Positions 1 to 64,000 of a stretch of DNA of 64,000 bases are shown here, in pieces. Where the stretch lies: positions 38,519-102,518 of IMG/VR virus record IMGVR_UViG_3300001679_000053; one strand, written 5' to 3'. The stretch is from a virus. Below the pieces are notes generated by a model. That model did no database searches. It worked only from the letters and a program-made list of their open reading frames with translations, and was not told the origin of the DNA. The position numbers were made by a program, and so were the translations under genes. Each line of letters begins with the position of its first letter. Positions within the stretch are counted from its first letter, which is position 1.

Positions 1-410
1 AGCGTCTGGAGTGCTTCCTTCATCAATATGTGGTGACCATGGGCAACATCTACGCAGATAAAGCTGGCACCTATTGCGCGCATCACAGAGGCACGATTAA
101 GGAAATCTCCACTGACCCCTACAGCAGCACCGACGCGTGCGGAGGGACCTATCTCTTCTATCGCGCTGGAAACCATGACTGTTTGTTGTTCAATGGTATT
201 ATACCTATGAATTACCGAACAGGCGCCGGCGGCCGCCAAGCTGACTGCCATCTCTTTTTCAGAGATTGTGTCCATCGGCGACGAAAGGAGGGGCAACTCT
301 AAAGCTAATCCGTTTCCAAGATCTGTGTCAGTCTCTATTTCACTCCGAGATCGGATGTCAGAGTACTGTGGAACGAGAAGTACATCATCGTAAGCTAAGG
401 AACGCTTCAT
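1..410 (-). CDS. IMP dehydrogenase / GMP reductase family protein, 5' part (runs off window; absent from ORF track)
   Basis: Manual translation from ATG at 410: MKRSLAYDDVLLVPQYSDIRSR...LPLLSSPMDTISE..MA...VIHRYN...VGAAVG...ICVDVAHGHH; classic IMPDH/GMPR motifs with no CBS subdomain; TAATG overlap with upstream gene. Confidence 0.9.
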   Translation of the reverse strand, partial: MKRSLAYDDVLLVPQYSDIRSRSEIETDTDLGNGLALELPLLSSPMDTISEKEMAVSLAAAGACSVIHRYNTIEQQTVMVSSAIEEIGPSARVGAAVGVSGDFLNRASVMRAIGASFICVDVAHGHHILMKEALQT

Positions 411-775
411 TATCGCTCCCTTTCAATAAAGTCAATGATTTCGGAACTTCGATACCACGTCAACTTATGCGGGTTCTCAGGATCTTCTAGGATTCGGATT
501 CTTTTCTTGGGGATCCCAACTTTCATTAACGAAAGAGTGGGTACCCCATTAAAGCCTAAAGCTTTTTCAATCAGGGGATGTTCGTCGATATTGAATGCAA
601 AAAAGTGAATGTCTGCGAATTCCTCCCTTTCTGCAATTGCTTCGTAGTATTCTTGCAGGTTGTGGCAAAGGTCGCAGGTGTTAGAATAAAATTTAATAAC
701 ACACGTTGCTGGCTCCCGAACTTGGCCGGCCATTATCTTATCCAGTGCTTGTTTCGATATTTTCTTTACTGACAT
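410..775 (-). CDS. thioredoxin-like protein
   Basis: VIKFYSNTCDLC (CxxC) and GVPT cis-Pro motif. Confidence 0.8.
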   Translation of the reverse strand: MSVKKISKQALDKIMAGQVREPATCVIKFYSNTCDLCHNLQEYYEAIAEREEFADIHFFAFNIDEHPLIEKALGFNGVPTLSLMKVGIPKKRIRILEDPENPHKLTWYRSSEIIDFIERER

Positions 776-1010
776 TTTCTAAAGCCTCCTGTGTCTTTTT
801 TATGCAGTGTGGGCAGAATAGCCTCACTACTTCTTGCTTGACTACAACACTCCACGATTGTATCATATCTTTGTCTTTCTTGTCAAATGGCTCATGACAA
901 GCATCACATTTCTGTGGCATTCTTCCGAACTGAGCAACTTTATCGGCGATGTCCTTGGAGGCTTGCGCACCTACGCTTTTTTCCATGGTGCGGCGCTCTC
1001 GACGATTCAC
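738..1010 (-). CDS. hypothetical protein, putative Zn ribbon
   Basis: CDAC...CPHC pairs; overlaps neighbours in operon. Confidence 0.6.
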   Translation of the reverse strand: MNRRERRTMEKSVGAQASKDIADKVAQFGRMPQKCDACHEPFDKKDKDMIQSWSVVVKQEVVRLFCPHCIKKTQEALENVSKENIETSTG

Positions 1011-1378
1011 TCTTCCTCTTCCTCAGCCGCGGTGGCAGTGTCGGCATGAACTTGCGCCACGCGGTCATATGTTCTAGAGATGCCCTCGGTCATGATCAAC
1101 TCCCCCTCTTTCTCTTCTACCTCTGGTTCTTCTTCCAGTGGGGACGCGGGAAGTGGAGGGACAGGGTATTGGTTTGCCACTTCCACAAGCGCAGGTGCAT
1201 GTTGCTGGAGTGTAATAAAAGCCCCCTCTAATTGCGCTAGTTGGAGAGAGTATTTTACAATATTTGAGGCGGTTTCGGTTGTGGATGGCTGTTTAGCAGC
1301 ATCTTTCATAAGCCCCATGATTTCATTAATTTGTGCCTGTAAGTTGTGCAGAGCAGCGGTTATAGTTTCGTGTGTCAC
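1007..1378 (-). CDS. hypothetical protein (helical N-terminus, acidic C-terminus)
   Basis: AGGAG RBS, tight operon packing. Confidence 0.6.
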   Translation of the reverse strand: MTHETITAALHNLQAQINEIMGLMKDAAKQPSTTETASNIVKYSLQLAQLEGAFITLQQHAPALVEVANQYPVPPLPASPLEEEPEVEEKEGELIMTEGISRTYDRVAQVHADTATAAEEEEE

Positions 1379-1390
1379 AATTATTTCTCC

Positions 1391-1864
1391 TTATCTGTTA
1401 ATTGCACCAAAAATTTGCTGTCGGTTGGTTCCGTCAAAAACAACCACCGCAGATGGGAAGGGGGCAGAGTTTTGACTGTCCCCAAACTTTAAGCGACCCT
1501 TCACGAAATACACTTCGTCAGCCTTCATAACGTGTTCATGCCAATACTTTGTGTCAGTACGCGCAGGAATCAGCATGGTTACGCTAGTATCCTCTTGTCG
1601 TGACTCCTGGTATGCTTTTTTAATCCACTTCTCGATGCCGCGGCCATAAGGAGGGTTAATAAAAGAATTAAAGCCCTCCCAACTTTTAGCTAGACCGTCT
1701 TCTGCTTCAGTGAAAAAATTAGCACACTTTGCATTGACGGGGCTTGCGCATGGATCGAGGGTAAAAATACCAAATCGCCAATTAAGTTTATCAAAGAAAT
1801 CTTGTGGTGTGGACCACTCGCCTGTCTTTGACGAAAACATAACCACCTGTGTGTTCTTATCCAT
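1391..1864 (-). CDS. phage-type DNA N6-adenine methyltransferase
   Basis: WSTPQDFF, LDPCA, FINPPY, LIPARTDT, GRLKF motifs. Confidence 0.9.
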   Translation of the reverse strand: MDKNTQVVMFSSKTGEWSTPQDFFDKLNWRFGIFTLDPCASPVNAKCANFFTEAEDGLAKSWEGFNSFINPPYGRGIEKWIKKAYQESRQEDTSVTMLIPARTDTKYWHEHVMKADEVYFVKGRLKFGDSQNSAPFPSAVVVFDGTNRQQIFGAINR

Positions 1865-2315
1865 CGGTGCTCCCTAGGGCTCCGCTGCCGCGTCTGCTTA
1901 TAGTCATGGGGTGCATATAAATTCTTTCCTCGCTAGTCTCAATGGCCCTAAAGTGAACAACCGGAATCATTACTAATTGTGCTATTTTATTACCGGGTAG
2001 AATGACTTGCATCTCACTGCCCACATTGTGTAGGTTGATAAAGACCTCGCCGTCATATCCCGAATCGATGACACAGGCGCCGACTATGAGTGAGCGCTTG
2101 GCTGCTACACTGCTTCTATTTTTCACTTCCAACATGTAGCCATGCGGTACTCCAAATTTTAAACCAGTCTCCAGAATCTTGCTTTCACCGGGATTAATCA
2201 AGACAGTAGCAGATTCCTTTGGCGAGAAAAATACATCTAAACCTGCATCCGAGGGGTTAGCTCGCTGGGGTTCAATAACCCCTGCGTGTACTTTGGCATA
2301 CTCAAGAATCATCAA
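1857..2315 (-). CDS. dut: dUTPase (trimeric)
   Basis: DAGLD, RSS, VIDSGYDGE, IAQL, RGSGALGSTD motifs. Confidence 0.95.
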   Translation of the reverse strand: MMILEYAKVHAGVIEPQRANPSDAGLDVFFSPKESATVLINPGESKILETGLKFGVPHGYMLEVKNRSSVAAKRSLIVGACVIDSGYDGEVFINLHNVGSEMQVILPGNKIAQLVMIPVVHFRAIETSEERIYMHPMTISRRGSGALGSTDG

Positions 2316-2556
2316 CCTCTCCAGAGATCATTTCGAAGTTCTCTACAACTTCGTCAATATTGAACTTACCCTTGAAAAGACGGTAAGCCTTTACGGCGGC
2401 CCGGATCTCGTCTGTGTTAAGCCAGCCATTCTCTCGGAACTCAGAGCGTAGTTCGCGCTTTTGTTCCTGGTATGGTTCGATGCATCCCTCAATTGCTGAT
2501 AGGGAACGGATGTATTCCTTAACGTATTGCTTCTTCTCGTTGTGTGTTGTGGCCAT
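2302..2556 (-). CDS. small dsDNA-binding protein, GapR/T4 DsbA-like
   Basis: 84 aa helical pattern YIRSLSAIE..IEPYQEQKRELRSEFRENGW...IRAAVKAYR resembles GapR/DsbA; own promoter and AGGAG RBS. Confidence 0.5.
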   Translation of the reverse strand: MATTHNEKKQYVKEYIRSLSAIEGCIEPYQEQKRELRSEFRENGWLNTDEIRAAVKAYRLFKGKFNIDEVVENFEMISGEVDDS

Positions 2557-2580
2557 TAGGCTCTCCTTTGTTACTCTATT

Positions 2581-2609
2581 AATATAGCATCATCGGGGGA
2601 TGCTGTCAA
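2581..2609 (-). promoter_or_regulatory. sigma70-type promoter
   Basis: TTGACA-17-TATATT with TG extended -10. Confidence 0.8.
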
Positions 2610-2615
2610 GTCGTT

Positions 2616-3317
2616 TTAGACGTGAATCTTAAAAAGTTGTAAAATAAATCTTCTCACGAGAACATTCTTTTGTTCATCGGTTTCAGATTCAGAAAAAAGA
2701 TAGTTATAGGTATCTTTTTCTTTATGAATAGTTAAGTTGATTCTTTGGGATTCTCGCTTCATCCACCGAATTTGCTGTTTATAGTTGCGTGATTGTGTGA
2801 CACGGAACCGCTCTGCTAAGTCAAGCAATACAAAATATTTCTTCTCGTCGAGCGCGCTTTTAGCTTCTTTAAACAATACCAGATTTTCCATCCCCTGTTC
2901 AATAGTTACCTGTCTGCCCACTTTATCGGGGTGTAATTTTAATGCAAGCCTCTTGAATAGTTTTTTAAAAGACTCATGAATTTCTAAATCATCTTGTGTA
3001 TCGCTATATTCAGTTTCTGGCTCTTCTGATTCACCAATATAAAGGACAAGGGCGGCCGCGCTAGCATTTTCAAAATCTGGAAACTCTTCCGGAGAAATTT
3101 TTGGAGCTTTCTTGCCATACAGCTTGTCAATGATATCGCTGTTTTGGGCGTTTAATTTAGCCAAATCCAAGCCATTCTCGGCTGCAAACCTAACGTAATA
3201 CTCCTGAAACTGCGGGCCCGTCTCTTTGTTTATTTCTTCCACTAGGGACTTTTCATTATGAAGAAATCGTATTTCATTTACCATTCTCTTCCATCTTATT
3301 TTATCTGATGCAGCCAT
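2616..3317 (-). CDS. J-domain (DnaJ-like) co-chaperone
   Basis: FKKLFKRLALKLHPDK with HPD motif. Confidence 0.8.
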   Translation of the reverse strand: MAASDKIRWKRMVNEIRFLHNEKSLVEEINKETGPQFQEYYVRFAAENGLDLAKLNAQNSDIIDKLYGKKAPKISPEEFPDFENASAAALVLYIGESEEPETEYSDTQDDLEIHESFKKLFKRLALKLHPDKVGRQVTIEQGMENLVLFKEAKSALDEKKYFVLLDLAERFRVTQSRNYKQQIRWMKRESQRINLTIHKEKDTYNYLFSESETDEQKNVLVRRFILQLFKIHV

Positions 3318-3336
3318 GCTATAGAACCCCGCACCT

Positions 3337-3343
3337 TAAATAG
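3337..3343 (-). promoter_or_regulatory. putative late promoter motif CTANTTA
   Basis: CTATTTA in gap upstream of J-domain gene. Confidence 0.45.
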
Positions 3344-3352
3344 CCCGCGGAC

Positions 3353-3958
3353 CTACTTAAACTCAAAATCCACGGTAGCTTTAATCTTTAGCTCTGGGAT
3401 GTGTAAATGATTGGCTAAGTTGTACTTCTTACACTCGTCTGCTTCTAAAAACCAGTCAGCGTGGCTTTTTTCATGTACAATATCTAAAAAATAATCTTTA
3501 TGGTGCCCACAGTTCTCTGCCATCATCGAATATATTTTTTGATTAAGTCGTTCTGTTTCTTCGGCCGAGGCTTTAATCTCTTCGACTTTCCCAATTTCCA
3601 TCGAGCTTACGTCGTGAATCATAAGAGTGGCGTCTGGGTCCATATATCTGTACCCCTCGGTACCGAAACTAAACAAGATAGCTCCGCATGACATTGCCTT
3701 ACCTTGCACAATGGTGGCCACTGGGATTTTTGAATGCCTGATGTCGGAAATCATCGCCATTAGACTGTAGACCTGTCCTCCGTAACTATCTATAATAACA
3801 GGGACCACAGGTTGACCCGAGTTTTGCGCTTTGCTCATCAAATTTGAAAACTCTTTAGCTGCAGGCTCATCAAACTTGCGTACTCTGATTAACGTGGGGA
3901 GGTCATCAATAAATTTAGGTTCCTTCAAGAGAGGGCTAAAATATTTCATAACGTTCAT
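3353..3958 (-). CDS. clpP: ClpP-like serine protease subunit
   Basis: IDSYGGQV, AMSCG (catalytic Ser), MIHD (catalytic His), WFLEADEC. Confidence 0.9.
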   Translation of the reverse strand: MNVMKYFSPLLKEPKFIDDLPTLIRVRKFDEPAAKEFSNLMSKAQNSGQPVVPVIIDSYGGQVYSLMAMISDIRHSKIPVATIVQGKAMSCGAILFSFGTEGYRYMDPDATLMIHDVSSMEIGKVEEIKASAEETERLNQKIYSMMAENCGHHKDYFLDIVHEKSHADWFLEADECKKYNLANHLHIPELKIKATVDFEFK

Positions 3959-3961
3959 ACT

Positions 3962-6900
3962 CTATCCTAATAGCCTAAATGTTTGTCCGATAGCATAGGT
4001 TGAAAAGCCCCAGTTCTCATCATACTTTAACTTAGCCATGTAGGGTCGGTTTAAGTGAATCTTATCTTTCTCGGGTTTAACTGCCCAGCACCTAATTCTA
4101 GTTAGTTCGTTGTTAGAGTCAATCACCTCAACGATCCAATAAAGCTTTCCATTTTTGGTCTTGCGCGCTGTGATCTGGCGTGGAATAAACCAACACACCT
4201 GAAGCTCTGGATCAAACTCAGAAATTGGGGGGATAAACTTTTCTTTAAGCTTCTGGATCATCTCTGGTCCAATTACTAGGTTCATCGGGAATACTCCCGT
4301 GAGATCCGTCTTGAACTGGATGATCTCTGCTTCTGTAAAGTCCCCCTCGGGTCTATACAACTCTATGTTGTCTGCTAGCTTCTTAAGATTCTTAGGGCGG
4401 TTAACCACACAAGAAGACCAGAAGTGTTTACGTCCCGTAAAGCGATCATCTACAATCTGATCCAGCGCTCCACCTCGACACAAAGCATCTAGTGCCTTCT
4501 TATTAAGTTTGCTGTAGGATACCCCTTCGCGGAACAATAGATCCTCTGCGTTCATGAAGGGGCGATTCTCTAATACCTGTTCGATAGCTGCCATGCCAAG
4601 CCCCTTAATGGATGTAAGCGGCTGGATTAGTGTCTTTCCATCTTTGCTAATCTCCCACACAACGCCTGATTTATTGACATCAAGTGGTTCGATATTAAAT
4701 CCGTGGCTCTTGACTGTGTTGATGGCGCGTTCTTTGCGTGCTTCCGGCTCTTTGTCCAGAAACGCTGCGGCCCACTCTGCAGTATAATAAGTCCAGAGCC
4801 ATGCACACTGGTAAGAAATGATACTATATGCTGTTGCATGGTTCTTAGAGAAACCATACTTAGCAAAGCCTTCCATAAGTTCCCAGATCTCTTCTGCAGT
4901 TCTGATGGACATTCCCTTTTCGTTCGCTCCTTGAACAAACTGCTGCTTAAACTCAATCAGGAGATGTTCTTTACCTGTGCCGCGCTTGGTCAAAAGCTTG
5001 CGGATAGTATTACCATCGTCTCGGGAAATGTCCTTGCCAATCCGGTGAGTGATCTCAGAAATCTGCTCTTGGAAAATAACATGGCCATAACTCTCTTCTG
5101 TTATCTCTTTGAAGAGGGGGTGGTACCACTCGATGTCAGCATGCCCTTCCTTGGCGGCAATGTACTGTTCGTGGACCTTGGCTGACAATGGCCCGGGACG
5201 AAAGATACTGGTGACCGCGGAGATCTCCGCAATATTCGTAGGCTTTACACTCTTACAAAATTCTTGAGCCCCTGAGTTAGTGAACTGAAAAGTTCCTGCG
5301 AACTTGCCGCGATGAAAAACATTCTTATATACCTTCTGATCGTTCAAATCAATAGCGTCGGGGTGGAGCTTTTCGTTATAATACTTTTTGATATCCTCGA
5401 ACGTCGGCTCTTCTATTCCGTGATGGCGTCGAAGAATATGTTCGATGCAACCCTCAATCATCTTTAACGTTGAAAGCCCAAGCAAATCAAACTTAATGAA
5501 GCCCAGCGGCTCAAGGTGACGAACGTTCTGTCCTTCAGCCCAAGGCGACTGGCGCACTCCACCACTATTAATAAGCGGCATGTTCTCATTAAGATTCTCA
5601 GAGACGAGCAGCCCTCCTGCATGTCGTGAACATGAGCGTACCTGCCCAACCAAGCCGGCTACACGTGCAGCCACCTCGGGGTAGCGAGCCAGGTATGTCC
5701 TAAGTGTAGGAGAGAACTCCAACACCTCTTCCCATGTCGGTACATACACGCCGGCAGTGATGCCGTGGCGCTGTTTGGAGGGACCTGTGGCTTCACGCAT
5801 CATGACGCTGGTTACAGTGTTGACCTCAGTGAATGGAATCTCATACAGTTTAGAAATGTCCTTAATAAGTGAGCGTAGTTGAAGAGTATTCCAGTTGGAG
5901 ATGGGTGCTACGCGGTCGGCGCCCCACTTCTCAATCAGCCTCTCCTTCAGAGCCATGCTGTCGGATACATCGGTATCAATATCGGGGTAGTCTGTAGCGT
6001 CTGAACGCAGGAAGCGTTCGAAGGGTAGGTTATATTTGATAGGATCAATCTGGGTGATTTTCAGCACATACGCCACCAGCGATCCACATGCGCTGCCGCG
6101 GCCTGGTCCAACCAGCATAATGTCTGCAGCTTCGTCAGTGATCGCCTTCATCGTCAGGAAATATTTACTGAAGCCGCGGCCGTCAATAACGTCTAACTCA
6201 TATTTCAGTCGCTTAACATATTCAGGATTTTTATGAAGATCCATAAGTCGGAGCCCATCAATCGCATAGCGTAGAAGCGCTTCCGTAGCTGTTGCTCCCT
6301 CTGGAACTACAAAGTCTGGCAGCCGCACAGTGGCGTCTGGCATGAAGTTTTCGATTCGCTCATGAGCAATCCGATAAGTCTCCTCGATGCTCTCTAATAC
6401 CAGATCATCATCGTAACTGAAATCACTATCTTCTGTGTACTTCTGGTAACTCTCCCACATCTGATCACCGTTCTTGGGATATAGCTCATAACCAATTACG
6501 TCTACCGATTCAGGAAGTACCTCTTCTTTTTCTCCGTCAGTCTCTTGTCCTTTCTTCCATTGTGGTTTTCCCTTCCCAAGCCAGCCGAGGCGCTTATACA
6601 TCTCTCTATCTTTCCAAGCTTCAGGGTTCGGGTAATGGCTGTCTGCGGTAGAAATTAGTTTAAGGTCAAAGTCCTTTGCCATTTGAATAATGTATTGATT
6701 CAACTCATGCTGTTCTTGAATGTTGTTCCACTGTAATTCGGCGTACCATCTGTCTCCGAAAATAGATTGCATTTCCACTGTCGTTTCACGCATAGCGTTT
6801 AAAACAGCCTCTGGTCCCTTCTCGCGGTTCTCCCAGTAGTTTCCAGCGTACACCCCACCCAAGCATGCAGACGCAGCGATAACGCCTTCTGAGTGCTTCC

Positions 6901-7417
6901 GGAGCAGATCATAGTCCATTCGCGGGTACCGATAGAAATAATCATCGGTATAGCTGTGAGATATTAGCTTGAATAAATTGTTTAGTCCCGTCTGATTTTG
7001 TGCTAGGAGAATAAGGTGTCGCCGGCGCTTCAAGATCGGCTGTGCATTCTTAGTATCTCCTTCATCCTCGACTGTGGCTCCGGACTGTGTGTCCTTCTTT
7101 GCGCTGCGGGCTTTCTTCTTGTCTGCCATCTCAGTATCATACGCTTCGCGCCACTCTTTAATCGATGTGGTAAAGTATGCCTCCACCCCGAAGATGGGTT
7201 TAAAATCTCTCCCTTCCGCTTTCATCTTCTTGGCATGGAGCACCTGCCACGAAAGACCATTCATGTTTCCATGATCCGTCAGTGCTAAGGCGTCCGAGCC
7301 ATTCTCATATGCAAAATCCATATGCTCTTGCGGGTATCCCACCGCATCAAAAATAGAGCCTGCAACTGAATGTGCGTGCAGACCAACAAACTTAATCTTG
7401 GATTCTTGACGATCCAT
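3962..7417 (-). CDS. dnaE: DNA polymerase III alpha subunit (family C)
   Basis: PHP domain (HAHS, TDHG, GVEAY, SACLGG, DSHY), GPGRGSA, PDIDTD, KFDLLGL, YGFSKNH, C-terminal OB fold. Confidence 0.97.
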   Translation of the reverse strand: MDRQESKIKFVGLHAHSVAGSIFDAVGYPQEHMDFAYENGSDALALTDHGNMNGLSWQVLHAKKMKAEGRDFKPIFGVEAYFTTSIKEWREAYDTEMADKKKARSAKKDTQSGATVEDEGDTKNAQPILKRRRHLILLAQNQTGLNNLFKLISHSYTDDYFYRYPRMDYDLLRKHSEGVIAASACLGGVYAGNYWENREKGPEAVLNAMRETTVEMQSIFGDRWYAELQWNNIQEQHELNQYIIQMAKDFDLKLISTADSHYPNPEAWKDREMYKRLGWLGKGKPQWKKGQETDGEKEEVLPESVDVIGYELYPKNGDQMWESYQKYTEDSDFSYDDDLVLESIEETYRIAHERIENFMPDATVRLPDFVVPEGATATEALLRYAIDGLRLMDLHKNPEYVKRLKYELDVIDGRGFSKYFLTMKAITDEAADIMLVGPGRGSACGSLVAYVLKITQIDPIKYNLPFERFLRSDATDYPDIDTDVSDSMALKERLIEKWGADRVAPISNWNTLQLRSLIKDISKLYEIPFTEVNTVTSVMMREATGPSKQRHGITAGVYVPTWEEVLEFSPTLRTYLARYPEVAARVAGLVGQVRSCSRHAGGLLVSENLNENMPLINSGGVRQSPWAEGQNVRHLEPLGFIKFDLLGLSTLKMIEGCIEHILRRHHGIEEPTFEDIKKYYNEKLHPDAIDLNDQKVYKNVFHRGKFAGTFQFTNSGAQEFCKSVKPTNIAEISAVTSIFRPGPLSAKVHEQYIAAKEGHADIEWYHPLFKEITEESYGHVIFQEQISEITHRIGKDISRDDGNTIRKLLTKRGTGKEHLLIEFKQQFVQGANEKGMSIRTAEEIWELMEGFAKYGFSKNHATAYSIISYQCAWLWTYYTAEWAAAFLDKEPEARKERAINTVKSHGFNIEPLDVNKSGVVWEISKDGKTLIQPLTSIKGLGMAAIEQVLENRPFMNAEDLLFREGVSYSKLNKKALDALCRGGALDQIVDDRFTGRKHFWSSCVVNRPKNLKKLADNIELYRPEGDFTEAEIIQFKTDLTGVFPMNLVIGPEMIQKLKEKFIPPISEFDPELQVCWFIPRQITARKTKNGKLYWIVEVIDSNNELTRIRCWAVKPEKDKIHLNRPYMAKLKYDENWGFSTYAIGQTFRLLG

Positions 7418-8295
7418 TATTCCTCCGAGGTATATGGTAATTTAACATGTATGTGGGGTTTTGTCAACCCCTCTTCAGGAGTATTTATTATATTGTCTGA
7501 AGATAGAAAATTACGATACCCACTCCAATTAGAGATATCGTAATGCCAATCAAGCTCTACTTTGTGAGCATTTTTATCGTCTACTGCCTCAAAAACGTCT
7601 TCCAGAGTGAAGTATCGGGCTGACCACCGGTCTTGCAGTGGTAATTTTTGGCTTGGGTACTGCTGGCCCGGTGAAGGGGGTAAATATTCCCTTGTTGTCT
7701 TTTGGTTTACTGTTCTTCGGCATAATTTAAAGTCTTCTCCTGTCATTGTAAATGAAATTGGTAAATTATTTTTAATATGGTTTTGTTTGTGAGTGAAGAA
7801 AAAATTCTTCTTTGGATCCGAGATTTCTCGGCGCCAGGTTCTCACTTGGTATACATCAAATGCCGAAAGAGGAAACGAAATATAATATTTGTCGGGTGTG
7901 ATCCATTGAGAAATATTATGAGCGACTCTCCAAGCACAGTGTATGCCATATAAAACCGACCACCCATAAGAATCACGTCTATCGCGATCCTTCGGGTGAA
8001 TCGGTACGTAGTAAATAGGTATTTCTTTTCGTTGTTCCGAACTAAATTTGGCTGGACTGTGATAATATACCGGATCATATACCCAGTCACCCACGATTTC
8101 TCTAATAACAGGAGCCAAATCATCGTTTGCCACAATCCAAATAGTATTGCATCCAGCCATGGCACACTCAAAAACTGATTTCTGAATAGCTGAAAATCCA
8201 TGACCAATAGGTAGAAGAACTTCCGGTATCGCCACCTGAAAATTAGTCTTAAGATTAGCTAAGGGTATTATGCCTGCTAGGTGCAAACGGCTCAT
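7417..8295 (-). CDS. sugar-phosphate nucleotidyltransferase-fold protein (degenerate signature)
   Basis: AGIIPLAN...LLPIG...ECAMAGCNTIWIV, late WHYDI motif; GxGTR absent. Confidence 0.55.
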   Translation of the reverse strand: MSRLHLAGIIPLANLKTNFQVAIPEVLLPIGHGFSAIQKSVFECAMAGCNTIWIVANDDLAPVIREIVGDWVYDPVYYHSPAKFSSEQRKEIPIYYVPIHPKDRDRRDSYGWSVLYGIHCAWRVAHNISQWITPDKYYISFPLSAFDVYQVRTWRREISDPKKNFFFTHKQNHIKNNLPISFTMTGEDFKLCRRTVNQKTTREYLPPSPGQQYPSQKLPLQDRWSARYFTLEDVFEAVDDKNAHKVELDWHYDISNWSGYRNFLSSDNIINTPEEGLTKPHIHVKLPYTSEE

Positions 8296-9179
8296 AAATA
8301 TTTTAAAAATCTATCGTAGGCCACGCTAGCGGACGACAAAGAATTAAGCAAACTTTGTGTACTTTGCTTCGGAATCGTGACATTCGCTTCACTCGGTGTG
8401 GCTTCAGTTCTTTGCTGATGCGTTTGGCGTCCAATGCTAGTTGTTCTAAATTTGTAATGTTTCGGGTTTCCGGCTGTTGTGTATCCACCTGCAAATTGTC
8501 CTTTCATTCCTCTGGATTCCATTTCATGAATGGTTTTAAAGCGCGCCATTGTTTCGGAATGATCAAAATCCAATAGCTGTTGTTCTGTTAGTGTTGATAC
8601 CGCACAAGCATCTCTAACAGGAGTATTTCCATCAATACGGTCGGAAGAATAAAACCATATCTCGCTGACAAAATCATCATTTGTGCGAATATGGTCGATT
8701 TCATGCTTGCCGCCTTTATTGAATGCAATATAATCATAACATATATATGTGGTCTCGTCAAGAGATTTCTCGGTGGCCAGTCCGGCGGCTGATTGATCGC
8801 CAAAGTATAAGCACTCATTAAACTTCAATTCAAAAATCTTCGAATATTCATTAGAACAAACGAGAGTATCACCATTATAACGCATCGTGTGACACAAATT
8901 CGAAAGGGGCGCCTTGCCATCTAAAGAAAGCAAAAACAGCAACCTCTCCCACAGAACGCTTTTCGGGATGCCTATAAGTTTTTCTTCTTCAAACGTCGTT
9001 AAACTTTTAGGAGGCCGGCTGGGGGCCTTCAAAAAAGTCAAGTCTTGGCCTGGTTCCAAATAGTCAAATCTAAAGGGTCGTTGTGCCTTTGTAAAAAAAA
9101 TAGGACAGTTATTGTTGAATGCGTAAAGAACAGCGTCCAAGCAACTTCCTACCACTATTTTATCGTACTCAAATATCAA
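8292..9179 (-). CDS. hypothetical protein with Rossmann-like N-terminus
   Basis: YDKIVVGSCLDAVLYA resembles FAD-binding start but lacks GxGxxG; TTG start. Confidence 0.55.
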   Translation of the reverse strand: MIFEYDKIVVGSCLDAVLYAFNNNCPIFFTKAQRPFRFDYLEPGQDLTFLKAPSRPPKSLTTFEEEKLIGIPKSVLWERLLFLLSLDGKAPLSNLCHTMRYNGDTLVCSNEYSKIFELKFNECLYFGDQSAAGLATEKSLDETTYICYDYIAFNKGGKHEIDHIRTNDDFVSEIWFYSSDRIDGNTPVRDACAVSTLTEQQLLDFDHSETMARFKTIHEMESRGMKGQFAGGYTTAGNPKHYKFRTTSIGRQTHQQRTEATPSEANVTIPKQSTQSLLNSLSSASVAYDRFLKYL

Positions 9180-9186
9180 TTGTTAT

Positions 9187-9215
9187 ATTATAACTTAGTT
9201 GACTTTGTTTGTCAA
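9187..9215 (-). promoter_or_regulatory. sigma70-type promoter for the dnaE operon
   Basis: perfect TTGACA-17-TATAAT. Confidence 0.85.
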
Positions 9216-9752
9216 TTATTTTTGGCGGATTCCATAAGAATCGAAACCACCATAATACCAGATAGGGTGCATTATATGATAACGTTGGCGGTAGTGTAAC
9301 CACCCTAATGCGTGGCCAAATTCGTGTTCTAACACTCGATCTTTTCGTGCATATTTAGGTAAAACAAATATTTTAGCTTTCACAATGGCACCTGTTGTCG
9401 TGTCCGTATATAAGCGTGTGGATGCCATATTAGAATTGGCAAATCCAGACTCGGGTAAAGTTATTATTATTTCTCCCATCTTGGGGTTCATACACATGCT
9501 AAAATTATCCTTTTTCACGATACCAAATTCATACCCGAGCCGGCTCCAATATTCAACCGCATTATATACCCGGGACAAAGAGACCTCAGACGTTGCACAG
9601 ACACGCACACTGGGTGGGCTTTTCCACTCCGCTTTGCGCTTGGGCTCACCCAGCGCAAAAACTTCCATAGGAATGGTATCATTTATCTTTAGAATCGCCT
9701 CTTCGTGTGTCACCAATCCCACGCAACTCAAGAAGAGAAGTATAATGCCCAT
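9216..9752 (-). CDS. matrixin-like (metzincin) zinc metalloprotease, exported
   Basis: HEFGHALGWLH and Met-turn HIMHP; hydrophobic N-terminus ending LSC. Confidence 0.85.
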   Translation of the reverse strand: MGIILLFLSCVGLVTHEEAILKINDTIPMEVFALGEPKRKAEWKSPPSVRVCATSEVSLSRVYNAVEYWSRLGYEFGIVKKDNFSMCMNPKMGEIIITLPESGFANSNMASTRLYTDTTTGAIVKAKIFVLPKYARKDRVLEHEFGHALGWLHYRQRYHIMHPIWYYGGFDSYGIRQK

Positions 9753-9756
9753 GCAT

Positions 9757-9763
9757 TAACTAG
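9757..9763 (-). promoter_or_regulatory. putative late promoter motif CTANTTA
   Basis: CTAGTTA immediately upstream of matrixin start. Confidence 0.4.
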
Positions 9764-9774
9764 AATTAAAAAAT

Positions 9775-10704
9775 TTAATTCTTTATCTTATCTAAGATCT
9801 CAATATCGTATTTAACCTCGTCCAACAGGTCTCTTAACTCTAGCCCAGCGCAGTCTATTTTATTTTTACTGATATGGTAGTGGCTCACAAATCCAGAATA
9901 GTTGCCATACGCCACATTTTGCTCATACTTAGTAGAGGTTTTTCCAAACTGACCAGTGGGGCATTCGTAGGGAATTCCTGTTGCTCCATGGATGGCTTTC
10001 CAGAGAGCTTGCGCTGCCTTAATCTGCTCAGGATAAAACCCAAGAAACGCGTCTAGCTGATGGCTATGGACCCAAGCCCCATCTATCACAGGGCGTGACC
10101 CGAAGCCGTGAGATTTGTACCAGTCTTGATATTTAGGGTAGTATGCATTACTAATCTCTACGCCCACGGACGGGCGGTTAGTACGAGAAGAGCCGGCATG
10201 CCATGCGGCATGTTGCATGTCAAGAGTCTGGTATATGGTGCCATCGTTATCTATCAAAAAATGAACTGAGATACCGCGTCTATCCAGAACGCTCTGACAC
10301 GACTTGGAGGATAGGCACACATCCCAATGATTAACAAAGTATCTAATCTTGCGCTTTGGGCGCCCGGAGTAATCATAGTAGTGTCCGCTTTTCGCTTGCA
10401 TCCCACCTTTTTCAGACCACAGAACAAACTTATCCCATTCAATCGGGTGGAAGTCTCCATTGTATACAATGTAATTAGAATAGTGGCAATCGTTGGGCTT
10501 GTAGTCATCGATGGCCGCTTGGCGCTCAGTCCACAAACGCCGGAATGTCATCGGACCACACAGCCCATCGCCTTTTAGTCCACGGCCTTTCTGCCATTTC
10601 TTGATGGCGCGTACTAATTTATCATCAAAGTACTTTTCGCCAAACCATCCGGGCTCCCAGCCAAGCTTCTTGGCTGATGCTTCATTATAGAAGTGTTTGT
10701 CCAT
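9775..10704 (-). CDS. endolysin: peptidoglycan-binding domain + N-acetylmuramoyl-L-alanine amidase (Amidase_2)
   Basis: IKKWQ..RGLKGDGLCGPMT PG-binding motif; SVHFLIDNDGTIYQ, AWHAG, GVEISN, SHYH, KIDC. Confidence 0.9.
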   Translation of the reverse strand: MDKHFYNEASAKKLGWEPGWFGEKYFDDKLVRAIKKWQKGRGLKGDGLCGPMTFRRLWTERQAAIDDYKPNDCHYSNYIVYNGDFHPIEWDKFVLWSEKGGMQAKSGHYYDYSGRPKRKIRYFVNHWDVCLSSKSCQSVLDRRGISVHFLIDNDGTIYQTLDMQHAAWHAGSSRTNRPSVGVEISNAYYPKYQDWYKSHGFGSRPVIDGAWVHSHQLDAFLGFYPEQIKAAQALWKAIHGATGIPYECPTGQFGKTSTKYEQNVAYGNYSGFVSHYHISKNKIDCAGLELRDLLDEVKYDIEILDKIKN

Positions 10705-10729
10705 GTATCGTTGACCCCCGCTGGGTCCT

Positions 10730-11002
10730 TTATTTTATAATTCCCAGCACATAGTTATCTAATATAACGTTATAAATAGTGCCGCCGATACTAATTTCTT
10801 CGATCATAGACCGGTCCACTATAAGTTTGTCCCCTTGACCAACATCGATTCGTAAATCAGGGGCAGCCCTCAATACCGACACTTCCGCATGGCGATCAAT
10901 TTCCGGAGCATAATCTTCTGGAAGAACAATTAAAGATTCTGCGGAGGGGTCAGGGTTGTTGTTAACATCAATAAGAATGTGTCGATTAACTGGATTAAAC
11001 AT
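10730..11002 (-). CDS. GroES/Cpn10-like co-chaperonin
   Basis: 90 aa; PVNRHILI..IVLP..VGQGDKLIV..VILDNYVLGII pattern. Confidence 0.75.
   Translation of the reverse strand: MFNPVNRHILIDVNNNPDPSAESLIVLPEDYAPEIDRHAEVSVLRAAPDLRIDVGQGDKLIVDRSMIEEISIGGTIYNVILDNYVLGIIK
10773..10779 (-). promoter_or_regulatory. putative late promoter motif CTANTTA (inside groES 3' end, serving endolysin)
   Basis: ACTATTTATA about 70 nt upstream of endolysin ATG. Confidence 0.35.
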
Positions 11003-11225
11003 TGCTTATCTCTCTTTCTAAAATACTGCTGTGTTGTTTATACTGTCTCTCAGACATGAATGCTTCGGTTCGGCGTCCACAATTTTTGCAATTCATTGTA
11101 ACATGATAATTATTTCCGGCGGTAGTTTGTCCGTCACCAACGGGCTGGTAATAACACTCTTTATGTCCGAGTGCGTTACATGTTCTTTTTAGTTCGCTTC
11201 TTTCTATTAAATGATTAAAATTCAT
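10995..11225 (-). CDS. hypothetical Cys/His Zn-binding protein
   Basis: C..GH..C and CKNC; start moved to ATG 11225 to avoid RNR overlap. Confidence 0.6.
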   Translation of the reverse strand: MNFNHLIERSELKRTCNALGHKECYYQPVGDGQTTAGNNYHVTMNCKNCGRRTEAFMSERQYKQHSSILEREISNV

Positions 11226-11235
11226 TTCTCTCTCG

Positions 11236-13203
11236 TTAAATTGTGCAGGTGTCGTTTGTACAGAACTTAGTTCCTTCGCCGGCTTCTTCAGTATCAATGC
11301 GCTGAATTTGAACCACTTTCTTTATTCTCTCTTCATACTCTTCTTTCGTTATTGGTTCGTATGGTGCTTGTTTGTATCCGGTTTCTTTGTATCTAAGGAA
11401 GGAGACTGCTTTAAGTCTTGTCTCATATAGTTCAAGAGCACTTTTAATTTGGCCTGCTTCCTCATCCTTAAACGTGATAGTAACAGACACGGCGTTATCG
11501 GCCCAATAATGTTGATACTGGGCAGCAATTTCAAGTTGTTCCCACATCGAGACATCCCGCTTTCCTTTGTGGAAATACGGCTCTTTGACAGGAAACTCGA
11601 CACAAGTAGTATTCGGAGAATATTCATCATCCTCCATAGTATAGCCGGCTTCTCTAATGCTGTCAAGTAATTTTGATTCTTTTGAGAACCTGATACGTCT
11701 AATATAGTATTCATCTTCTGGGAAGTGGATGCCGGGCGTGGAGCCGTTCAGCAACGACACAGTTCCCGATGGCTTAATAGAAGTTGTTCTGATCGATTTG
11801 GGAACACACAGCCAGTCTGAATATTCTTTGTCAAGTAACTGAATGTGTTCGTAAGCATCATCGCACCACTTTAACATATTACGCCGGCCATGTTTATTAA
11901 ATGCTTGGACGATGCCCGACTGTGAAAGTCCGATACGGCGGTTCTTGAGCATCATGGCGTTGGTCTCGGGCCAGTGAGTATTGACCAGCGTGACTGTCTT
12001 CCCATATAGATACGCACACTTGAGAGTTTTTAGATAGTCCTCATACGTCTCGTGCTTTGCGGGGAATGTCTCCACCAAACAACAGCATTCACCATCGTGA
12101 AGTTGCTGTTCGCTGCAGGGGTTGAATCCTGCCACATTAACGTCATCTAATCGATCATCATCCTTAAAGCGTCCCTTGGTCTGTGCGTTTCGCAACCAGA
12201 TATAGCCGGGCTCGCCGTTTTTCTTACTCTGTTCTGCGTGCCAAGTGTAGTCCATTCCAACCACCGCATTGAAGGAGTTATTGGAGCCCCATCGATGATG
12301 ATATAACTTCTCTTGATCGTTTTTCATCTCAAGGTAGCGTTTATCATCGTAGTTCCCCATCGCTAGAGCGGCCGATCGGCGGACGTTTCCGGCTACCACA
12401 CACCGACCGATAAGATTCTCTGTATCAACAATATCGACCGATGAGATAGGCTCTCCGATCTTAGAGGCGAACAGTTCTGTTAAGTTTTCGTGTAGTTCCA
12501 GCAGTGGTTCATGTCCTGACGCTGTTCCACCGAATCCATTAATTTTAGAACCGGGAGGCCGGATGGCTGTGTAGTCAAACTTTGGTACTTTGGCACCTAA
12601 AAAGAAGCCATCGAGAAGGTTATGAACCGAATTGACCCATCCTTCACGGCTGTCATCGATTATAAGTGTGTCGCCTGTGTATTCTGGCTCTTTGATGGTA
12701 AACGTATTTGCCCCAAGAGTGTCGAAACCAACACCGACACCGAGCATCAATGCGTCCATCATCCAAGCGAACAGATAGCCACCCTTGGTGGCCAACTCTT
12801 TGGTTGAACGAAAGGCACAGTTAAACAATGCAGCCCCAGTTTTCTCTTCCACAAACTTCGTCCCCATCATCCATAAGCCGCGGCCCGGAGGCGTCCATTT
12901 CAGGTTGAATAGGCGATCGTATGCGTCCTTAGCCGTCGTCTGTGCTTTCTGATCGTTCCAGCCTAGTCCCAACATAACAACATGTTGCTTCTGGACATTA
13001 AACATTCCCTCGATCACGCGGCGGCATGTCTGGTGCCATTCTTCGGTACCGGTTGCTTGTGGATCAAATTCGCTCAACCGTCTCGAATATGTGCGTTTGT
13101 ATGTGATATAGCCGATCGGGCCCCAGGGTACCTTTGCTGTTTTATATGGTTCGATAAATGTGTCCGATAATCTAAATCGGCGGATGTTCTCAATGGTTCT
13201 CAT
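11236..13203 (-). CDS. nrdJ: class II (adenosylcobalamin-dependent) ribonucleotide reductase, RTPR type
   Basis: PPGRGLW, FNC, AGNVRRSA, NPCSEQ, CCLVE, IKPSGTVS, C-terminal CTNDTC. Confidence 0.93.
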   Translation of the reverse strand: MRTIENIRRFRLSDTFIEPYKTAKVPWGPIGYITYKRTYSRRLSEFDPQATGTEEWHQTCRRVIEGMFNVQKQHVVMLGLGWNDQKAQTTAKDAYDRLFNLKWTPPGRGLWMMGTKFVEEKTGAALFNCAFRSTKELATKGGYLFAWMMDALMLGVGVGFDTLGANTFTIKEPEYTGDTLIIDDSREGWVNSVHNLLDGFFLGAKVPKFDYTAIRPPGSKINGFGGTASGHEPLLELHENLTELFASKIGEPISSVDIVDTENLIGRCVVAGNVRRSAALAMGNYDDKRYLEMKNDQEKLYHHRWGSNNSFNAVVGMDYTWHAEQSKKNGEPGYIWLRNAQTKGRFKDDDRLDDVNVAGFNPCSEQQLHDGECCCLVETFPAKHETYEDYLKTLKCAYLYGKTVTLVNTHWPETNAMMLKNRRIGLSQSGIVQAFNKHGRRNMLKWCDDAYEHIQLLDKEYSDWLCVPKSIRTTSIKPSGTVSLLNGSTPGIHFPEDEYYIRRIRFSKESKLLDSIREAGYTMEDDEYSPNTTCVEFPVKEPYFHKGKRDVSMWEQLEIAAQYQHYWADNAVSVTITFKDEEAGQIKSALELYETRLKAVSFLRYKETGYKQAPYEPITKEEYEERIKKVVQIQRIDTEEAGEGTKFCTNDTCTI

Positions 13204-13208
13204 TTTTA

Positions 13209-14579
13209 TTAATTCCTTCTAAATTTTTCATATTTATTTTTAAGCAACCCTTTTTGCATTGTAGCGGTTAAGGCAACGGGGGTTCCTGGTATTATTCCAT
13301 TGGTGACAGGAGATCTGGGGAGTATCTTAATACTGACATTGGATGTGTCCATAAATATGTTAAACACCATGCCATCTGGTCCGTTCCTATTCTTGGCAAT
13401 AAAAATTTTGCCTTTATTGTTTTGTTTATCCTCAATTGTTCGTGATACCGAAAAGATAAAGTCCGCAACGAAGCATTTGTTAAAGGCTTCTGATATTTGT
13501 TCCATCGTAATCACCTCTGCACTAAGTCCTGCTCGATTTGTTTGTGAAGCGGTCCAGATAGGGCACTGGAACTCTGTCGAGATAGCTCTTAACTCCTCAT
13601 AAATAGATCCTAACTCGTCGCGCTTTTCTTTGCGGACAATAACTGGCCTTAAAAGATCAGCATAATCTACAATTATCAGCCCGGGCTTGATGCCGCGTTT
13701 AACAAGGCGCGAAAGATGGGAACGGATAGTATTGGTAGTAGCAGACTTCGTAGGATACTCCTTGATGATCAGTTTACCATCAATGTCCTTGATTTGTTCA
13801 TATATTTCGTCTTTAAAAGTACGTAAATCAGAAAGAGGATACCCGGTAATACAACTATCGTAGCGATTTGCAATGACTGTGTCCTGCAGTTCTAGTGTAT
13901 AATGTACTACCACCTTCCCTTCGATCACAGCATTTGATCCTAGATGTACGAGGACCATAGACTTTCCAGCGCCGGTCGGAGCAATTACTACCCCCAACTC
14001 ACTTTTACCTAATCCTCCACCTACAATACCATCAATATCTTTCCACCCAGTAGTAACCGGATTTCGGTGTTTAATTTCATATCTTTTTTCAAAGTCTGTG
14101 ATATATTCATAGCCAAAGTTATTATCCGATCCCAGTTTAAGCGCTTCATTTATTGTACTGGAAATTTCGTCAAAGGAACAGCTCTGCAGGAGTCCCACAG
14201 ATTTTAGCATGGCCTCTTTAAGATTCTGCTTACGGCAAAAGTCCAAAGAAGCTTCTTTAATATACTCAATATCTTGAATCTCCCGCGTGTGAATTCTAAC
14301 AAAATAATCCCTTACCTGTTTTTGAATTACACCGTCTTCACCTTCTAACTCGGTACGGAGTATGGTAGTGACCGCATCCACAGATGGATGCTTGTTATAC
14401 CTGTCCCGATAGTCCAGTATTTTCGTAATAAAAACACGTAGATACTCTAGTTCAAGAAAGCCAACATCTAGAACTTCCGTTATCTGATCCGCGAACGGAC
14501 GATCCTCGAAAATTAGTTGTACTAGTCCCTCTTGGAAGCTCTTTCCATACCTTCCAAAATTTACATTATCTGGCGACAT
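13209..14579 (-). CDS. replicative DNA helicase (DnaB/T4 gp41-like)
   Basis: APTGAGKS Walker A, IKEYP, IIVDYADL, TASQTNR, KNRNG. Confidence 0.93.
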   Translation of the reverse strand: MSPDNVNFGRYGKSFQEGLVQLIFEDRPFADQITEVLDVGFLELEYLRVFITKILDYRDRYNKHPSVDAVTTILRTELEGEDGVIQKQVRDYFVRIHTREIQDIEYIKEASLDFCRKQNLKEAMLKSVGLLQSCSFDEISSTINEALKLGSDNNFGYEYITDFEKRYEIKHRNPVTTGWKDIDGIVGGGLGKSELGVVIAPTGAGKSMVLVHLGSNAVIEGKVVVHYTLELQDTVIANRYDSCITGYPLSDLRTFKDEIYEQIKDIDGKLIIKEYPTKSATTNTIRSHLSRLVKRGIKPGLIIVDYADLLRPVIVRKEKRDELGSIYEELRAISTEFQCPIWTASQTNRAGLSAEVITMEQISEAFNKCFVADFIFSVSRTIEDKQNNKGKIFIAKNRNGPDGMVFNIFMDTSNVSIKILPRSPVTNGIIPGTPVALTATMQKGLLKNKYEKFRRN

Positions 14580-14606
14580 GAATCCTCACTTCTAGCCCTA
14601 GTAGTA

Positions 14607-14634
14607 AGTATAGCGCAGCCACCCTTAAAGTCAA
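14607..14634 (-). promoter_or_regulatory. sigma70-type promoter
   Basis: TTGACT-16-TATACT upstream of helicase. Confidence 0.65.
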
Positions 14635-14649
14635 CCGAAAAACTGTACA

Positions 14650-15639
14650 TTATTTAAGTGCCAGGGCTGCAGCGTCAACACAATCCCTCGTGATCTTATT
14701 TAAGTGTGTACGTAAATCATCCCAATTTAACTCACCAAAGCCGTCCTCTCGCATAAGCTTTATTACTTCAGTTTTGTTGAAAGTGCATTCAAAATTTTCT
14801 AAAGAATAGTTAACATGATCTTTTGCTTGAATAGACATTTGAGGACTGTAAAGTTGCATCATCTTATAATTGTGTTCGATCACGTCGCGGCCCTCCACGA
14901 TGTTGGTAAAAAACTTAAGATTGGTACCTGAGTTCTCACAAAATTCTAAAACCTCATCTATGGTGTAATCTTTTTCGGAAGACAAGAATGACAGACGATT
15001 CTTTACCGACGTAAACCCGGCGCCGCGGATGCCTGGAAGGTTGTCGGAGGTATCTCCAATAATTGAGCGCGCCAGAGCCATGTTCGTTGGATGTACACCG
15101 GTCTGCTCTATGATCCTTCTGACGTTTAGAAGCTCTTTCTTTACTGGGCGCCATAAAATTGTCTCGTCATCGCACAGCTGCATAAAGTCTTTATCATTGG
15201 ATACAATAATCTTTTGCCAGCCGTCATAATAACTTGAAGTAGTTAGGTGTGCAATAACATCGTCTGCCTCTATTTTTTCTATCATAAACTGGATGATAGG
15301 CATGCTGTTGAAATATTCAATGACTCGGCTTTGCTGCCAAATCTTATTTTGCAATTCCTCGTTCTCAGTTAGATTATGGAAGGCGCGGTTAAGGCGGATT
15401 GGTTTTCTGCCGGCCTTATAGTTCTTGTCCATGTCTTTGCGCTTACGGGAACCATCTGGTCCGTCCCACACAATTACAATCTGATTGGGATTGGTTTCTC
15501 TTACGAGCTTTTGGAGAATCTTCATGAAGCCCTTGAGCCCACCAATGGGTTGACCATTAGAAGACAATGAGGGGTCTACAATATATGCTCTCAGATATGC
15601 GTTTAGCGCATCTACTATTAATACTCTTTTATTCTTCAC
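14650..15639 (-). CDS. 5'-3' exonuclease / flap endonuclease (Pol I N-terminal / T4 RNase H-like)
   Basis: LIVDALN, VWDG, YKAGR, EADDVI, SNDKDFMQ, GDTSDNLPGIRGAG. Confidence 0.93.
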   Translation of the reverse strand: MKNKRVLIVDALNAYLRAYIVDPSLSSNGQPIGGLKGFMKILQKLVRETNPNQIVIVWDGPDGSRKRKDMDKNYKAGRKPIRLNRAFHNLTENEELQNKIWQQSRVIEYFNSMPIIQFMIEKIEADDVIAHLTTSSYYDGWQKIIVSNDKDFMQLCDDETILWRPVKKELLNVRRIIEQTGVHPTNMALARSIIGDTSDNLPGIRGAGFTSVKNRLSFLSSEKDYTIDEVLEFCENSGTNLKFFTNIVEGRDVIEHNYKMMQLYSPQMSIQAKDHVNYSLENFECTFNKTEVIKLMREDGFGELNWDDLRTHLNKITRDCVDAAALALK

Positions 15640-15643
15640 TTTA

Positions 15644-16786
15644 CTATGCCTTTACTGGAACTGTGAGATCTGCAGGATCTTCATAAAAAGCTTTTGCGTC
15701 ACCCTGGCGCTTATCAAACTTCTGAATTATCTCCTCATCCATTAGTGCAGTAACATGCTCTCTAAACTCTGCGTCTTCATTTACCAACTCGGTCCACTTA
15801 GAAGGCTGGAACTTCTTTTCATAGCCGTCGGCTGTCTTAATGGTGTACCATGCGCCGGCACTGGTGAGACATGAAGAGCCCTTGATCGCATCGAACCACG
15901 ACTCTTCATCGCGGATGCCCACTTCGTTCCCCCACAGAATGCGGAAAGCACATGAGCGCCCTTGTGTGCCAAAGCGAGACTTCTCCAGTTTCACCTTAAC
16001 CTCGGATCCAATACGGAATCCCTTCTCGTCTTCAATAAAGGAAGCCTTTGCCTTGCGCCCAGTCAACCAGATGCGGAGAGAATAGGAATAATGCATTGCC
16101 TTTCCTCCCGGTGTCATATACGGAGTCGTCATAGCAATGATGCGAGCGTTTGGTCCGCTGGGAATGTTAGTCTTCAACTGATTGAGGACCAGGAACGTAG
16201 CCTGTTTGTCGGCAATCGGAATAATCAGCTTGGACATTCCCTTGGCCAAAATGCGCGCCTTCACTGCCATCGATGATTGGGGATTAAAGTCTCCCTCAAC
16301 ATCAGATACAGAAGGTGTAAGTGCGAGTGAATCCCAGATGAACAGTAGTTGATCTTCGGCTGCTCCCAGCAGTTCTTCTACAGTCTCCAATACAAACTCC
16401 ACAGAGGAAGCCTGGATGTACATTAGTCGCTCTAGGTCACATCCTGCCTGCTCCAAGAAGCGTGGGTCGATGGCTGACTCAGAATCGAAGTAGACGATAA
16501 GCTTGCCCGTTTTCTGAGCGTTTGCGGCTATTTGCGCGGCCATGTAAGATTTGCCTGTGGATTCAAGTCCTGCAATCTCCGTCACCTTTCCTACTGGAAC
16601 GCCGGCACGGTGGCCCTTGCTGATGATTGAGTCCAGCCAGCGGGAGCCGGTGGGGATCCATTCCTTTACTGACGTGGGATTTTCTCCCGTCAGATCGTGT
16701 GCGACATTCCTGCCGGCTTTCTTGTTAACCATTTTCATTAGGTCTTGTATTGCTACACGACCAGCTTTTGCTTTAGCTTTAGCCAT
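15644..16786 (-). CDS. recA: RecA/UvsX recombinase
   Basis: PTGS..LD, GLESTGKS, FDSE, IWDS, NQL, TPGGKAMHY. Confidence 0.93.
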   Translation of the reverse strand: MAKAKAKAGRVAIQDLMKMVNKKAGRNVAHDLTGENPTSVKEWIPTGSRWLDSIISKGHRAGVPVGKVTEIAGLESTGKSYMAAQIAANAQKTGKLIVYFDSESAIDPRFLEQAGCDLERLMYIQASSVEFVLETVEELLGAAEDQLLFIWDSLALTPSVSDVEGDFNPQSSMAVKARILAKGMSKLIIPIADKQATFLVLNQLKTNIPSGPNARIIAMTTPYMTPGGKAMHYSYSLRIWLTGRKAKASFIEDEKGFRIGSEVKVKLEKSRFGTQGRSCAFRILWGNEVGIRDEESWFDAIKGSSCLTSAGAWYTIKTADGYEKKFQPSKWTELVNEDAEFREHVTALMDEEIIQKFDKRQGDAKAFYEDPADLTVPVKA

Positions 16787-16804
16787 TTGCTCTCCTTATA
16801 TGTT

Positions 16805-16833
16805 ATTATAACACATGCCCTGTGTTATGGCAA
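16805..16833 (-). promoter_or_regulatory. sigma70-type promoter with 8-bp inverted repeat
   Basis: TTGCCA-17-TATAAT with TG extension; ATAACACA-N5-TGTGTTAT at 16808-16828. Confidence 0.75.
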
Positions 16834-17649
16834 GTTAGTAATGATGATTTCTGAAGATTTCTTTGATCTATTCATTCCGTATGTCCACTCTGCTTCGTGT
16901 ATATCGAAGTCTCGATAAAGTGAACGGATCTCGTCGCAATCATTATATGATAAGATCCAGTTGGCTCGTTCTCTCAGCATAGAGAAGAGCGCAAGGTGAG
17001 GAAAGAATGCGTGCATGTCTCCCTCGTCTCCGTAAAGTTTGCATCGTGCAGCCTCCAAAAAGTATGGAGGGTCAAGATATAGGCAACAGTCATGCCTTTT
17101 GATAGAGTCTTTAAAGTCGGCATGCTTCACCGTGAGGTTGTCCACCTTAAAGTTCCTAATATATTCTATTTGTGAGTCTGTAAACCTTGCATATGATGCT
17201 CTTTCAGAGAACCCACCTGCAAGGGTAGCACCCGAAAAACTGCTGCGATTAATAGCATATACTTTTGCTGCAGCTTCGTATGAAAAGGGGTGACCAGAGC
17301 GCAGGGCAAATCTAATTTCATCCCTGAATCGATCGAAGTCTCTCTGTAGAAGCCCTCTCGCTTTATATTCTTTATCTTGATAGATATACTTCTTCTTAGA
17401 TTTGGTGCGAGCGAGGTCTGCTAGTGTGGCCAAGCGCTCAGGATCTTTTAAGAGAGCCTGCCAGAACCATACAATCGGCTTGAACCCGTCATATGCATGG
17501 ACCTTTATTCCTTTCTCAGCGAGCGCTAACTCTATTGAACCACCCCCTAGAAAGGGGGAGCAAAGCTCCCCACAATCTTCGGGAATGAATTCCATTAGCG
17601 TCTTCACTGCCCGGGATTTACCTCCCGGATATCGCAGTGGAGTTTTCAT
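16825..17649 (-). CDS. dam: DNA adenine methyltransferase, D12/Dam class
   Basis: LRYPGGKSR, PFLGGGS, YLDPPY, WILSYND. Confidence 0.9.
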   Translation of the reverse strand: MKTPLRYPGGKSRAVKTLMEFIPEDCGELCSPFLGGGSIELALAEKGIKVHAYDGFKPIVWFWQALLKDPERLATLADLARTKSKKKYIYQDKEYKARGLLQRDFDRFRDEIRFALRSGHPFSYEAAAKVYAINRSSFSGATLAGGFSERASYARFTDSQIEYIRNFKVDNLTVKHADFKDSIKRHDCCLYLDPPYFLEAARCKLYGDEGDMHAFFPHLALFSMLRERANWILSYNDCDEIRSLYRDFDIHEAEWTYGMNRSKKSSEIIITNLP

Positions 17650-18803
17650 CAGTATTTGGCCACACTAACAAGTGAATCGCTCTCAAGATCATGACTATCA
17701 GCAATCTGTGGGCAGGCACCAATAATATTAAATGGCTTCTCGGCGTCACCAATAGATTTGCCAGTTGCTTTCAAGAGCCCATCGAGATTCAGCCCGGCTG
17801 CAGCTAGCTGACTTTTTACTAGTTCATATGACATGGCGTAAAGCTGATTCAGCTTGGTGATCGACTTCGATAGCGCCTCGCGTGCTTCCGGAGGACGGTA
17901 GAGGCTAGTGTAGAAGATAATATCTACTGGATCAGTACCCTTAATAATGGCTGGCAGAATAGTTTCACACCAGACACGTTGAATATAGGTATCGCAGGAT
18001 GCCAGAGATGCATTAACCAGTACATAGTCTTTCTTACGTAACTCAAGGTTACGCTTAATCCAAGAGTGCCAATCTTTAGTGGCCTTGCGAAGAATCAATG
18101 ATTCATCACGTGTGCTAACTTCAATAATCTTATCACGCATTTTGGTGATTTGACCGGTCTTGAAGTGCAACTCCACCTGGAGGTCACGAAGCCAGCTGTC
18201 AATATCCGCAACAGTTGGCTCAAGCTCACCCAAGTTGATCAAGTGAACACCGCCGTTTACAATATCCTCGTAAGTTGCGGGAGAGTTCGGAAGATCGTCC
18301 AAGTTCTCAATGAATGCGTTTGTGAGCGTATTCTTTAGCGACGTGTCTTCGCGGCTATATACCGCAGTTGGCAACCAACGTTCGTCGTTGTTAATGGCGG
18401 CGGAGGCGCGCCCTCGGCCTCCAAGCCATGCACCATTGGAGTCACGACTAGGCGGCCACTCAGTTATAACAAAGCCGCGTTGTGAAAAGGATACCTCAAG
18501 TCCATCAATACGATCGTTTGCATCAAACTCATTACGAATACCTAAATTCGCAAAATTTTCGTCATCTAAATCGACCGTATGGAGATCAAGAAATTCAAAA
18601 TGACTGAACGTGCAGCTTTTGAATTTGATTGGTACCAGTCCGCTGCTTTTCACCAACTTGTCGAATTCATCAAGGTTAATTGTACCTTGAGTGTTGAACC
18701 CTGGGCGGACACGGGGGTTGTTATTGTGAATGTCAACGACCTTAACTTCGTTGGTGTTCATGATGCTGGTTGTGGTGTCAGCGGCACCTTTTTTGTTTGA
18801 CAT
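17649..18803 (-). CDS. hypothetical protein, possible ParB/Srx-like domain
   Basis: LEVSFSQRGF..PP....GGRGRASAA....LPTAVY pattern; start at 18803 after AGGAG RBS. Confidence 0.55.
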   Translation of the reverse strand: MSNKKGAADTTTSIMNTNEVKVVDIHNNNPRVRPGFNTQGTINLDEFDKLVKSSGLVPIKFKSCTFSHFEFLDLHTVDLDDENFANLGIRNEFDANDRIDGLEVSFSQRGFVITEWPPSRDSNGAWLGGRGRASAAINNDERWLPTAVYSREDTSLKNTLTNAFIENLDDLPNSPATYEDIVNGGVHLINLGELEPTVADIDSWLRDLQVELHFKTGQITKMRDKIIEVSTRDESLILRKATKDWHSWIKRNLELRKKDYVLVNASLASCDTYIQRVWCETILPAIIKGTDPVDIIFYTSLYRPPEAREALSKSITKLNQLYAMSYELVKSQLAAAGLNLDGLLKATGKSIGDAEKPFNIIGACPQIADSHDLESDSLVSVAKY

Positions 18804-18895
18804 TTTTTCTCCTTTGCAAATTCGCATATTAATGTCTGAACCTCAAGTGCCGAAGCGGTAGAGATTCGTATCTATCTTCCATTGAAGATGTCTTT

Positions 18896-18923
18896 ATTAT
18901 AACACCTTGATTTTAAATGTCAA
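18896..18923 (-). promoter_or_regulatory. sigma70-type promoter
   Basis: TTGACA-16-TATAAT with TG extended -10. Confidence 0.8.
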
Positions 18924-18933
18924 GGATTATTTT

Positions 18934-18970
18934 AAAATGGCGGCAGACTTTACACCGGTCTGCCAGCGGC
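18934..18970 (-). terminator. terminator-like hairpin, copy 1
   Basis: GCCGCTGGCAGAC-loop-GTCTGCCGCCATTTT. Confidence 0.6.
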
Positions 18971-18978
18971 TGGGGGGA

Positions 18979-19212
18979 CTACTGAGTCTCGGTGGTAGTG
19001 CCGGTAGTTGTCTCAGTGGTAGTCTCGGTGGTCGAGGACACCGGGACGGTTTCACCAGCAGTTGCTGGCTCTGTGAATGTCGGAGTTGCCTCCGAAACGG
19101 TGGGGGGCTCGACTGAACATGTACCGTATGCAGTGGCGATAACAAGAACGCCTCCTACAACACTAACATGCACCTTCCAGCGCGCCCACGCGGACTTTAA
19201 CCATTCTAACAT
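18979..19212 (-). CDS. small membrane-anchored protein with Thr-rich tail
   Basis: AAGGAG RBS; N-terminal hydrophobic helix, TTETTTETTTGTTTETQ tail. Confidence 0.65.
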   Translation of the reverse strand: MLEWLKSAWARWKVHVSVVGGVLVIATAYGTCSVEPPTVSEATPTFTEPATAGETVPVSSTTETTTETTTGTTTETQ

Positions 19213-19234
19213 TATATGTCTCCTTCTGTTGATT

Positions 19235-19277
19235 AAAAGTGCGGCAGAGTATTTGTATGCCCGCTCTGCCAGCGGCC
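19235..19277 (-). terminator. terminator-like hairpin, copy 2
   Basis: GCCGCTGGCAGAG-loop-CTCTGCCGCACTTTT after ssb. Confidence 0.6.
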
Positions 19278-19296
19278 ATTATAAACAAGCTTGAGA

Positions 19297-20076
19297 TTAA
19301 CCTGACATTAGTTCATCAAATGCACGGTCCACGTCATTCTTTCCACCCTTATTTTGGTGGTTGTATGACGTTGTCTCAGACGAGCGCGCTTCAGCGGTTT
19401 TTTCGCCGGCTAACTGCTCATCGAGAATCACATCTACCTGCTCTGGAGTAAGGCGCTCAAAAAGAGAATCAAACTCTGGAATACCATCTAGGAGGGCGGG
19501 GACGGCTTCATTATCCTTAAGCAGTGGCGAAGTGTTTCTACGCATCTTCAGGCTTGTTTGTGGGTACGCGCCCGGCTTATTGGGCTTCGTATAGGTTAGG
19601 GTGATATCGGTGCCCTCTTGCACATCAGTGACATCACCGTATTCAGGATCAAGAATATACCCGAGCAAAAGTTCATACGCCTGCTTTCCGTAGCCGTAAA
19701 TCTTCGCTCCCTCATCCTCTCGACCTCGTACAACGACTGGTGAGAAGTACCGAGTGCGCACAAAGAGTGACTTTGCTAGCTTCTTGGTTTCCTCATCGTT
19801 TGTGTCTGTTCCTTCACGCCACAACTGTGAGGCAAAATCGCAGATGGGGCAGCGTTCTCCGTAGTTTCGCTTCGGACACACAACACCTCCCCTATGATCT
19901 CCCACGTTATAGTGGAAGAACATTTCCTTCAACGGATCTCCATCCGCTGTTGGTACAATACGGATATCCGTATCTCCCTCGTCTGGCTTGAACCAGTGTG
20001 AAGTTCCGTCAGAACCTCTTCCGTCACCGCGCAAATTTGCGAGCTTGCGGCGCATAAGCTCCATGTTGATTCCCAT
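19297..20076 (-). CDS. single-stranded DNA-binding protein (T4 gp32-like)
   Basis: WFKP...IRIVP, H..C..CPIC Zn site, GTDITL, acidic C-terminus AFDELMSG. Confidence 0.85.
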   Translation of the reverse strand: MGINMELMRRKLANLRGDGRGSDGTSHWFKPDEGDTDIRIVPTADGDPLKEMFFHYNVGDHRGGVVCPKRNYGERCPICDFASQLWREGTDTNDEETKKLAKSLFVRTRYFSPVVVRGREDEGAKIYGYGKQAYELLLGYILDPEYGDVTDVQEGTDITLTYTKPNKPGAYPQTSLKMRRNTSPLLKDNEAVPALLDGIPEFDSLFERLTPEQVDVILDEQLAGEKTAEARSSETTSYNHQNKGGKNDVDRAFDELMSG

Positions 20077-20099
20077 AATGTTTCTCCTTTATGATGGGT

Positions 20100-20127
20100 A
20101 TTATAACACTCTATTCAAGATTGTCAA
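20100..20127 (-). promoter_or_regulatory. sigma70-type promoter for ssb
   Basis: TTGACA-16-TATAAT with TG extension. Confidence 0.8.
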
Positions 20128-20971
20128 GAGTATTTGTTTGAATTGCGTTAGTGTGGGCAACGCAGAGCCCAAAATCTTGCTCATGAAAAGTTTCATAGAT
20201 TGCATATGAATGGCGTAAATAGGCGTTTGAATTCTTTCTTTTCAGACTTTCAACAATACGCTTATGTAATCCTCCATCGCTCTCTAATTTTTTATCATTT
20301 ACACATAGATAATAACATATTTCACGAGGGTTGTCAAGCTGAAAGAACCATTTTTCTTGAAGTTTTTCTACGGTGGCAAATCCTATCGCCCTGATCCTGT
20401 TTATTTCTTGGGGGCGAGACACATTGCCAATCTCCGGTTCGTTGTGAGTGAAATAGTTGATAAAATGAATGGCTGAAACAATGGTTTTGTTTAGAGAATC
20501 ATAAAAATTCTTAATGGGAACCGTATTTCCCATGGCCAGTTCTACAAATTCGTTGGAAATTATAGTGAGACTGTGAAGTAAGCCTGAGCGAGCATATTCC
20601 TGTAGGATCCCTCCTACTACCTTTTCTATCTTTGCGGGAGTGTCAGCTAATAGGTCGGTGTCGGGCTTTATATAGAATACATCTACTTTCTTATCTTGGA
20701 GTTGTTCTAAAATTCCTAATGAGTAATTAGAACTTAATGAGGATCCCATAATAAAAACCTGCATGTGTTTGTCAGCATCTTTAAAAAACTTTTTTAAATT
20801 AGGAATATTGTCTTCGTATTCTTCTGGACTGTCGAAAGTCTTAAGTTTAAAGTTCCCCTTGCTGTTCTTTTTAACTTTGTCATTTAAACAGTAAATATTA
20901 TATTGAGAATGTTCTTTAAATCTCGCGGCGATGGCGCTGGCGCCGTTGCCGATGCCCACTACCGACATCAT
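20111..20971 (-). CDS. degenerate tubulin/FtsZ-fold protein
   Basis: N-terminal VVGIGNGASAIA, YIKP, LTIISNE, NKTI; GGGTGTG signature replaced by GSSLSS. Confidence 0.55.
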   Translation of the reverse strand: MMSVVGIGNGASAIAARFKEHSQYNIYCLNDKVKKNSKGNFKLKTFDSPEEYEDNIPNLKKFFKDADKHMQVFIMGSSLSSNYSLGILEQLQDKKVDVFYIKPDTDLLADTPAKIEKVVGGILQEYARSGLLHSLTIISNEFVELAMGNTVPIKNFYDSLNKTIVSAIHFINYFTHNEPEIGNVSRPQEINRIRAIGFATVEKLQEKWFFQLDNPREICYYLCVNDKKLESDGGLHKRIVESLKRKNSNAYLRHSYAIYETFHEQDFGLCVAHTNAIQTNTLDNLE

Positions 20972-22155
20972 AGTTTTAGCTCGTTCAGATCTAAGTAATT
21001 TGGGCCCGCAGACATATTGACCAGATAGCGTCCCAACTGGTTATTCGCAAAAATCTCTTTGATCTCGGGTACGAGATGTCTTTCTTTACTATCTAAATCT
21101 ATCACGATTTCATCATGTACTATATGGGAGATAAATGAACTCTTATCCTTCAATAATTCCGAAATTCGGCAAGCGCGTTCTAACACCAAATCAGAGGTGG
21201 TGCTCTGGATCAAATAATTTAAGGCGCGCCGGCGATCCACTTTAATTTCCCTTCCGAATATAGTACTAATATATCCTTCTGAGTACCATTTGTCAAGTAC
21301 TTTTTCTCGATCATAGTATTCAGTATTAATTGCCTTAGAATCAGGATTATAGAGCCATGCAAAGAAAATGGTCTTAGCTTCTTCTCTGGGAATATCGGCG
21401 CGCTCAAGAACGTTCTTCAGATTCCACGAATGAATATCTTCTGGCGGCTGTGGTATACCACTGAGGGCCAACAGGGTGCGTACTTCTGCTCCGTTATAGT
21501 CCAGCGACAGGAACCAGTCATTGCGAGGCTTTATAAGCCTCCTAAGCTCTTTTCTCATTGTCAGTATAGGGAATGAGTGGGTCCTCGTGGTAAGACGCCC
21601 TGTGACGGTACCAAACAGGTTATAGTCAATATAGTTTTGCTTATTAAGATACTTTTGCGCTTCTTTACGGAGAGCGCTCTTTACAAAAATTTCGCGGCAC
21701 TCCTCATTATTTAAATTGAGCGTTTGATACTTGATCTGGTGAAGGAGTGTTTGTACGTCGCTTAAGAACGTATAGTTAGAGGGTTTATCGCATGTTTGAA
21801 AAACATGTTCGGTGATCTTATTTTTTATTTCTAAGAATCTCACGATAAAATCATGTGGCACCAAATCAAAAAAGCAGTGTTCATATAGATCCACTTTAGC
21901 CAGTTCAAAAGAGCGTCGGTAAGCCCTCATTTTTTTGGCTGATGCGGCATACTCTTCTTTAAGTGATTCCGGGCATGCAGCCTCCAAAGAAATACCACCA
22001 CAATATAGCCATGCGTATTCCGCTGCGGTACCCTCTAGCGTACCTGAATACTTCCAAGTTCGATCTAAATTAGAGGGAATCTGGTCAAAGAGGAGCTTAC
22101 CATCCTGATAAACCCCTACACACTCTTTCTTGTCGTCGATCGTTTGGAAGTACAT
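20968..22155 (-). CDS. minimal family A DNA polymerase (polymerase domain only)
   Basis: TVTGRL, motif A LDYNGAEVR, motif B REEAKTIFFAWLY, NYLIQST, motif C VHDE. Confidence 0.85.
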   Translation of the reverse strand: MYFQTIDDKKECVGVYQDGKLLFDQIPSNLDRTWKYSGTLEGTAAEYAWLYCGGISLEAACPESLKEEYAASAKKMRAYRRSFELAKVDLYEHCFFDLVPHDFIVRFLEIKNKITEHVFQTCDKPSNYTFLSDVQTLLHQIKYQTLNLNNEECREIFVKSALRKEAQKYLNKQNYIDYNLFGTVTGRLTTRTHSFPILTMRKELRRLIKPRNDWFLSLDYNGAEVRTLLALSGIPQPPEDIHSWNLKNVLERADIPREEAKTIFFAWLYNPDSKAINTEYYDREKVLDKWYSEGYISTIFGREIKVDRRRALNYLIQSTTSDLVLERACRISELLKDKSSFISHIVHDEIVIDLDSKERHLVPEIKEIFANNQLGRYLVNMSAGPNYLDLNELKL

Positions 22156-22160
22156 TAGCC

Positions 22161-23456
22161 TTACTTTTCTAAATCAATTCTATCGAACTTACTCTTAATA
22201 TAGCTTAAAGAGCCCATATAGTCAAACGTTTTATTTAAAATTCTTTCAAAAATGTCGACAGCTGCCCGGGGTTTCCTTCGAAACACCTCCATACAATCAT
22301 CAATCAATAACGTTTTTTCATTATTTGTATAAGGGCTCTCTTCTTCCATAAATCTGATTGTACAGTATAGCCTAAAGAAAAACAACTCACTATATCGCTC
22401 TTTGAAAATTTGGGGGGGATATTCTATCGGCCTGGTGGTCTTTACTGTTGGTGCCTTAGAGCTATTACACGTAACTGCCTTAAAGGAGGGATATTTAACC
22501 TGATTATAAAAGCGGAGCATTATATTTCTAAAGTCTCGATAATATCCTCGGTGTGCTGGCGTATATGCTCCACGTAAAACCCTGTCGGTGCTACCCATGT
22601 TATATGTTGCAGCCTTTCGCAGCATAGGACTAGAGGCGATATCAGCTACAAGGCGGCCAGGATATAGTTTGTCCACCATAAAGCCATAACTACGACAGGC
22701 ATTTAGATAATACTCCCAATTTGAACTATAGGTGAGTTTGAGTATTTTTTCTACATCGGCGGCGGGTGAAATATCTGCGATTTCTATGACGAGACCAGAG
22801 ACATGAACGGGGCAATAGTTGCTTTTTATGAATGCGGGAAAAGTGAAGGGTTGCTTTCGGGCAGTCTTTTTAAGGTAGGGTAAAAGTTTAGCTAGAAAGT
22901 CATCAAAACTTATAATCGATTCATTATCATCTTTAAAAATTGAGTCGATTGCATCTTTGTATATTCTCAAGTGATCATAGTAAAGTTTATGTGGGTTTTC
23001 ATAGGCTTTATATACCTGAAGCTCCGATAAATAGGGATCGGCGGCACTAATTTTCTTAGACATCACAGATTTTCTAAATTGGTATGTCATTTCATTGAAA
23101 TTTTCTTCTACAAAGTTTAAAGCCTTAAAATCACCCTCCGTTTTACTTCCTCTGATATTTACAATTTGTGTGTTGGGGTCGCTAACAACCATAGGGACAA
23201 ATAGCCGGCTGGTGCGCCCATATAGATGTTTCTCAGCAAAATTGAAATCTACCACGTTAGAATAATCTTCTGTGGCTATCGCGACTTCATTTTTATACCG
23301 AAGGCGCTTGTTGTATAGATTCTTGGTTGTGTTATCTGCATACAAGCTTTCTATGTATAGATCACTCATATTGGTTGGAGTGCTATCACCGGCCTGTGCA
23401 TCCGTGTCTGAAGGAGCTTCACTTTGACGGTAAATAATATTATCAGAAGATGCCAT
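22161..23456 (-). CDS. hypothetical protein (end of baseplate operon)
   Basis: 431-aa ORF, tight packing. Confidence 0.6.
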   Translation of the reverse strand: MASSDNIIYRQSEAPSDTDAQAGDSTPTNMSDLYIESLYADNTTKNLYNKRLRYKNEVAIATEDYSNVVDFNFAEKHLYGRTSRLFVPMVVSDPNTQIVNIRGSKTEGDFKALNFVEENFNEMTYQFRKSVMSKKISAADPYLSELQVYKAYENPHKLYYDHLRIYKDAIDSIFKDDNESIISFDDFLAKLLPYLKKTARKQPFTFPAFIKSNYCPVHVSGLVIEIADISPAADVEKILKLTYSSNWEYYLNACRSYGFMVDKLYPGRLVADIASSPMLRKAATYNMGSTDRVLRGAYTPAHRGYYRDFRNIMLRFYNQVKYPSFKAVTCNSSKAPTVKTTRPIEYPPQIFKERYSELFFFRLYCTIRFMEEESPYTNNEKTLLIDDCMEVFRRKPRAAVDIFERILNKTFDYMGSLSYIKSKFDRIDLEK

Positions 23457-23480
23457 TTGGTTTCTCTATTGTGTTGAAAT

Positions 23481-26400
23481 TCATTGTCCGGGGGCCTCGC
23501 CCACCGTGTCGCCGGGCTCGTCTTTCTTTCCTCTTTCGGTACCCGCGGTCGAGTATACCCCCTTGATGAAGCTACACTTAGTTTGCCTCTCTATCGCTTT
23601 GCCTTCGGCATCCACCGTATCGTATCTATCACTTCCTGTTTCGGATTTTTGGTCGCCACCAATGGAAGCAACCCACACTGCGTCTATACGCGTGTTTGCG
23701 ATGCCGGGTCCAAATGAATGTGCGCTTCGGACAATCATGTAGTATCCACCAATTCCATAAGTGCTCAAATCTCGTGCACTTAACTTATCGGGGTCGATTT
23801 TAGAGCTAAATGTCATATTAGGGGCTAATCCTAGAGGATTTACAAAAATGTAGGAGCCAGGGAAAGCACTCACATTCGCATATGTATCAATTGTAACGTT
23901 ATACACTTCGCGCAGCTGGGCTAACCCATCATATCCATCTTGTTCGAAGCGAACCTCTTTGAGGCCCGGGGCTTCCGTTTTTGTAAATTTTATAGTCTTC
24001 ACTATACCGGCGTCTTTGCCTGCTGTGTAATGCATCACTCCGCGTGCCATGTCTTCATAAGGATCTCCATTCATTCTTTCATTCGGTGAGTTTCGTCCTG
24101 CATAATAACAAATATAATTTATTTCACGGGATAAGCCGCGCGAAGTGACCGGGCTGCCGGGGGGGCCAGAGACTTCTAGAATTGGCCACCGATCAATAGG
24201 GCGCCAACTGGCAGTGTTGTCTTGACCGGCATCGTGATAATAAAGATGCAAGCGATTCGTATCGTGACTCGTACGTTCTTTGGTCCGCACTCTATATTCA
24301 GCTAGCATCTCACTAAAAACGTCAGATGTATTTTCTTGTCTATTATATGCTGTTATCGCCGTCTGGCATAGTGTAGTTTTCTGTTTAGACTGTCCTGTCC
24401 CTCGCTTAAAACATTCTCCATCATTAACAAAGCCCTTTATCAATCCATTAATAAAATCATTTAAAAAAGCAGAGATGGGATAGTAGGGGCGATCTTTAGC
24501 TAGCGTGCGGCCCGTGAGCCATTCCATAAAGTACTTATATGATATTGGCAGATCCCCTATGTTCACCGACAACGATTCGCCCGGATTAGCCATATTTAAT
24601 ATTTCTATGGGGCCAAAGACTGCCCGATACCTTCGGAAATTTTCACGCAATCGAACCGCACGATATAGATCACCCTGAACTTCAGCGGAATGGCCGGCGT
24701 CCAGCGCATTATTGAGGGCGGTTTTCTGGAGTGCGGTAAGGGCGCCATAATTTGCCGGTGAGTAATTATCAGCCAATTCCGCGGACTTCCAGGCTTTTTT
24801 CATCTTAGAGTGCATGCTTGCGTCATCAAAATCCCCCTCGGCGCCGCCGCTGTTTACACGTTTTGTATAAAATTCTACAGCAGCATCCAAATTGTTATCT
24901 ATGGATTTTAATATAATATCAATTAAATCGCTAACATAGAAATATACCAAAGCAACTTGCTGTGTGCTGTTTGCATTTTTTTTGTCTGTATGTCCTTGTC
25001 CCTTAGCTGTGGGGTTATCTTTATATTCTTTAACGGCCGCGGCTAAGCCATTCTTTAACCCTTTTTTGGCATCTCGTAAATTGTTAATGTCAAGGGCTTC
25101 CTCTTCGGCTTTCTTTAAGTTAAAATAAGCAGGATTCTCTGAGTATTTTCGGAGAGAACTGTATTTAAGATTAATATATCTTAAGTTAGTGCCTTCTTGT
25201 AGCAAACTCCAGATACTGGCCCGGGCATCGGATAATTCTTTTAGCACCTCTTCGTGTTGATCTTCTTTAAATTTAGATAATGCATCCGAGTCGCACGTGT
25301 CCGCAATCATCCTATATCGTAATTCTCTCTCTTTTTGAGCCTCTAACGACTTGTAATCGCTAAAGATGCTGTAAGATGGTTCATCAAAGAAGTCGTCTAT
25401 GTACGCCAGGTACTGAATTTTGAAGGTGACTCTCCCCATCTCATCAAAGTCAAAGGTGTGGATGGTGGGGGTCAAGTTTATAGTTACGAATGACGAGCTT
25501 AGTGTGTTGGCAATTGCTGGGCTTGAGAGCCCTTGTACACCGGGAGGTCTTGACCATCCCACAACTGCCTTGAGTCTAAAATTAAGCTTTGAAAGATTAT
25601 ATCGCTTGGCTTTGTCGTTGGGACTAAGGTTGTTGCCGTGGGCTGCGTCAAAGCTGTCTAAAGACGACATTCCGCCGGTTTTAAGTGCCAAGTCAATATA
25701 GGAGTACCCCCCTCGGTCGCGTGTAAGTTCATCAAATGTGTTGGCAAAAATAGTTAGTTCGGCACTAATGCTTTTTTTCAATGCGAATGGATTGCTGGCC
25801 TCATAATTGACATTAAAGCTTTTGATGCCGGCTCCGAATCCGCGTTTGCCCGTGGGCTTCATAAATTCCTCAAGATCCTGTCGGGTGGTAGAGGTGTCGA
25901 ACAGCATTTCTGTTGAGTTTTCTTCAAGCTGGGTCGTCGATGCGTTCCGGGTTTCGGTCACTCGGAAAAGACGTATTTGTGGCTGCAGCTGAGATAGATC
26001 TGCAGTAGGCAGATCAATAAACGTTTGTTGGTCTGGATATTGTGTTAGGCGGTTTATAAATGCGTATGGAGTGAGAGCATCTATCATTATGCTGCTATTG
26101 GTGGGGACTACATTTTTCGGGTCCGAGGACGGCCCCACAGTTTGCCCCTCGTCTATATAAGGAAGATTTTTATGTTCATCTTCATTTTCATTGAGGACAT
26201 CAACTCTGTGTTGTACAATATGAAAAATTTGTGATAAGAGAAAACATTGCTCTCGATACTCAACAGTGTCATATGCTATGCCAGCGCGGGAAATCTTGGA
26301 TGTTGGAGTGTCAGGGGGGGTTGCGGCTTTCGCTTCCTCTTCCTTCTCCCGCTCCATTAGATTTCCAGTGAGCATGTTCTGGTTACCGTCTTTAGTGGAG

Positions 26401-26996
26401 CCGGCGGATAGTGTGTTGGCAATTTTGTCTTCACCATTCTGATTACTGGTGTCTCTAAGGTGAATTTTGAGCTTCTCGAATACTACGGTGGCGCCGAATT
26501 TCGGGTGGCCGGCAGCTATCCTCGTCGTACCTTTGAAATATTCGCCCTCGTACGCGTATTCATCAAACTCCTCGTCGGTCATCTGTTCCCATGCATTAAT
26601 ACCATCAGTTGTAAGGCGCGCCGCTATCCCGCTTCGGTTGGCCGCGGCATCCATGTAACCCTCTGCCCATTCGGAGGACGTATCAGCAGCGTGACCGTCG
26701 GCTTCGGCGGCTGCTATCAAAATAGCCATGGCTTCCCTGCCACCTACATCCCCCGAAGTAGTCGTGGTCAGGGTGCCATCATCACCGACGCCTTCTGAAG
26801 CGCTTAAACTACCGTATCGAGTTGACCACAGATCATCACCTGGCCAGGACTCATCGAAGAGGCCGTCATCATCATAAGCATAGACGTCACCCCACTCTGA
26901 TTGCAGCCCCCCCCAGTTCTGGTTCATGCGCGCCTTGTAGGCTGCTATCACGGCGGCGCGATGAGTTTGCCTCTCTTCTGAAGTTAACTCCGGCAT
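23481..26996 (-). CDS. putative baseplate hub / tail-associated protein
   Basis: position after tube-initiator and LysM-like genes; C-terminal GIGGYYMIVRSAHSF hub-like motif. Confidence 0.55.
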   Translation of the reverse strand: MPELTSEERQTHRAAVIAAYKARMNQNWGGLQSEWGDVYAYDDDGLFDESWPGDDLWSTRYGSLSASEGVGDDGTLTTTTSGDVGGREAMAILIAAAEADGHAADTSSEWAEGYMDAAANRSGIAARLTTDGINAWEQMTDEEFDEYAYEGEYFKGTTRIAAGHPKFGATVVFEKLKIHLRDTSNQNGEDKIANTLSAGSTKDGNQNMLTGNLMEREKEEEAKAATPPDTPTSKISRAGIAYDTVEYREQCFLLSQIFHIVQHRVDVLNENEDEHKNLPYIDEGQTVGPSSDPKNVVPTNSSIMIDALTPYAFINRLTQYPDQQTFIDLPTADLSQLQPQIRLFRVTETRNASTTQLEENSTEMLFDTSTTRQDLEEFMKPTGKRGFGAGIKSFNVNYEASNPFALKKSISAELTIFANTFDELTRDRGGYSYIDLALKTGGMSSLDSFDAAHGNNLSPNDKAKRYNLSKLNFRLKAVVGWSRPPGVQGLSSPAIANTLSSSFVTINLTPTIHTFDFDEMGRVTFKIQYLAYIDDFFDEPSYSIFSDYKSLEAQKERELRYRMIADTCDSDALSKFKEDQHEEVLKELSDARASIWSLLQEGTNLRYINLKYSSLRKYSENPAYFNLKKAEEEALDINNLRDAKKGLKNGLAAAVKEYKDNPTAKGQGHTDKKNANSTQQVALVYFYVSDLIDIILKSIDNNLDAAVEFYTKRVNSGGAEGDFDDASMHSKMKKAWKSAELADNYSPANYGALTALQKTALNNALDAGHSAEVQGDLYRAVRLRENFRRYRAVFGPIEILNMANPGESLSVNIGDLPISYKYFMEWLTGRTLAKDRPYYPISAFLNDFINGLIKGFVNDGECFKRGTGQSKQKTTLCQTAITAYNRQENTSDVFSEMLAEYRVRTKERTSHDTNRLHLYYHDAGQDNTASWRPIDRWPILEVSGPPGSPVTSRGLSREINYICYYAGRNSPNERMNGDPYEDMARGVMHYTAGKDAGIVKTIKFTKTEAPGLKEVRFEQDGYDGLAQLREVYNVTIDTYANVSAFPGSYIFVNPLGLAPNMTFSSKIDPDKLSARDLSTYGIGGYYMIVRSAHSFGPGIANTRIDAVWVASIGGDQKSETGSDRYDTVDAEGKAIERQTKCSFIKGVYSTAGTERGKKDEPGDTVGEAPGQ

Positions 26997-26997
26997 A

Positions 26998-27336
26998 TTA
27001 TAGTCCTAAAATTTCCAATACGCTGGAGGCATTGACCGGAATGCTAATTTGATCCCCTGGGAAGATGTCTGCTTCCGTCGGTGTTCCATTATACCATGCA
27101 ATGATCCACCATAGGCGAGAGTCTCCATAGTATTGATGGGCCATCTGGTAAAACCGATCACCATACTTCCAAATGTAGGCGTTAGTCGTTAAACTTGCGC
27201 GGGCATTGACGCCCGGGTTAATCAGTCGAGGTGTGGCGTACTGGATTATGCGCTTCTTATCGTTTCTTTTCTTGCGCAAAAATGAGTAATAATCGCTAGC
27301 ATTAATAAGGCGCCTTGTGTCTTGATATCTTCCCAT
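26998..27336 (-). CDS. baseplate wedge protein (LysM/gp53/tail X-like)
   Basis: GDRFYQMAHQYYGDSRLWWIIAWYN...PGDQISIP. Confidence 0.8.
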   Translation of the reverse strand: MGRYQDTRRLINASDYYSFLRKKRNDKKRIIQYATPRLINPGVNARASLTTNAYIWKYGDRFYQMAHQYYGDSRLWWIIAWYNGTPTEADIFPGDQISIPVNASSVLEILGL

Positions 27337-27345
27337 AGTTTATCC

Positions 27346-28479
27346 TTATTTGTCCCAGCCCGCAAAGCCGTCGTCGGCGGGTATGGCGCCAAGGCCGGCT
27401 CTGCGTTCTATTTCGGACCACTCCTTTTCTGCATAGTTGCCTCTTAGTGCAGACTCTTCATATGCATTGAGATCTCCGTCTTTGAGTGCGCTTAAATCAC
27501 TCCCTAAACGCCCTCGACCTATACCAAATGGACCAGATGTTCCAAACATGCCGCCATAACGTGCCTCTGCGTCGTCAAGCTGCTGCTGTCGTACATCGCG
27601 CATTTCACGTGCTTTTTCAGCGAGCGTTGCTTTCATGTCAAATGACAGGCTCTCGGATCCGGTGTCCCAGGGCTCCTCCAAGACCACATTGTATGGAAAC
27701 CCGGGTGCTAGTTCATTACCAGAGGAGTCGAAGCCGATGGTTTGTTCATGAATGCAATTAAAGGTTACCGATACATCAATCAATTTGGGCAAAACAGTAT
27801 TAAAGCCTTTTTCCAGAACACCTTCTTTTTCCAAGTTATGGTCTATCTGAACCGATGAAATTACACCAAGTATACCTTGATTGGCTATATTGGTGGACTT
27901 ATATTGGTCGAAAAGGGCTGAGCCGCTCATGGTACGGGCTATGACGTGGTGATTCTGTGCCCACAGCGCGTGGGAACGGCCGTAGGGGTCACCGCTGGCC
28001 GGCCCAAGTTGTGCCAAGTTCATTACTTTCATGCGAACAAGAGGCGACTGCCCAATGATTCGTCCGCCGCCTTCGTCGTCGATATACGTAGGATATAAGT
28101 ACTGAGTTAATTTCTGTACTCTGCCTAAGTTTTCGTATGCTTCGCCTTCTGAGAATGCGGGTACTTTAAAGTTTAACGAGATCTGGCGTTGGGTGCCTTT
28201 AAACATGTAAATTGGATCGGTGCGTCCATATACTGTATCTGATGCCCAATCGCTATTAAACGTTTCGTTATAGGCGACAATGAAGGCTTTGAAATATACA
28301 GCCTTTTGGCTCGGGACGTGGAAGAATGACAATTGCATCCCTCGGATACCATCAGAACTCGCATAAGCATCAGACGGATCGACCTCGATAACAGGCATAC
28401 CAGTGCCCTTGACACCAGTTGTGGTCTTGCCATATTTTCCGCTTCTAAATTGATCTGTCCAGTTTTGCCAGTCTGCCAT
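27346..28479 (-). CDS. tail tube initiator / baseplate protein
   Basis: W....VYGRTDPIYMFKGTQRQISLNF motif; follows tape measure. Confidence 0.65.
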   Translation of the reverse strand: MADWQNWTDQFRSGKYGKTTTGVKGTGMPVIEVDPSDAYASSDGIRGMQLSFFHVPSQKAVYFKAFIVAYNETFNSDWASDTVYGRTDPIYMFKGTQRQISLNFKVPAFSEGEAYENLGRVQKLTQYLYPTYIDDEGGGRIIGQSPLVRMKVMNLAQLGPASGDPYGRSHALWAQNHHVIARTMSGSALFDQYKSTNIANQGILGVISSVQIDHNLEKEGVLEKGFNTVLPKLIDVSVTFNCIHEQTIGFDSSGNELAPGFPYNVVLEEPWDTGSESLSFDMKATLAEKAREMRDVRQQQLDDAEARYGGMFGTSGPFGIGRGRLGSDLSALKDGDLNAYEESALRGNYAEKEWSEIERRAGLGAIPADDGFAGWDK

Positions 28480-28510
28480 TTGTACTGTTTCCTTTTAAAT
28501 TATATACCGG

Positions 28511-31135
28511 TCAATGGCCGGCCATACCTTGGTAGCTAACAGCGCCCAGTCGACCGTCTACTATCTCGGTTACTACTGTACCTAGTTGGTCCTTGCCAAT
28601 ACTGATCGGAATACTTACTTGAGTTGTTTGTGGACCGCCTCCTGCGCCGGCGGTAGTGGTGCCCATAGCACTAGCTACTTGATCGAGTAGTCCGGTGGCG
28701 CCGAACATATCTGCTAACGGAGTCATCGCGCTTCGGACACGTTCTGCTGCGTCAGCCTTTAATTCGTCCATGGAGACCTGTCCGGCTTTCAGGCGACCAA
28801 GAGTGACGCCGGCTTGGTCGGGAACACCCGCATAAACCTCGTCGACGAGAGCCGGCATCTTGGCGGCTACTGACTGCATCGGTTGCACGAATGTCGGATC
28901 GATAACCTCTCGCATCATCTTTTCGGATGGTGAGGATATTTCCATTTCTGTTTTGATACCCGTTACCGACTCAGCCCATTCGCCCGGGAGCCACTTAACA
29001 AACTTGCTTACATTATCCTTAATGCCGTCGAAATTGAAGGTTTCTGCGAACAAGTGTCCGAGTTTACCAAGTAGGTTACCAAGCATTATAATTGGAGACA
29101 TTAAAAGCTTAAATGCTGACGCTGCGGTTTTTAAGCTTTTTGCTAGCATCCCTCCTGTAAAGAGATCCAGGAAGCTCGGGGAATTTTTCTTTTTGACGAT
29201 TCCCATAACCTCTCCAAGCCACAGGACAAGATGGGTGAGAGCGTAGACGAGCAACCCAATGGGGGCGTACACGAGCGCCAGGGCCGCGCCGATGCCGATC
29301 ATGACGTACATCATGGCTTTACCAGCCATTATAATCATGTCCTTGTTTTCTTTAAACCAATCCGAAAGCTCGCCAAGCTTGTCAACAAAATATATAATTT
29401 TCTCCGGGAGGGCTTTCATGCCCGGCAACATTGCAGTCTCCATAAGTAATGCAAAGCTATCTCCTAATTTTTGCAGCGGCCCTTCGCCCTTAGCAAAAGC
29501 CTCCAACATATCCTGAAGTGGCTTCTGCATTTTTTTCATTGTGGGGAGAAAGGAGGCTAACGTATTTTTAAGAAGGTCCATTGTGGATTGCCAGTTTTTA
29601 GCCTTTGCTCGTTGCTTTTCAAAGTCTTTTGATGTCTGTCCAATACTTCCATCTAATGCGTTAAAGTCTCCGGACATCATCGCCGCCAATTCACCCACAT
29701 CTTTCAAGCCTGCGGCATTCGCATAGAATTTCTTCTGATAATAACTCATCTCGTTAAAGGATCCAACGGTGTCCATAATGCTGTCCTTGATCATGCTAAA
29801 GCGCTCGACAGGATCGGTCGTCATCATAAGATCCATCGCATTAACCATATTACCACCAATTGCTGCATTCAGCATACCGGCTTGTTTTGCGGCGCCTTCG
29901 AAGGTGTCAAATTTCTCTGTGATTGCAAGAATACGACCGATCTCCATTCCCGTAACCTTGGAAACCATCGCAAGTCTCTTAAACACTCTTTCGCCGTCGC
30001 TGCCAAAACGCTTAAGCTCGTCTGCGCTAGCGGCAAAGTCTTCCATCATCTTGCTGATTGGCACGCCGATATCGGATGCGTGGGCAGATAGCCCTAACAG
30101 AAGTTCGTCTGCACCACCGATACCTATTCCCAGCCCCTTGGTAGCTGCTTGCGCGATTTTAGCGGAGGTTTCTACACTTACACCAAACTCACCCATGAGG
30201 GCGGTTGTTTTGTAAAGATCATCGCGAGCTTTTCCTGAAGCCATCGTATAGTCAGTTGTGCTCTTGTAAAGCGCTCCCTGCGCTGCAGTCGCCTCTTCCA
30301 TGGAAACACCTACTGCGCGCATATTGTACTCTAAGTCTGGTATCGCTTTGCCGAATTTTGCGGCTGCACCGGTGGATCGTTGAAAGGCTACTGTAGCATC
30401 TCTGGTTTTTACTGCGAGCATGATGGTGAATTCGATGAGTTTCGCGATGGCGGCCACCACCAACAGAATAATACCAATGCCGAGTGCAGCGGTCAGCATC
30501 GAGGCGGAGACCGCGCCGGCTCGGAGGGCTTTCGTCAGATTGCCGGCCAATTTCCACATGCTGTGTAGTCCTTTTCCGCCCTTCAGAATTGCAGAACCAA
30601 TTTTGGACTGCCCGAGTGCTTGGGCGCCCAAGTTTTTAAGCATCGATTTGCCTTGCTCAATACCTTTGAGTCCGTTTTCTAAGTTTTCTTTTTCGGTCTT
30701 GATGTTTCTTTTATTTTGCTTTAGTTTGCTAACCATACCCTTAAGCGTCTCTTGGGAAACGGATTTATCTTTTGTTGCGAGCGCTAGTCTCTTCTCATCT
30801 AGACTCAAGCTATCTTGCAGAAGAGCAATCCTATCCTGAGCTATTTTTTCGTGGTGTTCCGTCTTCTTCAAAAAATTAAACATCGAAACATTCTTCTTCT
30901 CAAGGAGGGTAAGCTCCGCCTCCTGCTGTTTCAAAGCCTCATTTTGGGCGCCGATTGACTTTTTCTGGTCGGCTGTTCTTTCCTGCAGGCGTTTCGCCTC
31001 GTGGGCGGCTGCATCTTCTTGGTCCTTGCGAATCTCCTTGACGATCTTTAGGTTTTTTTCGTTGAGGGCAATACCTTCGCGGATAAGCTCATTTTCTGCC
31101 GCTAGGTCCGCTGCGCTTTTTCCGTCGTCTGCCAA
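28511..31135 (-). CDS. tail tape measure protein
   Basis: 874 aa helical, Ala/Gly-rich, two hydrophobic segments; follows tail chaperones. Confidence 0.8.
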   Translation of the reverse strand: MADDGKSAADLAAENELIREGIALNEKNLKIVKEIRKDQEDAAAHEAKRLQERTADQKKSIGAQNEALKQQEAELTLLEKKNVSMFNFLKKTEHHEKIAQDRIALLQDSLSLDEKRLALATKDKSVSQETLKGMVSKLKQNKRNIKTEKENLENGLKGIEQGKSMLKNLGAQALGQSKIGSAILKGGKGLHSMWKLAGNLTKALRAGAVSASMLTAALGIGIILLVVAAIAKLIEFTIMLAVKTRDATVAFQRSTGAAAKFGKAIPDLEYNMRAVGVSMEEATAAQGALYKSTTDYTMASGKARDDLYKTTALMGEFGVSVETSAKIAQAATKGLGIGIGGADELLLGLSAHASDIGVPISKMMEDFAASADELKRFGSDGERVFKRLAMVSKVTGMEIGRILAITEKFDTFEGAAKQAGMLNAAIGGNMVNAMDLMMTTDPVERFSMIKDSIMDTVGSFNEMSYYQKKFYANAAGLKDVGELAAMMSGDFNALDGSIGQTSKDFEKQRAKAKNWQSTMDLLKNTLASFLPTMKKMQKPLQDMLEAFAKGEGPLQKLGDSFALLMETAMLPGMKALPEKIIYFVDKLGELSDWFKENKDMIIMAGKAMMYVMIGIGAALALVYAPIGLLVYALTHLVLWLGEVMGIVKKKNSPSFLDLFTGGMLAKSLKTAASAFKLLMSPIIMLGNLLGKLGHLFAETFNFDGIKDNVSKFVKWLPGEWAESVTGIKTEMEISSPSEKMMREVIDPTFVQPMQSVAAKMPALVDEVYAGVPDQAGVTLGRLKAGQVSMDELKADAAERVRSAMTPLADMFGATGLLDQVASAMGTTTAGAGGGPQTTQVSIPISIGKDQLGTVVTEIVDGRLGAVSYQGMAGH

Positions 31136-31156
31136 AGTGATTACCTCGCTATAGAA

Positions 31157-31163
31157 TAATTAG
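31157..31163 (-). promoter_or_regulatory. putative late promoter motif CTANTTA
   Basis: CTAATTA between terminator and tape-measure RBS. Confidence 0.55.
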
Positions 31164-31172
31164 TATGAATAC

Positions 31173-31200
31173 AAAAAAGGCAAGAGTTCTATCTCTTACC
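31173..31200 (-). terminator. intrinsic terminator
   Basis: GGTAAGAG-ATAGAA-CTCTTGCC-TTTTTT. Confidence 0.7.
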
Positions 31201-31426
31201 TTTTCTTGGGGGCATTCATGCCTTTGGGCTGGTTATGCGATGACAACGTCTGGCTTGAAGATCCGCCTCGTTGTGAATCTTTCATGGCTGCATTTTCGTC
31301 TTCGATCTGCCTTGCCAAGCGTTCTGTGAACCACAGTCTAAGCCCAACGGGCAAATTATAGGATTCAGTAAGCGACCATCCGCCGGCGTATTTTAGGAAG
31401 AAGAACTGCTCATAGACGTTTCGCAT
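31196..31426 (-). CDS. tail/baseplate assembly chaperone C-terminal module (gp51-like; possible frameshift extension)
   Basis: YEQFFFLKY.GGWSLTE.YNLP..LRLW motif; open frame extends upstream across a T7 run. Confidence 0.65.
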   Translation of the reverse strand: MRNVYEQFFFLKYAGGWSLTESYNLPVGLRLWFTERLARQIEDENAAMKDSQRGGSSSQTLSSHNQPKGMNAPKKR

Positions 31427-31430
31427 ATAC

Positions 31431-32294
31431 TCATCGGTCAGGCCAAAAAAAGTCCGCTGTCAACGGCACCTCCATTTCCTGTTCGTGATCGCACTCAGAG
31501 CATGCAAACTCTTGTGTCAGATCCAGGTCCGGATTAGTGGCTTTGTATGCGTTTCGCAGATATCGAGAGTCAAGCGATGGAAGGTTTTCAACTACATAAG
31601 AAATGAGTTTAGGATCGTCATCACCATTGACCTGTGCGATAATTGTTTTAAGCTGTTGAGTAATATTGTGCTCGCCGTCCTTCGAACGCTTTGAGCTTTC
31701 GAGAAGCTTTAAAAGCCTCTTCTCTTCGCGGCCGGTCATTAAACCAAAGGTAATGTCTATCTCAGTGCGAGGAAGAGCAACGTTAAACGTACCGTCCCCG
31801 TTATCGACTACGCCAGCATCTTTAGCTTCATCAGCCGTATCCTTTGCTTCACACTCATTCAAATCAAACATAAACTCTTGATTAACGCCGCATGCAGGGC
31901 ACGTAACATTGGTTGTGTACTCGTTGCCATAGCCCGAAACACGGGTTGCAACAACAATTGCGTTTTTATCTCCAATAAGAAGACTACTGACTTCAATGCG
32001 CTTATCAACAATAACGTTACGCAAAACCCTATCGAGGGCAATTCCCTTTTTAAGCAAAGATCTCGAAGTCAGAATATCTTCCTCTTTCGCAGTCATCTGC
32101 TTGATTTCAATGGTGGACTCGTTATGCAGGGGGTGACCCTCCACATAAAAGCGCCCCTCAGATGGTAGATCCACAAACTCTGTAGGAACAACGAAGGAAA
32201 AGGGTGATTCCTGCGCCCCTTCTGCTACTTGTGGAACGGGCGGATCAGCATGTGTTTGCTTTGTGCCGCCAACACGTTCTCTATTTCTTGACAA
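31431..32294 (-). CDS. baseplate hub / tail assembly chaperone (T4 gp26-like)
   Basis: VDLPSEG.FY, MTAKEEDIL, CPAC and CSEC, C-terminal DFFWP. Confidence 0.8.
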   Translation of the reverse strand: MSRNRERVGGTKQTHADPPVPQVAEGAQESPFSFVVPTEFVDLPSEGRFYVEGHPLHNESTIEIKQMTAKEEDILTSRSLLKKGIALDRVLRNVIVDKRIEVSSLLIGDKNAIVVATRVSGYGNEYTTNVTCPACGVNQEFMFDLNECEAKDTADEAKDAGVVDNGDGTFNVALPRTEIDITFGLMTGREEKRLLKLLESSKRSKDGEHNITQQLKTIIAQVNGDDDPKLISYVVENLPSLDSRYLRNAYKATNPDLDLTQEFACSECDHEQEMEVPLTADFFWPDR

Positions 32295-32325
32295 TATACA
32301 CCTCTCAAATTATGGATTGTCTGTT

Positions 32326-32919
32326 TTATACACCGAAGAATTCGTTTCCGCCACCAGCAACTGCTGCAGAAGCATTCGCTGTTTCGACACGGGCCCAATC
32401 ATATTTAAGTGTAACGCTCAACTCAGTCAACTCATCTTCGCCATAGGAAAGATCGCCGAACTTAAGATCTGTAATGAAAGCATTCCACAGTGTCCAGGTT
32501 TCAAGCGGCTTGCCATCGGAGTCAATCTGTGTAATGTAGACTGTTCCAAGTGCGCCGGCGGCTTTAGCCTTAGACATGGTACCCATTTGTTCTGCAGTAG
32601 CATCGGTAGGTGGTGAATACCCTGATTGTACCACAATATCAGAAAGGGTTGCAGTCATATCTGGGTTTACTGGGTCGACAAGCGTAATTGCCGTCTCGTT
32701 CCAAGTGACAGAACCAGGATATTGGAAAGTATGGTTTAGATACTTGTGCTCTGCAGTACTAATACTGAAGGAGGGCTTTTGAACTGACTTTGCATACCAA
32801 AGTGTGGCGCCATTCCCCATAGGATCCTGAATTCCCGTGAATTCTACTGTAAATCTAAAAGATCTTTTTGGATCTTTCAGTGAAGTGTCTTCTCCAAAGT
32901 TTGTTGACCAGAATGGCAT
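32326..32919 (-). CDS. tail tube protein (gp19-like)
   Basis: PKRSFRF, YPG.VTW, WTL.NAFIT...GDLSY, LKYDW; follows sheath. Confidence 0.85.
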   Translation of the reverse strand: MPFWSTNFGEDTSLKDPKRSFRFTVEFTGIQDPMGNGATLWYAKSVQKPSFSISTAEHKYLNHTFQYPGSVTWNETAITLVDPVNPDMTATLSDIVVQSGYSPPTDATAEQMGTMSKAKAAGALGTVYITQIDSDGKPLETWTLWNAFITDLKFGDLSYGEDELTELSVTLKYDWARVETANASAAVAGGGNEFFGV

Positions 32920-32943
32920 TTTAAGTAATCTCCCTTAATATTG

Positions 32944-32950
32944 TAACTAG
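32944..32950 (-). promoter_or_regulatory. putative late promoter motif CTANTTA
   Basis: CTAGTTA in sheath-tube gap. Confidence 0.55.
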
Positions 32951-32965
32951 TTGGTTCATAATTTA

Positions 32966-35900
32966 TTAGTCGTCAAAAGACGCTCCAGTTGATGCGATAA
33001 CAAAGTCAATCGCAATGAACTCGATGGCACGTGCCGGCTTGACCATAATCTTCGCATACATGATGTTCTGATCAATCAAGTCAGGGGTGGTGGTGGTTTC
33101 GTCGAGAATCAACTTGTAGTCAGTGATACCAAAGGTAACCTTGACGTTTGCGAGGAATGGCTCGACTAACGAACGGAAGCGGTTCCAAGTGGCCTGTACG
33201 TTCTGCTCGAAGAGAATCTTGGACGAGATGATGGAGATTTGCTTCTTCAAGTAAATCACCAAGCGGCGTACGTTGATTCTGTCCAGTGCAGACTGGCGCT
33301 GTTGGAGGGTCTTCTGTCCGAAGACCACAATTCCAGTAGATGGGAAGGACGCAATCGGATTGATGCGCGCTTCGTATAGAATGTCGCGCTCCTTAGAAGT
33401 TAATCGCTGGGTCACATTCAGAACTGGAAGTCCTGCTGCACCCTCGGTAAGTCCGCCGCGGTTAAAGCCTGCGGGAGCGAACCAAAGTTGCGACTTCTTC
33501 TGTGAGCTAGCAAGAACGCCCATCATGGCGACAGTTGGCGGAATCCAGAGGAGTCGACCTGTTCCCTCATCGCGGGTCTGAACCCACGGATAGAAGGTAG
33601 CGCCGTAGCTTGTATCAATCTTGCGATCTCGAAGCGAGATTGCTGTTTGAGTTGGAGTTGAAGCAAGGCGGTCTGCCTTGTTGGCTTTATAAATCTCGTG
33701 AGTTGGCAAATATACATTCGCTAAGTCAATGAGAGCCAGAGCATCGCCTCGGGCTGCACAGATGTCCATCGCTTTCTCGGTTAATTGATTGTTTGTAAGT
33801 CCGGGTGCACAGAGCATGTTCATATCTATTGCTTCAGGATCCGCAACGCTGTCCATTGCGCGGGCCCAAGTGTGATAGATATAGTCATTGTCCTCAGTAG
33901 ACGATCCAGGTGTCATCCCCTTATTATATGCGGGATCTGGTTTCGTAATATCCCAGCCATCGAATGCACCCCAAAGTGGTACTGTAAACTTGTTGTATCC
34001 AGCATCCAGAATAGCCTTCCAGCTACCAGTTGTGTAGGATTGTTCTCGGGCACGAGAGCCGGAAGCGTAGTAGAATACACCGGTTGAGCCTGAGATAACA
34101 TCGTCCAAGGAGAAAACATACCCCCATCCGTTATATCCGCGCGCACCGATATCACCTGCGGTGGCTGGTGCAGTTGGATCATCCGGCCAGTTTTTGGACC
34201 ACATTCTGTGCATTTCACCAATCCCAGGGGTTGAGATGGTACTGTTTATTCCGCGAGATGTTTGCATACCGAAGTAAGCATTTCGAGGGTCAGTAAGACC
34301 TCCAGCAGAAGCTGAATATCTAAGGCGCGCCTTCGGGAACTCCATTTTGAGAGCAAAGTAATCAAGAGCACCACTACCTATGGACATTCCATGCCTTGGA
34401 CTACGTCCGCCGCCGTGGTCGTAGGCGGCGCCGCCCTGGCGCCAAGAGCCTGTTGCCGGTACCGAGAAGCCTGGCGTGGCGGTACCGCCGGGGGTGTAAC
34501 CGTTGGCTCCAAAAGTTGAACCGGAGCCAGCAAATGACACGTAGGTTCCAGACACACTATTGACACTATCGCTAGTGCCGTGGCCATAGGTACCGCCGGG
34601 ACCGGTATTCAGCCCCAGGCGCCGGCATGTGGCGCCGGAGACATCCAGAAGTTTTGGAGGACCAAAATATCCAAAGGGAAGTGTAACTGCATCAATGGCG
34701 CCTGCTTCGACGTCGGCGTTCATTTGAATATACACAAATTTGGAATTGTTGTCGTATTCGCCATAGCGACGGAGTCTCTTCTCCTTGGCATCCCACTTAA
34801 CATACATATCGCCGATCTTTCGGGCGACAAAGTTGGGGCTAGCTGGGTTGAGGGTACATTCGTCATAACGCTCAAGGACAACAACATCATTATCTGAGTC
34901 GTTCATATCGCGAAGGATGACCGAGAATGTTCCGTAATCGCTAACGGAGCTGTTAGATTGGCGAACATTACTAATTGAAATCTTAACATTGTCCATAAGC
35001 CATTCGCCATGGCCGCGGCCCACGAGGCGGAAAAGCTTCTGTATACCTGGAGCATAATATTCGTCTGCGGCTCCTAGATCCTGTCCAATGATCCAACTTG
35101 TACGCCCCTCTGTAGAAGCTACTTGCTTCATTTGGGCTGGTGTGTTATCTGTATCGACGCTTGTTTTTGTCTTAGAATCAGTTAACGTATTGTATCCTAT
35201 AGCAGTAATCATTCCCACCACATTCTTGTTGGTGGCTAAACCTTTATCAAGGAGATCCTGATCGAAAGTCTCGCCTAAGAAGTAGTTAACTTCGGTAGCA
35301 GACGGGTAGAAATCGCCGGCGGTCGCCAGTTGTGGATTCGTATTAAGCTTCTTGCGAATGTAGTTTTCGGAAGAGTCATTAAGGTTGAACTTAATTTTCT
35401 TGCTGACTCCGGAGGCAGAATAAATAAGAGTGAAAAGACCTGTTGTAGAATTAGCCTTAATCAGAGTGTTAATTCCTTGAACGCCAGCTTTTCCTTCTTC
35501 ACCCGTCGTGCCGCCGGTGGCGGACTCGGTCCCGTATAGGGAACCCGACAGAAGAGGAACGCCCTGCTGTGTATAAATAATAGCAGCAAGAGAGGCTGTT
35601 GCAGCCGCTCCAGAAATGATGCCGCGCAGAGTGCCGCCGGCCGAGGTCTGGGCTGCCGATGCGGATGGAAAGACCCAAAGTCCCCATGCTCCGCCAGTTG
35701 TGCCCATGACAGCCGTAGGTCCAGCATTCGTTGTAGCCCAACCTGCGGCGGCGGCGCCACCAGCAGTTCGGCCTGCATCAGTTTGTTGTCCGAGAAGTCG
35801 CACGTAAGTAACAGGTGCGACGTTAGAGCGGAGGAAAGCCTTGGCAGCGTAGCCACCATACATAGGGGAAGTATAGTTGCCCTCGCGGTAAATATCGCTA

Positions 35901-36103
35901 TTTCCGCCGCCGGCTACAGTGTCTCCAAACATCTCAACAAATTTTGAGTATGATTCCACCTTAACGGGGGTCATTGCCAGGCCGCGGCGCGCGCGGCCAA
36001 CGACTACTGGTCCAATCTCTGGAGCGTTTCTTGGTATAAAGGAATTATCAATCTCATTGATGAAAACTCCTGGAGATACAAATTTAAAATTCTTTACCGA
36101 CAT
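32966..36103 (-). CDS. contractile tail sheath protein (gp18-like) with large insertion
   Basis: FVSPGVFINEID, WFAPAGFNRG, INPI, GQKTL, RINVRRL, PARAIEFI. Confidence 0.95.
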   Translation of the reverse strand: MSVKNFKFVSPGVFINEIDNSFIPRNAPEIGPVVVGRARRGLAMTPVKVESYSKFVEMFGDTVAGGGNSDIYREGNYTSPMYGGYAAKAFLRSNVAPVTYVRLLGQQTDAGRTAGGAAAAGWATTNAGPTAVMGTTGGAWGLWVFPSASAAQTSAGGTLRGIISGAAATASLAAIIYTQQGVPLLSGSLYGTESATGGTTGEEGKAGVQGINTLIKANSTTGLFTLIYSASGVSKKIKFNLNDSSENYIRKKLNTNPQLATAGDFYPSATEVNYFLGETFDQDLLDKGLATNKNVVGMITAIGYNTLTDSKTKTSVDTDNTPAQMKQVASTEGRTSWIIGQDLGAADEYYAPGIQKLFRLVGRGHGEWLMDNVKISISNVRQSNSSVSDYGTFSVILRDMNDSDNDVVVLERYDECTLNPASPNFVARKIGDMYVKWDAKEKRLRRYGEYDNNSKFVYIQMNADVEAGAIDAVTLPFGYFGPPKLLDVSGATCRRLGLNTGPGGTYGHGTSDSVNSVSGTYVSFAGSGSTFGANGYTPGGTATPGFSVPATGSWRQGGAAYDHGGGRSPRHGMSIGSGALDYFALKMEFPKARLRYSASAGGLTDPRNAYFGMQTSRGINSTISTPGIGEMHRMWSKNWPDDPTAPATAGDIGARGYNGWGYVFSLDDVISGSTGVFYYASGSRAREQSYTTGSWKAILDAGYNKFTVPLWGAFDGWDITKPDPAYNKGMTPGSSTEDNDYIYHTWARAMDSVADPEAIDMNMLCAPGLTNNQLTEKAMDICAARGDALALIDLANVYLPTHEIYKANKADRLASTPTQTAISLRDRKIDTSYGATFYPWVQTRDEGTGRLLWIPPTVAMMGVLASSQKKSQLWFAPAGFNRGGLTEGAAGLPVLNVTQRLTSKERDILYEARINPIASFPSTGIVVFGQKTLQQRQSALDRINVRRLVIYLKKQISIISSKILFEQNVQATWNRFRSLVEPFLANVKVTFGITDYKLILDETTTTPDLIDQNIMYAKIMVKPARAIEFIAIDFVIASTGASFDD

Positions 36104-36158
36104 CTTTTGGTCCCTTCCTCTCTTTTAAAGTAATTTGAGTATGACTGTCAATCATCTG

Positions 36159-36165
36159 TAAATAG
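36159..36165 (-). promoter_or_regulatory. putative late promoter motif CTANTTA
   Basis: CTATTTA upstream of sheath. Confidence 0.55.
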
Positions 36166-36222
36166 TATTTTCAACTTCAAAAGTCTTGAAGAGAATTAAT
36201 AAAATCTATTTTACTTCCTGAA

Positions 36223-37098
36223 CTACTTCTCAAAAAAGCCATCATTGCCAGGAACAGGTGCGAGTTCGCGTGGAAACGTGACTTCAACAGTATTTTCGTC
36301 GAGGCGCACAATAGGTCGGTCATCATTCACCCCCTCCCCTATCAGGTATCCTAAAACCCGAATTCCAACCTCTGTGGTATACATACGCATTTCTTCTTGC
36401 ATATCATCCACGTTGTTGGTTTGTGCAAAGTCTTGATTGATAAAAGCTTCGTATAAATGTCCGTTTCTTTTCAAAGTAAAAGCATTGATTTGACCTGTTC
36501 TCGCAATAAAAGGCGCCACCAAGCTGTTCATCTGTTCCTGATATTCGGATTTCAAGATAATCTTATATTCTAGGTTAATATAAACCGGAATGGGAATAGA
36601 CAAAGACTGAATTACTACTTTTCTATTCACGCGAGGGTAATAAGGCTGCCCGGGCTCACCCACTATTTTTCTCATGCTCGCAGCGACGGCAAAGTTTCGC
36701 GTTTTATCTTGCACAATCTTCTTTGCAATAACAATGCGTCCAGTTCTGCCATCTTTATTGTGAGAATAGAGATTTGCTTGAAATGATCCTTTGCGGGTGG
36801 GATCTTTAGCAATAGAAGTGCGCGTAATGCTAACGATCGGAAGTTTAAGGGCGCCTCCATCATCCCGAAGAGACTTTTCGTGCTTAATCTGATACGATCT
36901 TTCTGGTGCTTGCCACAACACAGGAACCTTCGTGAACCCTTCATTTGTGCGAGCGGATAAGTCGAGATCTTCTTTTAGCCATGAAGTAATTGCATAGTCA
37001 ATGCTTTCGATACTAGATCCAAGCATTCCTATATCTTCTAGTGTTCCCTCTTTGAAATCAGGGGGAAGCATGGCAAAATCAAAATTTTCAGGTAGCAT
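36223..37098 (-). CDS. tail terminator / sheath stabiliser (gp15-like)
   Basis: VPVLW..PER, LPIVSI, PVYINLEY motifs; synteny; start moved to ATG 37098. Confidence 0.65.
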   Translation of the reverse strand: MLPENFDFAMLPPDFKEGTLEDIGMLGSSIESIDYAITSWLKEDLDLSARTNEGFTKVPVLWQAPERSYQIKHEKSLRDDGGALKLPIVSITRTSIAKDPTRKGSFQANLYSHNKDGRTGRIVIAKKIVQDKTRNFAVAASMRKIVGEPGQPYYPRVNRKVVIQSLSIPIPVYINLEYKIILKSEYQEQMNSLVAPFIARTGQINAFTLKRNGHLYEAFINQDFAQTNNVDDMQEEMRMYTTEVGIRVLGYLIGEGVNDDRPIVRLDENTVEVTFPRELAPVPGNDGFFEK

Positions 37099-37576
37099 CG
37101 AATAGTCCCTTTCTTGCGCGGCGACAGCGGCCGGAAATCTCAAAACCATGCTCAACTTGACCAAACAGTTTTGTATCTTCGCTTAACTTAACTATCTCGT
37201 AATAATAATCTCCGTACAAAACAAAGTCACCTTCTCGAACATACATGTCTTGATCTTGTTCTAAGCGTCGTTTATGGAAGTGAACATTAATCTCCCAAGT
37301 CTTATCAATTCCAGCGTCTGCTAAATAATCAGTGGAGAACTCTGTGAATTCAACCAGTGCGTAAATGCGGATTGGTGGGAGGTAGGTTTTTTCTATAGCC
37401 TCTCCATATAAACCGTGAAAGTCAGTTCTTTCAATGTCGACGGGGTAATAGAGCAATTGCTGCCCGATGACCTTTTCGATTAACTCATCATTAACCTGTT
37501 TGACCAGATCACGCTCTTTCTTGCCAAAGAAAAGCGGAGGTGGTGGATTTTTAGGTCTGTTCCATTCGTTCGCCAT
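37088..37576 (-). CDS. neck / head-closure protein (gp14-like)
   Basis: ELIEKVIGQ..LYY, LYGEA, EGDFV motifs; synteny. Confidence 0.7.
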   Translation of the reverse strand: MANEWNRPKNPPPPLFFGKKERDLVKQVNDELIEKVIGQQLLYYPVDIERTDFHGLYGEAIEKTYLPPIRIYALVEFTEFSTDYLADAGIDKTWEINVHFHKRRLEQDQDMYVREGDFVLYGDYYYEIVKLSEDTKLFGQVEHGFEISGRCRRARKGLFDAT

Positions 37577-37581
37577 CTAAG

Positions 37582-38853
37582 TTACCCCACAAATATCGGC
37601 AGTGGGGAATTCTTAAAGGTTGTGGCCACAGCCTCGGTCTTCTCGCTATCTTGTTTGGCGAGGGCGCCGTACTCCATCTCTTTTAACATCTCTACTAGCT
37701 TATCTTTAAGCTCTGTTTGCTCTTCTTTTGCTTGCGAAAGCAATTCGCTGTGGTTTAGCGTTACACTGTCCCCAGGAATGGGCATCGTGGTAAATTTACC
37801 TCGAATCTGCCCCAACATCTCTTTACAAAGCGCAAGACAATACTTTCTAATCCACTGTTTACCCATGGAATTGATATTTTTATAAGGTAGGTTACTGAAT
37901 GGCAGTGTATTCACGTTGTTAACGCCTTCGGTGCCGTCTACCATGTTTGAATTACTATCCCACGCATCTGGCATGACATAAAATCTTAACCACATGCGAT
38001 CCATGTCGGAAATATCCCAGTGGCCCGGAGTGGGGTAAAGTCTAAGTTTATTATCGATTAGCTCATAAGAATAGTGTGATGTGCGAGTGAATAAGGAATC
38101 CTCATACATAATCGCCTGCATCTTGTTCTGCCATGTCGGGATCACCTCAAAAGTAGAGTCATCTGCATACTGTCCGTATGTCGCCATGTTTCCGACGACG
38201 CCCATACCACCATAATAGCCGTAAAACCTCCACATAGCTCTCGGAGACTTATAAAAGACTTTAGTGACATAGACACGCTTGCCCTCGACTGATCCGGAGA
38301 ATGGAACAGGCTTTCCTCGATCGTCATGTCCGGCAGCACTCGCACTATTGATGATTGTTTGAATATCGTAGTCTTGTTGTTTTGCTTTGGGCTTAAAGGA
38401 CGCCGAATATTCCGGTATAGTGCCACCAAAACCAGCAATTGCAGACAATCCATCGCCAACACGCTTGGCATAGGTCATCTGGAACCGCGGGAAGCGTAAG
38501 CTGCTGCCTGACGGTCCATCTACTTGTTCACCTTGGTGGTTAAACGTACCAGTGGTGTTTCCTAGCGCATCCGAAAGGATATTTTTGCCTTGGTGCAAGT
38601 TAAGAATATAAGAATATTCTAACACTGCCTCTTCATAGGCAGAATAGACATTAGAGGGTGTTAGTTCGATGTCTACGACGTCCCCACCAAGCTTTTTATA
38701 GACGTAGGCTACCTGGGTTGAGGCACCGCTCAAAAATTCGTTAGAGCCGGTATAAATACCAAATGGTACAGCGGCAGCAACTAGGGCAGCACTGCCGGTA
38801 CTGGTTAGAATGACTGTGCTAGTGTTTGATTTCGGATTAAGTTGTGTGGGCAC
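37582..38853 (-). CDS. neck / head-tail adaptor protein (gp13-like)
   Basis: KLGG..VDIEL, WIRKY.LALCKEMLGQIRGKF..PIPG..VTLN, P.FVG end. Confidence 0.8.
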   Translation of the reverse strand: MPTQLNPKSNTSTVILTSTGSAALVAAAVPFGIYTGSNEFLSGASTQVAYVYKKLGGDVVDIELTPSNVYSAYEEAVLEYSYILNLHQGKNILSDALGNTTGTFNHQGEQVDGPSGSSLRFPRFQMTYAKRVGDGLSAIAGFGGTIPEYSASFKPKAKQQDYDIQTIINSASAAGHDDRGKPVPFSGSVEGKRVYVTKVFYKSPRAMWRFYGYYGGMGVVGNMATYGQYADDSTFEVIPTWQNKMQAIMYEDSLFTRTSHYSYELIDNKLRLYPTPGHWDISDMDRMWLRFYVMPDAWDSNSNMVDGTEGVNNVNTLPFSNLPYKNINSMGKQWIRKYCLALCKEMLGQIRGKFTTMPIPGDSVTLNHSELLSQAKEEQTELKDKLVEMLKEMEYGALAKQDSEKTEAVATTFKNSPLPIFVG

Positions 38854-38872
38854 CCAAAAGCCCTCCTAGGAA

Positions 38873-38879
38873 TAAATAG
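38873..38879 (-). promoter_or_regulatory. putative late promoter motif CTANTTA
   Basis: CTATTTA just before AGGAGG RBS. Confidence 0.55.
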
Positions 38880-38924
38880 TAAAGACGCGTACAAAACTCA
38901 AATCAATGCGCAGAAACGTTTATT

Positions 38925-39263
38925 TTATGTGTTTGCGTCAATTGTTTTGGTTTTTGTGGCCTTTCTACGTGGTTTACGAGTGGTGGACCTCTTTTTGAAG
39001 GTAGTCTTCGTGGTTGTTTTTGCTTTCAACTCTGGCACAGTTGCTTCTACCTCTTTCGGTGGTACAACTGGCGCTGCCTCCAGAACTGGGGCCACTTCAA
39101 CTTTTGCAACCGTCTTAGGTGTGGGGGCTACAACTTTTATTACTGGCTCTTTAGTAACAGTTTCAGTTTCAGACGCTGCTAAAATTGCTCGCATTCTCGG
39201 ATGGTTGCTGTGTTTAGCTGCAAACTTTTTAGTTGCGGACAACATTCTTCTTTTCTTTCCCAT
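38925..39263 (-). CDS. small basic, low-complexity hypothetical protein
   Basis: GAGGAG RBS; Lys/Thr/Pro-rich. Confidence 0.6.
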   Translation of the reverse strand: MGKKRRMLSATKKFAAKHSNHPRMRAILAASETETVTKEPVIKVVAPTPKTVAKVEVAPVLEAAPVVPPKEVEATVPELKAKTTTKTTFKKRSTTRKPRRKATKTKTIDANT

Positions 39264-39291
39264 GGGAACTCCTCTATGTTTAGTTCAGTAG

Positions 39292-39298
39292 TAAATAG
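39292..39298 (-). promoter_or_regulatory. putative late promoter motif CTANTTA
   Basis: CTATTTA upstream of 39263 start. Confidence 0.55.
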
Positions 39299-39380
39299 TT
39301 GATATCTCGCCTAAACGAAAAAAAAGGAAAATCTCAAAAAATGGGCGCCGGAAAAAATTTGGCAGATCGACATTTTGAAG

Positions 39381-39411
39381 AAAAACCCCCCAACCCAAAA
39401 GGGAAGGGGGG
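39381..39411 (-). terminator. intrinsic terminator
   Basis: CCCCCC..CCC-TTTT-GGG..GGGGGG-TTTTT. Confidence 0.7.
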
Positions 39412-39437
39412 AAAATAAAAATATATTTTAAATCAGA

Positions 39438-39872
39438 TTAACTAGCAGACCATGATCCGGCTGCGGCGGTATATCCCGATGCATACCAATTAGTTCCATC
39501 AGAAACTAACTCTAACCAGTCACCAGCCACAGCGCTTGTCGAAATAACGATGGTCTGTCCAGCCATCGAAATTCCGGTGCCAGCATCTGCGGCGATTTCA
39601 CCCAGAATAACTGATGTGGTGGCTGCAATATCCGACTGAGTGGTGCTATTTTTCAAACAAAACTTGAAGTTTAACCCCGCCTCTCCAACTGCCGGCAATG
39701 TTACATCTACTTGCGCCGTTGTATCCATGATAATGACTTTACCGCTGTCGGCCGCCGTTAAAGTTGTATCAGCTGTTAAAGTTCTAACAGCTACATTGCG
39801 TCGACGCAAATCATTTTGGTTTTCGTTAATCAGGCTACGAATTCGTGCCCAACCTACTCTTTTTGTTCCCAT
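39438..39872 (-). CDS. putative capsid decoration / fibre-domain protein
   Basis: TLTAADSGKVI..VTLPA...ELVSDGTNWY domain shared with the 43-50 kb cluster; follows MCP. Confidence 0.6.
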   Translation of the reverse strand: MGTKRVGWARIRSLINENQNDLRRRNVAVRTLTADTTLTAADSGKVIIMDTTAQVDVTLPAVGEAGLNFKFCLKNSTTQSDIAATTSVILGEIAADAGTGISMAGQTIVISTSAVAGDWLELVSDGTNWYASGYTAAAGSWSAS

Positions 39873-39937
39873 AATATATGTTCTCCTTATAAAATATTAA
39901 TCAGGTCAATTAACGAAAGGATTTCTCCTCTCGCACA

Positions 39938-39944
39938 TAAGTAG
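39938..39944 (-). promoter_or_regulatory. putative late promoter motif CTANTTA
   Basis: CTACTTA directly after the MCP terminator. Confidence 0.55.
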
Positions 39945-39952
39945 TTCTACCC

Positions 39953-39986
39953 AAAATGAAAGCCCCCGTTAAAAAACGGAGGCTTT
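39953..39986 (-). terminator. intrinsic terminator of the MCP operon
   Basis: AAAGCCTCCGTT-TTTT-AACGGGGGCTTT-CATTTT. Confidence 0.75.
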
Positions 39987-40014
39987 GCATTATAGTAGGT
40001 TACTAAGCTATTGT

Positions 40015-41805
40015 TTAGCTAGTAGCGCCGGCTTCGCCGAGCATACCGCGCACAACAACAAGTCCATACATATCAGGACGAACCATCTTCTTCGCGTAAC
40101 GAGTCATCACGCCCTTGCGAGGCACGAAGTCTTCCGGTCCGAAGATCGTAGGTGTGGTCTGCAGTGGAACGTACGGTGCGTACACGTATCCGCTTTCAAG
40201 GAAAGAGGAACCGCGACGGCCGATGAGGACCACATTGCGGAGGAAGTACGGGTCAACAATGACATCGAACTTCTTGCTCAAGGAACCAACCTTGACTGAA
40301 CCAATACTACCCTTATCGTCGTCAGCAGTGACGGAAGCACGGAATCCAGCGGTGAACTCAAGGACGTTAGCAACTTCAGGTCCGCAGACAACAAAGTTAG
40401 CTCCGCCGCGAAGAGTCTTGCGGTGAATCTGTGCAGACACATCATTGATGGTCTCAACGAGAGTCTCGTACCACTCGGATACTGTACCGGTGAAGTCGGG
40501 AGCCGCAGAAGCAGCACCGATCTCAACGCCAGTAACCTTGTTCAAGAACAAGCCAGGTGAACGCGACCAGTAGTAGGTAGCAGCGGAAGCGCCATTAACA
40601 AGGTCACCAATGATCTCGCGATCAATCTCAAGAGCAATCTGCTCAGAGAGGATACTTGTAAGCTCAACCTCGGCATCAAGGTTGTGGTAGGCGTTAAGGT
40701 CTTGACCTAACTCCGGAGTCCACTTAGCCTTGAGCTTCTTGGTACTAGCGGTGACAGCCACGGAATCGACTTTGATGTCAATCTCGGGGATATCAGCGTT
40801 GTTCTCAAGTCCCCACTCGGCAGCACCAACGACAGCACCAATGGCGCTAGCAGCGTTGAAGTTGTCACGAATTGGAACCTGAACCGTGGTACCAGCCAAT
40901 GAAATGGTAGTAGACGCAGAAACTGCGATAGAAACCAGACGGACAGCAGAACCAGTGGCGGTATTAGCCTCAGTCGAGTCAACAAGCTGAGTTAAGCGAC
41001 GAATTTGACGCCATCCAGCAACACCCATGGCAACAGCAGTGTTCGCGGGGCTAACCGTAAACGCACCAAGGTTGTCGAAATCAGCATCTTGCTGAACATA
41101 ACTTGTCTTATCAGTATCCCAAACACAAACTTTGTAGTTTGTGCCTGAACCCGACAGGGCAAGAATATCAGGGTCGAAAACAATGAGCTTCTTCTGAGCC
41201 TCAGTTGCTGAATTAACAGCAAACTGAGCCTTGATGACACCAGTGTTTGCGTGTGCAGCACAAGCGACGGAACCGGTTGGGGAACCATAGGCATAACCGC
41301 GAGCAGAAACGGTACGAGGACCAGAAAGGTCAATACCAGAACTACTGAGCAGGTTAAGTCCGCCGGTCAACTGTGAACCAACCTTGTCACCACCATAGAT
41401 GGAGCCAGTGCCAGCAACGTTGCCGAAGCGACGGGTTTGTGCACCCTCGGTACCACCGAGATCTCCTGAGAACGTGAAGTCCAGGAAGAAGATGAGACCG
41501 CTTGGCAGACTCATCGGCTGAACACTAACAAGATCGTTAGCGATCAGACCCGCGAAGACACGGCGAACGATGGGGAATGCGACGGCAGCAAAGCCCTCAA
41601 CATCTCCAGCGGCCATGGAAGAACCCTCACGGAGAAGCTCTTTTGCTTGATTTTCAAGCAAACGAGCCATAGCTTGGCGGGATCGATCCTTTTCTATTCC
41701 TTCGAGTAGACCAGTCTTCTCCCACTTACTTAATAGTGCGTGCCCTTCTGCACGCATATCTCTGTTGACCATACCTTCGGTCAACCTTTCAACAATACCA
41801 GACAT
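40015..41805 (-). CDS. major capsid protein (T4 gp23-like)
   Basis: LLENQ, FPIVRR, VQPM..PSGLIF, LKAKWTPELGQDLNAYH.LDAE.EL, EIDREI, YAPYVPL, P.KGVMTRY. Confidence 0.97.
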   Translation of the reverse strand: MSGIVERLTEGMVNRDMRAEGHALLSKWEKTGLLEGIEKDRSRQAMARLLENQAKELLREGSSMAAGDVEGFAAVAFPIVRRVFAGLIANDLVSVQPMSLPSGLIFFLDFTFSGDLGGTEGAQTRRFGNVAGTGSIYGGDKVGSQLTGGLNLLSSSGIDLSGPRTVSARGYAYGSPTGSVACAAHANTGVIKAQFAVNSATEAQKKLIVFDPDILALSGSGTNYKVCVWDTDKTSYVQQDADFDNLGAFTVSPANTAVAMGVAGWRQIRRLTQLVDSTEANTATGSAVRLVSIAVSASTTISLAGTTVQVPIRDNFNAASAIGAVVGAAEWGLENNADIPEIDIKVDSVAVTASTKKLKAKWTPELGQDLNAYHNLDAEVELTSILSEQIALEIDREIIGDLVNGASAATYYWSRSPGLFLNKVTGVEIGAASAAPDFTGTVSEWYETLVETINDVSAQIHRKTLRGGANFVVCGPEVANVLEFTAGFRASVTADDDKGSIGSVKVGSLSKKFDVIVDPYFLRNVVLIGRRGSSFLESGYVYAPYVPLQTTPTIFGPEDFVPRKGVMTRYAKKMVRPDMYGLVVVRGMLGEAGATS

Positions 41806-41832
41806 TTAAAATTACCTCCTTAAATTTAATGA

Positions 41833-43062
41833 TTATTTTATTCCAGCTAATCTTTTCATCCGTTCTTGTAATGGATCGGATGAAGGCGTCTCTTTACGAG
41901 AAGCCCTGATTGTAGAAGACCGGCGACTGATTACTTCGCTAAGTGATTGTGGGCTACGTTTTGGTGTGGCCACCACTGTGCTTTGAAGTGTTTCAAAGAT
42001 CGTCCTTGCTTCTGGGGCTGAACCGGCGTTGGAAATCGCTTCGACAATTTTATCTTTTTGTCGCTCATTTAAGGAGGTATTTCGTAAAATACGGTTCGTA
42101 TAAAGCAAACGAGCATTTGAAAGATTTACGTCATGAAGACCTTCTTTCAATTCTTGCACCGCTAGCTTATATTGTGTGTTTTGCTCATTGAGTTGTTTAT
42201 TTTCGAAAACCAACTCTTCTTGAGCTTTCTTTAAAGTTTCTAAATCGTCTTGTAGATCGGTGCTGCGGCGGTGGGCGATTTCTTTTTCCATCTCCCACTT
42301 CATGCTCTCGGATGAGCGGCCGGCCCAGCCCGATAGGGTAGCTCCCATGTCTACAGTAAGTTTTTCTATGATGGCATCAGTAAGGGAGTCAATATCGAAC
42401 TTCTCTTCCAAGCCTTTTTGTGCAGCATCGGTGGCTGCAATACCTGAAGCTGACGCCGTTTCCGCTTCGGCACTAGATGAACCTTCGTCATCTTCATCAT
42501 CGTCGTCGTCGTCGGTGTCGCCTGACTCTTGTGTGTCAAATAGGTTATCTTCTGGCGCGCTGAGGCCGGCTACTTCGACAATCTCGTCGTCCTCGTCCTC
42601 GTCATCGGCGCAATCATCGCCCTCTTCCGAAAGTATGTTTGCAATATCGTCGGCTGTGATGTCAAACTCTTGGTTCTCATTTATTTCATCACCTAACGCA
42701 GCAACAGCCTCTTGGAGAGCGCCTAAATCAATAGTAACGTCTATTTGCTCGCCTTGGTGGGGGAAGTCTTTTAAATTTTTGCCCTCTAAGTCCGAAAAAT
42801 CATCCGTGGCGGCCAGAGGGATCTCATTATCCTCATCAATTGTGTCTTCGGTTCCAGGCTCGGCAGGTTCGGTACCAAGATCAGGCATTTCACCACCCAG
42901 ATCAGGCATTTCGCCACCCAGATCGTCTTGCTCCAACAAATTATCCAAAGTTTCTTTAACTTCTTGCGAGTATTTTTCAATAACCGCAGTTTCGGCGTTC
43001 TTTAAGGCTGCTTCGCGCAGTGCCTTGGCGTCGATGATTGCTTCACTGAGCAAAGTAGACAT
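41833..43062 (-). CDS. prohead core / scaffold protein
   Basis: acidic coiled coil upstream of MCP; NLSNARLLY.N; ends RMKRLAGIK; start 43062 after AGGAG. Confidence 0.8.
   Translation of the reverse strand: MSTLLSEAIIDAKALREAALKNAETAVIEKYSQEVKETLDNLLEQDDLGGEMPDLGGEMPDLGTEPAEPGTEDTIDEDNEIPLAATDDFSDLEGKNLKDFPHQGEQIDVTIDLGALQEAVAALGDEINENQEFDITADDIANILSEEGDDCADDEDEDDEIVEVAGLSAPEDNLFDTQESGDTDDDDDDEDDEGSSSAEAETASASGIAATDAAQKGLEEKFDIDSLTDAIIEKLTVDMGATLSGWAGRSSESMKWEMEKEIAHRRSTDLQDDLETLKKAQEELVFENKQLNEQNTQYKLAVQELKEGLHDVNLSNARLLYTNRILRNTSLNERQKDKIVEAISNAGSAPEARTIFETLQSTVVATPKRSPQSLSEVISRRSSTIRASRKETPSSDPLQERMKRLAGIK
42875..42924. repeat. 21-bp tandem repeat (DLGGEMP) in scaffold gene
   Basis: AGATCAGGCATTTC(A/G)CCACCC x2 plus partial copy. 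Confidence 0.7.
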
Positions 43063-43095
43063 GAATTGACTCCTAATATGACAATAGTTCACAAA

Positions 43096-43102
43096 TAAGT
43101 AG
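43096..43102 (-). promoter_or_regulatory. putative late promoter motif CTANTTA
   Basis: CTACTTA upstream of scaffold-MCP operon. Confidence 0.55.
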
Positions 43103-43139
43103 TATTACTGTGTGGTAAAGCCCATTTTTAATAATATGT

Positions 43140-45722
43140 CTACCACGTACTAATCGCCACCTTCTTCCATGTATCGGTAGCGACACAAACATAAATATAG
43201 CCCGCATCCCATCTAATCTCACCTTGGACTCCAAAGTCAGATGCGCTTGAAGGGGTACTGGCTGTTCGAATTCGAATTGTGTTATCGTTGATATCCAGTT
43301 TTACAAGAGGTGTATCAGTGTTAATTCCTATCTTGTCTGCAGATCCATCCACGTATAACATATGGGTGTTGTTATCACTCTCGACGCGGAAGTCAACAAG
43401 AGAATCAGATGTTTGATTGACAACGACTTCAGGGACGGCGCCGTCTAGACGAAAGCCTTCACGAATGGTTCCGTTATCATTTGCCTTCAAGACGATATGT
43501 TTGTTGGTAGTATTATTTTGAATTAAAAGGTTATCTGAAGAATTATAGCCCATCTGGCCGAGGCCGGCGCCATCACTGCCGCTAAATTGGAGGGTGGGCT
43601 CTATGTCCTGCAGGATGAGGCTACCTGAAGCGAAGACCTGTCCGCTTCCGCTTACATAGAAGGCGGGATTTTTAGTGTCACTTTTAAGAGAAATTAGTTG
43701 ATCACTCTTCGAGCCGCTTACATTTAACTTGGCATCAAGATGTGCGCCGCCAACTACAACCTTACCCGATCCGGTGATCGCCAGTAAAATTGGGTTTGCA
43801 GGAGTTTCGAAAATTGCTAAAACCGAACTATTCGCACCGCTGACATGGAGTTTTGCATTGGAATCGATCTCGGGGCCAATGTCAACGGTGCCGGCAATAT
43901 TTAAATCCGCATTCACCTGAGTTTCTACAGAGGCAGTTATTGTGTTGGTTAGGCCGTCCAACCTAAGATACTCAGTACCGGTGGTTCCCCCCGTTGTTAC
44001 TTCGAATAGCATATAGCCGGATTCGCTAGTGTTGGTGGGGGATCCTATTTTAGTACTTATCTTACTGTATTGTGTGCGGTTGGTGGCTGAGTCGTTGGCT
44101 TTGAACATGACGCCCCCCACAAAATCATCAACTGCACCAGCGGAGCCGGCGCGCGTATTCTGTAAAATAGCAACCCCTCCATAAGCGTCGTCGGCCACGT
44201 TAGAAACCTCGATTATCGGGTTCACGCTGCTTTGTACAGCCAAGGTGGCTCCATCAAAAGTAAGGTTGGCTTCTCCGTTAATGGAACCAGCGCCAGCAGA
44301 GGTCAAGACATAATTATCAGTCGCGTTGTTATAAGCGGTGACAATTTCTGCTGCGCCATTTGCAGCCGATGTCAAGCGACCTTGCGCGTCCACTGTTATG
44401 TCTGCCTTAATATAACTTCCCGCCGAAACTGCGGTATTGTCCAAAGTAAGTGTGACAGTATCAGTAGCGGCTGCTAGTGAAGTTAAACCTGTGCCGCCGG
44501 CCACGGTGAGAGTGTTTCCATTATCAACTGTTTGTGTTCCACTGTCGCCGGCTAAAGTAAATGAGGGAGTACCGCTTGCAGCTGAAGTGAGGCGCCCTTG
44601 TGCATCTACCGTTATTGCAGAAAAAGTATAAGATCCAGCGCTAACAGAAGTATTATCAAGCGCAAGCGTCACGGTATCTGTGGCTGCGGCGGTCGAAGTA
44701 AGACCAGTTCCACCTGCCACGGTGAGCGTATTGCCATTATCGATGGCCTGGGAAGAGCCACCATCGGCTGCTAATGTAAAGGATGGGGTGCCGCTTGCAG
44801 CTGAAGTAAGGCGACCTTGGGCATCAACAGTTATGGCTGAAAAGGTATATGAGCCTGCGCTAACAGCCGTATTATCAAGCGCAATCGACACAGTGTCTGT
44901 GGCCGCGGCAGTTGTAGTTAATCCTGTGCCGCCTGCAACCGTCAAAGTATTACCGTCTGCGATTGCTTGCGAAGAGCCACCGTCTCCAGCTAATGTAAAA
45001 CCAGACATGGTGCCCACTCCGGAGAGATTTGCTCCATTTCCGTAAAAAGCAGAACCAGAAACATTTCCGGAGGCAGAAATTGCTCCAGTCACAGCCAAAA
45101 TGGTACCGTTATATGTTAGGGTGGTAGTCCCTTGTGCTGTGTTGGCGTCACTCCAGCGTGCAATTTGGTTTGCAACAGGTGTGCCGCTAGCGTCCACCAG
45201 CGTGCTTCCCCATACGCGTGAGTCAACCTCATCAGTTAAGAGAGTGCTGCCATTATAAACCACGACAGTGTTATCTGTTCCGGCTGCCACATTCGGAATA
45301 TTAACCGTGGCAGCGTTAATCGTCACACTATCGCCGCTAGCATCTCCAAGAGTAGTGTTACCTGTAGATGATAGCCCTGCGACTGCTAGCGACGTCCCAT
45401 CAAAGGTCATGTTAGAAGAACCGGCTAGGGCTCCTCCATTATTATACTGAACCTGGGTGGTTGACCCTGCCGGCGAGATACCGGCTGCGGGCACTCCTGT
45501 GATCCCGGCGCCGTCACCGGTGAAGGTTCCGGCATAAATGCCGGCAGAAGCTGAAAAAATCACCGATGCGGTAATAGCGGAAGAAGAAACAATCAGTCGC
45601 TGAATGTTATTGGTTTTAAGTGCAATAAAATCGTCTTCGAAATCAATCTGGGTTTCTGCGGGATCTCCGTCGTAATGAATATCCCCGAAGTTCTGTGTGC
45701 CTTTGTTGCTATTATAAGCCAT
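43140..45722 (-). CDS. fibre-like virion protein with internal repeats
   Basis: Gly/Ser/Thr-rich; three ~72-aa repeats; C-terminal GEIRWD..YIYVCVATDTWKKVAISTW fibre-end motif. Confidence 0.75.
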   Translation of the reverse strand: MAYNSNKGTQNFGDIHYDGDPAETQIDFEDDFIALKTNNIQRLIVSSSAITASVIFSASAGIYAGTFTGDGAGITGVPAAGISPAGSTTQVQYNNGGALAGSSNMTFDGTSLAVAGLSSTGNTTLGDASGDSVTINAATVNIPNVAAGTDNTVVVYNGSTLLTDEVDSRVWGSTLVDASGTPVANQIARWSDANTAQGTTTLTYNGTILAVTGAISASGNVSGSAFYGNGANLSGVGTMSGFTLAGDGGSSQAIADGNTLTVAGGTGLTTTAAATDTVSIALDNTAVSAGSYTFSAITVDAQGRLTSAASGTPSFTLAADGGSSQAIDNGNTLTVAGGTGLTSTAAATDTVTLALDNTSVSAGSYTFSAITVDAQGRLTSAASGTPSFTLAGDSGTQTVDNGNTLTVAGGTGLTSLAAATDTVTLTLDNTAVSAGSYIKADITVDAQGRLTSAANGAAEIVTAYNNATDNYVLTSAGAGSINGEANLTFDGATLAVQSSVNPIIEVSNVADDAYGGVAILQNTRAGSAGAVDDFVGGVMFKANDSATNRTQYSKISTKIGSPTNTSESGYMLFEVTTGGTTGTEYLRLDGLTNTITASVETQVNADLNIAGTVDIGPEIDSNAKLHVSGANSSVLAIFETPANPILLAITGSGKVVVGGAHLDAKLNVSGSKSDQLISLKSDTKNPAFYVSGSGQVFASGSLILQDIEPTLQFSGSDGAGLGQMGYNSSDNLLIQNNTTNKHIVLKANDNGTIREGFRLDGAVPEVVVNQTSDSLVDFRVESDNNTHMLYVDGSADKIGINTDTPLVKLDINDNTIRIRTASTPSSASDFGVQGEIRWDAGYIYVCVATDTWKKVAISTW
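44355..45000 (-). repeat. three tandem ~215-bp coding repeats
   Basis: FTLAGDGG...GNTLTVAGGTGLT..AAATDTV...LDNT.VSAGSY....ITVDAQGRLTSAA x3. Confidence 0.85.
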
Positions 45723-45743
45723 TGTGTTGTATTTCCTTTATAT

Positions 45744-45750
45744 TAATTAG
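45744..45750 (-). promoter_or_regulatory. putative late promoter motif CTANTTA
   Basis: CTAATTA upstream of 45722 start. Confidence 0.55.
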
Positions 45751-45752
45751 TC

Positions 45753-46880
45753 TCACGTTCCTTTAGCTCCTATTATCCACCAGTTCTCTCCATCGGACTG
45801 CAAGCTGCGGGATGCATAATTAGTTTTTAGAATAATTTCATCTTTACTATCAATTGTGCCCTCCACTGCTCTTATCCGAATGGGATAGGAACGAAGATTT
45901 TCTGTGTCTGTGTTGGCTTTTTTTATATTTAAGACGCGGCCTACACTATTACACGCCGGTGGTAACGTAATAGTTATAGACGTTGCAACGGTGTCACACA
46001 CCAGGGTGTAATCTGTAGGACTTACTTCGTAGGATTTTAAGGAGACTTTTGATATATTTTTGATTACTTTACCAGTGCACTTCAGTTCCCCTTCAATAAG
46101 GGCTGCTGTGGCTATTACTTTACCTTCAACCTTCAAAGCCTCTTTGGTAGTACAGTAGGACAGCTTAGGAGAAGAGGAAAAGCCACGCTTGCCTTTAAGT
46201 TGAATTTCAGAGATGGCGCCGGCGGGGTGAGGTATCTTGTTGCTCATATAATTGTCATATAGATTCGAGAGTGTGGTGTGCCAGATGCCAGCGCGGTCAG
46301 CATCCCCAACCAAGATGACGTCTTGATCGCTCAGATTCTGCCCACCAGTAGTAATGGATGGTGATTTATTGGTATCCAGAATTAATTTATTATCTTTAAC
46401 ACTTATACCACTATTAACGCCCAAGTTGATACTAAGTCCCTCCTCGTCGTTTTGAAGAGCGCCATCAACTTTCGGCTGGAGGGATCCCCCTACCACATGC
46501 AGACCGGGGCCCAGCTTTAAATGGTCTCCGGAGATTAACCCGTTGAAATTATCCGATGGTATATCTGTAAGTTCTGCTCCTGAGCCGCTATAGCTTTCAG
46601 CACAAACATGTTTAGCGTTTAATGAGTTTCCATCATAAGTCAGTGTGTGATAAACTTTTGCTGTGTTGTCGCCGTTAAGGGTCAACACACCATTTTTCGT
46701 GGCGCCGATAACTGTAGTTATGGCAACATCTTTGAGGGTAGCACACGGGCTTTGCGCGTCGGTATCATAAAATACGCTAGCGCTTATGGTATTTTTAAAA
46801 ACCTTTATGCCGTCGATTTCTTGATCTGCGTGTTGGTCGACTGACCCCTCTACCGTACCCTTTAGAACATTATAAGCCAT
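45753..46880 (-). CDS. fibre/decoration-like virion protein (MAYN family)
   Basis: MAYN start; C-terminal DYTLVCDT..ITITLP...G..L.IK...ID...L.SDG.NW domain. Confidence 0.65.
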   Translation of the reverse strand: MAYNVLKGTVEGSVDQHADQEIDGIKVFKNTISASVFYDTDAQSPCATLKDVAITTVIGATKNGVLTLNGDNTAKVYHTLTYDGNSLNAKHVCAESYSGSGAELTDIPSDNFNGLISGDHLKLGPGLHVVGGSLQPKVDGALQNDEEGLSINLGVNSGISVKDNKLILDTNKSPSITTGGQNLSDQDVILVGDADRAGIWHTTLSNLYDNYMSNKIPHPAGAISEIQLKGKRGFSSSPKLSYCTTKEALKVEGKVIATAALIEGELKCTGKVIKNISKVSLKSYEVSPTDYTLVCDTVATSITITLPPACNSVGRVLNIKKANTDTENLRSYPIRIRAVEGTIDSKDEIILKTNYASRSLQSDGENWWIIGAKGT

Positions 46881-46892
46881 TTGTGCTCCCCC

Positions 46893-47120
46893 TTACCGTG
46901 AAATGCGTGTCTTATCTATAACTATGAGACTGCCAAAGTTAGTATAGTTTTCCGGATAATAAGTAAAGTTATGTTGTGTTAGTGTCTCTGTCACTATTGC
47001 TTTCATTGTACTTGAATTACCTGTTATAATTCTCATTGGCCCATCGTTTAAAAGAACAAAATTCTCTACATTCCTTTGTACCGCCTCGTGATACATCCCA
47101 TGCAGATCTAATGTTTTCAT
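46893..47120 (-). CDS. stand-alone Smr (MutS2 C-terminal) domain protein
   Basis: MKTLDLHG...MRIITGNS; start 47120 after GGAG. Confidence 0.75.
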   Translation of the reverse strand: MKTLDLHGMYHEAVQRNVENFVLLNDGPMRIITGNSSTMKAIVTETLTQHNFTYYPENYTNFGSLIVIDKTRISR

Positions 47121-47135
47121 TGTAGTCTCCGCAAG

Positions 47136-47142
47136 TAAATAG
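47136..47142 (-). promoter_or_regulatory. putative late promoter motif CTANTTA
   Basis: CTATTTA between terminator and Smr RBS. Confidence 0.55.
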
Positions 47143-47146
47143 TCAC

Positions 47147-47180
47147 AAAAAAAAGGATGCCCCCCAAAAGAGGGACATCC
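47147..47180 (-). terminator. intrinsic terminator
   Basis: GGATGTCCCTC-TTTT-GGGGGGCATCC followed by T-run. Confidence 0.8.
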
Positions 47181-47218
47181 AGTAAATAAAGGCAATCTTG
47201 TAAAGACGAATAATCGAC

Positions 47219-48580
47219 TTATGTGATTAACCACTTGTCGGAACCGACATAGGTGAACGATACACCAGCATTCGGGGAAGCTAAGACCACGGTGTCTTGA
47301 CCATCAATGGTTTGAGAGCCAGCTTTCGAAACAGTGAGCGCATAGGTGTGGGCGTTTGTAGGCGCCTTAACCGTGATAACATCACCAGCGTCCGGAGAAG
47401 CAGGAAGCGTCCAAATGCGAGCAGCTGAGAATACAGCTGAACTCCAGTTCATACCTTCCACAAGGGTAGCCGCAGCATCACCGTGAGAGGTAGGAGTCGG
47501 AGAAGCGTCCGAAGAGAAAACTCCGTTGGTAGCGGTAATACCGGCACCAGCCATCGCAGTCGCAAGTTGAGCAAAGGTGTTTCTCTGAGAGCTATTGTCC
47601 GTCGCGTCGAGCCAAACGAAACTGTCGGCCGAAACGGCAAGAGTTGCAGCAGTCGGAAGTTCATTCACATCCAATGCCAAGACACCAGAAGCTGCAGACA
47701 GACCAACACCACCTAAGCCAGTAGCAACGTCGTCATTGATCATTGCATCAGTAACTTTGGTTGCACCGATTGAGATGACACCAGCGTTTAAAGTGGCGTC
47801 ACCACTCATTGCGACATATGCCGTATCAGTACCATCAGATTGAAGGAACGTGCTAGCAGCACCTTTTGCAAGAGCAGAAGGATTACCAGAAGCGTCACCA
47901 ATGATGATGGAAGCTCTAGTGAGAGCAGCCATCTTGGCAAGAGAAACAGCATCATCAGCAAGTTTTGCAGTTGTAACTGCGAGGTTGCCAATAGTTAACG
48001 CACCGCCAGAAGCGAGCGTAGCATCACCAGACAGAGCGACTTCTTCGTAGTCACTGCCGTCAGCGACAAGTAACTTGCCGGAAGTAACGTCAGGCATAAC
48101 GAAAGTAGTAGCCGTCAAAGTGGTTGCTGTAACAGCAGCCGGTGTTCCACCACCGATTGCGCCAGGGACAGCCATTGTGGCGCCACCAAGCGTAGAAGCG
48201 TTAAGGTTAGCGACAACAGTAGTTGAAGCCACCGTGAACGGTGCAGTGCCAGTTGCTTGATCCGACTCGAAAGTCAGGGCGCGCATCTCGTAAGCACCAA
48301 TGTCAAGGTTAGCAGTTGCCGTTAAGGCATCCACCGTAGCAGTGGTAAAAGTACCAGCCGCCTTGGTTTCGCCACCGATGACACAGTTATCTAACTCGCC
48401 GCCGGAAATGTAAGCAGATCCGGGATCAGCGTCTGTACCAAGCTGATCGATGTATGCGATACCGTCGATGTAGATATCTTTCCATTGCGCTGCAGCGATA
48501 CCAAGATCGAATGCATCGTCGTTTTGAGGAGAAATAGCACCACTAAGGATAGCTAACTCCGATTGAAATTTATAAGCCAT
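47219..48580 (-). CDS. fibre/decoration-like virion protein (MAYK)
   Basis: Ala/Gly/Thr-rich, SGDATL repeats, shared C-terminal TLPASP..GD.I.VK..TIDG domain; GGAGG RBS. Confidence 0.7.
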   Translation of the reverse strand: MAYKFQSELAILSGAISPQNDDAFDLGIAAAQWKDIYIDGIAYIDQLGTDADPGSAYISGGELDNCVIGGETKAAGTFTTATVDALTATANLDIGAYEMRALTFESDQATGTAPFTVASTTVVANLNASTLGGATMAVPGAIGGGTPAAVTATTLTATTFVMPDVTSGKLLVADGSDYEEVALSGDATLASGGALTIGNLAVTTAKLADDAVSLAKMAALTRASIIIGDASGNPSALAKGAASTFLQSDGTDTAYVAMSGDATLNAGVISIGATKVTDAMINDDVATGLGGVGLSAASGVLALDVNELPTAATLAVSADSFVWLDATDNSSQRNTFAQLATAMAGAGITATNGVFSSDASPTPTSHGDAAATLVEGMNWSSAVFSAARIWTLPASPDAGDVITVKAPTNAHTYALTVSKAGSQTIDGQDTVVLASPNAGVSFTYVGSDKWLIT

Positions 48581-48684
48581 GTTTAAAAACCCTCCATATT
48601 ATATAAGTTTTATGTTTTGGCGGATAGCAAAAAAGGTACGCGCTCCCATAAATGAGAACACGCAACAGTCCCGCCATCCGCTTA

Positions 48685-48691
48685 TAAATAG
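48685..48691 (-). promoter_or_regulatory. putative late promoter motif CTANTTA
   Basis: CTATTTA before structured leader. Confidence 0.5.
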
Positions 48692-48712
48692 GCTCTTCGT
48701 CCTTCTTTCGCG

Positions 48713-49462
48713 TCAATAAATAAAGTATTTGGTGGCGCCATCACAATATAGCTGGAGTGCTGCATAAGGTGACCCTAAAACAACTGTATTTTGACCATCA
48801 ATTTTATCGGCGCCAGAGCCGGAAATGGTGATTGCGTTGGTGTCTGAGTTGCCACCTTCGTCTTTCAAAACCAGAGTTTGTCCGCTAGTGAGAGCAGCTG
48901 CATTTGGGAGAGTAATTTTTACTGTTCCGCCGGTTGTATCTACACCTATGTAATAGTCTGTTATGGAGATGGTATAATCGCCTGTGACTGTGTGGCGCTT
49001 ATGAATTAATGCTCCACTTAAAAAACTACCGCCCACTACTGATAAAGTGGCTGGCGCTGTGCCGGAGGCGCCCACCTTTATACTACTCGTAGTGTAAGCA
49101 TTGCTAGGGGAAGTTTCTCTGAAGATGCCGGCGCCGGTGGCTCCACCGGGAAGATTTGTTAAACGGCTGCCGTCCCCTTCAAAATAAGATGCGGACACGG
49201 ACACGGACGCGGTGAGATCGCCGGTAACGACCAGGGACCCTCCATCGAATGTTAAATTCGACTCACAGACAAGGGTGTTTGCATCGCCGCTCACATTGGT
49301 TATAAGTGCGTTATTTGTCGCATTGGAAACCCGCGGAATATTGATTAAATTAGCACCATCTGAAGTGCTCAAATTACCGGAAACTATATTTCCTACAACT
49401 AAATCGCCAGGAATATAGTTCTGCGCAGCTATTAACGTTCCAGATACTGCATTATACGCCAT
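48713..49462 (-). CDS. fibre/decoration-like virion protein (MAYN family)
   Basis: MAYN start; FEGDGSRLTNL; shared C-terminal domain. Confidence 0.7.
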   Translation of the reverse strand: MAYNAVSGTLIAAQNYIPGDLVVGNIVSGNLSTSDGANLINIPRVSNATNNALITNVSGDANTLVCESNLTFDGGSLVVTGDLTASVSVSASYFEGDGSRLTNLPGGATGAGIFRETSPSNAYTTSSIKVGASGTAPATLSVVGGSFLSGALIHKRHTVTGDYTISITDYYIGVDTTGGTVKITLPNAAALTSGQTLVLKDEGGNSDTNAITISGSGADKIDGQNTVVLGSPYAALQLYCDGATKYFIY

Positions 49463-49479
49463 CTGTAGGATCCCTCACA

Positions 49480-49486
49480 TAATTAG
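49480..49486 (-). promoter_or_regulatory. putative late promoter motif CTANTTA
   Basis: CTAATTA upstream of 49462 start. Confidence 0.55.
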
Positions 49487-49537
49487 TTTTATAAAGCCTC
49501 TAAGCTAATATTAGTTTTATAAAGTCTCTAAGCTAAT
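49482..49537. repeat. intergenic 28-bp direct tandem repeat x2
   Basis: ATTAGTTTTATAAAG(C/T)CTCTAAGCTAAT twice, one mismatch. Confidence 0.9.
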
Positions 49538-50187
49538 TAGAAGACAAACCAATTGGTGCCGTTAGAATATAAACTAATTGCAGGCATTGACCCAGTTAAA
49601 GTGTAGGAGTTGGCGCCATCGATAGTCGTACCATACGCAGCCGAAAGAATAATATTAGTTCCAGCGCGAGAAGTAGCTTCGTCTTTTACAATTAAAAGCG
49701 CTCCGCCGAGATAAGTAGAAGCGCTTGGAATCTCAATACGAACATTGTTTACGTTGGTGACGCCCATTATGTAACTCGGGGCGCTAGCAGTATAGCTGAC
49801 TGTGGAAACCGCTTCGTAAAGACCACGAAACCCTCTCACCTGTACAGCTTCAGTAGTATTATCGACGCGCAGAATAAGCGTATCGTCAGATTTGCCAACC
49901 TGCAGACTTCCTGTCCTAATATGGACATCGTCATTGGTATCCCCAAAGAATGTGGAGCCGCTAGCATCGATCTCGGTCACATTCTTGATATGGTAGTGAC
50001 TGGCACTGATGGTGCCTGAGACGTTGAGTGTTCCCGTTAGATGAAGGGTGTTCGTTCCTGTTGTGAACATAAATCGAGCGGAGCCGCTCGTCGCGTTAGT
50101 TCCTGTTAGAAACTGCACCGATCCTATTGGGCCGGCCATCGACGTGGAGCCCGAACAATCTACATATGCCCAACGAAATCGTGCCAC
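49537..50187 (-). CDS. fibre/decoration-like virion protein
   Basis: GSTFFGDTNDDVH.RTGS motif; shared C-terminal VKDE..TIDG..LYSNGTNWFVF; likely GTG start at 50187. Confidence 0.65.
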   Translation of the reverse strand: MARFRWAYVDCSGSTSMAGPIGSVQFLTGTNATSGSARFMFTTGTNTLHLTGTLNVSGTISASHYHIKNVTEIDASGSTFFGDTNDDVHIRTGSLQVGKSDDTLILRVDNTTEAVQVRGFRGLYEAVSTVSYTASAPSYIMGVTNVNNVRIEIPSASTYLGGALLIVKDEATSRAGTNIILSAAYGTTIDGANSYTLTGSMPAISLYSNGTNWFVF

Positions 50188-50189
50188 TA

Positions 50190-50630
50190 TTAACCGACCC
50201 CTATGGAGCCCGACCAACTAGGTCCAAGTGAACCACTTGTTTTGTTCTTGTTGATGCTGGTGAGTCCCGCGACAACTTGAACACTTGTAGCTTGTGCGGG
50301 TGAATAAAGCCAAATTTCCGAAACCTTCAGTTCAAGCCGGCCGCTACTTGTTTGTCCACCATTAGTTGCGTCCGCTTTAGGAATTGTAAAAAAGTAGCTA
50401 TTTGAAACGTGGCTTCCGCTCACTCCGTTTTCTGAAAACCCCACTCGTACGGGCTGTGCGCTAGTGTTTATAATCTGCACCCAGCGTGTAACAAGCGGAA
50501 ACTCTACCTTTTGTGCGGTAGATGCGTTAATGTTGCCACTAGCGAATGGGCGGCCGCTTACCTCATAGGCACCCACATGATTGATACCTACTTCTGCTGG
50601 CCAGCGCATTGTGGGACTATTATTTGCCAT
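50190..50630 (-). CDS. putative virion structural protein
   Basis: beta-rich; VGAYEVSGRPF..FP.VTRW; AGGAG RBS. Confidence 0.55.
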   Translation of the reverse strand: MANNSPTMRWPAEVGINHVGAYEVSGRPFASGNINASTAQKVEFPLVTRWVQIINTSAQPVRVGFSENGVSGSHVSNSYFFTIPKADATNGGQTSSGRLELKVSEIWLYSPAQATSVQVVAGLTSINKNKTSGSLGPSWSGSIGVG

Positions 50631-50663
50631 AATTCAAAACTCCTTTAATTTTTAGCTTTACTA

Positions 50664-50670
50664 TAAATAG
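50664..50670 (-). promoter_or_regulatory. putative late promoter motif CTANTTA
   Basis: ACTATTTATA downstream of rpsU. Confidence 0.55.
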
Positions 50671-50673
50671 TGT

Positions 50674-50907
50674 CTATTTTTTTCTATTGCGTCTTTGTTG
50701 TAGTCTTAGATGTTTTTGTTCATCTCGGATCCGGCGGCGTTCTGCTTTTTGGCGCTTTTGGCGCTTAGCATCAGATGGCTTGGTATACCTTCTACGTTCC
50801 TTCACCTCTTCAACAATCTTCTCTTTCTTTGTCTTCTTGATAAATCTCTTGATCATTCTCTCATGATTTCCACGGCATTCTTTTGCGCGGACAACAACAT
50901 TAGCCAT
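50674..50907 (-). CDS. rpsU: 30S ribosomal protein bS21 (phage-encoded)
   Basis: V.V.....ERMIKRFIKK.KKE.I.EE.KERRRYTKPS..KR.K signature; start 50907. Confidence 0.88.
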   Translation of the reverse strand: MANVVVRAKECRGNHERMIKRFIKKTKKEKIVEEVKERRRYTKPSDAKRQKRQKAERRRIRDEQKHLRLQQRRNRKK

Positions 50908-50912
50908 TATTC

Positions 50913-51332
50913 CTACTTCATTGCGTTCCACACATGTGAAGCGCCTCCTACTAGTGAACTAATGTCAACACCCGCATCCCGGGAGCTTCCTAGATCGACT
51001 GAGCCGGCTGCTGTGCCAGCGTTTTCTTCTCTGGACATAGGCGCTGTGCCTTCAAATAAATCCATCCCATTGTATGCATCTTTGCCAATGGAGTCCATTA
51101 ACTCTTGACGGCGAGCATTCATCTTTTGGCGCGACTCTTTCATCTTGCGAGCCTCTGCAGCGCGATTTGGTGGTGTCGGGGTGGCGGCACGTGACTCCAC
51201 TAGTGGCTTTGCTTGCATGCCTTGAACTACTTCGGATACAATGTTCGATAACATTCCTTCCTCTATAAGAACTTCATGTATGCATTCTTTTACTAGTGGT
51301 TTGATTAGTTGTTTTAAATCTGATTTTTTCAT
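50913..51332 (-). CDS. hypothetical head-module protein with amphipathic leader
   Basis: MKKSDLKQLIKPLVKECIHEVLIEE. Confidence 0.65.
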   Translation of the reverse strand: MKKSDLKQLIKPLVKECIHEVLIEEGMLSNIVSEVVQGMQAKPLVESRAATPTPPNRAAEARKMKESRQKMNARRQELMDSIGKDAYNGMDLFEGTAPMSREENAGTAAGSVDLGSSRDAGVDISSLVGGASHVWNAMK

Positions 51333-52885
51333 AATACTCTCTTGTTAATTCCTGCGATCGTTTGCCAACGATCATATGTTTCTTGAAGTGGTCCCGTGGG
51401 TCCCCGGTTTTGTGTACCGATTCGGGGAGTTGTTCGGGTCGCGCGCGGGCGGCTAGCCAGTTCGGAAGGCGCGGCGGAGCCGGGCTCAGGGGAATCCGCT
51501 GGATCCGTGGGGGGTGGCGCGCCAAGATCATTACGCACCCATGCAACGGCCGCCTTGAGCGCTTCCACACCTGCTTTAATTGTAGGAGATGGCGCATGTT
51601 CAAGCACCTCCAAAACAACATCTATATAGTTCTTCCCGTCGTCATTCTTGGCGTAGACAGCGGTGCGGATATATTCTTCGGGAACGTGTTCATAGAGTTC
51701 CTTCACACCGTTAACGGCTTTACCAGCTTTGAGAGCTTTGAATCCCTTGTCCCCGACTGCCATGGCTTTTGTGGCGGTAGCAAGTGCTTTTCCTGTTTTC
51801 CCAGTGGTTGCAACAGTTTTAGCTATCTTGCCTAGCCTTCCAAGTTTAGCAAATTTACCGACCACCGGAACTAAGGCAATTAAATCCAACATAGCCCAAC
51901 CTATTTTCTTCTGGTATAGATTTAAACCCAGGCTGGCAAGCGTAGCAGCAGACGGTATGAGGGTTGCTTCTGCGCCAGGGAACAGACCGGCGGCGCCGAC
52001 TATGTCCAATGTCGATCCCATTATCGCTAATGCTTTTTCCTTCATGGGGGATTCTTCATCTTCTTCCTCGGCTTCATCGGCAGGTGTGTCGGGCTCCTCT
52101 TCTCCGGTTTGTCCTGGGAGATTCCAAGTTGGTTGCTCAGTATCTTTGTTCCAATAAAAGGGTGTGCCGTCGGCGGATGCCCACTCTTCCCAGGTATCAT
52201 TCAGATGTCCCACAAAGGTCTCGCCGTTTGGACCGGTCAAGTACACCGGTTCTGGCTCAGGGCCAGGTCCGAGGGCATCGCCACCAATAGTGGTCGACTC
52301 TTCATCGGGAGGCTCGTCGGAGGTGGCGGTGGCACCCTGTGATACGTCATCACGGGGATCAGTGGTGTTGACAACCGAAGTGGCGGCTACAGGAGGAGCA
52401 GTAAACTTAACTGAATTAACGCGGCCCCAATAGTTTAAAGCTTTTATAAGAGCGGTGTTCTCTGCATCTGGGAGATTCCAGCCGGCTATTGTCTTCAGTA
52501 TCAGTGCTGTTCCTGCTGAGTCAATGATGCGATCCTGTTCGCTATTTAGTCCCTTTAAGCTTAATTCTAGCATGATGCCTTCATCACCGGCAATCTGAGC
52601 TATCACATCAATTAATGCTTGGATGTATTCCGGGTCTAAGGGGGGAGTAAGCCGGCCAAGAACCTGTTTCAAGGAATCCCGCTTGTATTCAGAGTTTAGA
52701 CCGGTGCTCACGTCTGGGTAATCGCTAGCTTGTGGGTCTTCTTCGGGTTCCTCCCAGTGATCTTCAGTATCATAGCCACTATCTCTCAGCCTCTGTGCGA
52801 GCGCGCTGGTCTCCTCAGACAAAAAGTTACGCCAATTTTCGTGGAGCAATTGCTGTCCTTCAAAGCTTGACCAGCTTTTAGTCAT
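51329..52885 (-). CDS. putative internal head protein with WW domain and pre-toxin-like segment
   Basis: LLHENWRNFLSEE leader; WEEWASADGTPFYWNKDTEQPTWNLP; LDLIALVPVVGK; ends PLQE..RWQTIAGI. Confidence 0.6.
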   Translation of the reverse strand: MTKSWSSFEGQQLLHENWRNFLSEETSALAQRLRDSGYDTEDHWEEPEEDPQASDYPDVSTGLNSEYKRDSLKQVLGRLTPPLDPEYIQALIDVIAQIAGDEGIMLELSLKGLNSEQDRIIDSAGTALILKTIAGWNLPDAENTALIKALNYWGRVNSVKFTAPPVAATSVVNTTDPRDDVSQGATATSDEPPDEESTTIGGDALGPGPEPEPVYLTGPNGETFVGHLNDTWEEWASADGTPFYWNKDTEQPTWNLPGQTGEEEPDTPADEAEEEDEESPMKEKALAIMGSTLDIVGAAGLFPGAEATLIPSAATLASLGLNLYQKKIGWAMLDLIALVPVVGKFAKLGRLGKIAKTVATTGKTGKALATATKAMAVGDKGFKALKAGKAVNGVKELYEHVPEEYIRTAVYAKNDDGKNYIDVVLEVLEHAPSPTIKAGVEALKAAVAWVRNDLGAPPPTDPADSPEPGSAAPSELASRPRATRTTPRIGTQNRGPTGPLQETYDRWQTIAGINKRVL

Positions 52886-53486
52886 TGTCCAACACCTCAT
52901 TTAGCAGTCTGTTAATTTTATCTGCTTTGGTGAGGATATTAGTGGGCTGTAAATCTTTTGCCTCCTTCATCATGAAGGCGTTCGGGGTAGATGGCTCGGA
53001 TACAAAGTCAAAACAAATCAATTGGAAGTCATCTTCTACGATGGTCTGCCCTTGTTGCTCAGTCACGGAGCCCATGCCTCGCGAGGAGATCCCTAGTTTA
53101 ACACCCGACTCTACTAAGGAGCGAAGAATGCCACCAGAAGGTGTGTTAAGTACTTTTACTTTGCCCATAACATTTTTGTTATCCCACCAAACTTCAGTAA
53201 TAAGGTGAGATGCATTTTTCAAATTGATCACTGAATCATCGGGATGGTCTAATTCACCAAGGGCGCGCTGTTCGTTTACCAGTTTGGTATAATTCTTCAT
53301 CTCGCGCATTAAAATTTTATGCGGATAAACTCTTCCGTTTCCATTTTGAACATCTGCCTCTTGAAGTTTGCCGCTTAAAATCATGCCTCCGTCGGCGACA
53401 TATCGTTTTTCGGCCTCGTTCAAAAGATCCTGACAGACGCCGCCTTCGCATAGCTCATAATACTCTCTTAAAAGTTTCTGACCCAT
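52878..53486 (-). CDS. prohead core protease (T4 gp21-like)
   Basis: NGNGRVYP, ALGELDHP, GISSRGMGS, DFVSEPST. Confidence 0.95.
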   Translation of the reverse strand: MGQKLLREYYELCEGGVCQDLLNEAEKRYVADGGMILSGKLQEADVQNGNGRVYPHKILMREMKNYTKLVNEQRALGELDHPDDSVINLKNASHLITEVWWDNKNVMGKVKVLNTPSGGILRSLVESGVKLGISSRGMGSVTEQQGQTIVEDDFQLICFDFVSEPSTPNAFMMKEAKDLQPTNILTKADKINRLLNEVLDND

Positions 53487-53488
53487 AG

Positions 53489-53557
53489 CTAACTTCCCTT
53501 ACAGCAGTGACGGACTGGCTGCAGCATCCACTTATTTGTCCAAATGTTTGTGTTCAT
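53489..53557 (-). CDS. putative 22-aa small ORF (MNTNIWTNKWMLQPVRHCCKGS)
   Basis: GGAG RBS 7 nt upstream; fills gap and stops 2 nt before protease ATG. Confidence 0.4.
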   Translation of the reverse strand: MNTNIWTNKWMLQPVRHCCKGS

Positions 53558-53840
53558 ATTTAACTCCGTGGTCTCCAAAGACCATATTTAAAATGTAAGA
53601 TGTTCCTGACGACACCCATCCAAGTAGGAAAAAGTTAACGACGGAAACGTCATAGCTAAATAGTTCCGTAAAGGGAGAAAGTAGCATTAAAAACCAACCT
53701 ACATGAAATCCCATGCACATCGGACATTTAAAAAGCTTTCCTAGCCTTCCTTTGGCGGGCCTTATTCTATCGAATATTGTACCATATACAATGATTTGTG
53801 TTAAGCCGTAAGCGCACAGTATGAATGTTAGTAATTCCAT
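53532..53840 (-). CDS. membrane protein with CxxC, DUF1360-like
   Basis: LT.IIV...IFDRIR...LFKCPMCMGFHVG; three hydrophobic segments. Confidence 0.65.
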   Translation of the reverse strand: MELLTFILCAYGLTQIIVYGTIFDRIRPAKGRLGKLFKCPMCMGFHVGWFLMLLSPFTELFSYDVSVVNFFLLGWVSSGTSYILNMVFGDHGVKYEHKHLDK

Positions 53841-54298
53841 TATTTTTTAACCGCGTGCTGGTTAAACTTGCTACCTAAAAATGCTTGCAGTTCATCATCC
53901 ACTACCGGTATAGGATCTGTGGGTTGAGCACTCTCTAATGAGGCAATCAAATCATTTAAAAATGCGGTCTCAACATTATCATCAACAATAGCCGATATAT
54001 CATCGTTCACATTTAACAAGTCCAGCCCCGTGTTGCTCTTAAACCCATCATCTGCTCCATATAATTTTTTCATAATATCGCGGGCGTCTTTGGCGCCCTG
54101 CCATAAAGAATAAATATTGCTTATGCCCGGGACTTGCTGGATAGCTACATCCGCGGCCATCTTTCCTGCTTCTTTACCTGCTTCTTTGGCTCTGTAAATT
54201 TTTATGGCTTTTCTCAGGTCACCGACTGTCGTAATCTTAGTTTCTTCGGTAACAACAAACTTGTCCCAGTTTTCCATTATAACTTTCATTTCGGACAT
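53840..54298 (-). CDS. putative internal head protein
   Basis: MKVIMENWDKFVVTEE leader. Confidence 0.55.
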   Translation of the reverse strand: MSEMKVIMENWDKFVVTEETKITTVGDLRKAIKIYRAKEAGKEAGKMAADVAIQQVPGISNIYSLWQGAKDARDIMKKLYGADDGFKSNTGLDLLNVNDDISAIVDDNVETAFLNDLIASLESAQPTDPIPVVDDELQAFLGSKFNQHAVKK

Positions 54299-54307
54299 GG
54301 GTAACTC

Positions 54308-54847
54308 CTATACTGTATACAAATAATTCGCGCCGTACGAGTTACGAACGTATCCAGGTCTGATCGATCCCTTCTCTACATTTTGTGGTACATCGCCAAG
54401 TTCAGTAGAATCAGCCTTGTCAGGGTGAAGGAGTTCGTCGTCTGTCATAGAGATAATTGCATCCGTGCTTTCAAAGTAGGGGCGTTCTTCATCAATAAAA
54501 TTTGATATGTTAATAAGCGTGAGTTTTGCGGGGCTAATCTTTTCAGAAGCGGACTCTTGCATTGTTGCTTCAAAAGAACCAAAGAAGGAGCCAGCCTTAA
54601 TTGACTCTGGGACAATCAGTCCGCGCTTTTGAAGATGGGTAAAGAGTCGGTTTTGTGCACCATACACCATATCGGTAATAACATCTTTTGGAAAAGCAAT
54701 AACTTTATTAGCTGATGGGGATAACACAATATCAATATCTCCGTGATCAAATACCATCACATCTCCGCTAATACTCTTTCGGGCGTCGAGTTCAAGTCTA
54801 ACTTTCTTTTCGTTTGACTTCTCGCCAACTTTAATTATTATGGCCAT
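54308..54847 (-). CDS. hypothetical head-module protein
   Basis: 179-aa ORF, overlapping operon packing. Confidence 0.6.
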   Translation of the reverse strand: MAIIIKVGEKSNEKKVRLELDARKSISGDVMVFDHGDIDIVLSPSANKVIAFPKDVITDMVYGAQNRLFTHLQKRGLIVPESIKAGSFFGSFEATMQESASEKISPAKLTLINISNFIDEERPYFESTDAIISMTDDELLHPDKADSTELGDVPQNVEKGSIRPGYVRNSYGANYLYTV

Positions 54848-55664
54848 CAGTAGACATCTCCTTTGCTAGTTTTTGGGTTTTTAGGATAGTCGTGAGCATC
54901 TTTTCGTTCATTCCCGCTTGGGCATATGAATCAAGTATGGTCAAAACCTGCTTGCTTTTCTCCACCATATCAGGATCTTCCTTAACATATTTACTCTGGC
55001 GTGCTGCAGCCATGATATCTTTCAGGCGTGAGATCTCTTCATTTAAAAACGTTTTTAACCCCAGCGCATTGTCAGAAAAAGAAGCGATGTAATGAGCTAA
55101 AAGTTCTTTTTGCTCGTCTAACAGTTCTCCTTCATATTTGTCATTAAACTTCTTAACAAAAGTTCTATAAACAACATTGTCTATTTGTTCTGCAATCTGT
55201 GATGGGTCTCTCTTTTCTCGCATCTCTGCAATCACCTGATTCTCTAAAATGACGCGCTGTTTTGGTGTGGTCGTATCAGAGAAGATTTGTGCTATAGTCG
55301 CAAGAGTCTTGTAATTGGGAACGAAGTTCTTAAAAATAGAAGGAGAGAGAGATTTATTTACCTCATGGATAAGTGCGGTCTGTGCCGCAAATAATTCCTG
55401 TGTAGGAATTAGCGCTCGTTGGCGCTTGCACTCTTTTAAAATCTTTTGGTGTGTCTCGGTATCTAGATCCTGATTTTCATACAATGAACGATAACACTCT
55501 AGTTCTTTCTTTAAAGAAGTGTTGACAGAAAAATGTTTCTTGACAATCTCTATAATTGTCTTTTGAGTCTTGGCGTCACCTCTGAGAATAGCTACTGTAT
55601 TTTCTCGAATGAGTGCCTCATATACAAATGCGGTGTTACGCTTTTTGTTGTGTCTTATCTTCAT
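54831..55664 (-). CDS. hypothetical protein downstream of portal
   Basis: 277 aa helical; KHNKKRNT-type start. Confidence 0.65.
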   Translation of the reverse strand: MKIRHNKKRNTAFVYEALIRENTVAILRGDAKTQKTIIEIVKKHFSVNTSLKKELECYRSLYENQDLDTETHQKILKECKRQRALIPTQELFAAQTALIHEVNKSLSPSIFKNFVPNYKTLATIAQIFSDTTTPKQRVILENQVIAEMREKRDPSQIAEQIDNVVYRTFVKKFNDKYEGELLDEQKELLAHYIASFSDNALGLKTFLNEEISRLKDIMAAARQSKYVKEDPDMVEKSKQVLTILDSYAQAGMNEKMLTTILKTQKLAKEMSTDGHNN

Positions 55665-57627
55665 CTTCTTTCTCCGTTAAAGTTTTGTTACTAGCATCCA
55701 AATCATTCAAAAGGTTTCGGACGGACTCGTTGATTTGGAAAACCTTATCCTCCTCATCCATCTCTCGCTGTTTATAAGTAGAGTGGTCGTATTCATTAAT
55801 ACCTATTCCAATACCAGAGCCATTTTTCAAAGTGCTGATGTCTGTAAGTCCGGGCACTATATTGCGTAGCGTATTGCTACTCTTCTCCTTAGCGTACTTG
55901 GATGCAATAGAGCGAGTTCGGGCGCCAGCATCGCGTCGATCGACCTTTTTGGGATGGTATACCTTTCCTTTAGCACCGGGCGTTAATCGTGGTGCGTTAC
56001 GGGAGCCGGGGGGTACTGCTAGGAGCGCGGACTCATCGCCGCCGCCTTCATCCGCTCCGGCATCACCGGCTGGCATTTCTTCTGGTCCGGCGAGGTCACC
56101 GCCTAAGTCACCGCCTAAGTCGCCGCCAAGGTCGCCACCTAGATCTCCGCCTAGACCACCACCAGCTTCGCCGGCGGCTGCAGCTTCTGCAACCGCTTGG
56201 AGAGCAGCATCGTGTTCTCTATCATAATACATTTCGCGCTGGTTCCGTGTGAACTCTTCATTAGACATCGCAAAAACGTGTTCAGCAACCCAGCGCCGTG
56301 AGAAAAATCCTTCGGTAGCTGAGCCAGCGATATCAAACTTCGTCTTCCAGTGCTCAAGCTCTTGAAGCTCTGCGATTTTGGATGGGTTGTTAAGGCTCAG
56401 ATCAAATCCCAACAGGTCGTCGCCGCGGAATCCGAGGGTATACAGGTGTATGATACTGATCTTAGTTAACTCAGCGATGATAACACGCTGCAACCGCTGT
56501 ACGGTGCGCGAGAAACGAATGTCTTTCTGGGCCAACGTTGTCTTGTCTTCTGCCGCGCCCTCGCCCATTGAAAGATAAGCTTGAGGAATTTTGAGAGCAG
56601 AGAACAGCTTGTCGCGAAGGTATTTGATATCATCAATTTGAGTAATGTTTTGTGCTCCTGCGAGGCTTTCGATTGTTGTCGCAGAGCCGGGTCGAACTGG
56701 TAGAAAGTAGTCTTCTTCAATAGACATGGGGTTATATCGTAAATCAACACGGCCAGTCTTATTATCAATAACAGAGTGGCGCTTGAGGTTCGACACAACC
56801 TTTTGCATGTATTGTTCCACATCCTGTGGGGGGATGGCTCCCACGTCAATCTTAAAGACTCGCCGCTCAGAAGAACGCACCACACGATAAGCCATCATGG
56901 CGTCCTCCATAAGAGTGAGTTGGCGCCAGATGCGGCGGGCGGGCTCAAGGATTGAGGTTCCATAGGGAGCGTACTTATCATTTCCAAGAATTCTAAAGTG
57001 TGCCACCTGCCAGTTTTCGAAGGTCATGCCGCCTGAGTTCCACTGGTATTGAACGTAATTTGGGTTTGTGGAGTCTAAGCCTTCGAGCCTTTCGATCTCA
57101 TTCGACGGAAGGGCAATAACAGATTGGACACCATATTTTTCATCAATGTCCAGATAAAGAAAGAAGTCCCCGTATTTGCACATGGTGCGGGCCCAACCAA
57201 AAAGATTGTATTTAAGGTTAAGGATGTTATCAAATAAAATAGCTAGGACAGCTTTAATCTCTTCATTCGGGCACTTGATCTTTAACATCGGACGCAAATC
57301 CGAATAGGTAGTCATCTCGTCGGCATATATGTCCATTGAGGACGCAATCTCTGGTGTGTATTCCATCTGATCAAAGTCCACATAGCGCTCTGCGCGTGCT
57401 TGATTTTGCATCGCGTTGGTAGCAATGATATCTAAAGGGTTATACAGTGTCTTCTTAAACTGCTGACCAGAAGCCGTCTGGAAGCGTGAAGAGAACTTAT
57501 CCAAATGTTGGCGTCGGATTCTTCTTCCCGACTGAGATCTGTAACTAATGATCGGTCCGGAGAATAATCTCGTTAAAGCTTTGAATAAGCTATTTTGTTT
57601 ATTTGCTGGGTTGTTGTCTAAGGGCAT
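55636..57627 (-). CDS. portal protein (T4 gp20-like)
   Basis: PEIA..DIYADE, L.LMEDA...YR..R..ERRVFKIDVG, EDYFLP.R, ALKIP. Confidence 0.95.
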   Translation of the reverse strand: MPLDNNPANKQNSLFKALTRLFSGPIISYRSQSGRRIRRQHLDKFSSRFQTASGQQFKKTLYNPLDIIATNAMQNQARAERYVDFDQMEYTPEIASSMDIYADEMTTYSDLRPMLKIKCPNEEIKAVLAILFDNILNLKYNLFGWARTMCKYGDFFLYLDIDEKYGVQSVIALPSNEIERLEGLDSTNPNYVQYQWNSGGMTFENWQVAHFRILGNDKYAPYGTSILEPARRIWRQLTLMEDAMMAYRVVRSSERRVFKIDVGAIPPQDVEQYMQKVVSNLKRHSVIDNKTGRVDLRYNPMSIEEDYFLPVRPGSATTIESLAGAQNITQIDDIKYLRDKLFSALKIPQAYLSMGEGAAEDKTTLAQKDIRFSRTVQRLQRVIIAELTKISIIHLYTLGFRGDDLLGFDLSLNNPSKIAELQELEHWKTKFDIAGSATEGFFSRRWVAEHVFAMSNEEFTRNQREMYYDREHDAALQAVAEAAAAGEAGGGLGGDLGGDLGGDLGGDLGGDLAGPEEMPAGDAGADEGGGDESALLAVPPGSRNAPRLTPGAKGKVYHPKKVDRRDAGARTRSIASKYAKEKSSNTLRNIVPGLTDISTLKNGSGIGIGINEYDHSTYKQREMDEEDKVFQINESVRNLLNDLDASNKTLTEKEDEDKTQQKA
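56092..56163. repeat. 12-bp tandem coding repeat (GGDL)n in portal C-terminus
   Basis: GGGLGGDLGGDLGGDLGGDLGGDLA. Confidence 0.85.
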
Positions 57628-57635
57628 TTATTTTC

Positions 57636-59222
57636 TCACTTTATAATCCATTTATATTGACTATATAAATCTTCTGCTTGATTCATTTTATCAAAGATGC
57701 TATCTTTTTTATAGCCATCTTGTCCTTTAATTTGAGTATTCATACTAGTTTTTGTGGTATATATCGCATCCACAAAGGCTTTTTGATAGTTTAACTCTCT
57801 AGCATTTGACTGTAAGGCCGTGTCTCTGACCCAACACGCAATCGCTAAAGCCATGATAAGGTCATCATGGTAGCCTTTCATTGCTTGCGGCTTACCGTTC
57901 CTCCAAATAAAAGTTTTCATTTCGTTAAGAGTACGAGATGAATATACCTTAATTAGTTTGTTTCTGATGAATTCTTCTAGTTTTGCAACAATCAATGGGC
58001 GCGTTTTCATTGTTGTGGAGAATCCGGGGACTGCGCTGTTTATAACTTCTGCTTGATACTGCTCTATATATTCGTGCGTAGATTTAACTGAATGATAAAC
58101 ATTCGGGTATCGATGATCATTGATGAGCTTATCCAAAACTGAATACCCAATATTGTTGTTTTCCACTACAAGCATGCAATTACCAAATTCTCTTCCCACT
58201 TGGTTCAGCAAGTTAGCATACATATCTAATGTTGGTTTTCCTTGGTATTCTCCCACTATTTCTAGCGTCTCAAGCTTGACAATGTGAAAAGTTGAAAAGT
58301 CGGCGCCGTCGCCGCGGGCCACATCAGCAACCATTAAATAATTGCACGTAGGATCAAATTCCTCCCAGATCCAGAAGTTACGGTCAAATCCGGTTCGGTA
58401 CTTCGGCTCTTTTATGTTAGAGGCTAACCATTCCATACACCCTGAATCTATAACTGTCTCGCCGGATGTGTTGAAGTTGCATGCTAACTCTTGTGCAATT
58501 TGTCGTTTAGACATATTTCTGGTTTCTTTATCATACCAAATTTTATCTCTATCCGGGTGGACGTCCCACGCTAACGTGGTTAGGTTAAAATTGTTAGCAC
58601 CAGCTTCCGCGTCGACGCAAGCTTTGTGGAACCAGTTACCGACACCGTTCGGAGTAGAGAGCGCGATGCATCGACCACCCGTTGACAGCGTGGGATATAA
58701 GCCAGTCCATAATTCTTCGAGCCCTTCAATATGTGCGGCCTCGTCGAGTACTAAGAGAGACAATGCTTCAGAACGACCAGCATCACCAGATGTGGATGTG
58801 GCTTTTATCGAAGAACCATTCGAAAGTTCAAAAGAGGTGCGGTTATCCACACTGATAGTGGCTATCTTCATCCAGTCGGGAAGGTTACGCATAATGTTCT
58901 TAACTTTTTTGACCAAGTTTCCAGCCGTTGCAAACTTAGTTGCCATAACCAAGATTGCTTTATCGCGATGGAATAGCATAAGCCAGACAACATACCCAGC
59001 CGTTATCGTGGAGATTCCAAGTTGGCGCGCTTTCAAGATAACGTTAAACCTATAATCATTAAAGTCTTTTAACAGTTCATCTTGAAAGTCATAGGTATCA
59101 AAAAGAATTAACCCATGCATCGGGTGAGATATTCTGGCATAGGTTTTAAGAAAATATGAGGGCTCTTTACCGCACTTTAATATTTCTTTGACTCTTTGCT
59201 TTTTGTCTAATTGGAAGCTCAT
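57636..59222 (-). CDS. terminase large subunit (T4 gp17-like)
   Basis: KARQLGIST, LLVLDEAA, LSTPNG, ADVARG, VENN, HDDL. Confidence 0.95.
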   Translation of the reverse strand: MSFQLDKKQRVKEILKCGKEPSYFLKTYARISHPMHGLILFDTYDFQDELLKDFNDYRFNVILKARQLGISTITAGYVVWLMLFHRDKAILVMATKFATAGNLVKKVKNIMRNLPDWMKIATISVDNRTSFELSNGSSIKATSTSGDAGRSEALSLLVLDEAAHIEGLEELWTGLYPTLSTGGRCIALSTPNGVGNWFHKACVDAEAGANNFNLTTLAWDVHPDRDKIWYDKETRNMSKRQIAQELACNFNTSGETVIDSGCMEWLASNIKEPKYRTGFDRNFWIWEEFDPTCNYLMVADVARGDGADFSTFHIVKLETLEIVGEYQGKPTLDMYANLLNQVGREFGNCMLVVENNNIGYSVLDKLINDHRYPNVYHSVKSTHEYIEQYQAEVINSAVPGFSTTMKTRPLIVAKLEEFIRNKLIKVYSSRTLNEMKTFIWRNGKPQAMKGYHDDLIMALAIACWVRDTALQSNARELNYQKAFVDAIYTTKTSMNTQIKGQDGYKKDSIFDKMNQAEDLYSQYKWIIK

Positions 59223-59899
59223 ACATCTTTCATGGCCGCTAATACCTCTTCTCTATTGGTGAGGTCTCCTTCGCCATCAAGCACAATCATTTCTTCAAGT
59301 CCATCTTTCCAAGCTTGATCAACTATCTGCGCATCAGACATCTTGCTAAATCCGTGAGGATCTCGTGTATCATACATTTCATAATCGTGGTAGTCGTCGA
59401 GGGCTTCGCGAATAAGTTCCATTAAATTTTCTAATTGGAAGCCAGCAACTGGTCGACCTTCAGCACCGGGGGAATAGAGGGTCTCTTCGTCTGGGTAATC
59501 TTCGTCGCCGGGCCTAGATAATTCAACACCAGGAATCTTTTCAAAAACTGTTTGAAAAAGTTCCGCTACTGATTCTGGATCCATGCCTTGGATTAAAGCA
59601 GTTAGTTGGTCCTCGGCGCCGGGCCCGGAGTCATTCTGGAACCCTTGGTATTCGCTCTCTGGAGCGTCGTCACTTGGGACGTCCATCGGGTAAGTATTGC
59701 TTGACGTCGCGTCGTCAGTCCCTGGGACTTCCGGTGGAGCCGGGACCGTATCATCGTCCTGGCCGGCCCATTCTGGCTTCTCTCCACCCTGAACCCATGC
59801 AAGTAGATCGTCCACCTTGTCTTCTGTTATAACTATGCCTTCTTCTGCGGCATACTCTTCTATAATGAGGCGATATAGTTCGGCGCGGGAGACATCCAT
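59219..59899 (-). CDS. acidic hypothetical head-module protein
   Basis: MDVSRAELYRLIIEE leader; internal LMELIREAL. Confidence 0.6.
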   Translation of the reverse strand: MDVSRAELYRLIIEEYAAEEGIVITEDKVDDLLAWVQGGEKPEWAGQDDDTVPAPPEVPGTDDATSSNTYPMDVPSDDAPESEYQGFQNDSGPGAEDQLTALIQGMDPESVAELFQTVFEKIPGVELSRPGDEDYPDEETLYSPGAEGRPVAGFQLENLMELIREALDDYHDYEMYDTRDPHGFSKMSDAQIVDQAWKDGLEEMIVLDGEGDLTNREEVLAAMKDV

Positions 59900-59904
59900 T
59901 GGTT

Positions 59905-60456
59905 TTACTTTCCTGAATTCTTAGGTCGAGTATCGTTGGATGGGCGCGGTCCATCCCAGCCGCCTTGATCAAGGAAAGTTTTCCAGCCCTCTTCAACGGT
60001 GTTAACAGAGCCGCTGTTGTCGTCGCTCATGTCAGAGGACAGCCCCCCAACCTTGTAATGCATCTTGGCTGTAACCCAAGAGCGAACTCGTGAAGAATTT
60101 TCAACACGCACATCGATCTCCCCCTCTTCGGTGAGAGCGACTGTGCGGCCTGTGATCTTCTTGTATTCTTTCTTGAGGAATCCTGCGATGTCTGCTACAC
60201 GTTGTGAAATTTCGTCTTCAAATCCTTGTGCGTAAACCTCTTTAAGTCTAATCTCAGACTGGTATCCAAGACACATCATGTCTCCGTAAAACTTTACATT
60301 GAAACCATCCATGACTCTTTGATCAATAAGGGCATCGCCCTCTTCACGGCGTAGAACGCCAGTCTTTGTGGTGGACTGGTCTTCACCAAGTGCCCCATCA
60401 TATGCATTTGCGGCGGCTTGGGAAAGCCCCTGTACTATTTCGTAAACTGTTGCCAT
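59905..60456 (-). CDS. hypothetical protein
   Basis: 183-aa ORF, TAATG overlap, GGAG RBS. Confidence 0.65.
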   Translation of the reverse strand: MATVYEIVQGLSQAAANAYDGALGEDQSTTKTGVLRREEGDALIDQRVMDGFNVKFYGDMMCLGYQSEIRLKEVYAQGFEDEISQRVADIAGFLKKEYKKITGRTVALTEEGEIDVRVENSSRVRSWVTAKMHYKVGGLSSDMSDDNSGSVNTVEEGWKTFLDQGGWDGPRPSNDTRPKNSGK

Positions 60457-60785
60457 TATTGTGCTTCTCCTTGTTGTGGTTGCTCTATTGATTTAGCAGC
60501 TTGCTGTTGTAAAAGTTTAAGTACCCTCTGTAAAAGGGGTCTGAATTTTGTTAGATCAACTCCCGGCTTTGCAGCCATGTCTGAGATGAACTTCTCTAGT
60601 TGATCGATGATATTTCTTTCTTGATTTGTGAATTCTTCTGCGCCGCCGGAGATGCGGTCTCGGGCGCCCTTAATTCTTGCGCCGGTGGACATAGAGCCGG
60701 CTTTAATCTTAGTGGGATCTTGCTCAACTTCTTCATTAATTACTTGACGAATCATTTCTTTAAGTGTTTCTTTATTTATTTTCAC
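60456..60785 (-). CDS. hypothetical protein with amphipathic leader
   Basis: MKINKETLKEMIRQVINEE. Confidence 0.6.
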   Translation of the reverse strand: MKINKETLKEMIRQVINEEVEQDPTKIKAGSMSTGARIKGARDRISGGAEEFTNQERNIIDQLEKFISDMAAKPGVDLTKFRPLLQRVLKLLQQQAAKSIEQPQQGEAQ

Positions 60786-61167
60786 TTGGTCTCCATCCCT
60801 CTTTCCATCTATCCTCTCTTCCTTCTACATATTGAATGTAACATCTATTGCAGCAATCAAATTTTAGAAGACAAACATCATCCATCGATTTCTTTGGGAA
60901 TTTCCCGCAGACAGGACATGTTCTTAGAGATTCTCTATTAAGTAGTTTTTTTGTAGCCTTTATGCCATTAACGTTTATTTTATCTTGCCACTTTTCCTTT
61001 AGGCTTTTAGCTTTATAAAAATCCTTCATCTGCTCAATATAATCTTTTTCCTTTTCTTTATCCCATTGGCTGCGTGGGTTTTGGATTGTCTCTTTTCCAT
61101 ATTTTTGAGAAATTGCTTTCTCAAACGCCGCGATCCGATCCAGTTCTTTCGTATTTTTATCTTTCAT
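60772..61167 (-). CDS. hypothetical Zn-finger protein
   Basis: CPVC...CCNRC; GRE.RW..GWRP. Confidence 0.6.
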   Translation of the reverse strand: MKDKNTKELDRIAAFEKAISQKYGKETIQNPRSQWDKEKEKDYIEQMKDFYKAKSLKEKWQDKINVNGIKATKKLLNRESLRTCPVCGKFPKKSMDDVCLLKFDCCNRCYIQYVEGREDRWKEGWRPSENK

Positions 61168-61579
61168 TTATCGCCCTATATGCGCCATATGAGCCCGCAG
61201 TACCAATGAGGATCCCACCAGCAAAATATAACCATTTGTGACGGGGTGAAGTTTTTTTTAATGAATCTGCGAGTATATTAATTTCTTTATCTTTCTGCAT
61301 TATAAACAAATCATATTCATCTGTTAAGGCTTTATGCTCAATTCTTAGATCTTCTAACTTAAACTCATACTTTTCCTTTTGAATCTTCAGTTGGTAATCA
61401 GTCTTTATGTCGTAAGCATACATGGCAAGATCATAATCTGCCAACATCTTTGCCATGGCTTTCTCATCGAAGAGAACGCCGGCAAATGGTGCGGGCGCTT
61501 TATACTCCAATATGGAAAATTTGGCGGGCTCAGTTGCATTCGCCGAAAGGCTCAACATCAAAAGAAGATTAAGGAACAT
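61157..61579 (-). CDS. exported coiled-coil protein, spanin partner-like
   Basis: signal peptide MFLNLLLMLSLSANA, coiled coil, C-terminal TM helix; overlaps i-spanin-like gene. Confidence 0.5.
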   Translation of the reverse strand: MFLNLLLMLSLSANATEPAKFSILEYKAPAPFAGVLFDEKAMAKMLADYDLAMYAYDIKTDYQLKIQKEKYEFKLEDLRIEHKALTDEYDLFIMQKDKEINILADSLKKTSPRHKWLYFAGGILIGTAGSYGAYRAINER

Positions 61580-61952
61580 ATTCAATACCAAACTTTGTCT
61601 CTATATCTTTAATTAGTGCCTGCTTATCATGTCTGAATTTTCTTTTATATTCATTATTCTTTTTCTCTCGAAGCACATCGAGTTCTTCTTGGGCCTTCTC
61701 ATACTCTTCTTCGATTGCTGCAATTGACTCTAAGAAGCTTTCCATCAACAACTGCTTCTCTTCTATTTCTCGCTTGTGTATTTCTTTTAAGCCTTCGATT
61801 TGTGCCTCATGAGATTCTATTTGGGTTTCGTACGCAGTTTGCATGAGCTTATAGTCGCGGCTATTCTTCAGGGCTATAACGGCTAAAAGCAACACTATTA
61901 GTATTGCTTTCCAGTTCTTCAGAGCAAATTCTAATATCTTCTGCTTAATCAT
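61569..61952 (-). CDS. i-spanin-like protein
   Basis: single N-terminal TM (ILIVLLLAVIAL) plus long coiled coil; follows holin. Confidence 0.55.
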   Translation of the reverse strand: MIKQKILEFALKNWKAILIVLLLAVIALKNSRDYKLMQTAYETQIESHEAQIEGLKEIHKREIEEKQLLMESFLESIAAIEEEYEKAQEELDVLREKKNNEYKRKFRHDKQALIKDIETKFGIEYVP

Positions 61953-62145
61953 TATATCCTTTTAGTCTAGCGATGCCATCAATAATTGTTTGGCCTCCAA
62001 TATAAATTGCTGAAATGATTACCCAGTCCTCGCTAGTGACATGTCCTGTAAATGTTAGCCCCGTGGCTGTAAGCCAGACCATCAACTTACGAGAGGTAAG
62101 CTTTGCTAGCCATGTATCCACAAATGCTTTTGTTGTTGCCATCAT
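61945..62145 (-). CDS. holin-like small membrane protein
   Basis: 66 aa, KLTSRKL then two TM segments, YIGGQ..ID; dual Met start. Confidence 0.6.
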   Translation of the reverse strand: MMATTKAFVDTWLAKLTSRKLMVWLTATGLTFTGHVTSEDWVIISAIYIGGQTIIDGIARLKGYND

Positions 62146-62189
62146 TTATCACTCCAATGTTGGGTCCGACCGGACTCCTCTTTCTCTGG

Positions 62190-62384
62190 TCAACCATCTT
62201 CTTCTATTTTTGAGGTGCACATCTCTTCTGCTTCATCTGCTGAGAGACTATCGGCACGTTCACTTGCGGGTTTATCTTTTTGTGCACAGGCCCAACGGCG
62301 CTGTTTTTCAGAGGATACTTCATCTAATACCGTCTTAAGCTCTTCTTTGATGATCTGCTTAAGTTGGGATTTGGTGATTTTCAT
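62190..62384 (-). CDS. small protein with MKITKSQLKQIIKEE leader
   Basis: ATGA overlap at 62381-62384; SEKQRRWAC. Confidence 0.6.
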   Translation of the reverse strand: MKITKSQLKQIIKEELKTVLDEVSSEKQRRWACAQKDKPASERADSLSADEAEEMCTSKIEEDG

Positions 62385-62908
62385 CTTCCCTTCCACCATT
62401 TTGTCTTTTTCTTCTCGGGTGCACACTTAGTTCCTGCGGGACACCACTTATATATATTGGAGAGATAGCCGCTAAGTTCTTCTTTGATGATCTCTGTAAG
62501 CTGAGCTTTGCTCATTCTTCCTTCCTTAACAGCTTGGGAGCCACCGGTTAGCTGAGCAAGCTCTTGAGGGGTGAAAGTCTTTGCTCTACATTCGGTTTCG
62601 CTACACAGGGTTCCAAATCCGGATTCCGTATCTACGTTCCATGTATCACCATTGGCGTCGGTAACCTTAACTTTCCCAGATTCCTCGGCTTGCTGGGAGG
62701 ACGGGGTGGTGCGCCAGTCATCGAAGGAGTCGCCGGCATGAGCAGTTGCGGGTGCACCGACACCGGCTAACGTACCAGCGAGTGCGGCGCGTGCGCCCCA
62801 CTTCTTAAGGGCTCTCGGAAGAATCTCTTCGATTTGCTGCTCAGTTAGTTCAAGTCCTTCCAATTCTTCTCGGATGATTTGTTTAAGTTGGGACTTGGTG
62901 ATTTTCAT
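62381..62908 (-). CDS. protein with MKITKSQLKQIIREE leader and internal signal-peptide-like segment
   Basis: leader, then KKWGARAALAGTLAGVGAPATAHA; second leader-like copy MSKAQLTEIIKEE. Confidence 0.6.
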   Translation of the reverse strand: MKITKSQLKQIIREELEGLELTEQQIEEILPRALKKWGARAALAGTLAGVGAPATAHAGDSFDDWRTTPSSQQAEESGKVKVTDANGDTWNVDTESGFGTLCSETECRAKTFTPQELAQLTGGSQAVKEGRMSKAQLTEIIKEELSGYLSNIYKWCPAGTKCAPEKKKTKWWKGR

Positions 62909-62909
62909 T

Positions 62910-63197
62910 TTAGAGTTTTCCTGCCATCTTAGCTGCGACTACGGAGTGGGCGGCTTTGAAATCGGTGATGGATTCACGGATGCTCTCTTCATTGCACGGT
63001 CCGGCGTACCATTCTTCGAAAAGCTCTAAGCCATTAACCTTCTTAACATGCTTTGATACACCCGCTTCTCGCAATACACGCAGAAAGATCTCTGCGCAGC
63101 ATCCATCTTCTTCCTCTACAATCACAGCCGTAACTGTAGCCGGGGTTGTCGTGGTGTTGCCACTTATCCATCCTGTTATTGTATTCCATAAACTCAT
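62910..63197 (-). CDS. hypothetical protein
   Basis: AAGGA RBS; operon packing. Confidence 0.5.
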   Translation of the reverse strand: MSLWNTITGWISGNTTTTPATVTAVIVEEEDGCCAEIFLRVLREAGVSKHVKKVNGLELFEEWYAGPCNEESIRESITDFKAAHSVVAAKMAGKL

Positions 63198-63210
63198 TTC
63201 ATTATTCCTT

Positions 63211-63510
63211 TTATTTCCTTACGAGATATTTGAGATCTTCTTCAATCCGACGCAACATGCCCATTTGCTCGTTTGCGTTGGCCGCGTTGATCATGTCCAG
63301 AATACGAGCCCAAACAGTCGGAAAATCGGTGTTTGGATCCACTTCGGCTGCTCCGGGAGCGGCATGCTCTGGCCCGGGCAGCTGCTCCGGGTCAGTATAG
63401 CCCAGTCTTCTTTGGTAGTCGGTCACCTCTTCTTCAATCTCATCTCTGTTTGTCGTCTCGTGTAAAAAATACCGAGGGTCAATTCTCTTCTTGTTTTTTC
63501 TTATAGCCAT
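63211..63510 (-). CDS. hypothetical protein
   Basis: AAGGA RBS; KRIDPRYFLHE start. Confidence 0.55.
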   Translation of the reverse strand: MAIRKNKKRIDPRYFLHETTNRDEIEEEVTDYQRRLGYTDPEQLPGPEHAAPGAAEVDPNTDFPTVWARILDMINAANANEQMGMLRRIEEDLKYLVRK

Positions 63511-63523
63511 TATATTATTCCTT

Positions 63524-64000
63524 TCATGTTGCTAATCCATTCATACTTAGTATCGCAATCAATCCGGGCACATTCTTTCGGACGTAAACGCCCGAGAAAA
63601 GTGTCTCGCATCGGCCGCCGACATAAGCGATTGCCGACTCAATGTTTTTACTGATCTTTGGATCAGCCACCATCTCTTCCGACACAACCAGAATGAGCGA
63701 ACCTGCGGCGGCCTTACCTTTCGGTGGAGGACATGCAGAACGATTCATGCAGTTATGAAGGATCACCGATCCAAGCTTTCCAGTATTTGGATCCTTTATC
63801 ATAGTTGAGCCCATAAAGGCTCGTCCATCATTGCCCAAGCATGTTTCCAAATCCTTGCTATCGAAAGATTGGATCGGTGAATCCTCGGTGGAGAGTTTTA
63901 AAACTTGAGCTAATGATTTAGCAAATTGTGTGTTGGCGACAGGATACATGCCAAGCATGCCGATTCTGCCGCGGAGTAAGCGTGTTGCTCGTTCGTTGTC
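63524..64000 (-). CDS. tubulin/FtsZ-family (PhuZ/TubZ-like) protein, 3' part
   Basis: frame open to window edge: DNERATRLL...ANTQFA...IQSFDSKDLETCL..G.AFMG, i.e. DNE and T7-loop DxxD motifs; ends ILSMNGL. Confidence 0.7.
   Translation of the reverse strand, partial: DNERATRLLRGRIGMLGMYPVANTQFAKSLAQVLKLSTEDSPIQSFDSKDLETCLGNDGRAFMGSTMIKDPNTGKLGSVILHNCMNRSACPPPKGKAAAGSLILVVSEEMVADPKISKNIESAIAYVGGRCETLFSGVYVRKNVPGLIAILSMNGLAT

Follow-up and report, generated by a model that had tools for sequence, protein, structure and literature searches.

An N-terminal leader on unrelated proteins of a T4-type head module as a candidate prohead-addressing propeptide

Leader genes within the head module

The window, that is, the whole 64,000-nucleotide stretch of DNA analyzed here, derives from an uncultured marine T4-like phage and carries the head-module genes listed in Table 1. 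Seven open reading frames around the portal, terminase and protease genes had been named in an earlier note, made from the sequence alone, as starting with related short leaders of two types, and all seven were present on the minus strand at the positions claimed. The leader genes and the TerL gene form a single tightly packed operon, in which the ATG of the 64-aa gene overlaps the stop codon of the preceding gene (ATGA) and the gene of the very acidic 226-aa protein overlaps the TerL start. No copy of the T4 late promoter (TATAAATA) was found on the gene strand.

Table 1. Coordinates of head-module and leader genes in the window
Feature	Coordinates	Strand	Evidence and remarks
Major capsid protein, gp23 type	40015..41805	-	Pfam Gp23 1e-72; probable propeptide 41626-41805
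Putative scaffold, 409 aa, acidic	41833..43062	-	directly upstream of capsid gene; tail PLQERMKRLAGIK 41836-41874
139-aa conserved helical protein adjoining protease slot	50913..51332	-	HMM E 2
523-aa variable protein, likely start 52885	51329..52900	-	type-2 element 52811-52849; scaffold-like tail 51332-51391
Prohead protease, T4 gp21 type	52878..53486	-	Pfam Peptidase_S77 3e-32
152-aa gene, hypervariable slot	53840..54298	-	type-2 leader MKVIMENWDKFVVTEE at 54242-54289 after M-S-E
T4-type portal (gp20)	55636..57627	-	Pfam Portal_T4 1e-77
Large terminase (TerL)	57636..59222	-	Pfam Terminase_6N
226-aa very acidic protein	59219..59899	-	leader variant MDVSRAELYRLIIEEY; HMM E 1.3e-5
109-aa gene, GTG start	60456..60785	-	longer leader variant MKINKETLKEMIRQVINEE; HMM E 15
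64-aa type-1 gene	62190..62384	-	leader codons 62337-62384; HMM E 3.6e-11
175-aa two-leader gene	62381..62908	-	start leader 62861-62908, HMM E 4e-9; internal leader 62474-62515, HMM E 0.007

An HMM built from the leaders of relatives recognized the type-1 leader on the 64-aa, 175-aa and 226-aa proteins, including the internal copy of the 175-aa protein, whereas the two other type-1 assignments, on the 109-aa and 139-aa proteins, were not significant on their own. The internal copy has V-K-E-G-R just before it, and the C-terminal module of the same protein is a separate ORF in two relatives (L001 and L002). The variant on the 109-aa protein is one turn longer and likewise ends I-N-E-E, and a similar N-terminus was found in relative G001. 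The conserved 139-aa protein has a leader-like N-terminus with an invariant V-K-E-C; in hhalign its residues 2-11 were matched with leader positions 4-13 at 70% identity and a probability of 59%, and AF2 predicted a helix over residues 3-39 with a pLDDT of about 90. A comparison of this protein with T4 gp67 and gp68 by hhalign showed no relation.

Mapping of five large relatives revealed 2-7 type-1 copies per genome, and 19 of the 25 copies lie at most 13 kb upstream of portal. Among leader-selected loci the commonest neighbours were TerL (36/75) and portal (28/75), in keeping with a linkage to the head module. Some leader genes are distant from the head module: in G001 a cluster lies in an early-like miniprotein region, and those of relative G005 are located between tail and replication genes. 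Among the large ORFs of leader loci without head genes, Pfam detected a single SMC-like ATPase.

Conservation and distribution of the type-1 leader

The type-1 leader was found on 110 distinct proteins from 80 related loci, with the 16-residue consensus M-K-I-T-K-x-Q-L-K-Q-I-I-K-E-E-(hydrophobic) at the start codon. The HMM gave 112 matches, in all cases on the gene strand, with an in-frame start codon at about 110 of them. Residue 12 was I or V in 98/98 seed leaders, and a search constraining residues 1-12 alone recovered E14 in 104, E15 in 101 and a hydrophobic residue 16 in 105 of 108 leaders, conservation dropping sharply past that position. I or V at residue 12 and E14 give the leader an ending of the gp21 type, L/I-x-Glu; E15 and the hydrophobic residue 16 equal this minimal cut motif in conservation, which argues for a role of the peptide beyond displaying a cut site. 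In the loci the pattern [LI]..[ILV][ILV].EE[hydrophobic] had 131 occurrences, compared with 3.8 after shuffling, and in the phage's own genome it had 7, compared with 0.4, a recurrence far above chance expectation. Hydrophobic residues occupy positions 1, 3/4, 8, 11/12 and 16. The earlier description of the leaders as amphipathic was only weakly supported, the hydrophobic moment not being significant when compared to shuffled sequences.

Within the leader, codon entropy nearly equals that of the background: synonymous codons vary almost as much as elsewhere, and the amino acids are retained. Since these codons are free to vary, the conserved entity is the peptide, and selection on the leader acts at the peptide level and not on the DNA. 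A purine run resembling a Shine-Dalgarno (SD) sequence lies 5' of the leader start, and no conservation was found from -30 to -13. A DNA or RNA cassette for recombination or regulation at gene starts, similar to a T4-type promoter-stem-loop and with the peptide as a by-product, would account for leaders repeated at gene starts in tandem arrays and for the conserved sequence upstream of some copies (e.g., the YEWISN reading). Such a cassette is nevertheless highly improbable; it was largely refuted by the codon analysis, the -30 to -13 interval also speaks against it, and internal in-frame copies without a start codon retain the peptide.

In public metagenomes the type-1 leader matched 9,623 protein clusters, and of the 150 top-ranking database proteins, 144 have an N-terminal copy. 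A tblastn search of cultured phages with a 23-residue consensus leader gave no convincing match, the one hit being at chance level (E 8) in a tail-fibre gene, and a profile search found the leader in a cultured relative, Flavobacterium phage vB_FspM_immuto.

Cargo, variable slots and the scaffold tail

Behind their leaders, the 110 proteins fell into 66 unrelated cargo clusters, 57 of which are singletons, with cargo lengths of 23-407 aa, and many proteins carry 2-4 leaders. No Pfam domain was detected in 109 cargo proteins. PHROGs and Pfam searches with the window's leader proteins and 109 relatives returned no family, and an ESM Atlas search returned unnamed viral clusters only. Disorder was predicted for 65% of the cargo, and the median pI was 4.7 (below 6 in 81/110), compared with 8.9-9.5 for the internal proteins of T4. 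These properties do not support the proposal that the leaders load varied effectors; the cargo looks closer to the acidic core proteins and internal peptides of T4 than to enzymes or to the basic internal proteins of that phage. Between loci, core genes share 65-85% identity, four of the window's five leader genes have homologues in just 3-11 of the 80 loci, and the 226-aa protein belongs to a conserved family found in 19 of them.

The type-2 leader, MKLIMENWxxFLxEE, heads the hypervariable slots beside the protease and carries L/V-x-E at a spacing identical to that of type 1. Both proposed examples, on the 152-aa and 523-aa proteins, were corroborated by relatives that carry MK[LI]IMENWxx[FY]Lx[ED] on variable genes in two slots. 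Type-1 and type-2 leaders were found in identical slots and are in this sense interchangeable; the slots are empty in some relatives, and thus the slot proteins are dispensable. AF2 models of the type-2 family had a mean pLDDT of 59.6, which was insufficient for searching by fold.

These data bear on whether the leader proteins are a single paralogous family of structural or filler proteins outside the capsid, in which an N-terminal coiled coil self-assembles (e.g., into fibres or whiskers) while the tails drift. The spacing of the hydrophobic positions resembles a heptad pattern, the tails are disorder-prone and multi-copy proteins are known. The number of unrelated cargo groups, their range of length and the dispensable, sometimes empty slots make this improbable, and the family would leave the Glu-ended boundary and the internal joints described below without explanation.

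At the other end of the chain, the tail motif R-M/W-K-x-L-A-G-I-K is common to the scaffold and to variable proteins adjoining the protease. The C-terminal match that had been noticed between the 523-aa protein and the scaffold extended to relatives: R-M/W-x-x-L-A-G-I/L ends approximately 70 of 72 scaffold homologues, and nine non-scaffold proteins of the protease-adjacent slot have the identical motif, in both cases at most five residues from the stop. The C-termini of phage scaffolds and the cargo-loading peptides of encapsulins are C-terminal shell-binding peptides, and the tail described here is similar in being common to a scaffold and variable proteins, as if both were bound at one site of an HK97-fold shell. 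The tail, a putative shell-binding element, has no sequence relation to encapsulin tags, and some proteins carry it together with an N-terminal leader. Its occurrence on both scaffold and cargo suggests a second, independent loading route.

Cleavage sites and the prohead-addressing interpretation

BLASTP of the window's protease against T4 gp21 showed 34% identity (3e-28), with GELDHP (His) and SSRG (Ser) conserved, and an S77 protease is encoded by 5/5 large relatives. In T4, gp21 cuts after L/I-x-E, and the targeting sequences are N-terminal propeptides of 10-19 residues (PMC9026906). L/I-x-E is a short and common motif. The major capsid protein has a probable propeptide of residues 1-60 that ends in L-R-E; this LRE/G boundary was aligned by BLASTP to the T4 gp23 maturation site LTE/A, and L-R-E was invariant in 40 relatives. 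The P1' residue at the capsid-protein site is G, S, N, A or T in relatives, and E in the leader. A hydrophobic-x-E was found at most six residues before 63-74% of internal leaders, approximately fourfold above the background of 17%. In-frame sequence upstream of stand-alone leader genes contained it in 18%, and this control ruled out that the joints are an artefact of the SD sequence.

Two further rival explanations concern what the leader would be recognized by. An N-terminal degron could deliver the proteins to the phage ClpP, acting together with an unfoldase of the host, for removal at a set time. ClpP is encoded in this genome and in 4/5 large relatives, and N-terminal degrons of ClpXP substrates are short, partly basic and hydrophobic. 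The S77 protease is just as universal, the joints and the Glu-ended motif correspond to gp21 specificity and not to a degron, and internal copies in fusions would be useless as N-degrons, so that timed removal appears quite improbable. The leader could instead be a docking helix for a machine other than the capsid, such as a host target, the phage chaperonin or another phage complex, and be common to accessory proteins whose genes merely happen to lie in a plastic island 5' of the terminase gene. We consider this unlikely, although it draws on the GroEL encoded by the phage, on the cluster in the early-like region of one relative and on ORFan, acidic and hypervariable cargo resembling many anti-defence or host-takeover proteins. 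The majority of copies lie in the late head operon, and such docking leaves unexplained the invariant I-x-E, the hydrophobic-x-E joints and the parallel scaffold-tail tag.

We regard a T4-style system of prohead-addressing (capsid-targeting) propeptides as the probable explanation of the leaders. In the mechanism we infer, the short N-terminal helix would dock a protein to the scaffold core during prohead assembly, and the gp21-type protease would then cleave after the invariant I/L/V-x-Glu (residue 14). The hydrophobic-x-Glu before each internal leader would let the protease split multi-leader chains into modules, and the scaffold C-terminal tail, borrowed by the variable protease-adjacent proteins, would provide the second route. 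The cargo, fast-turning small proteins that are mostly acidic and disorder-prone, might remain inside the head and pass into the host along with the DNA, or serve as core filler that is expelled. A portable, protease-removable tag, as first suggested, is consistent with all features examined (protease, I-x-E, the sharp end of conservation after residue 16, selection on the peptide, hypervariable cargo, linkage and joints), the varied effectors excepted. Further support comes from the interchangeable leader types, from the scaffold tail on variable proteins and from the resemblance of leader positions 4-13 to the N-terminus of the 139-aa protein.

Counting against the propeptide reading are the acidic cargo, the distant leader genes, the ClpP of the clade and the weak hydrophobic moment, together with E at P1', the conservation of E15 and residue 16 beyond the minimal cut motif, the shortness and commonness of L/I-x-E, the lack of demonstrable homology to MKTYQEFIAE and the low AF2 confidence for type 2.

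Similar to the capsid-targeting sequences that gp21 removes from T4 IPI, IPII, IPIII and Alt, the leader is short and N-terminal, has an M-K start and a hydrophobic-x-Glu end, and stands on otherwise unrelated proteins that differ between related phages; the gp21-type protease and the gp23-type capsid protein, whose L-x-E maturation site is conserved, are also common to both. Beyond the start and end, a comparison with the T4 sequences (MKTYQEFIAE / MKTFKEF...) revealed no demonstrable homology, and the leader has 16 rather than 10 residues, with E15 and the hydrophobic residue 16 conserved as well. Unlike T4, which has 3-4 copies at a separate locus and basic IPI-III, the phages studied here have several to about seven type-1 copies per genome, mainly in the terminase-portal operon, many proteins with 2-4 leaders, mostly acidic and disorder-prone cargo, and some 10^4 clusters worldwide. 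The giant phages phiKZ, 201phi2-1 and SPN3US offer a further parallel: a gp21-related protease removes the propeptides of their inner-body and ejection proteins, processing of many head-internal proteins takes place at small-motif-x-Glu sites, paralogues with identical N-termini have divergent remainders, and propeptides contain several cut sites (PMC5694885). Those propeptides mostly exceed 100 residues and have the motif A/S/G-x-E; the leader differs in being short and uniform and in its L/I/V-x-E motif. A literature search covering the motif strings and capsid-targeting leaders of metagenomic phages returned nothing of relevance.

If the propeptide reading holds, one short peptide would account for a very large share of the "dark matter" among marine viruses (the 9,623 clusters are unannotated), the leader clusters would be head-packaged proteins, and the leader would offer a sequence rule for the virion cargo of uncultured T4-like phages and a compact tag with which to load proteins into capsids of this kind. 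A wider proposal, which we put forward tentatively and consider doubtful, is an ocean-wide, two-ended capsid address code of marine T4-like phages by which about ten thousand fast-evolving small-protein families are loaded into heads and co-delivered with the DNA as an anti-defence arsenal; its components may be the N-terminal leader, the borrowed scaffold C-terminal tail and the protease-cut polyprotein joints.

No virion studies of immuto or Mel-JY01 were found in the literature, and the cultured carrier immuto makes the head-loading idea directly testable. Its leader protein QQO92108.1 has 252 aa and the N-terminus MKKSQLRQIIKEAL, the 841-aa QQO92109.1 contains an internal leader copy, and the tail motif is present on its scaffold.

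Genome setting and head module

The window forms the final 64 kb of one 102,518-bp viral contig, carries nearly all of its genes on the minus strand and contains a T4-like head module. The closest cultured phages were Flavobacterium phage immuto and Microcystis phage Mel-JY01, with a portal identity of about 40%, and at least 600 related contigs were found in IMG/VR, most of them from marine samples. The C-terminal extension of the portal has nothing comparable in T4 gp20. The 183-aa ORFan near the TerL gene, for which a family match was sought and none was found, may be the small terminase, and the three small genes between the leader genes and TerL could be a putative holin/spanin-like lysis cassette. 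The fibre-like proteins have in common a C-terminal module (...TIDG.dTVvL.sp.a...Y...g..w.i.).

Features of the head module and of related loci (L081, stretch of the same phage genome before the window; L280, phage immuto locus)
Feature	Position	Strand	Remarks
Large terminase (TerL)	57636-59222	-	Head module
Portal	55636-57627	-	Portal_T4, 1e-77
Portal C-terminal extension	56070-56160	-	Five tandem GGDL repeats, then acidic Gly-rich stretch
Prohead protease	52878-53486	-	Peptidase_S77, 3e-32
Major capsid protein	40015-41805	-	Gp23, 1e-72
Probable scaffold	41833-43062		Directly upstream of capsid gene
Ribosomal protein S21 gene	50674-50907	-	Within head module, directly after conserved 139-aa protein; kept there in 25/80 relatives
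Conserved 183-aa ORFan	59905-60456	-	One gene upstream of TerL gene; 43/80 loci, 66% identity
Three small conserved genes	61157-62145	-	66, 127, 144 aa; transmembrane or signal-like segments; 25-28/80 relatives
Three neighbouring fibre-like proteins	47219-50217	-	453, 249, ~200 aa; N-terminal parts differ
Internal leader copy, 62908 protein	62474-62515		Significant HMM match
ClpP	L081:16500-17141		Pfam 1e-31
Trypsin-like peptidase	L081:6061-6717		
GroEL-like chaperonin	genome 32161-33756		
213-aa protein	L081:17610-18251	-	Scaffold-tail motif (ELRQFMKLANL) near N-terminus
1186-aa ORFan	L081:6837-10397 (genome 25836-29396)	-	Starts MDISTGNWFEYLREEV, type-2-leader-like
Immuto 154-aa protein	L280:3049-3513	+	RRMQKLAGII near N-terminus

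The type-1 leader and its linkage to head genes

The earlier note had named seven ORFs with related amphipathic N-terminal leaders, and all of them exist. A leader HMM, built from 80 loci fetched around portal homologues, gave 112 matches at E<1e-3. Every one of them lies on the gene strand, and almost all (~110) start at an in-frame ATG or GTG. Among the five type-1 examples, designated by their ORF starts, 62384, 62908 (including the proposed internal copy) and 59899 were significant, while 60785 and 51332 were not significant alone: the former is a longer variant ending I-N-E-E, and the latter is the N-terminus of the conserved 139-aa protein located after the protease slot, residues 2-11 of which showed 70% identity to leader positions 4-13 (hhalign probability 59%). 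The leader may originally have belonged to this extended, helical protein, for which a helix spanning residues 3-39 at the N-terminus is predicted with confidence.

The leader consensus reads M-K-I-T-K-x-Q-L-K-Q-I-I-K-E-E-(L/I/Y/V/M). With residues 1-12 alone constrained, E14, E15 and a hydrophobic residue 16 were found in 104, 101 and 105 of 108 sequences, respectively, with no conserved column beyond residue 16. A simple core pattern occurred 131 times, compared to 3.8 in shuffled proteins. Selection acts on the peptide, because synonymous codons vary almost like background (e.g. I12: ATT 53, ATC 40, ATA 10; E15: GAG 61, GAA 46) and only an SD-like purine run lies upstream.

Most leader copies are linked to head genes: of the 25 mapped in five large relatives, 19 are located upstream of the portal at a distance of no more than 13 kb, and the motif was found on no replication protein. 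The exceptions include a leader cluster in G001, within a miniprotein region of early-like character, and a single leader gene in G005, flanked by tail genes and replication genes. In 75 loci for which the leader DNA pattern was the sole selection criterion, TerL (36/75), two upstream-cassette genes and portal (28/75) were the most frequent neighbours, and a check for other recurring neighbours found none. In the window, leader genes and TerL form a single tightly packed operon.

Putative cargo, candidate cut sites and internal leaders

Beyond residue 18, 110 distinct leader proteins (median length 136 aa) fell into 66 similarity groups, of which 57 were singletons, and a Pfam search of 109 detected no domain in any of them. 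With a median pI of 4.7, the putative mature parts are acidic; a charge-hydropathy plot predicts disorder for 65% of them vs 19% of genome ORFs. Core head genes show 65-85% identity across loci; homologues of four of the five window leader genes occur in only 3-11/80 loci, and the fifth, g59219 (59219-59899), is a conserved family (19/80).

The window protease shares 34% identity with T4 gp21, with GELDHP and SSRG aligned. BLASTP of the capsid propeptides placed L-R-E|G, invariant in 40 relatives, opposite the T4 L-T-E|A, where cutting of gp23 takes off 65 residues; gp21 cleaves after L/I-x-E, and T4 targeting sequences are N-terminal propeptides of 10-19 residues, whose positions 4 and 7 serve targeting and positions 8 and 10 cleavage (PMC9026906). 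All leaders analysed here have I/L/V-x-E at residues 12-14.

At E<=1e-3, 9,623 proteins, each representing a cluster at 50% identity, matched the leader profile; among the best 150 of these, the leader stands at the N-terminus in 144, and many contain it 2-4 times. All matches with a named source are from marine metagenomes, and none of these carries an annotation. Hydrophobic-x-E stands within 6 residues before 63% of internal copies starting with M and 74% of the others, compared to 17% at random positions, and such joints look like cut sites. A by-product of the ribosome-binding sequence was ruled out by the 18% found in-frame upstream of stand-alone leader genes. In the window, the 175-aa protein 62908 is a multi-leader fusion; two relatives (L001 and L002) encode its final module as an ORF of its own.

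In immuto, a 252-aa protein starts MKKSQLRQIIKEAL (profile E 2.5e-6) and the adjoining 841-aa protein has an internal copy; a literature search found no virion proteomics of this phage.

Type-2 leaders and the tail of the probable scaffold

Between homologues of 54308-54847 and 53532-53840, the relatives carry genes of 80-343 aa, starting M(SE)MK[LI]IMENWxx[FY]Lx[ED], or none; in one relative (L067) type-1 leader genes occupy this slot, and type-2 leaders (MNKLFENWRKHLNE) are also found at the upstream position held elsewhere by type 1. Both types have identical hydrophobic spacing (3/4, 8, 11, 12) and E14. The slot after the protease is variable too (gaps 3-2146 bp), and its proteins often have WSSFE...ENWRxFLxEE near the start and end ...R-W/M-x-x-I/L-A-G-I-K. 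As the earlier note had claimed for the end of the 52885 protein, this tail matches the probable scaffold, encoded just upstream of the capsid gene: in ~70/72 relatives it forms the invariant C-terminus there, and the immuto scaffold ends RWQKLAGIIK.

With moderate confidence, the leaders are best read as a capsid-targeting propeptide system like that of T4, which a tail borrowed from the scaffold and, in multi-module proteins, protease joints would extend. Its weak points are the acidic cargo, whereas T4 internal cargo is basic; the conservation of E15 and residue 16, which exceeds a minimal cut site; the leader copies outside the head module in some genomes; and the conservation of ClpP in the clade (4/5 large relatives, two copies in some). 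Anecdotally, leader-like strings occur in the T4 head proteins gp67 (...DLIKEEK...) and gp24 (MAKINELLRE), and the N-terminus of gp21 (...LLIETW...) resembles the type-2 core IMENW.

The 1186-aa ORFan had no match in Pfam and PHROG. The tail motif is almost exclusively C-terminal; judging by the copies near the N-terminus of the 213-aa protein and the immuto 154-aa protein, the tail peptide may work at the other protein end too.

Follow-up and report, generated by a model that had tools for sequence, protein, structure and literature searches.

A WW domain of the Prp40/FBP11 type in a putative head-cargo protein of an uncultured marine T4-like phage

Protein P0001 of an uncultured marine phage, a distant T4-like myovirus, carries a true WW domain, as judged by sequence, profile and predicted fold; it is of the PPLP/poly-Pro-binding kind known from Prp40 and FBP11. 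The gene was analysed in a window of 64,000 nucleotides (IMG/VR record IMGVR_UViG_3300001679_000053, positions 38,519 to 102,518), and its features are listed in Table 1. Proteins of the P0001 family share a conserved N-domain and, at the C-terminus, an invariant tail, while the middle between them is swappable. In the preferred reading, to which a probability of roughly 0.55 is given, the WW domain is a swappable payload of a head-cargo protein that would be encapsidated, trimmed at its ends and able to dock on a proline-rich partner.

Table 1. Features of the P0001 gene, its protein and related loci (positions in the window).
Feature	Position	Strand	Residues	Description and basis
WW-protein gene (P0001)	51329..52885	minus		ORF list, translation, Shine-Dalgarno sequence, homologue starts; stop codon 51329-51331
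N-terminal leader	52814..52885	minus	6-29	Alignment A1 and site scan; conserved protease-type sites L19-H-E21, L27-S-E29
Helical N-domain	52391..52708	minus	65-170	Conservation in A1; AF2 pLDDT 70-83
Acidic Pro-rich linker 1	52238..52390	minus	171-221	Net charge -10; ends GPGPEPEPVY; pLDDT <50
WW module	52109..52237	minus	222-264	AF2, Foldseek, VIA, phmmer against PDB
WW core	52113..52207	minus	H232-P262	W237, G245, F248, Y249, W250, N251, T254, W259, P262
Acidic linker 2	52046..52108	minus	265-285	Net charge -12
Second payload	51521..52045	minus	286-460	Alignment A1, AF2 helices
C-terminal tail	51332..51391	minus	504-523	L505-Q-E507 site, then R-W-Q-x-I-A-G-I-N-K; invariant columns in A1
Prohead maturation protease, T4 gp21-type	52878..53486	minus		phrog_207, E 1.9e-55; directly upstream of P0001, overlapping
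Putative scaffolding protein P0126	41833..43092	minus		Close upstream of the gene for the major capsid protein; acidic middle
NPPPPLF motif	37529..37549	minus		N-terminus of the 162-aa neck-region protein P0262 (gene 37088-37576); candidate ligand
P0263, small acidic protein	1007..1378	minus		Only exact PPLP of the record (Q-Y-P-V-P-P-L-P); candidate ligand

The longest open reading frame (51329-52900) encodes 523 aa, and the residue numbering of P0001 follows it. The second ATG, at 52885, is the likely true start and gives a protein of 518 aa, since it is preceded by a GAGGT Shine-Dalgarno sequence, overlaps the stop of the prohead protease gene as ATGACTAA, and corresponds to the Met at which all homologues begin (alignment A1). 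P0121 is a deposited version of the protein with 518 aa.

An earlier note on this DNA had proposed a WW domain between acidic, Pro-rich linkers. The minus-strand translation returns exactly the peptide it gave, H232 to P262, and the flanking linkers are present as it described them. The WW signature is complete and in canonical register: the two Trp residues are 22 apart (20-22 in WW domains), and a Pro stands three residues after the second. The Gly of loop 1, the strand-2 aromatics with their Asn, and the Thr of loop 2 have the same register as in PRPF40A/Prp40 in the HMMER alignments. The match is better than expected by chance. A search with Pfam WW (PF00397) gave E 0.0017 for the whole protein (18.8 bits) and 1.5e-5 for the isolated 31-mer (25.4 bits), and 23.2 bits were obtained in a six-frame search. 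These scores are below the Pfam gathering score of 26.9 bits, while the homologue P0005 is above it (27.9 bits) and P0051 reaches 25.4 bits. P0005 is 79% identical to P0001; its WW module is 71% identical and retains all signature residues. A third copy, in P0051, is 54% identical and retains the fold and ligand-contact residues. All 45 matches of phmmer against PDB were WW domains, the best being PRPF40A/FBP11 and Prp40 (E 8.9e-8 for PRPF40A). Against 1.84 billion representatives there were 101 matches at E<=1e-3, and those inspected or named were all WW proteins. Aligned with FBP11 WW1, the segment is 40-41% identical and matches all signature residues in register. The domain is highly acidic (net charge -6) and has Pro where Thr is usual, two residues before the second Trp.

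The domain had been regarded as horizontally acquired or convergent. Homology is favoured over convergence because of the close match to WW domains of the Prp40/FBP11 type (41% identity, shared register). Around 30 residues can be aligned, too few for a phylogeny against eukaryotic WW domains to identify the donor, and a domain of this length does not reveal the direction of transfer either.

Structure prediction by AF2 yielded, in both models, the three-stranded antiparallel sheet of a WW domain (strands 237-241, 247-251 and 256-258), with one additional N-terminal strand, T228-H232. The sheet has a pLDDT of 75-85 when predicted from family sequences only and of 89 with a WW alignment; the latter prediction started from aligned eukaryotic WW sequences and is hence partly homology-driven. 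The top 50 Foldseek matches in PDB are all WW-containing entries, and FBP11 WW1 (1ZR7) superposes with an rmsd of 0.9 Å over 29 columns. VIA placed 1ZR7 at Z 4.2 with an rmsd of 1.0 Å over 30 residues. It also listed WD40 blades and PipX at similar values (Z 3.4-4.8; WD40 blades 3.4-3.7), which, together with the fourth strand and the Pfam score under the cut-off, could suggest that the segment is not a WW domain and represents a chance match, a beta-meander of four strands that arose by convergence (for example a lone bacterial propeller blade of the PQQ/BamB type), or a mis-assembled eukaryotic fragment. A WW domain has its structural counterpart in three of the strands that make up a propeller blade, and its profile matches PQQ blades weakly (PMC3797127). 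However, the segment is aligned with FBP11 WW1 in all signature residues, lies in frame inside a phage gene with a GC3 that matches that of the phage, and is present again in several independent assemblies as well as in a diverged allele. Pfam gave no PQQ or propeller family at E<=10, and no non-WW chain occurred among the 45 PDB sequence matches. This explanation is therefore judged very improbable; mis-assembly and chance were rejected on these grounds. A profile match, just under the gathering score in P0001, and a predicted three-stranded sheet were both found, and the identification as a WW domain is upheld by sequence, profile and predicted fold.

The ligand-contact positions of PRPF40A are His149/Tyr190, Tyr157, Tyr159 and Trp168 (PMC11079029). 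They map to W240, F248, W250 and W259 of P0001 and are aromatic in four of four cases, likewise in P0005 and P0051. WW domains bind Pro-rich or pSer/pThr-Pro peptides by their aromatic face, and the domain of P0001, with these positions kept aromatic, is a candidate for such binding. In its full signature, its predicted three-stranded antiparallel sheet (0.9-1.0 Å from 1ZR7) and its four aromatic contact positions, the domain resembles the WW group of Prp40, PRPF40A (FBP11) and TCERG1 (FBP28) (PF00397; 8PXW, 2L5F, 1O6W, 1ZR7, 1E0L). Unlike the eukaryotic members of that group, it occurs in a tailed bacteriophage, in a single copy and without FF or HECT partner domains. It further differs in the extra N-terminal strand (T-F-V-G), common only to P0001, P0005 and P0051, and in having Trp for the usual His/Tyr of strand 1 and for the third Tyr of strand 2.

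WW domains were found in about three protein clusters. P0001 had no tblastn match among 50,697 deposited phage genomes and nothing significant in PHROGs, and a Foldseek comparison of its complete model with BFVD returned noise only. The BFVD match A0A1B1ISZ3 has 522 aa and 31% identity. The contig of P0005 was not recovered in a metagenome scan. The WW segment likewise had no match in phage records by tblastn at E<=1, nor in IMG/VR peptide patterns or PHROGs. The IMG/VR DNA pattern D-G-x-x-[FY]-Y-[YWF]-N-x-x-T-x4-W-x-x-P, which is strict and would miss P0005, gave three matches, two in giant-virus MAGs and one on a contig read as giant-virus-like from its neighbouring genes. Giant viruses infect eukaryotes. 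WW or WW-like modules outside cellular eukaryotes are known from giant-virus proteins (Megaviridae; BFVD A0A5J6VLH2) and from the protein O-mannosyltransferase of Mycobacterium tuberculosis, which has a WW-like motif (PMC12331936). The latter is a WW-like loop within an enzyme, whereas the domain of P0001 is canonical; the virus that encodes it, in contrast to giant viruses, infects prokaryotes.

The gene occupies a syntenic but hypervariable slot. Seven IMG/VR loci keep the order terL, portal, four small genes, protease, P0001-type gene, o139 and bS21. Across these loci identity is 69-92% for the portal and 72-95% for the protease, but only 23-57% for the N-domain of the P0001-type protein; the middle is often unalignable. 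The N-domain has no known fold or family in Pfam, PHROG or BFVD. The middle payloads across the family include WW in three members, FliG_C in one, a hydrophobic hairpin in six, and at least two further modules. In P0001 the WW module is followed by a second payload, in which a hairpin of hydrophobic helices is combined with a stretch rich in Lys, Ala and Gly and with a helical domain; P0004, P0006, P0014, P0016 and P0017 share this payload. A protein-atlas lead from the hairpin to the pre-toxin domain PT-TG (PF14449) had a feature score of 0.91, and no Pfam match to it was found at E<=1 in 19 of 19 family members. Longer, fused forms of the family were not found, which is weak evidence.

Alternatively, the WW domain of this hypervariable gene may have been shuffled into a disordered, recombination-prone linker and be tolerated without a specific ligand or function. 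Its very sporadic distribution (three family members and one unrelated giant protein), its location between low-complexity acidic, Pro-rich linkers, and P0004, which is 61% identical to P0001 and has the second payload but no WW, agree with a passenger of this kind. Yet two alleles at 71% identity retain every fold and ligand-contact residue, as does the P0051 copy; the GC3 is phage-like, and the WW-bearing allele is present on several independent assemblies. In P0005, moreover, which is made of N-domain, WW and tail only, the WW domain is the sole payload. A functionless passenger is regarded as rather unlikely, less so than the non-WW explanation.

The tail of P0001 is proposed to be a prohead docking peptide. 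P0126, to which a scaffold role may be assigned from its position, composition and homology to the immuto pre-MCP gene, ends R-M-K-R-L-A-G-I-K. The tail of P0001 thereby has its motif, R-[WM]-[QK]-x-[LI]-A-G-I, in common with the C-termini of the putative scaffolds of this phage, of the Flavobacterium immuto phages and of Microcystis phage Mel-JY01; it is invariant in 120 listed homologues of P0126. In six frames of the 102.5-kb record the expression occurs only twice, at the C-termini of P0001 and P0126, and a C-tail HMM detected no third protein with the tail in the six-frame genome. The similarity between P0001 and P0126 spans only about 10 residues, and T4 gp22 has no such tail. With the C-terminal 130 residues of P0126 as query, only close P0126 homologues appeared among the best 120. 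Short C-terminal peptides, in the form of the coat-binding tails of scaffolding proteins and the cargo-loading peptides of encapsulins, are known from HK97-fold shells. The tail of P0001 is similar to these in that proteins with no other relationship carry a short conserved peptide at their C-termini, with a proposed docking function inside an HK97-fold shell; it differs in being common to a putative scaffold and to a variable cargo of one phage clade.

P0126 has 17 L/I-x-E sites, compared with 8.2 expected. P0001, P0005, P0007 and P0013 have three or four each (four in P0001); they lie near residues 14 and 22 and some 18 residues before the C-terminal end, with the extra site of P0001 at residue 402. 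Several interior sites are present in P0004, P0006, P0015 and P0016. A paralogy of the P0001 family with the scaffold was considered and rejected, given four versus 17 sites and only the tail in common with P0126. The conserved sites at residues 19-21, 27-29 and 505-507 and the nearly site-free interior of P0001 are consistent with trimming by the prohead protease, and the leader would be cleaved at its two conserved sites. In L-Q-[ED], however, Asp takes the place of Glu in many scaffold homologues, and this site may be part of a binding helix and not a cleavage site.

The earlier description of P0001 as a putative internal head protein is supported by inference from its gene context and sequence: the start of the gene overlaps the stop of a gp21-type protease gene, in a gene order kept in seven loci, the tail is scaffold-like, and L/I-x-E sites lie near both ends. 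In the head-cargo reading, P0001 would co-assemble into the prohead core via its invariant C-terminal tail, which would mimic the scaffold C-terminus. The prohead protease would then trim it at the L/I-x-E sites by both ends, sparing the interior with the WW domain and the hairpin. The mature protein would stay inside the DNA-filled head and exit with the DNA on infection. Its WW domain would dock on a Pro-rich peptide, most likely in a host protein and less likely in a phage partner.

T-even internal proteins are highly diverse and injected, and have only a capsid targeting sequence in common (PMC3012670). Like IPI, IPII, IPIII and Alt (PMC3012670), P0001 is encoded among T4-type head genes (portal, gp21-type protease) and has a hypervariable body with short conserved addressing parts adjoined by L/I-x-E sites. 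Its body is largely site-free, as expected of a protein that survives maturation. Differences are that its conserved parts are an N-domain of about 170 residues and the C-terminal tail, compared with a 10-residue N-terminal targeting sequence in the T4 proteins, and that P0001 is much larger (518 aa) and multi-modular, has a tail copying the scaffold C-terminus, and is so far only proposed to be packaged and injected. No sequence similarity of P0001 to the T4 internal proteins was detected; its leader has no obvious resemblance to the T4 capsid targeting sequence, and no match in PHROG or Pfam links the leader to the T4 internal proteins.

The phage itself offers Pro-rich segments, and the WW domain could instead serve, in the virion or in the cell that produces it, as an assembly adaptor that docks P0001 on one of them (PPPPLF, PPLP, or its own linkers in an autoinhibited state), with no host target. 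PPLP and PPPP are the motif classes bound by the closest solved WW relatives (PMC11079029); in real genes of the record each class has exactly one occurrence, and relatives conserve both. The WW domains of PRPF40A are autoinhibited by a flanking Pro-rich segment (PMC11079029), and the WW domain of P0001 is likewise flanked by Pro-rich linkers. Against this, PPPLF was present in 80 of 80 relatives read, from at least 591 found (PPPPLF in nearly all), and the PPLP protein is conserved as well: among five sequences, P0263 and three relatives keep PPLP and the remaining one has PPIP. WW domains are confined to about three clusters. Motifs conserved beside so sporadic a WW domain would have another role, and a contact on which assembly depends would not be so patchy in its occurrence. 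A single occurrence of each motif is also near chance (about 0.1-0.3 expected by estimate), and a neck protein joins the particle outside the portal once packaging is complete, beyond the reach of a head-internal protein. NPPPPLF had been put forward as a WW partner; as a dedicated one it finds no support, given a near-invariant motif and a rare domain, and it is kept as a possible ligand, as is the conserved PPLP of P0263. An adaptor without host target is considered improbable, if somewhat less so than a functionless passenger.

A further-reaching version of the head-cargo reading is offered tentatively, as one that is clearly less probable than the reading itself but ahead of its rivals. 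Viruses of prokaryotes would then have in P0001 their first WW domain that is both canonical and functional. The protein would be an encapsidated, injected effector that seizes a Pro-rich host protein by a proline-recognition module of eukaryotic type. A new addressing rule, by a copy of the scaffold tail, would load it into the capsid and enable this abundant marine clade to exchange payloads (WW, FliG_C, membrane hairpin) within a single head-gene slot.

A paper of 2025 (PMC12331936) states that eukaryotic proteins are thus far the only ones in which WW domains have been characterised. A canonical WW domain in a head gene of a tailed phage would indicate that this proline-recognition module is used in phage-bacterium biology too, and the domain of P0001 is small and easily expressed for testing such use. 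The surrounding architecture may matter more than the WW domain itself, as a hypervariable payload is placed between an N-domain and a tail copied from the scaffold. This arrangement suggests a simple cargo-loading rule in a clade that is very abundant in marine metagenomes, where 4,799 homologues of the P0126 scaffold were found. If the 20-residue tail suffices for encapsidation, it would be a practical tag for packing foreign proteins, like the T4 capsid targeting sequence.

The minus-strand translation of the WW segment reproduces exactly the peptide quoted in the earlier note and corresponds to H232-P262 of P0001, the WW-bearing protein of the window, numbered here on its longest ORF (523 aa). 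The second ATG, at 52885, is almost certainly the real start of the gene; a GAGGT Shine-Dalgarno sequence lies 7 bases 5' of it, it shares bases with the stop codon of the gene before it (ATGACTAA), all homologues start at the equivalent position, and a 518-aa version of the protein is already recorded. Every element of the WW signature is present and in register (W237 and W259, 22 residues apart, G245, F248-Y249-W250-N251, T254 and P262). In the Pfam search that the earlier note had proposed, WW was the top match, below the gathering score of 26.9 bits for the whole protein (18.8 bits, E 0.0017), for the module in a six-frame search of the genome (23.2 bits) and for the isolated 31-mer (25.4 bits). 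The homologue P0005, 79% identical to P0001 overall and 71% in the WW module, passes this cut-off with 27.9 bits. When residues 219-264 were searched with phmmer against the whole set of PDB sequences, all 45 chains matched were WW domains; PRPF40A/FBP11 ranked first (E 8.9e-8), ahead of yeast Prp40 and TCERG1/FBP28. An exhaustive phmmer search of 1.84 billion cluster representatives yielded 101 matches at E ≤ 1e-3; beyond the protein's own family and P0051, a separate giant metagenomic protein, those inspected or named were eukaryotic WW proteins only (Perkinsus, the dinoflagellate Fugacium and PRP40-like proteins).

Structure prediction, likewise proposed earlier, gave the WW strands. AlphaFold2 with family sequences only placed strands at 228-232, 237-241, 247-251 and 256-258 (pLDDT 75-85), and a model of the 46-residue segment, partly driven by homology since a WW alignment was among the input, reached pLDDT 89. 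In a Foldseek search of the PDB, each of the 50 best matches contains a WW domain. FBP11 WW1 (1ZR7) is 41% identical to the predicted module and superposes on it at 0.9 Å over 29 columns (Foldseek); VIA-align gave this chain Z 4.2, with 1.0 Å over 30 residues, structural E-values and Z-scores being unavoidably weak at this length. The predicted structure is taken as support for the WW identity and not as independent proof. An additional strand, T-F-V-G-H, lies at the N-terminal end of the module, and of the alignments inspected only those of P0005 and P0051 extend across it. Three strands of a propeller blade resemble a WW domain (PMC3797127), and a blade-like meander was weighed as an alternative for that reason. 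The signature, the top though sub-threshold Pfam match, the PDB chains and the predicted sheet support the WW domain originally claimed, and a look-alike without homology, or an artefact, is highly improbable.

In PRPF40A WW1/WW2, the residues in contact with the ligand are His149/Tyr190, Tyr157/Tyr198, Tyr159/Tyr200 and Trp168/Trp208 (PMC11079029). They align with W240, F248, W250 and W259 of P0001, and all four positions are aromatic there as well as in P0005 and P0051, so the face that binds proline-rich ligands appears to be kept in P0001. That the WW domain is a tolerated passenger module is doubtful, given that all fold and contact residues are conserved in three diverged copies.

Eighteen homologues of P0001 were found, with a three-part layout: an N-terminal leader and a helical N-domain, both conserved and together reaching to about residue 170, an interchangeable middle between acidic, Pro-rich linkers, and an invariant C-terminal tail. 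The middle contains a WW domain in P0001, P0003 (a fragment of P0001) and P0005. P0017 has a FliG_C domain there (PF01706; 38.1 bits, over the cut-off), and six members, P0001 among them, have a hydrophobic hairpin together with a helical part rich in Lys, Ala and Gly; at least two further unnamed modules occur. The flagellar-switch domain of P0017, encoded on a 3.6-kb ENA contig, is unexpected in a phage head-slot protein. P0005 consists of N-domain, WW and tail and nothing more, which argues that the WW domain is an autonomous, mobile payload of the family.

WW domains have so far been characterized in eukaryotic proteins only (PMC12331936, published in 2025). With the module as tblastn query, 50,697 deposited phage genomes gave no match at E ≤ 1, none of the PHROG families matches it, and 0 of 14 control prokaryote genomes had a match above the Pfam WW cut-off. 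Three IMG/VR contigs matched a strict, degenerate pattern of WW-core DNA; two of them are MAGs of giant viruses, and the other has an NCLDV-like appearance. In BFVD, the convincing WW-like viral folds bearing a name are Megaviridae proteins only, besides one unnamed 522-aa entry. The GC content (0.52) and GC3 (0.49) of the module are like those of its gene and of this phage's structural genes, and several independent assemblies carry the WW-bearing allele; mis-assembly and a fresh import are therefore both ruled out. P0051 (2,228 aa) carries the same WW subtype at residues 394-432, including the T-F-V-G strand, with 54% identity. Its N-domain is of the HExxH type, and small proteins encoded on IMG/VR phage contigs of 24-190 kb are homologous to it. 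One of these contigs also has a homologue of o146, an ORF downstream of the WW gene, so P0051 probably comes from a phage as well.

The record, a 102.5-kb IMG/VR contig with an estimated completeness of 54%, comes from a distant T4-like myovirus. Among cultured phages, the Flavobacterium immuto phages and Microcystis phage Mel-JY01 are its closest relatives (portals about 38-40% identical). The gene order terL, portal, four small genes, protease, WW-family gene, o139, bS21, o146, o226, o249 is kept in seven IMG/VR loci, across which identity is 69-92% for the portal, 72-95% for the protease and only 23-57% for the WW-family N-domain, the middle of this protein often being unalignable. Two genes downstream of the WW gene, and thus within the block of head genes, the phage encodes a ribosomal protein, bS21 (36.2 bits against Pfam Ribosomal_S21). 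The bS21 gene is syntenic in the seven related loci, and Mel-JY01 also has bS21 after its protease. The portal has a fivefold G-G-D-L repeat after its conserved core and then an acidic Gly-rich tail; portals of the cultured relatives align only to about residue 470-530, short of this tail. A second hypervariable slot, between portal and protease, holds a 152-aa gene (24-77% identical across loci; flanking genes 55-95%).

Window coordinates of the WW gene and of the other genes discussed
Feature	Position	Strand
P0263, small acidic protein	1007-1378	-
Tail sheath	32966-36103	
P0262, neck-region protein (162 aa)	37088-37576	-
Major capsid protein	40015-41805	
P0126, putative scaffold	41833-43092	-
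bS21	50674-50931	-
P0001, longest ORF	51329-52900	-
WW segment of P0001	52113-52207	-
gp21-type protease	52878-53486	
152-aa slot gene	53840-54298	-
Portal	55636-57627	-
Terminase	57636-59222	

P0126, encoded just upstream of the capsid gene, looks like a scaffold, with an acidic middle, coiled-coil ends and a C-terminal third homologous to the pre-MCP gene of immuto phages. It ends in P-L-Q-E-R-M-K-R-L-A-G-I-K, and the core R-M-[KR]-[KR]-L-A-G-I is invariant in the best 120 of 4,799 metagenome homologues; this count, obtained with the C-terminal 130 residues, points to a very abundant clade. Its counterparts end in R-W-Q-K-L-A-G-I-I-K (immuto) and R-M-K-K-L-A-G-I-V-K (Mel-JY01), and the WW family in P-L-Q-E-T-Y-D-R-W-Q-T-I-A-G-I-N-K-R-V-L. 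The pattern R-[WM]-[QK]-x-[LI]-[AS]-G-I occurs only twice in the six frames of the record, at the C-termini of P0126 and P0001. It is absent from T4 gp22 and hence clade-specific. In immuto 3-5A, R-R-M-Q-K-L-A-G-I stands near the N-terminus of immuto35A_187 (49-513), an otherwise unrelated 154-aa hypothetical protein, an occurrence that hints at a reusable address in the clade. Sites of the L/I-x-E type number 17 along the whole length of P0126 against 8.2 expected from shuffles, a pattern that would suit a protein that is digested. P0001 has four (expected 5.9), at residues 19, 27, 402 and 505, and P0005, P0007 and P0013, its homologues, have three each (expected 4.1-5.3), at 14, 22 and about 18 from the C-terminal end; this distribution would suit proteins trimmed at both ends and then retained.

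Two candidate ligand motifs, PPPP and PPLP, which are the classes bound by PRPF40A WW2 and WW1 (PMC11079029), each occur once in real genes of the record, by our estimate close to chance. PPPP lies in the N-terminal N-P-P-P-P-L-F of P0262, within a fuller motif E-W-x-[RK]-P-x-x-P-P-P-P-L-F; of at least 591 relatives found in IMG/VR, 80 were read, and all have PPPLF and nearly all PPPPLF. The sole exact PPLP lies in Q-Y-P-V-P-P-L-P of P0263, a coiled-coil protein among early or replication genes. Of five sequences, P0263 and three relatives retain PPLP and the fifth has PPIP; Q-Y-P-[VL]-P-P-[LI]-P is kept in all three full-length relatives found. Since both motifs are conserved across the clade almost always without a WW domain, they appear not to have evolved for it. 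The earlier reading is thus upheld for the WW identity, is kept as a proposal for the internal head role, and is not supported where it would pair the WW domain specifically with N-P-P-P-P-L-F, which stays a candidate ligand. For the WW domain itself, a role as an assembly adaptor is possible, if unlikely.

Most likely, the tail would dock P0001 into the assembling prohead core at the scaffold's own site, and the prohead protease would cut off leader and tail. The mature body (N-domain, WW domain, hydrophobic hairpin and helical domain) would stay in the filled head and exit with the DNA, whereupon the WW domain would bind a proline-rich peptide. Of this, the identity of the domain, the modular build, the synteny, the tail in common with the scaffold and the distribution of sites were observed; encapsidation, cleavage, ejection and target are inferred. 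This scheme parallels the T-even internal proteins, highly diverse injected defence proteins that have only a capsid targeting sequence in common (PMC3012670). The WW domain adds a member to a known family in an unexpected host, and its carrier would be a variant of the internal-head-protein theme, addressed by a scaffold tail.
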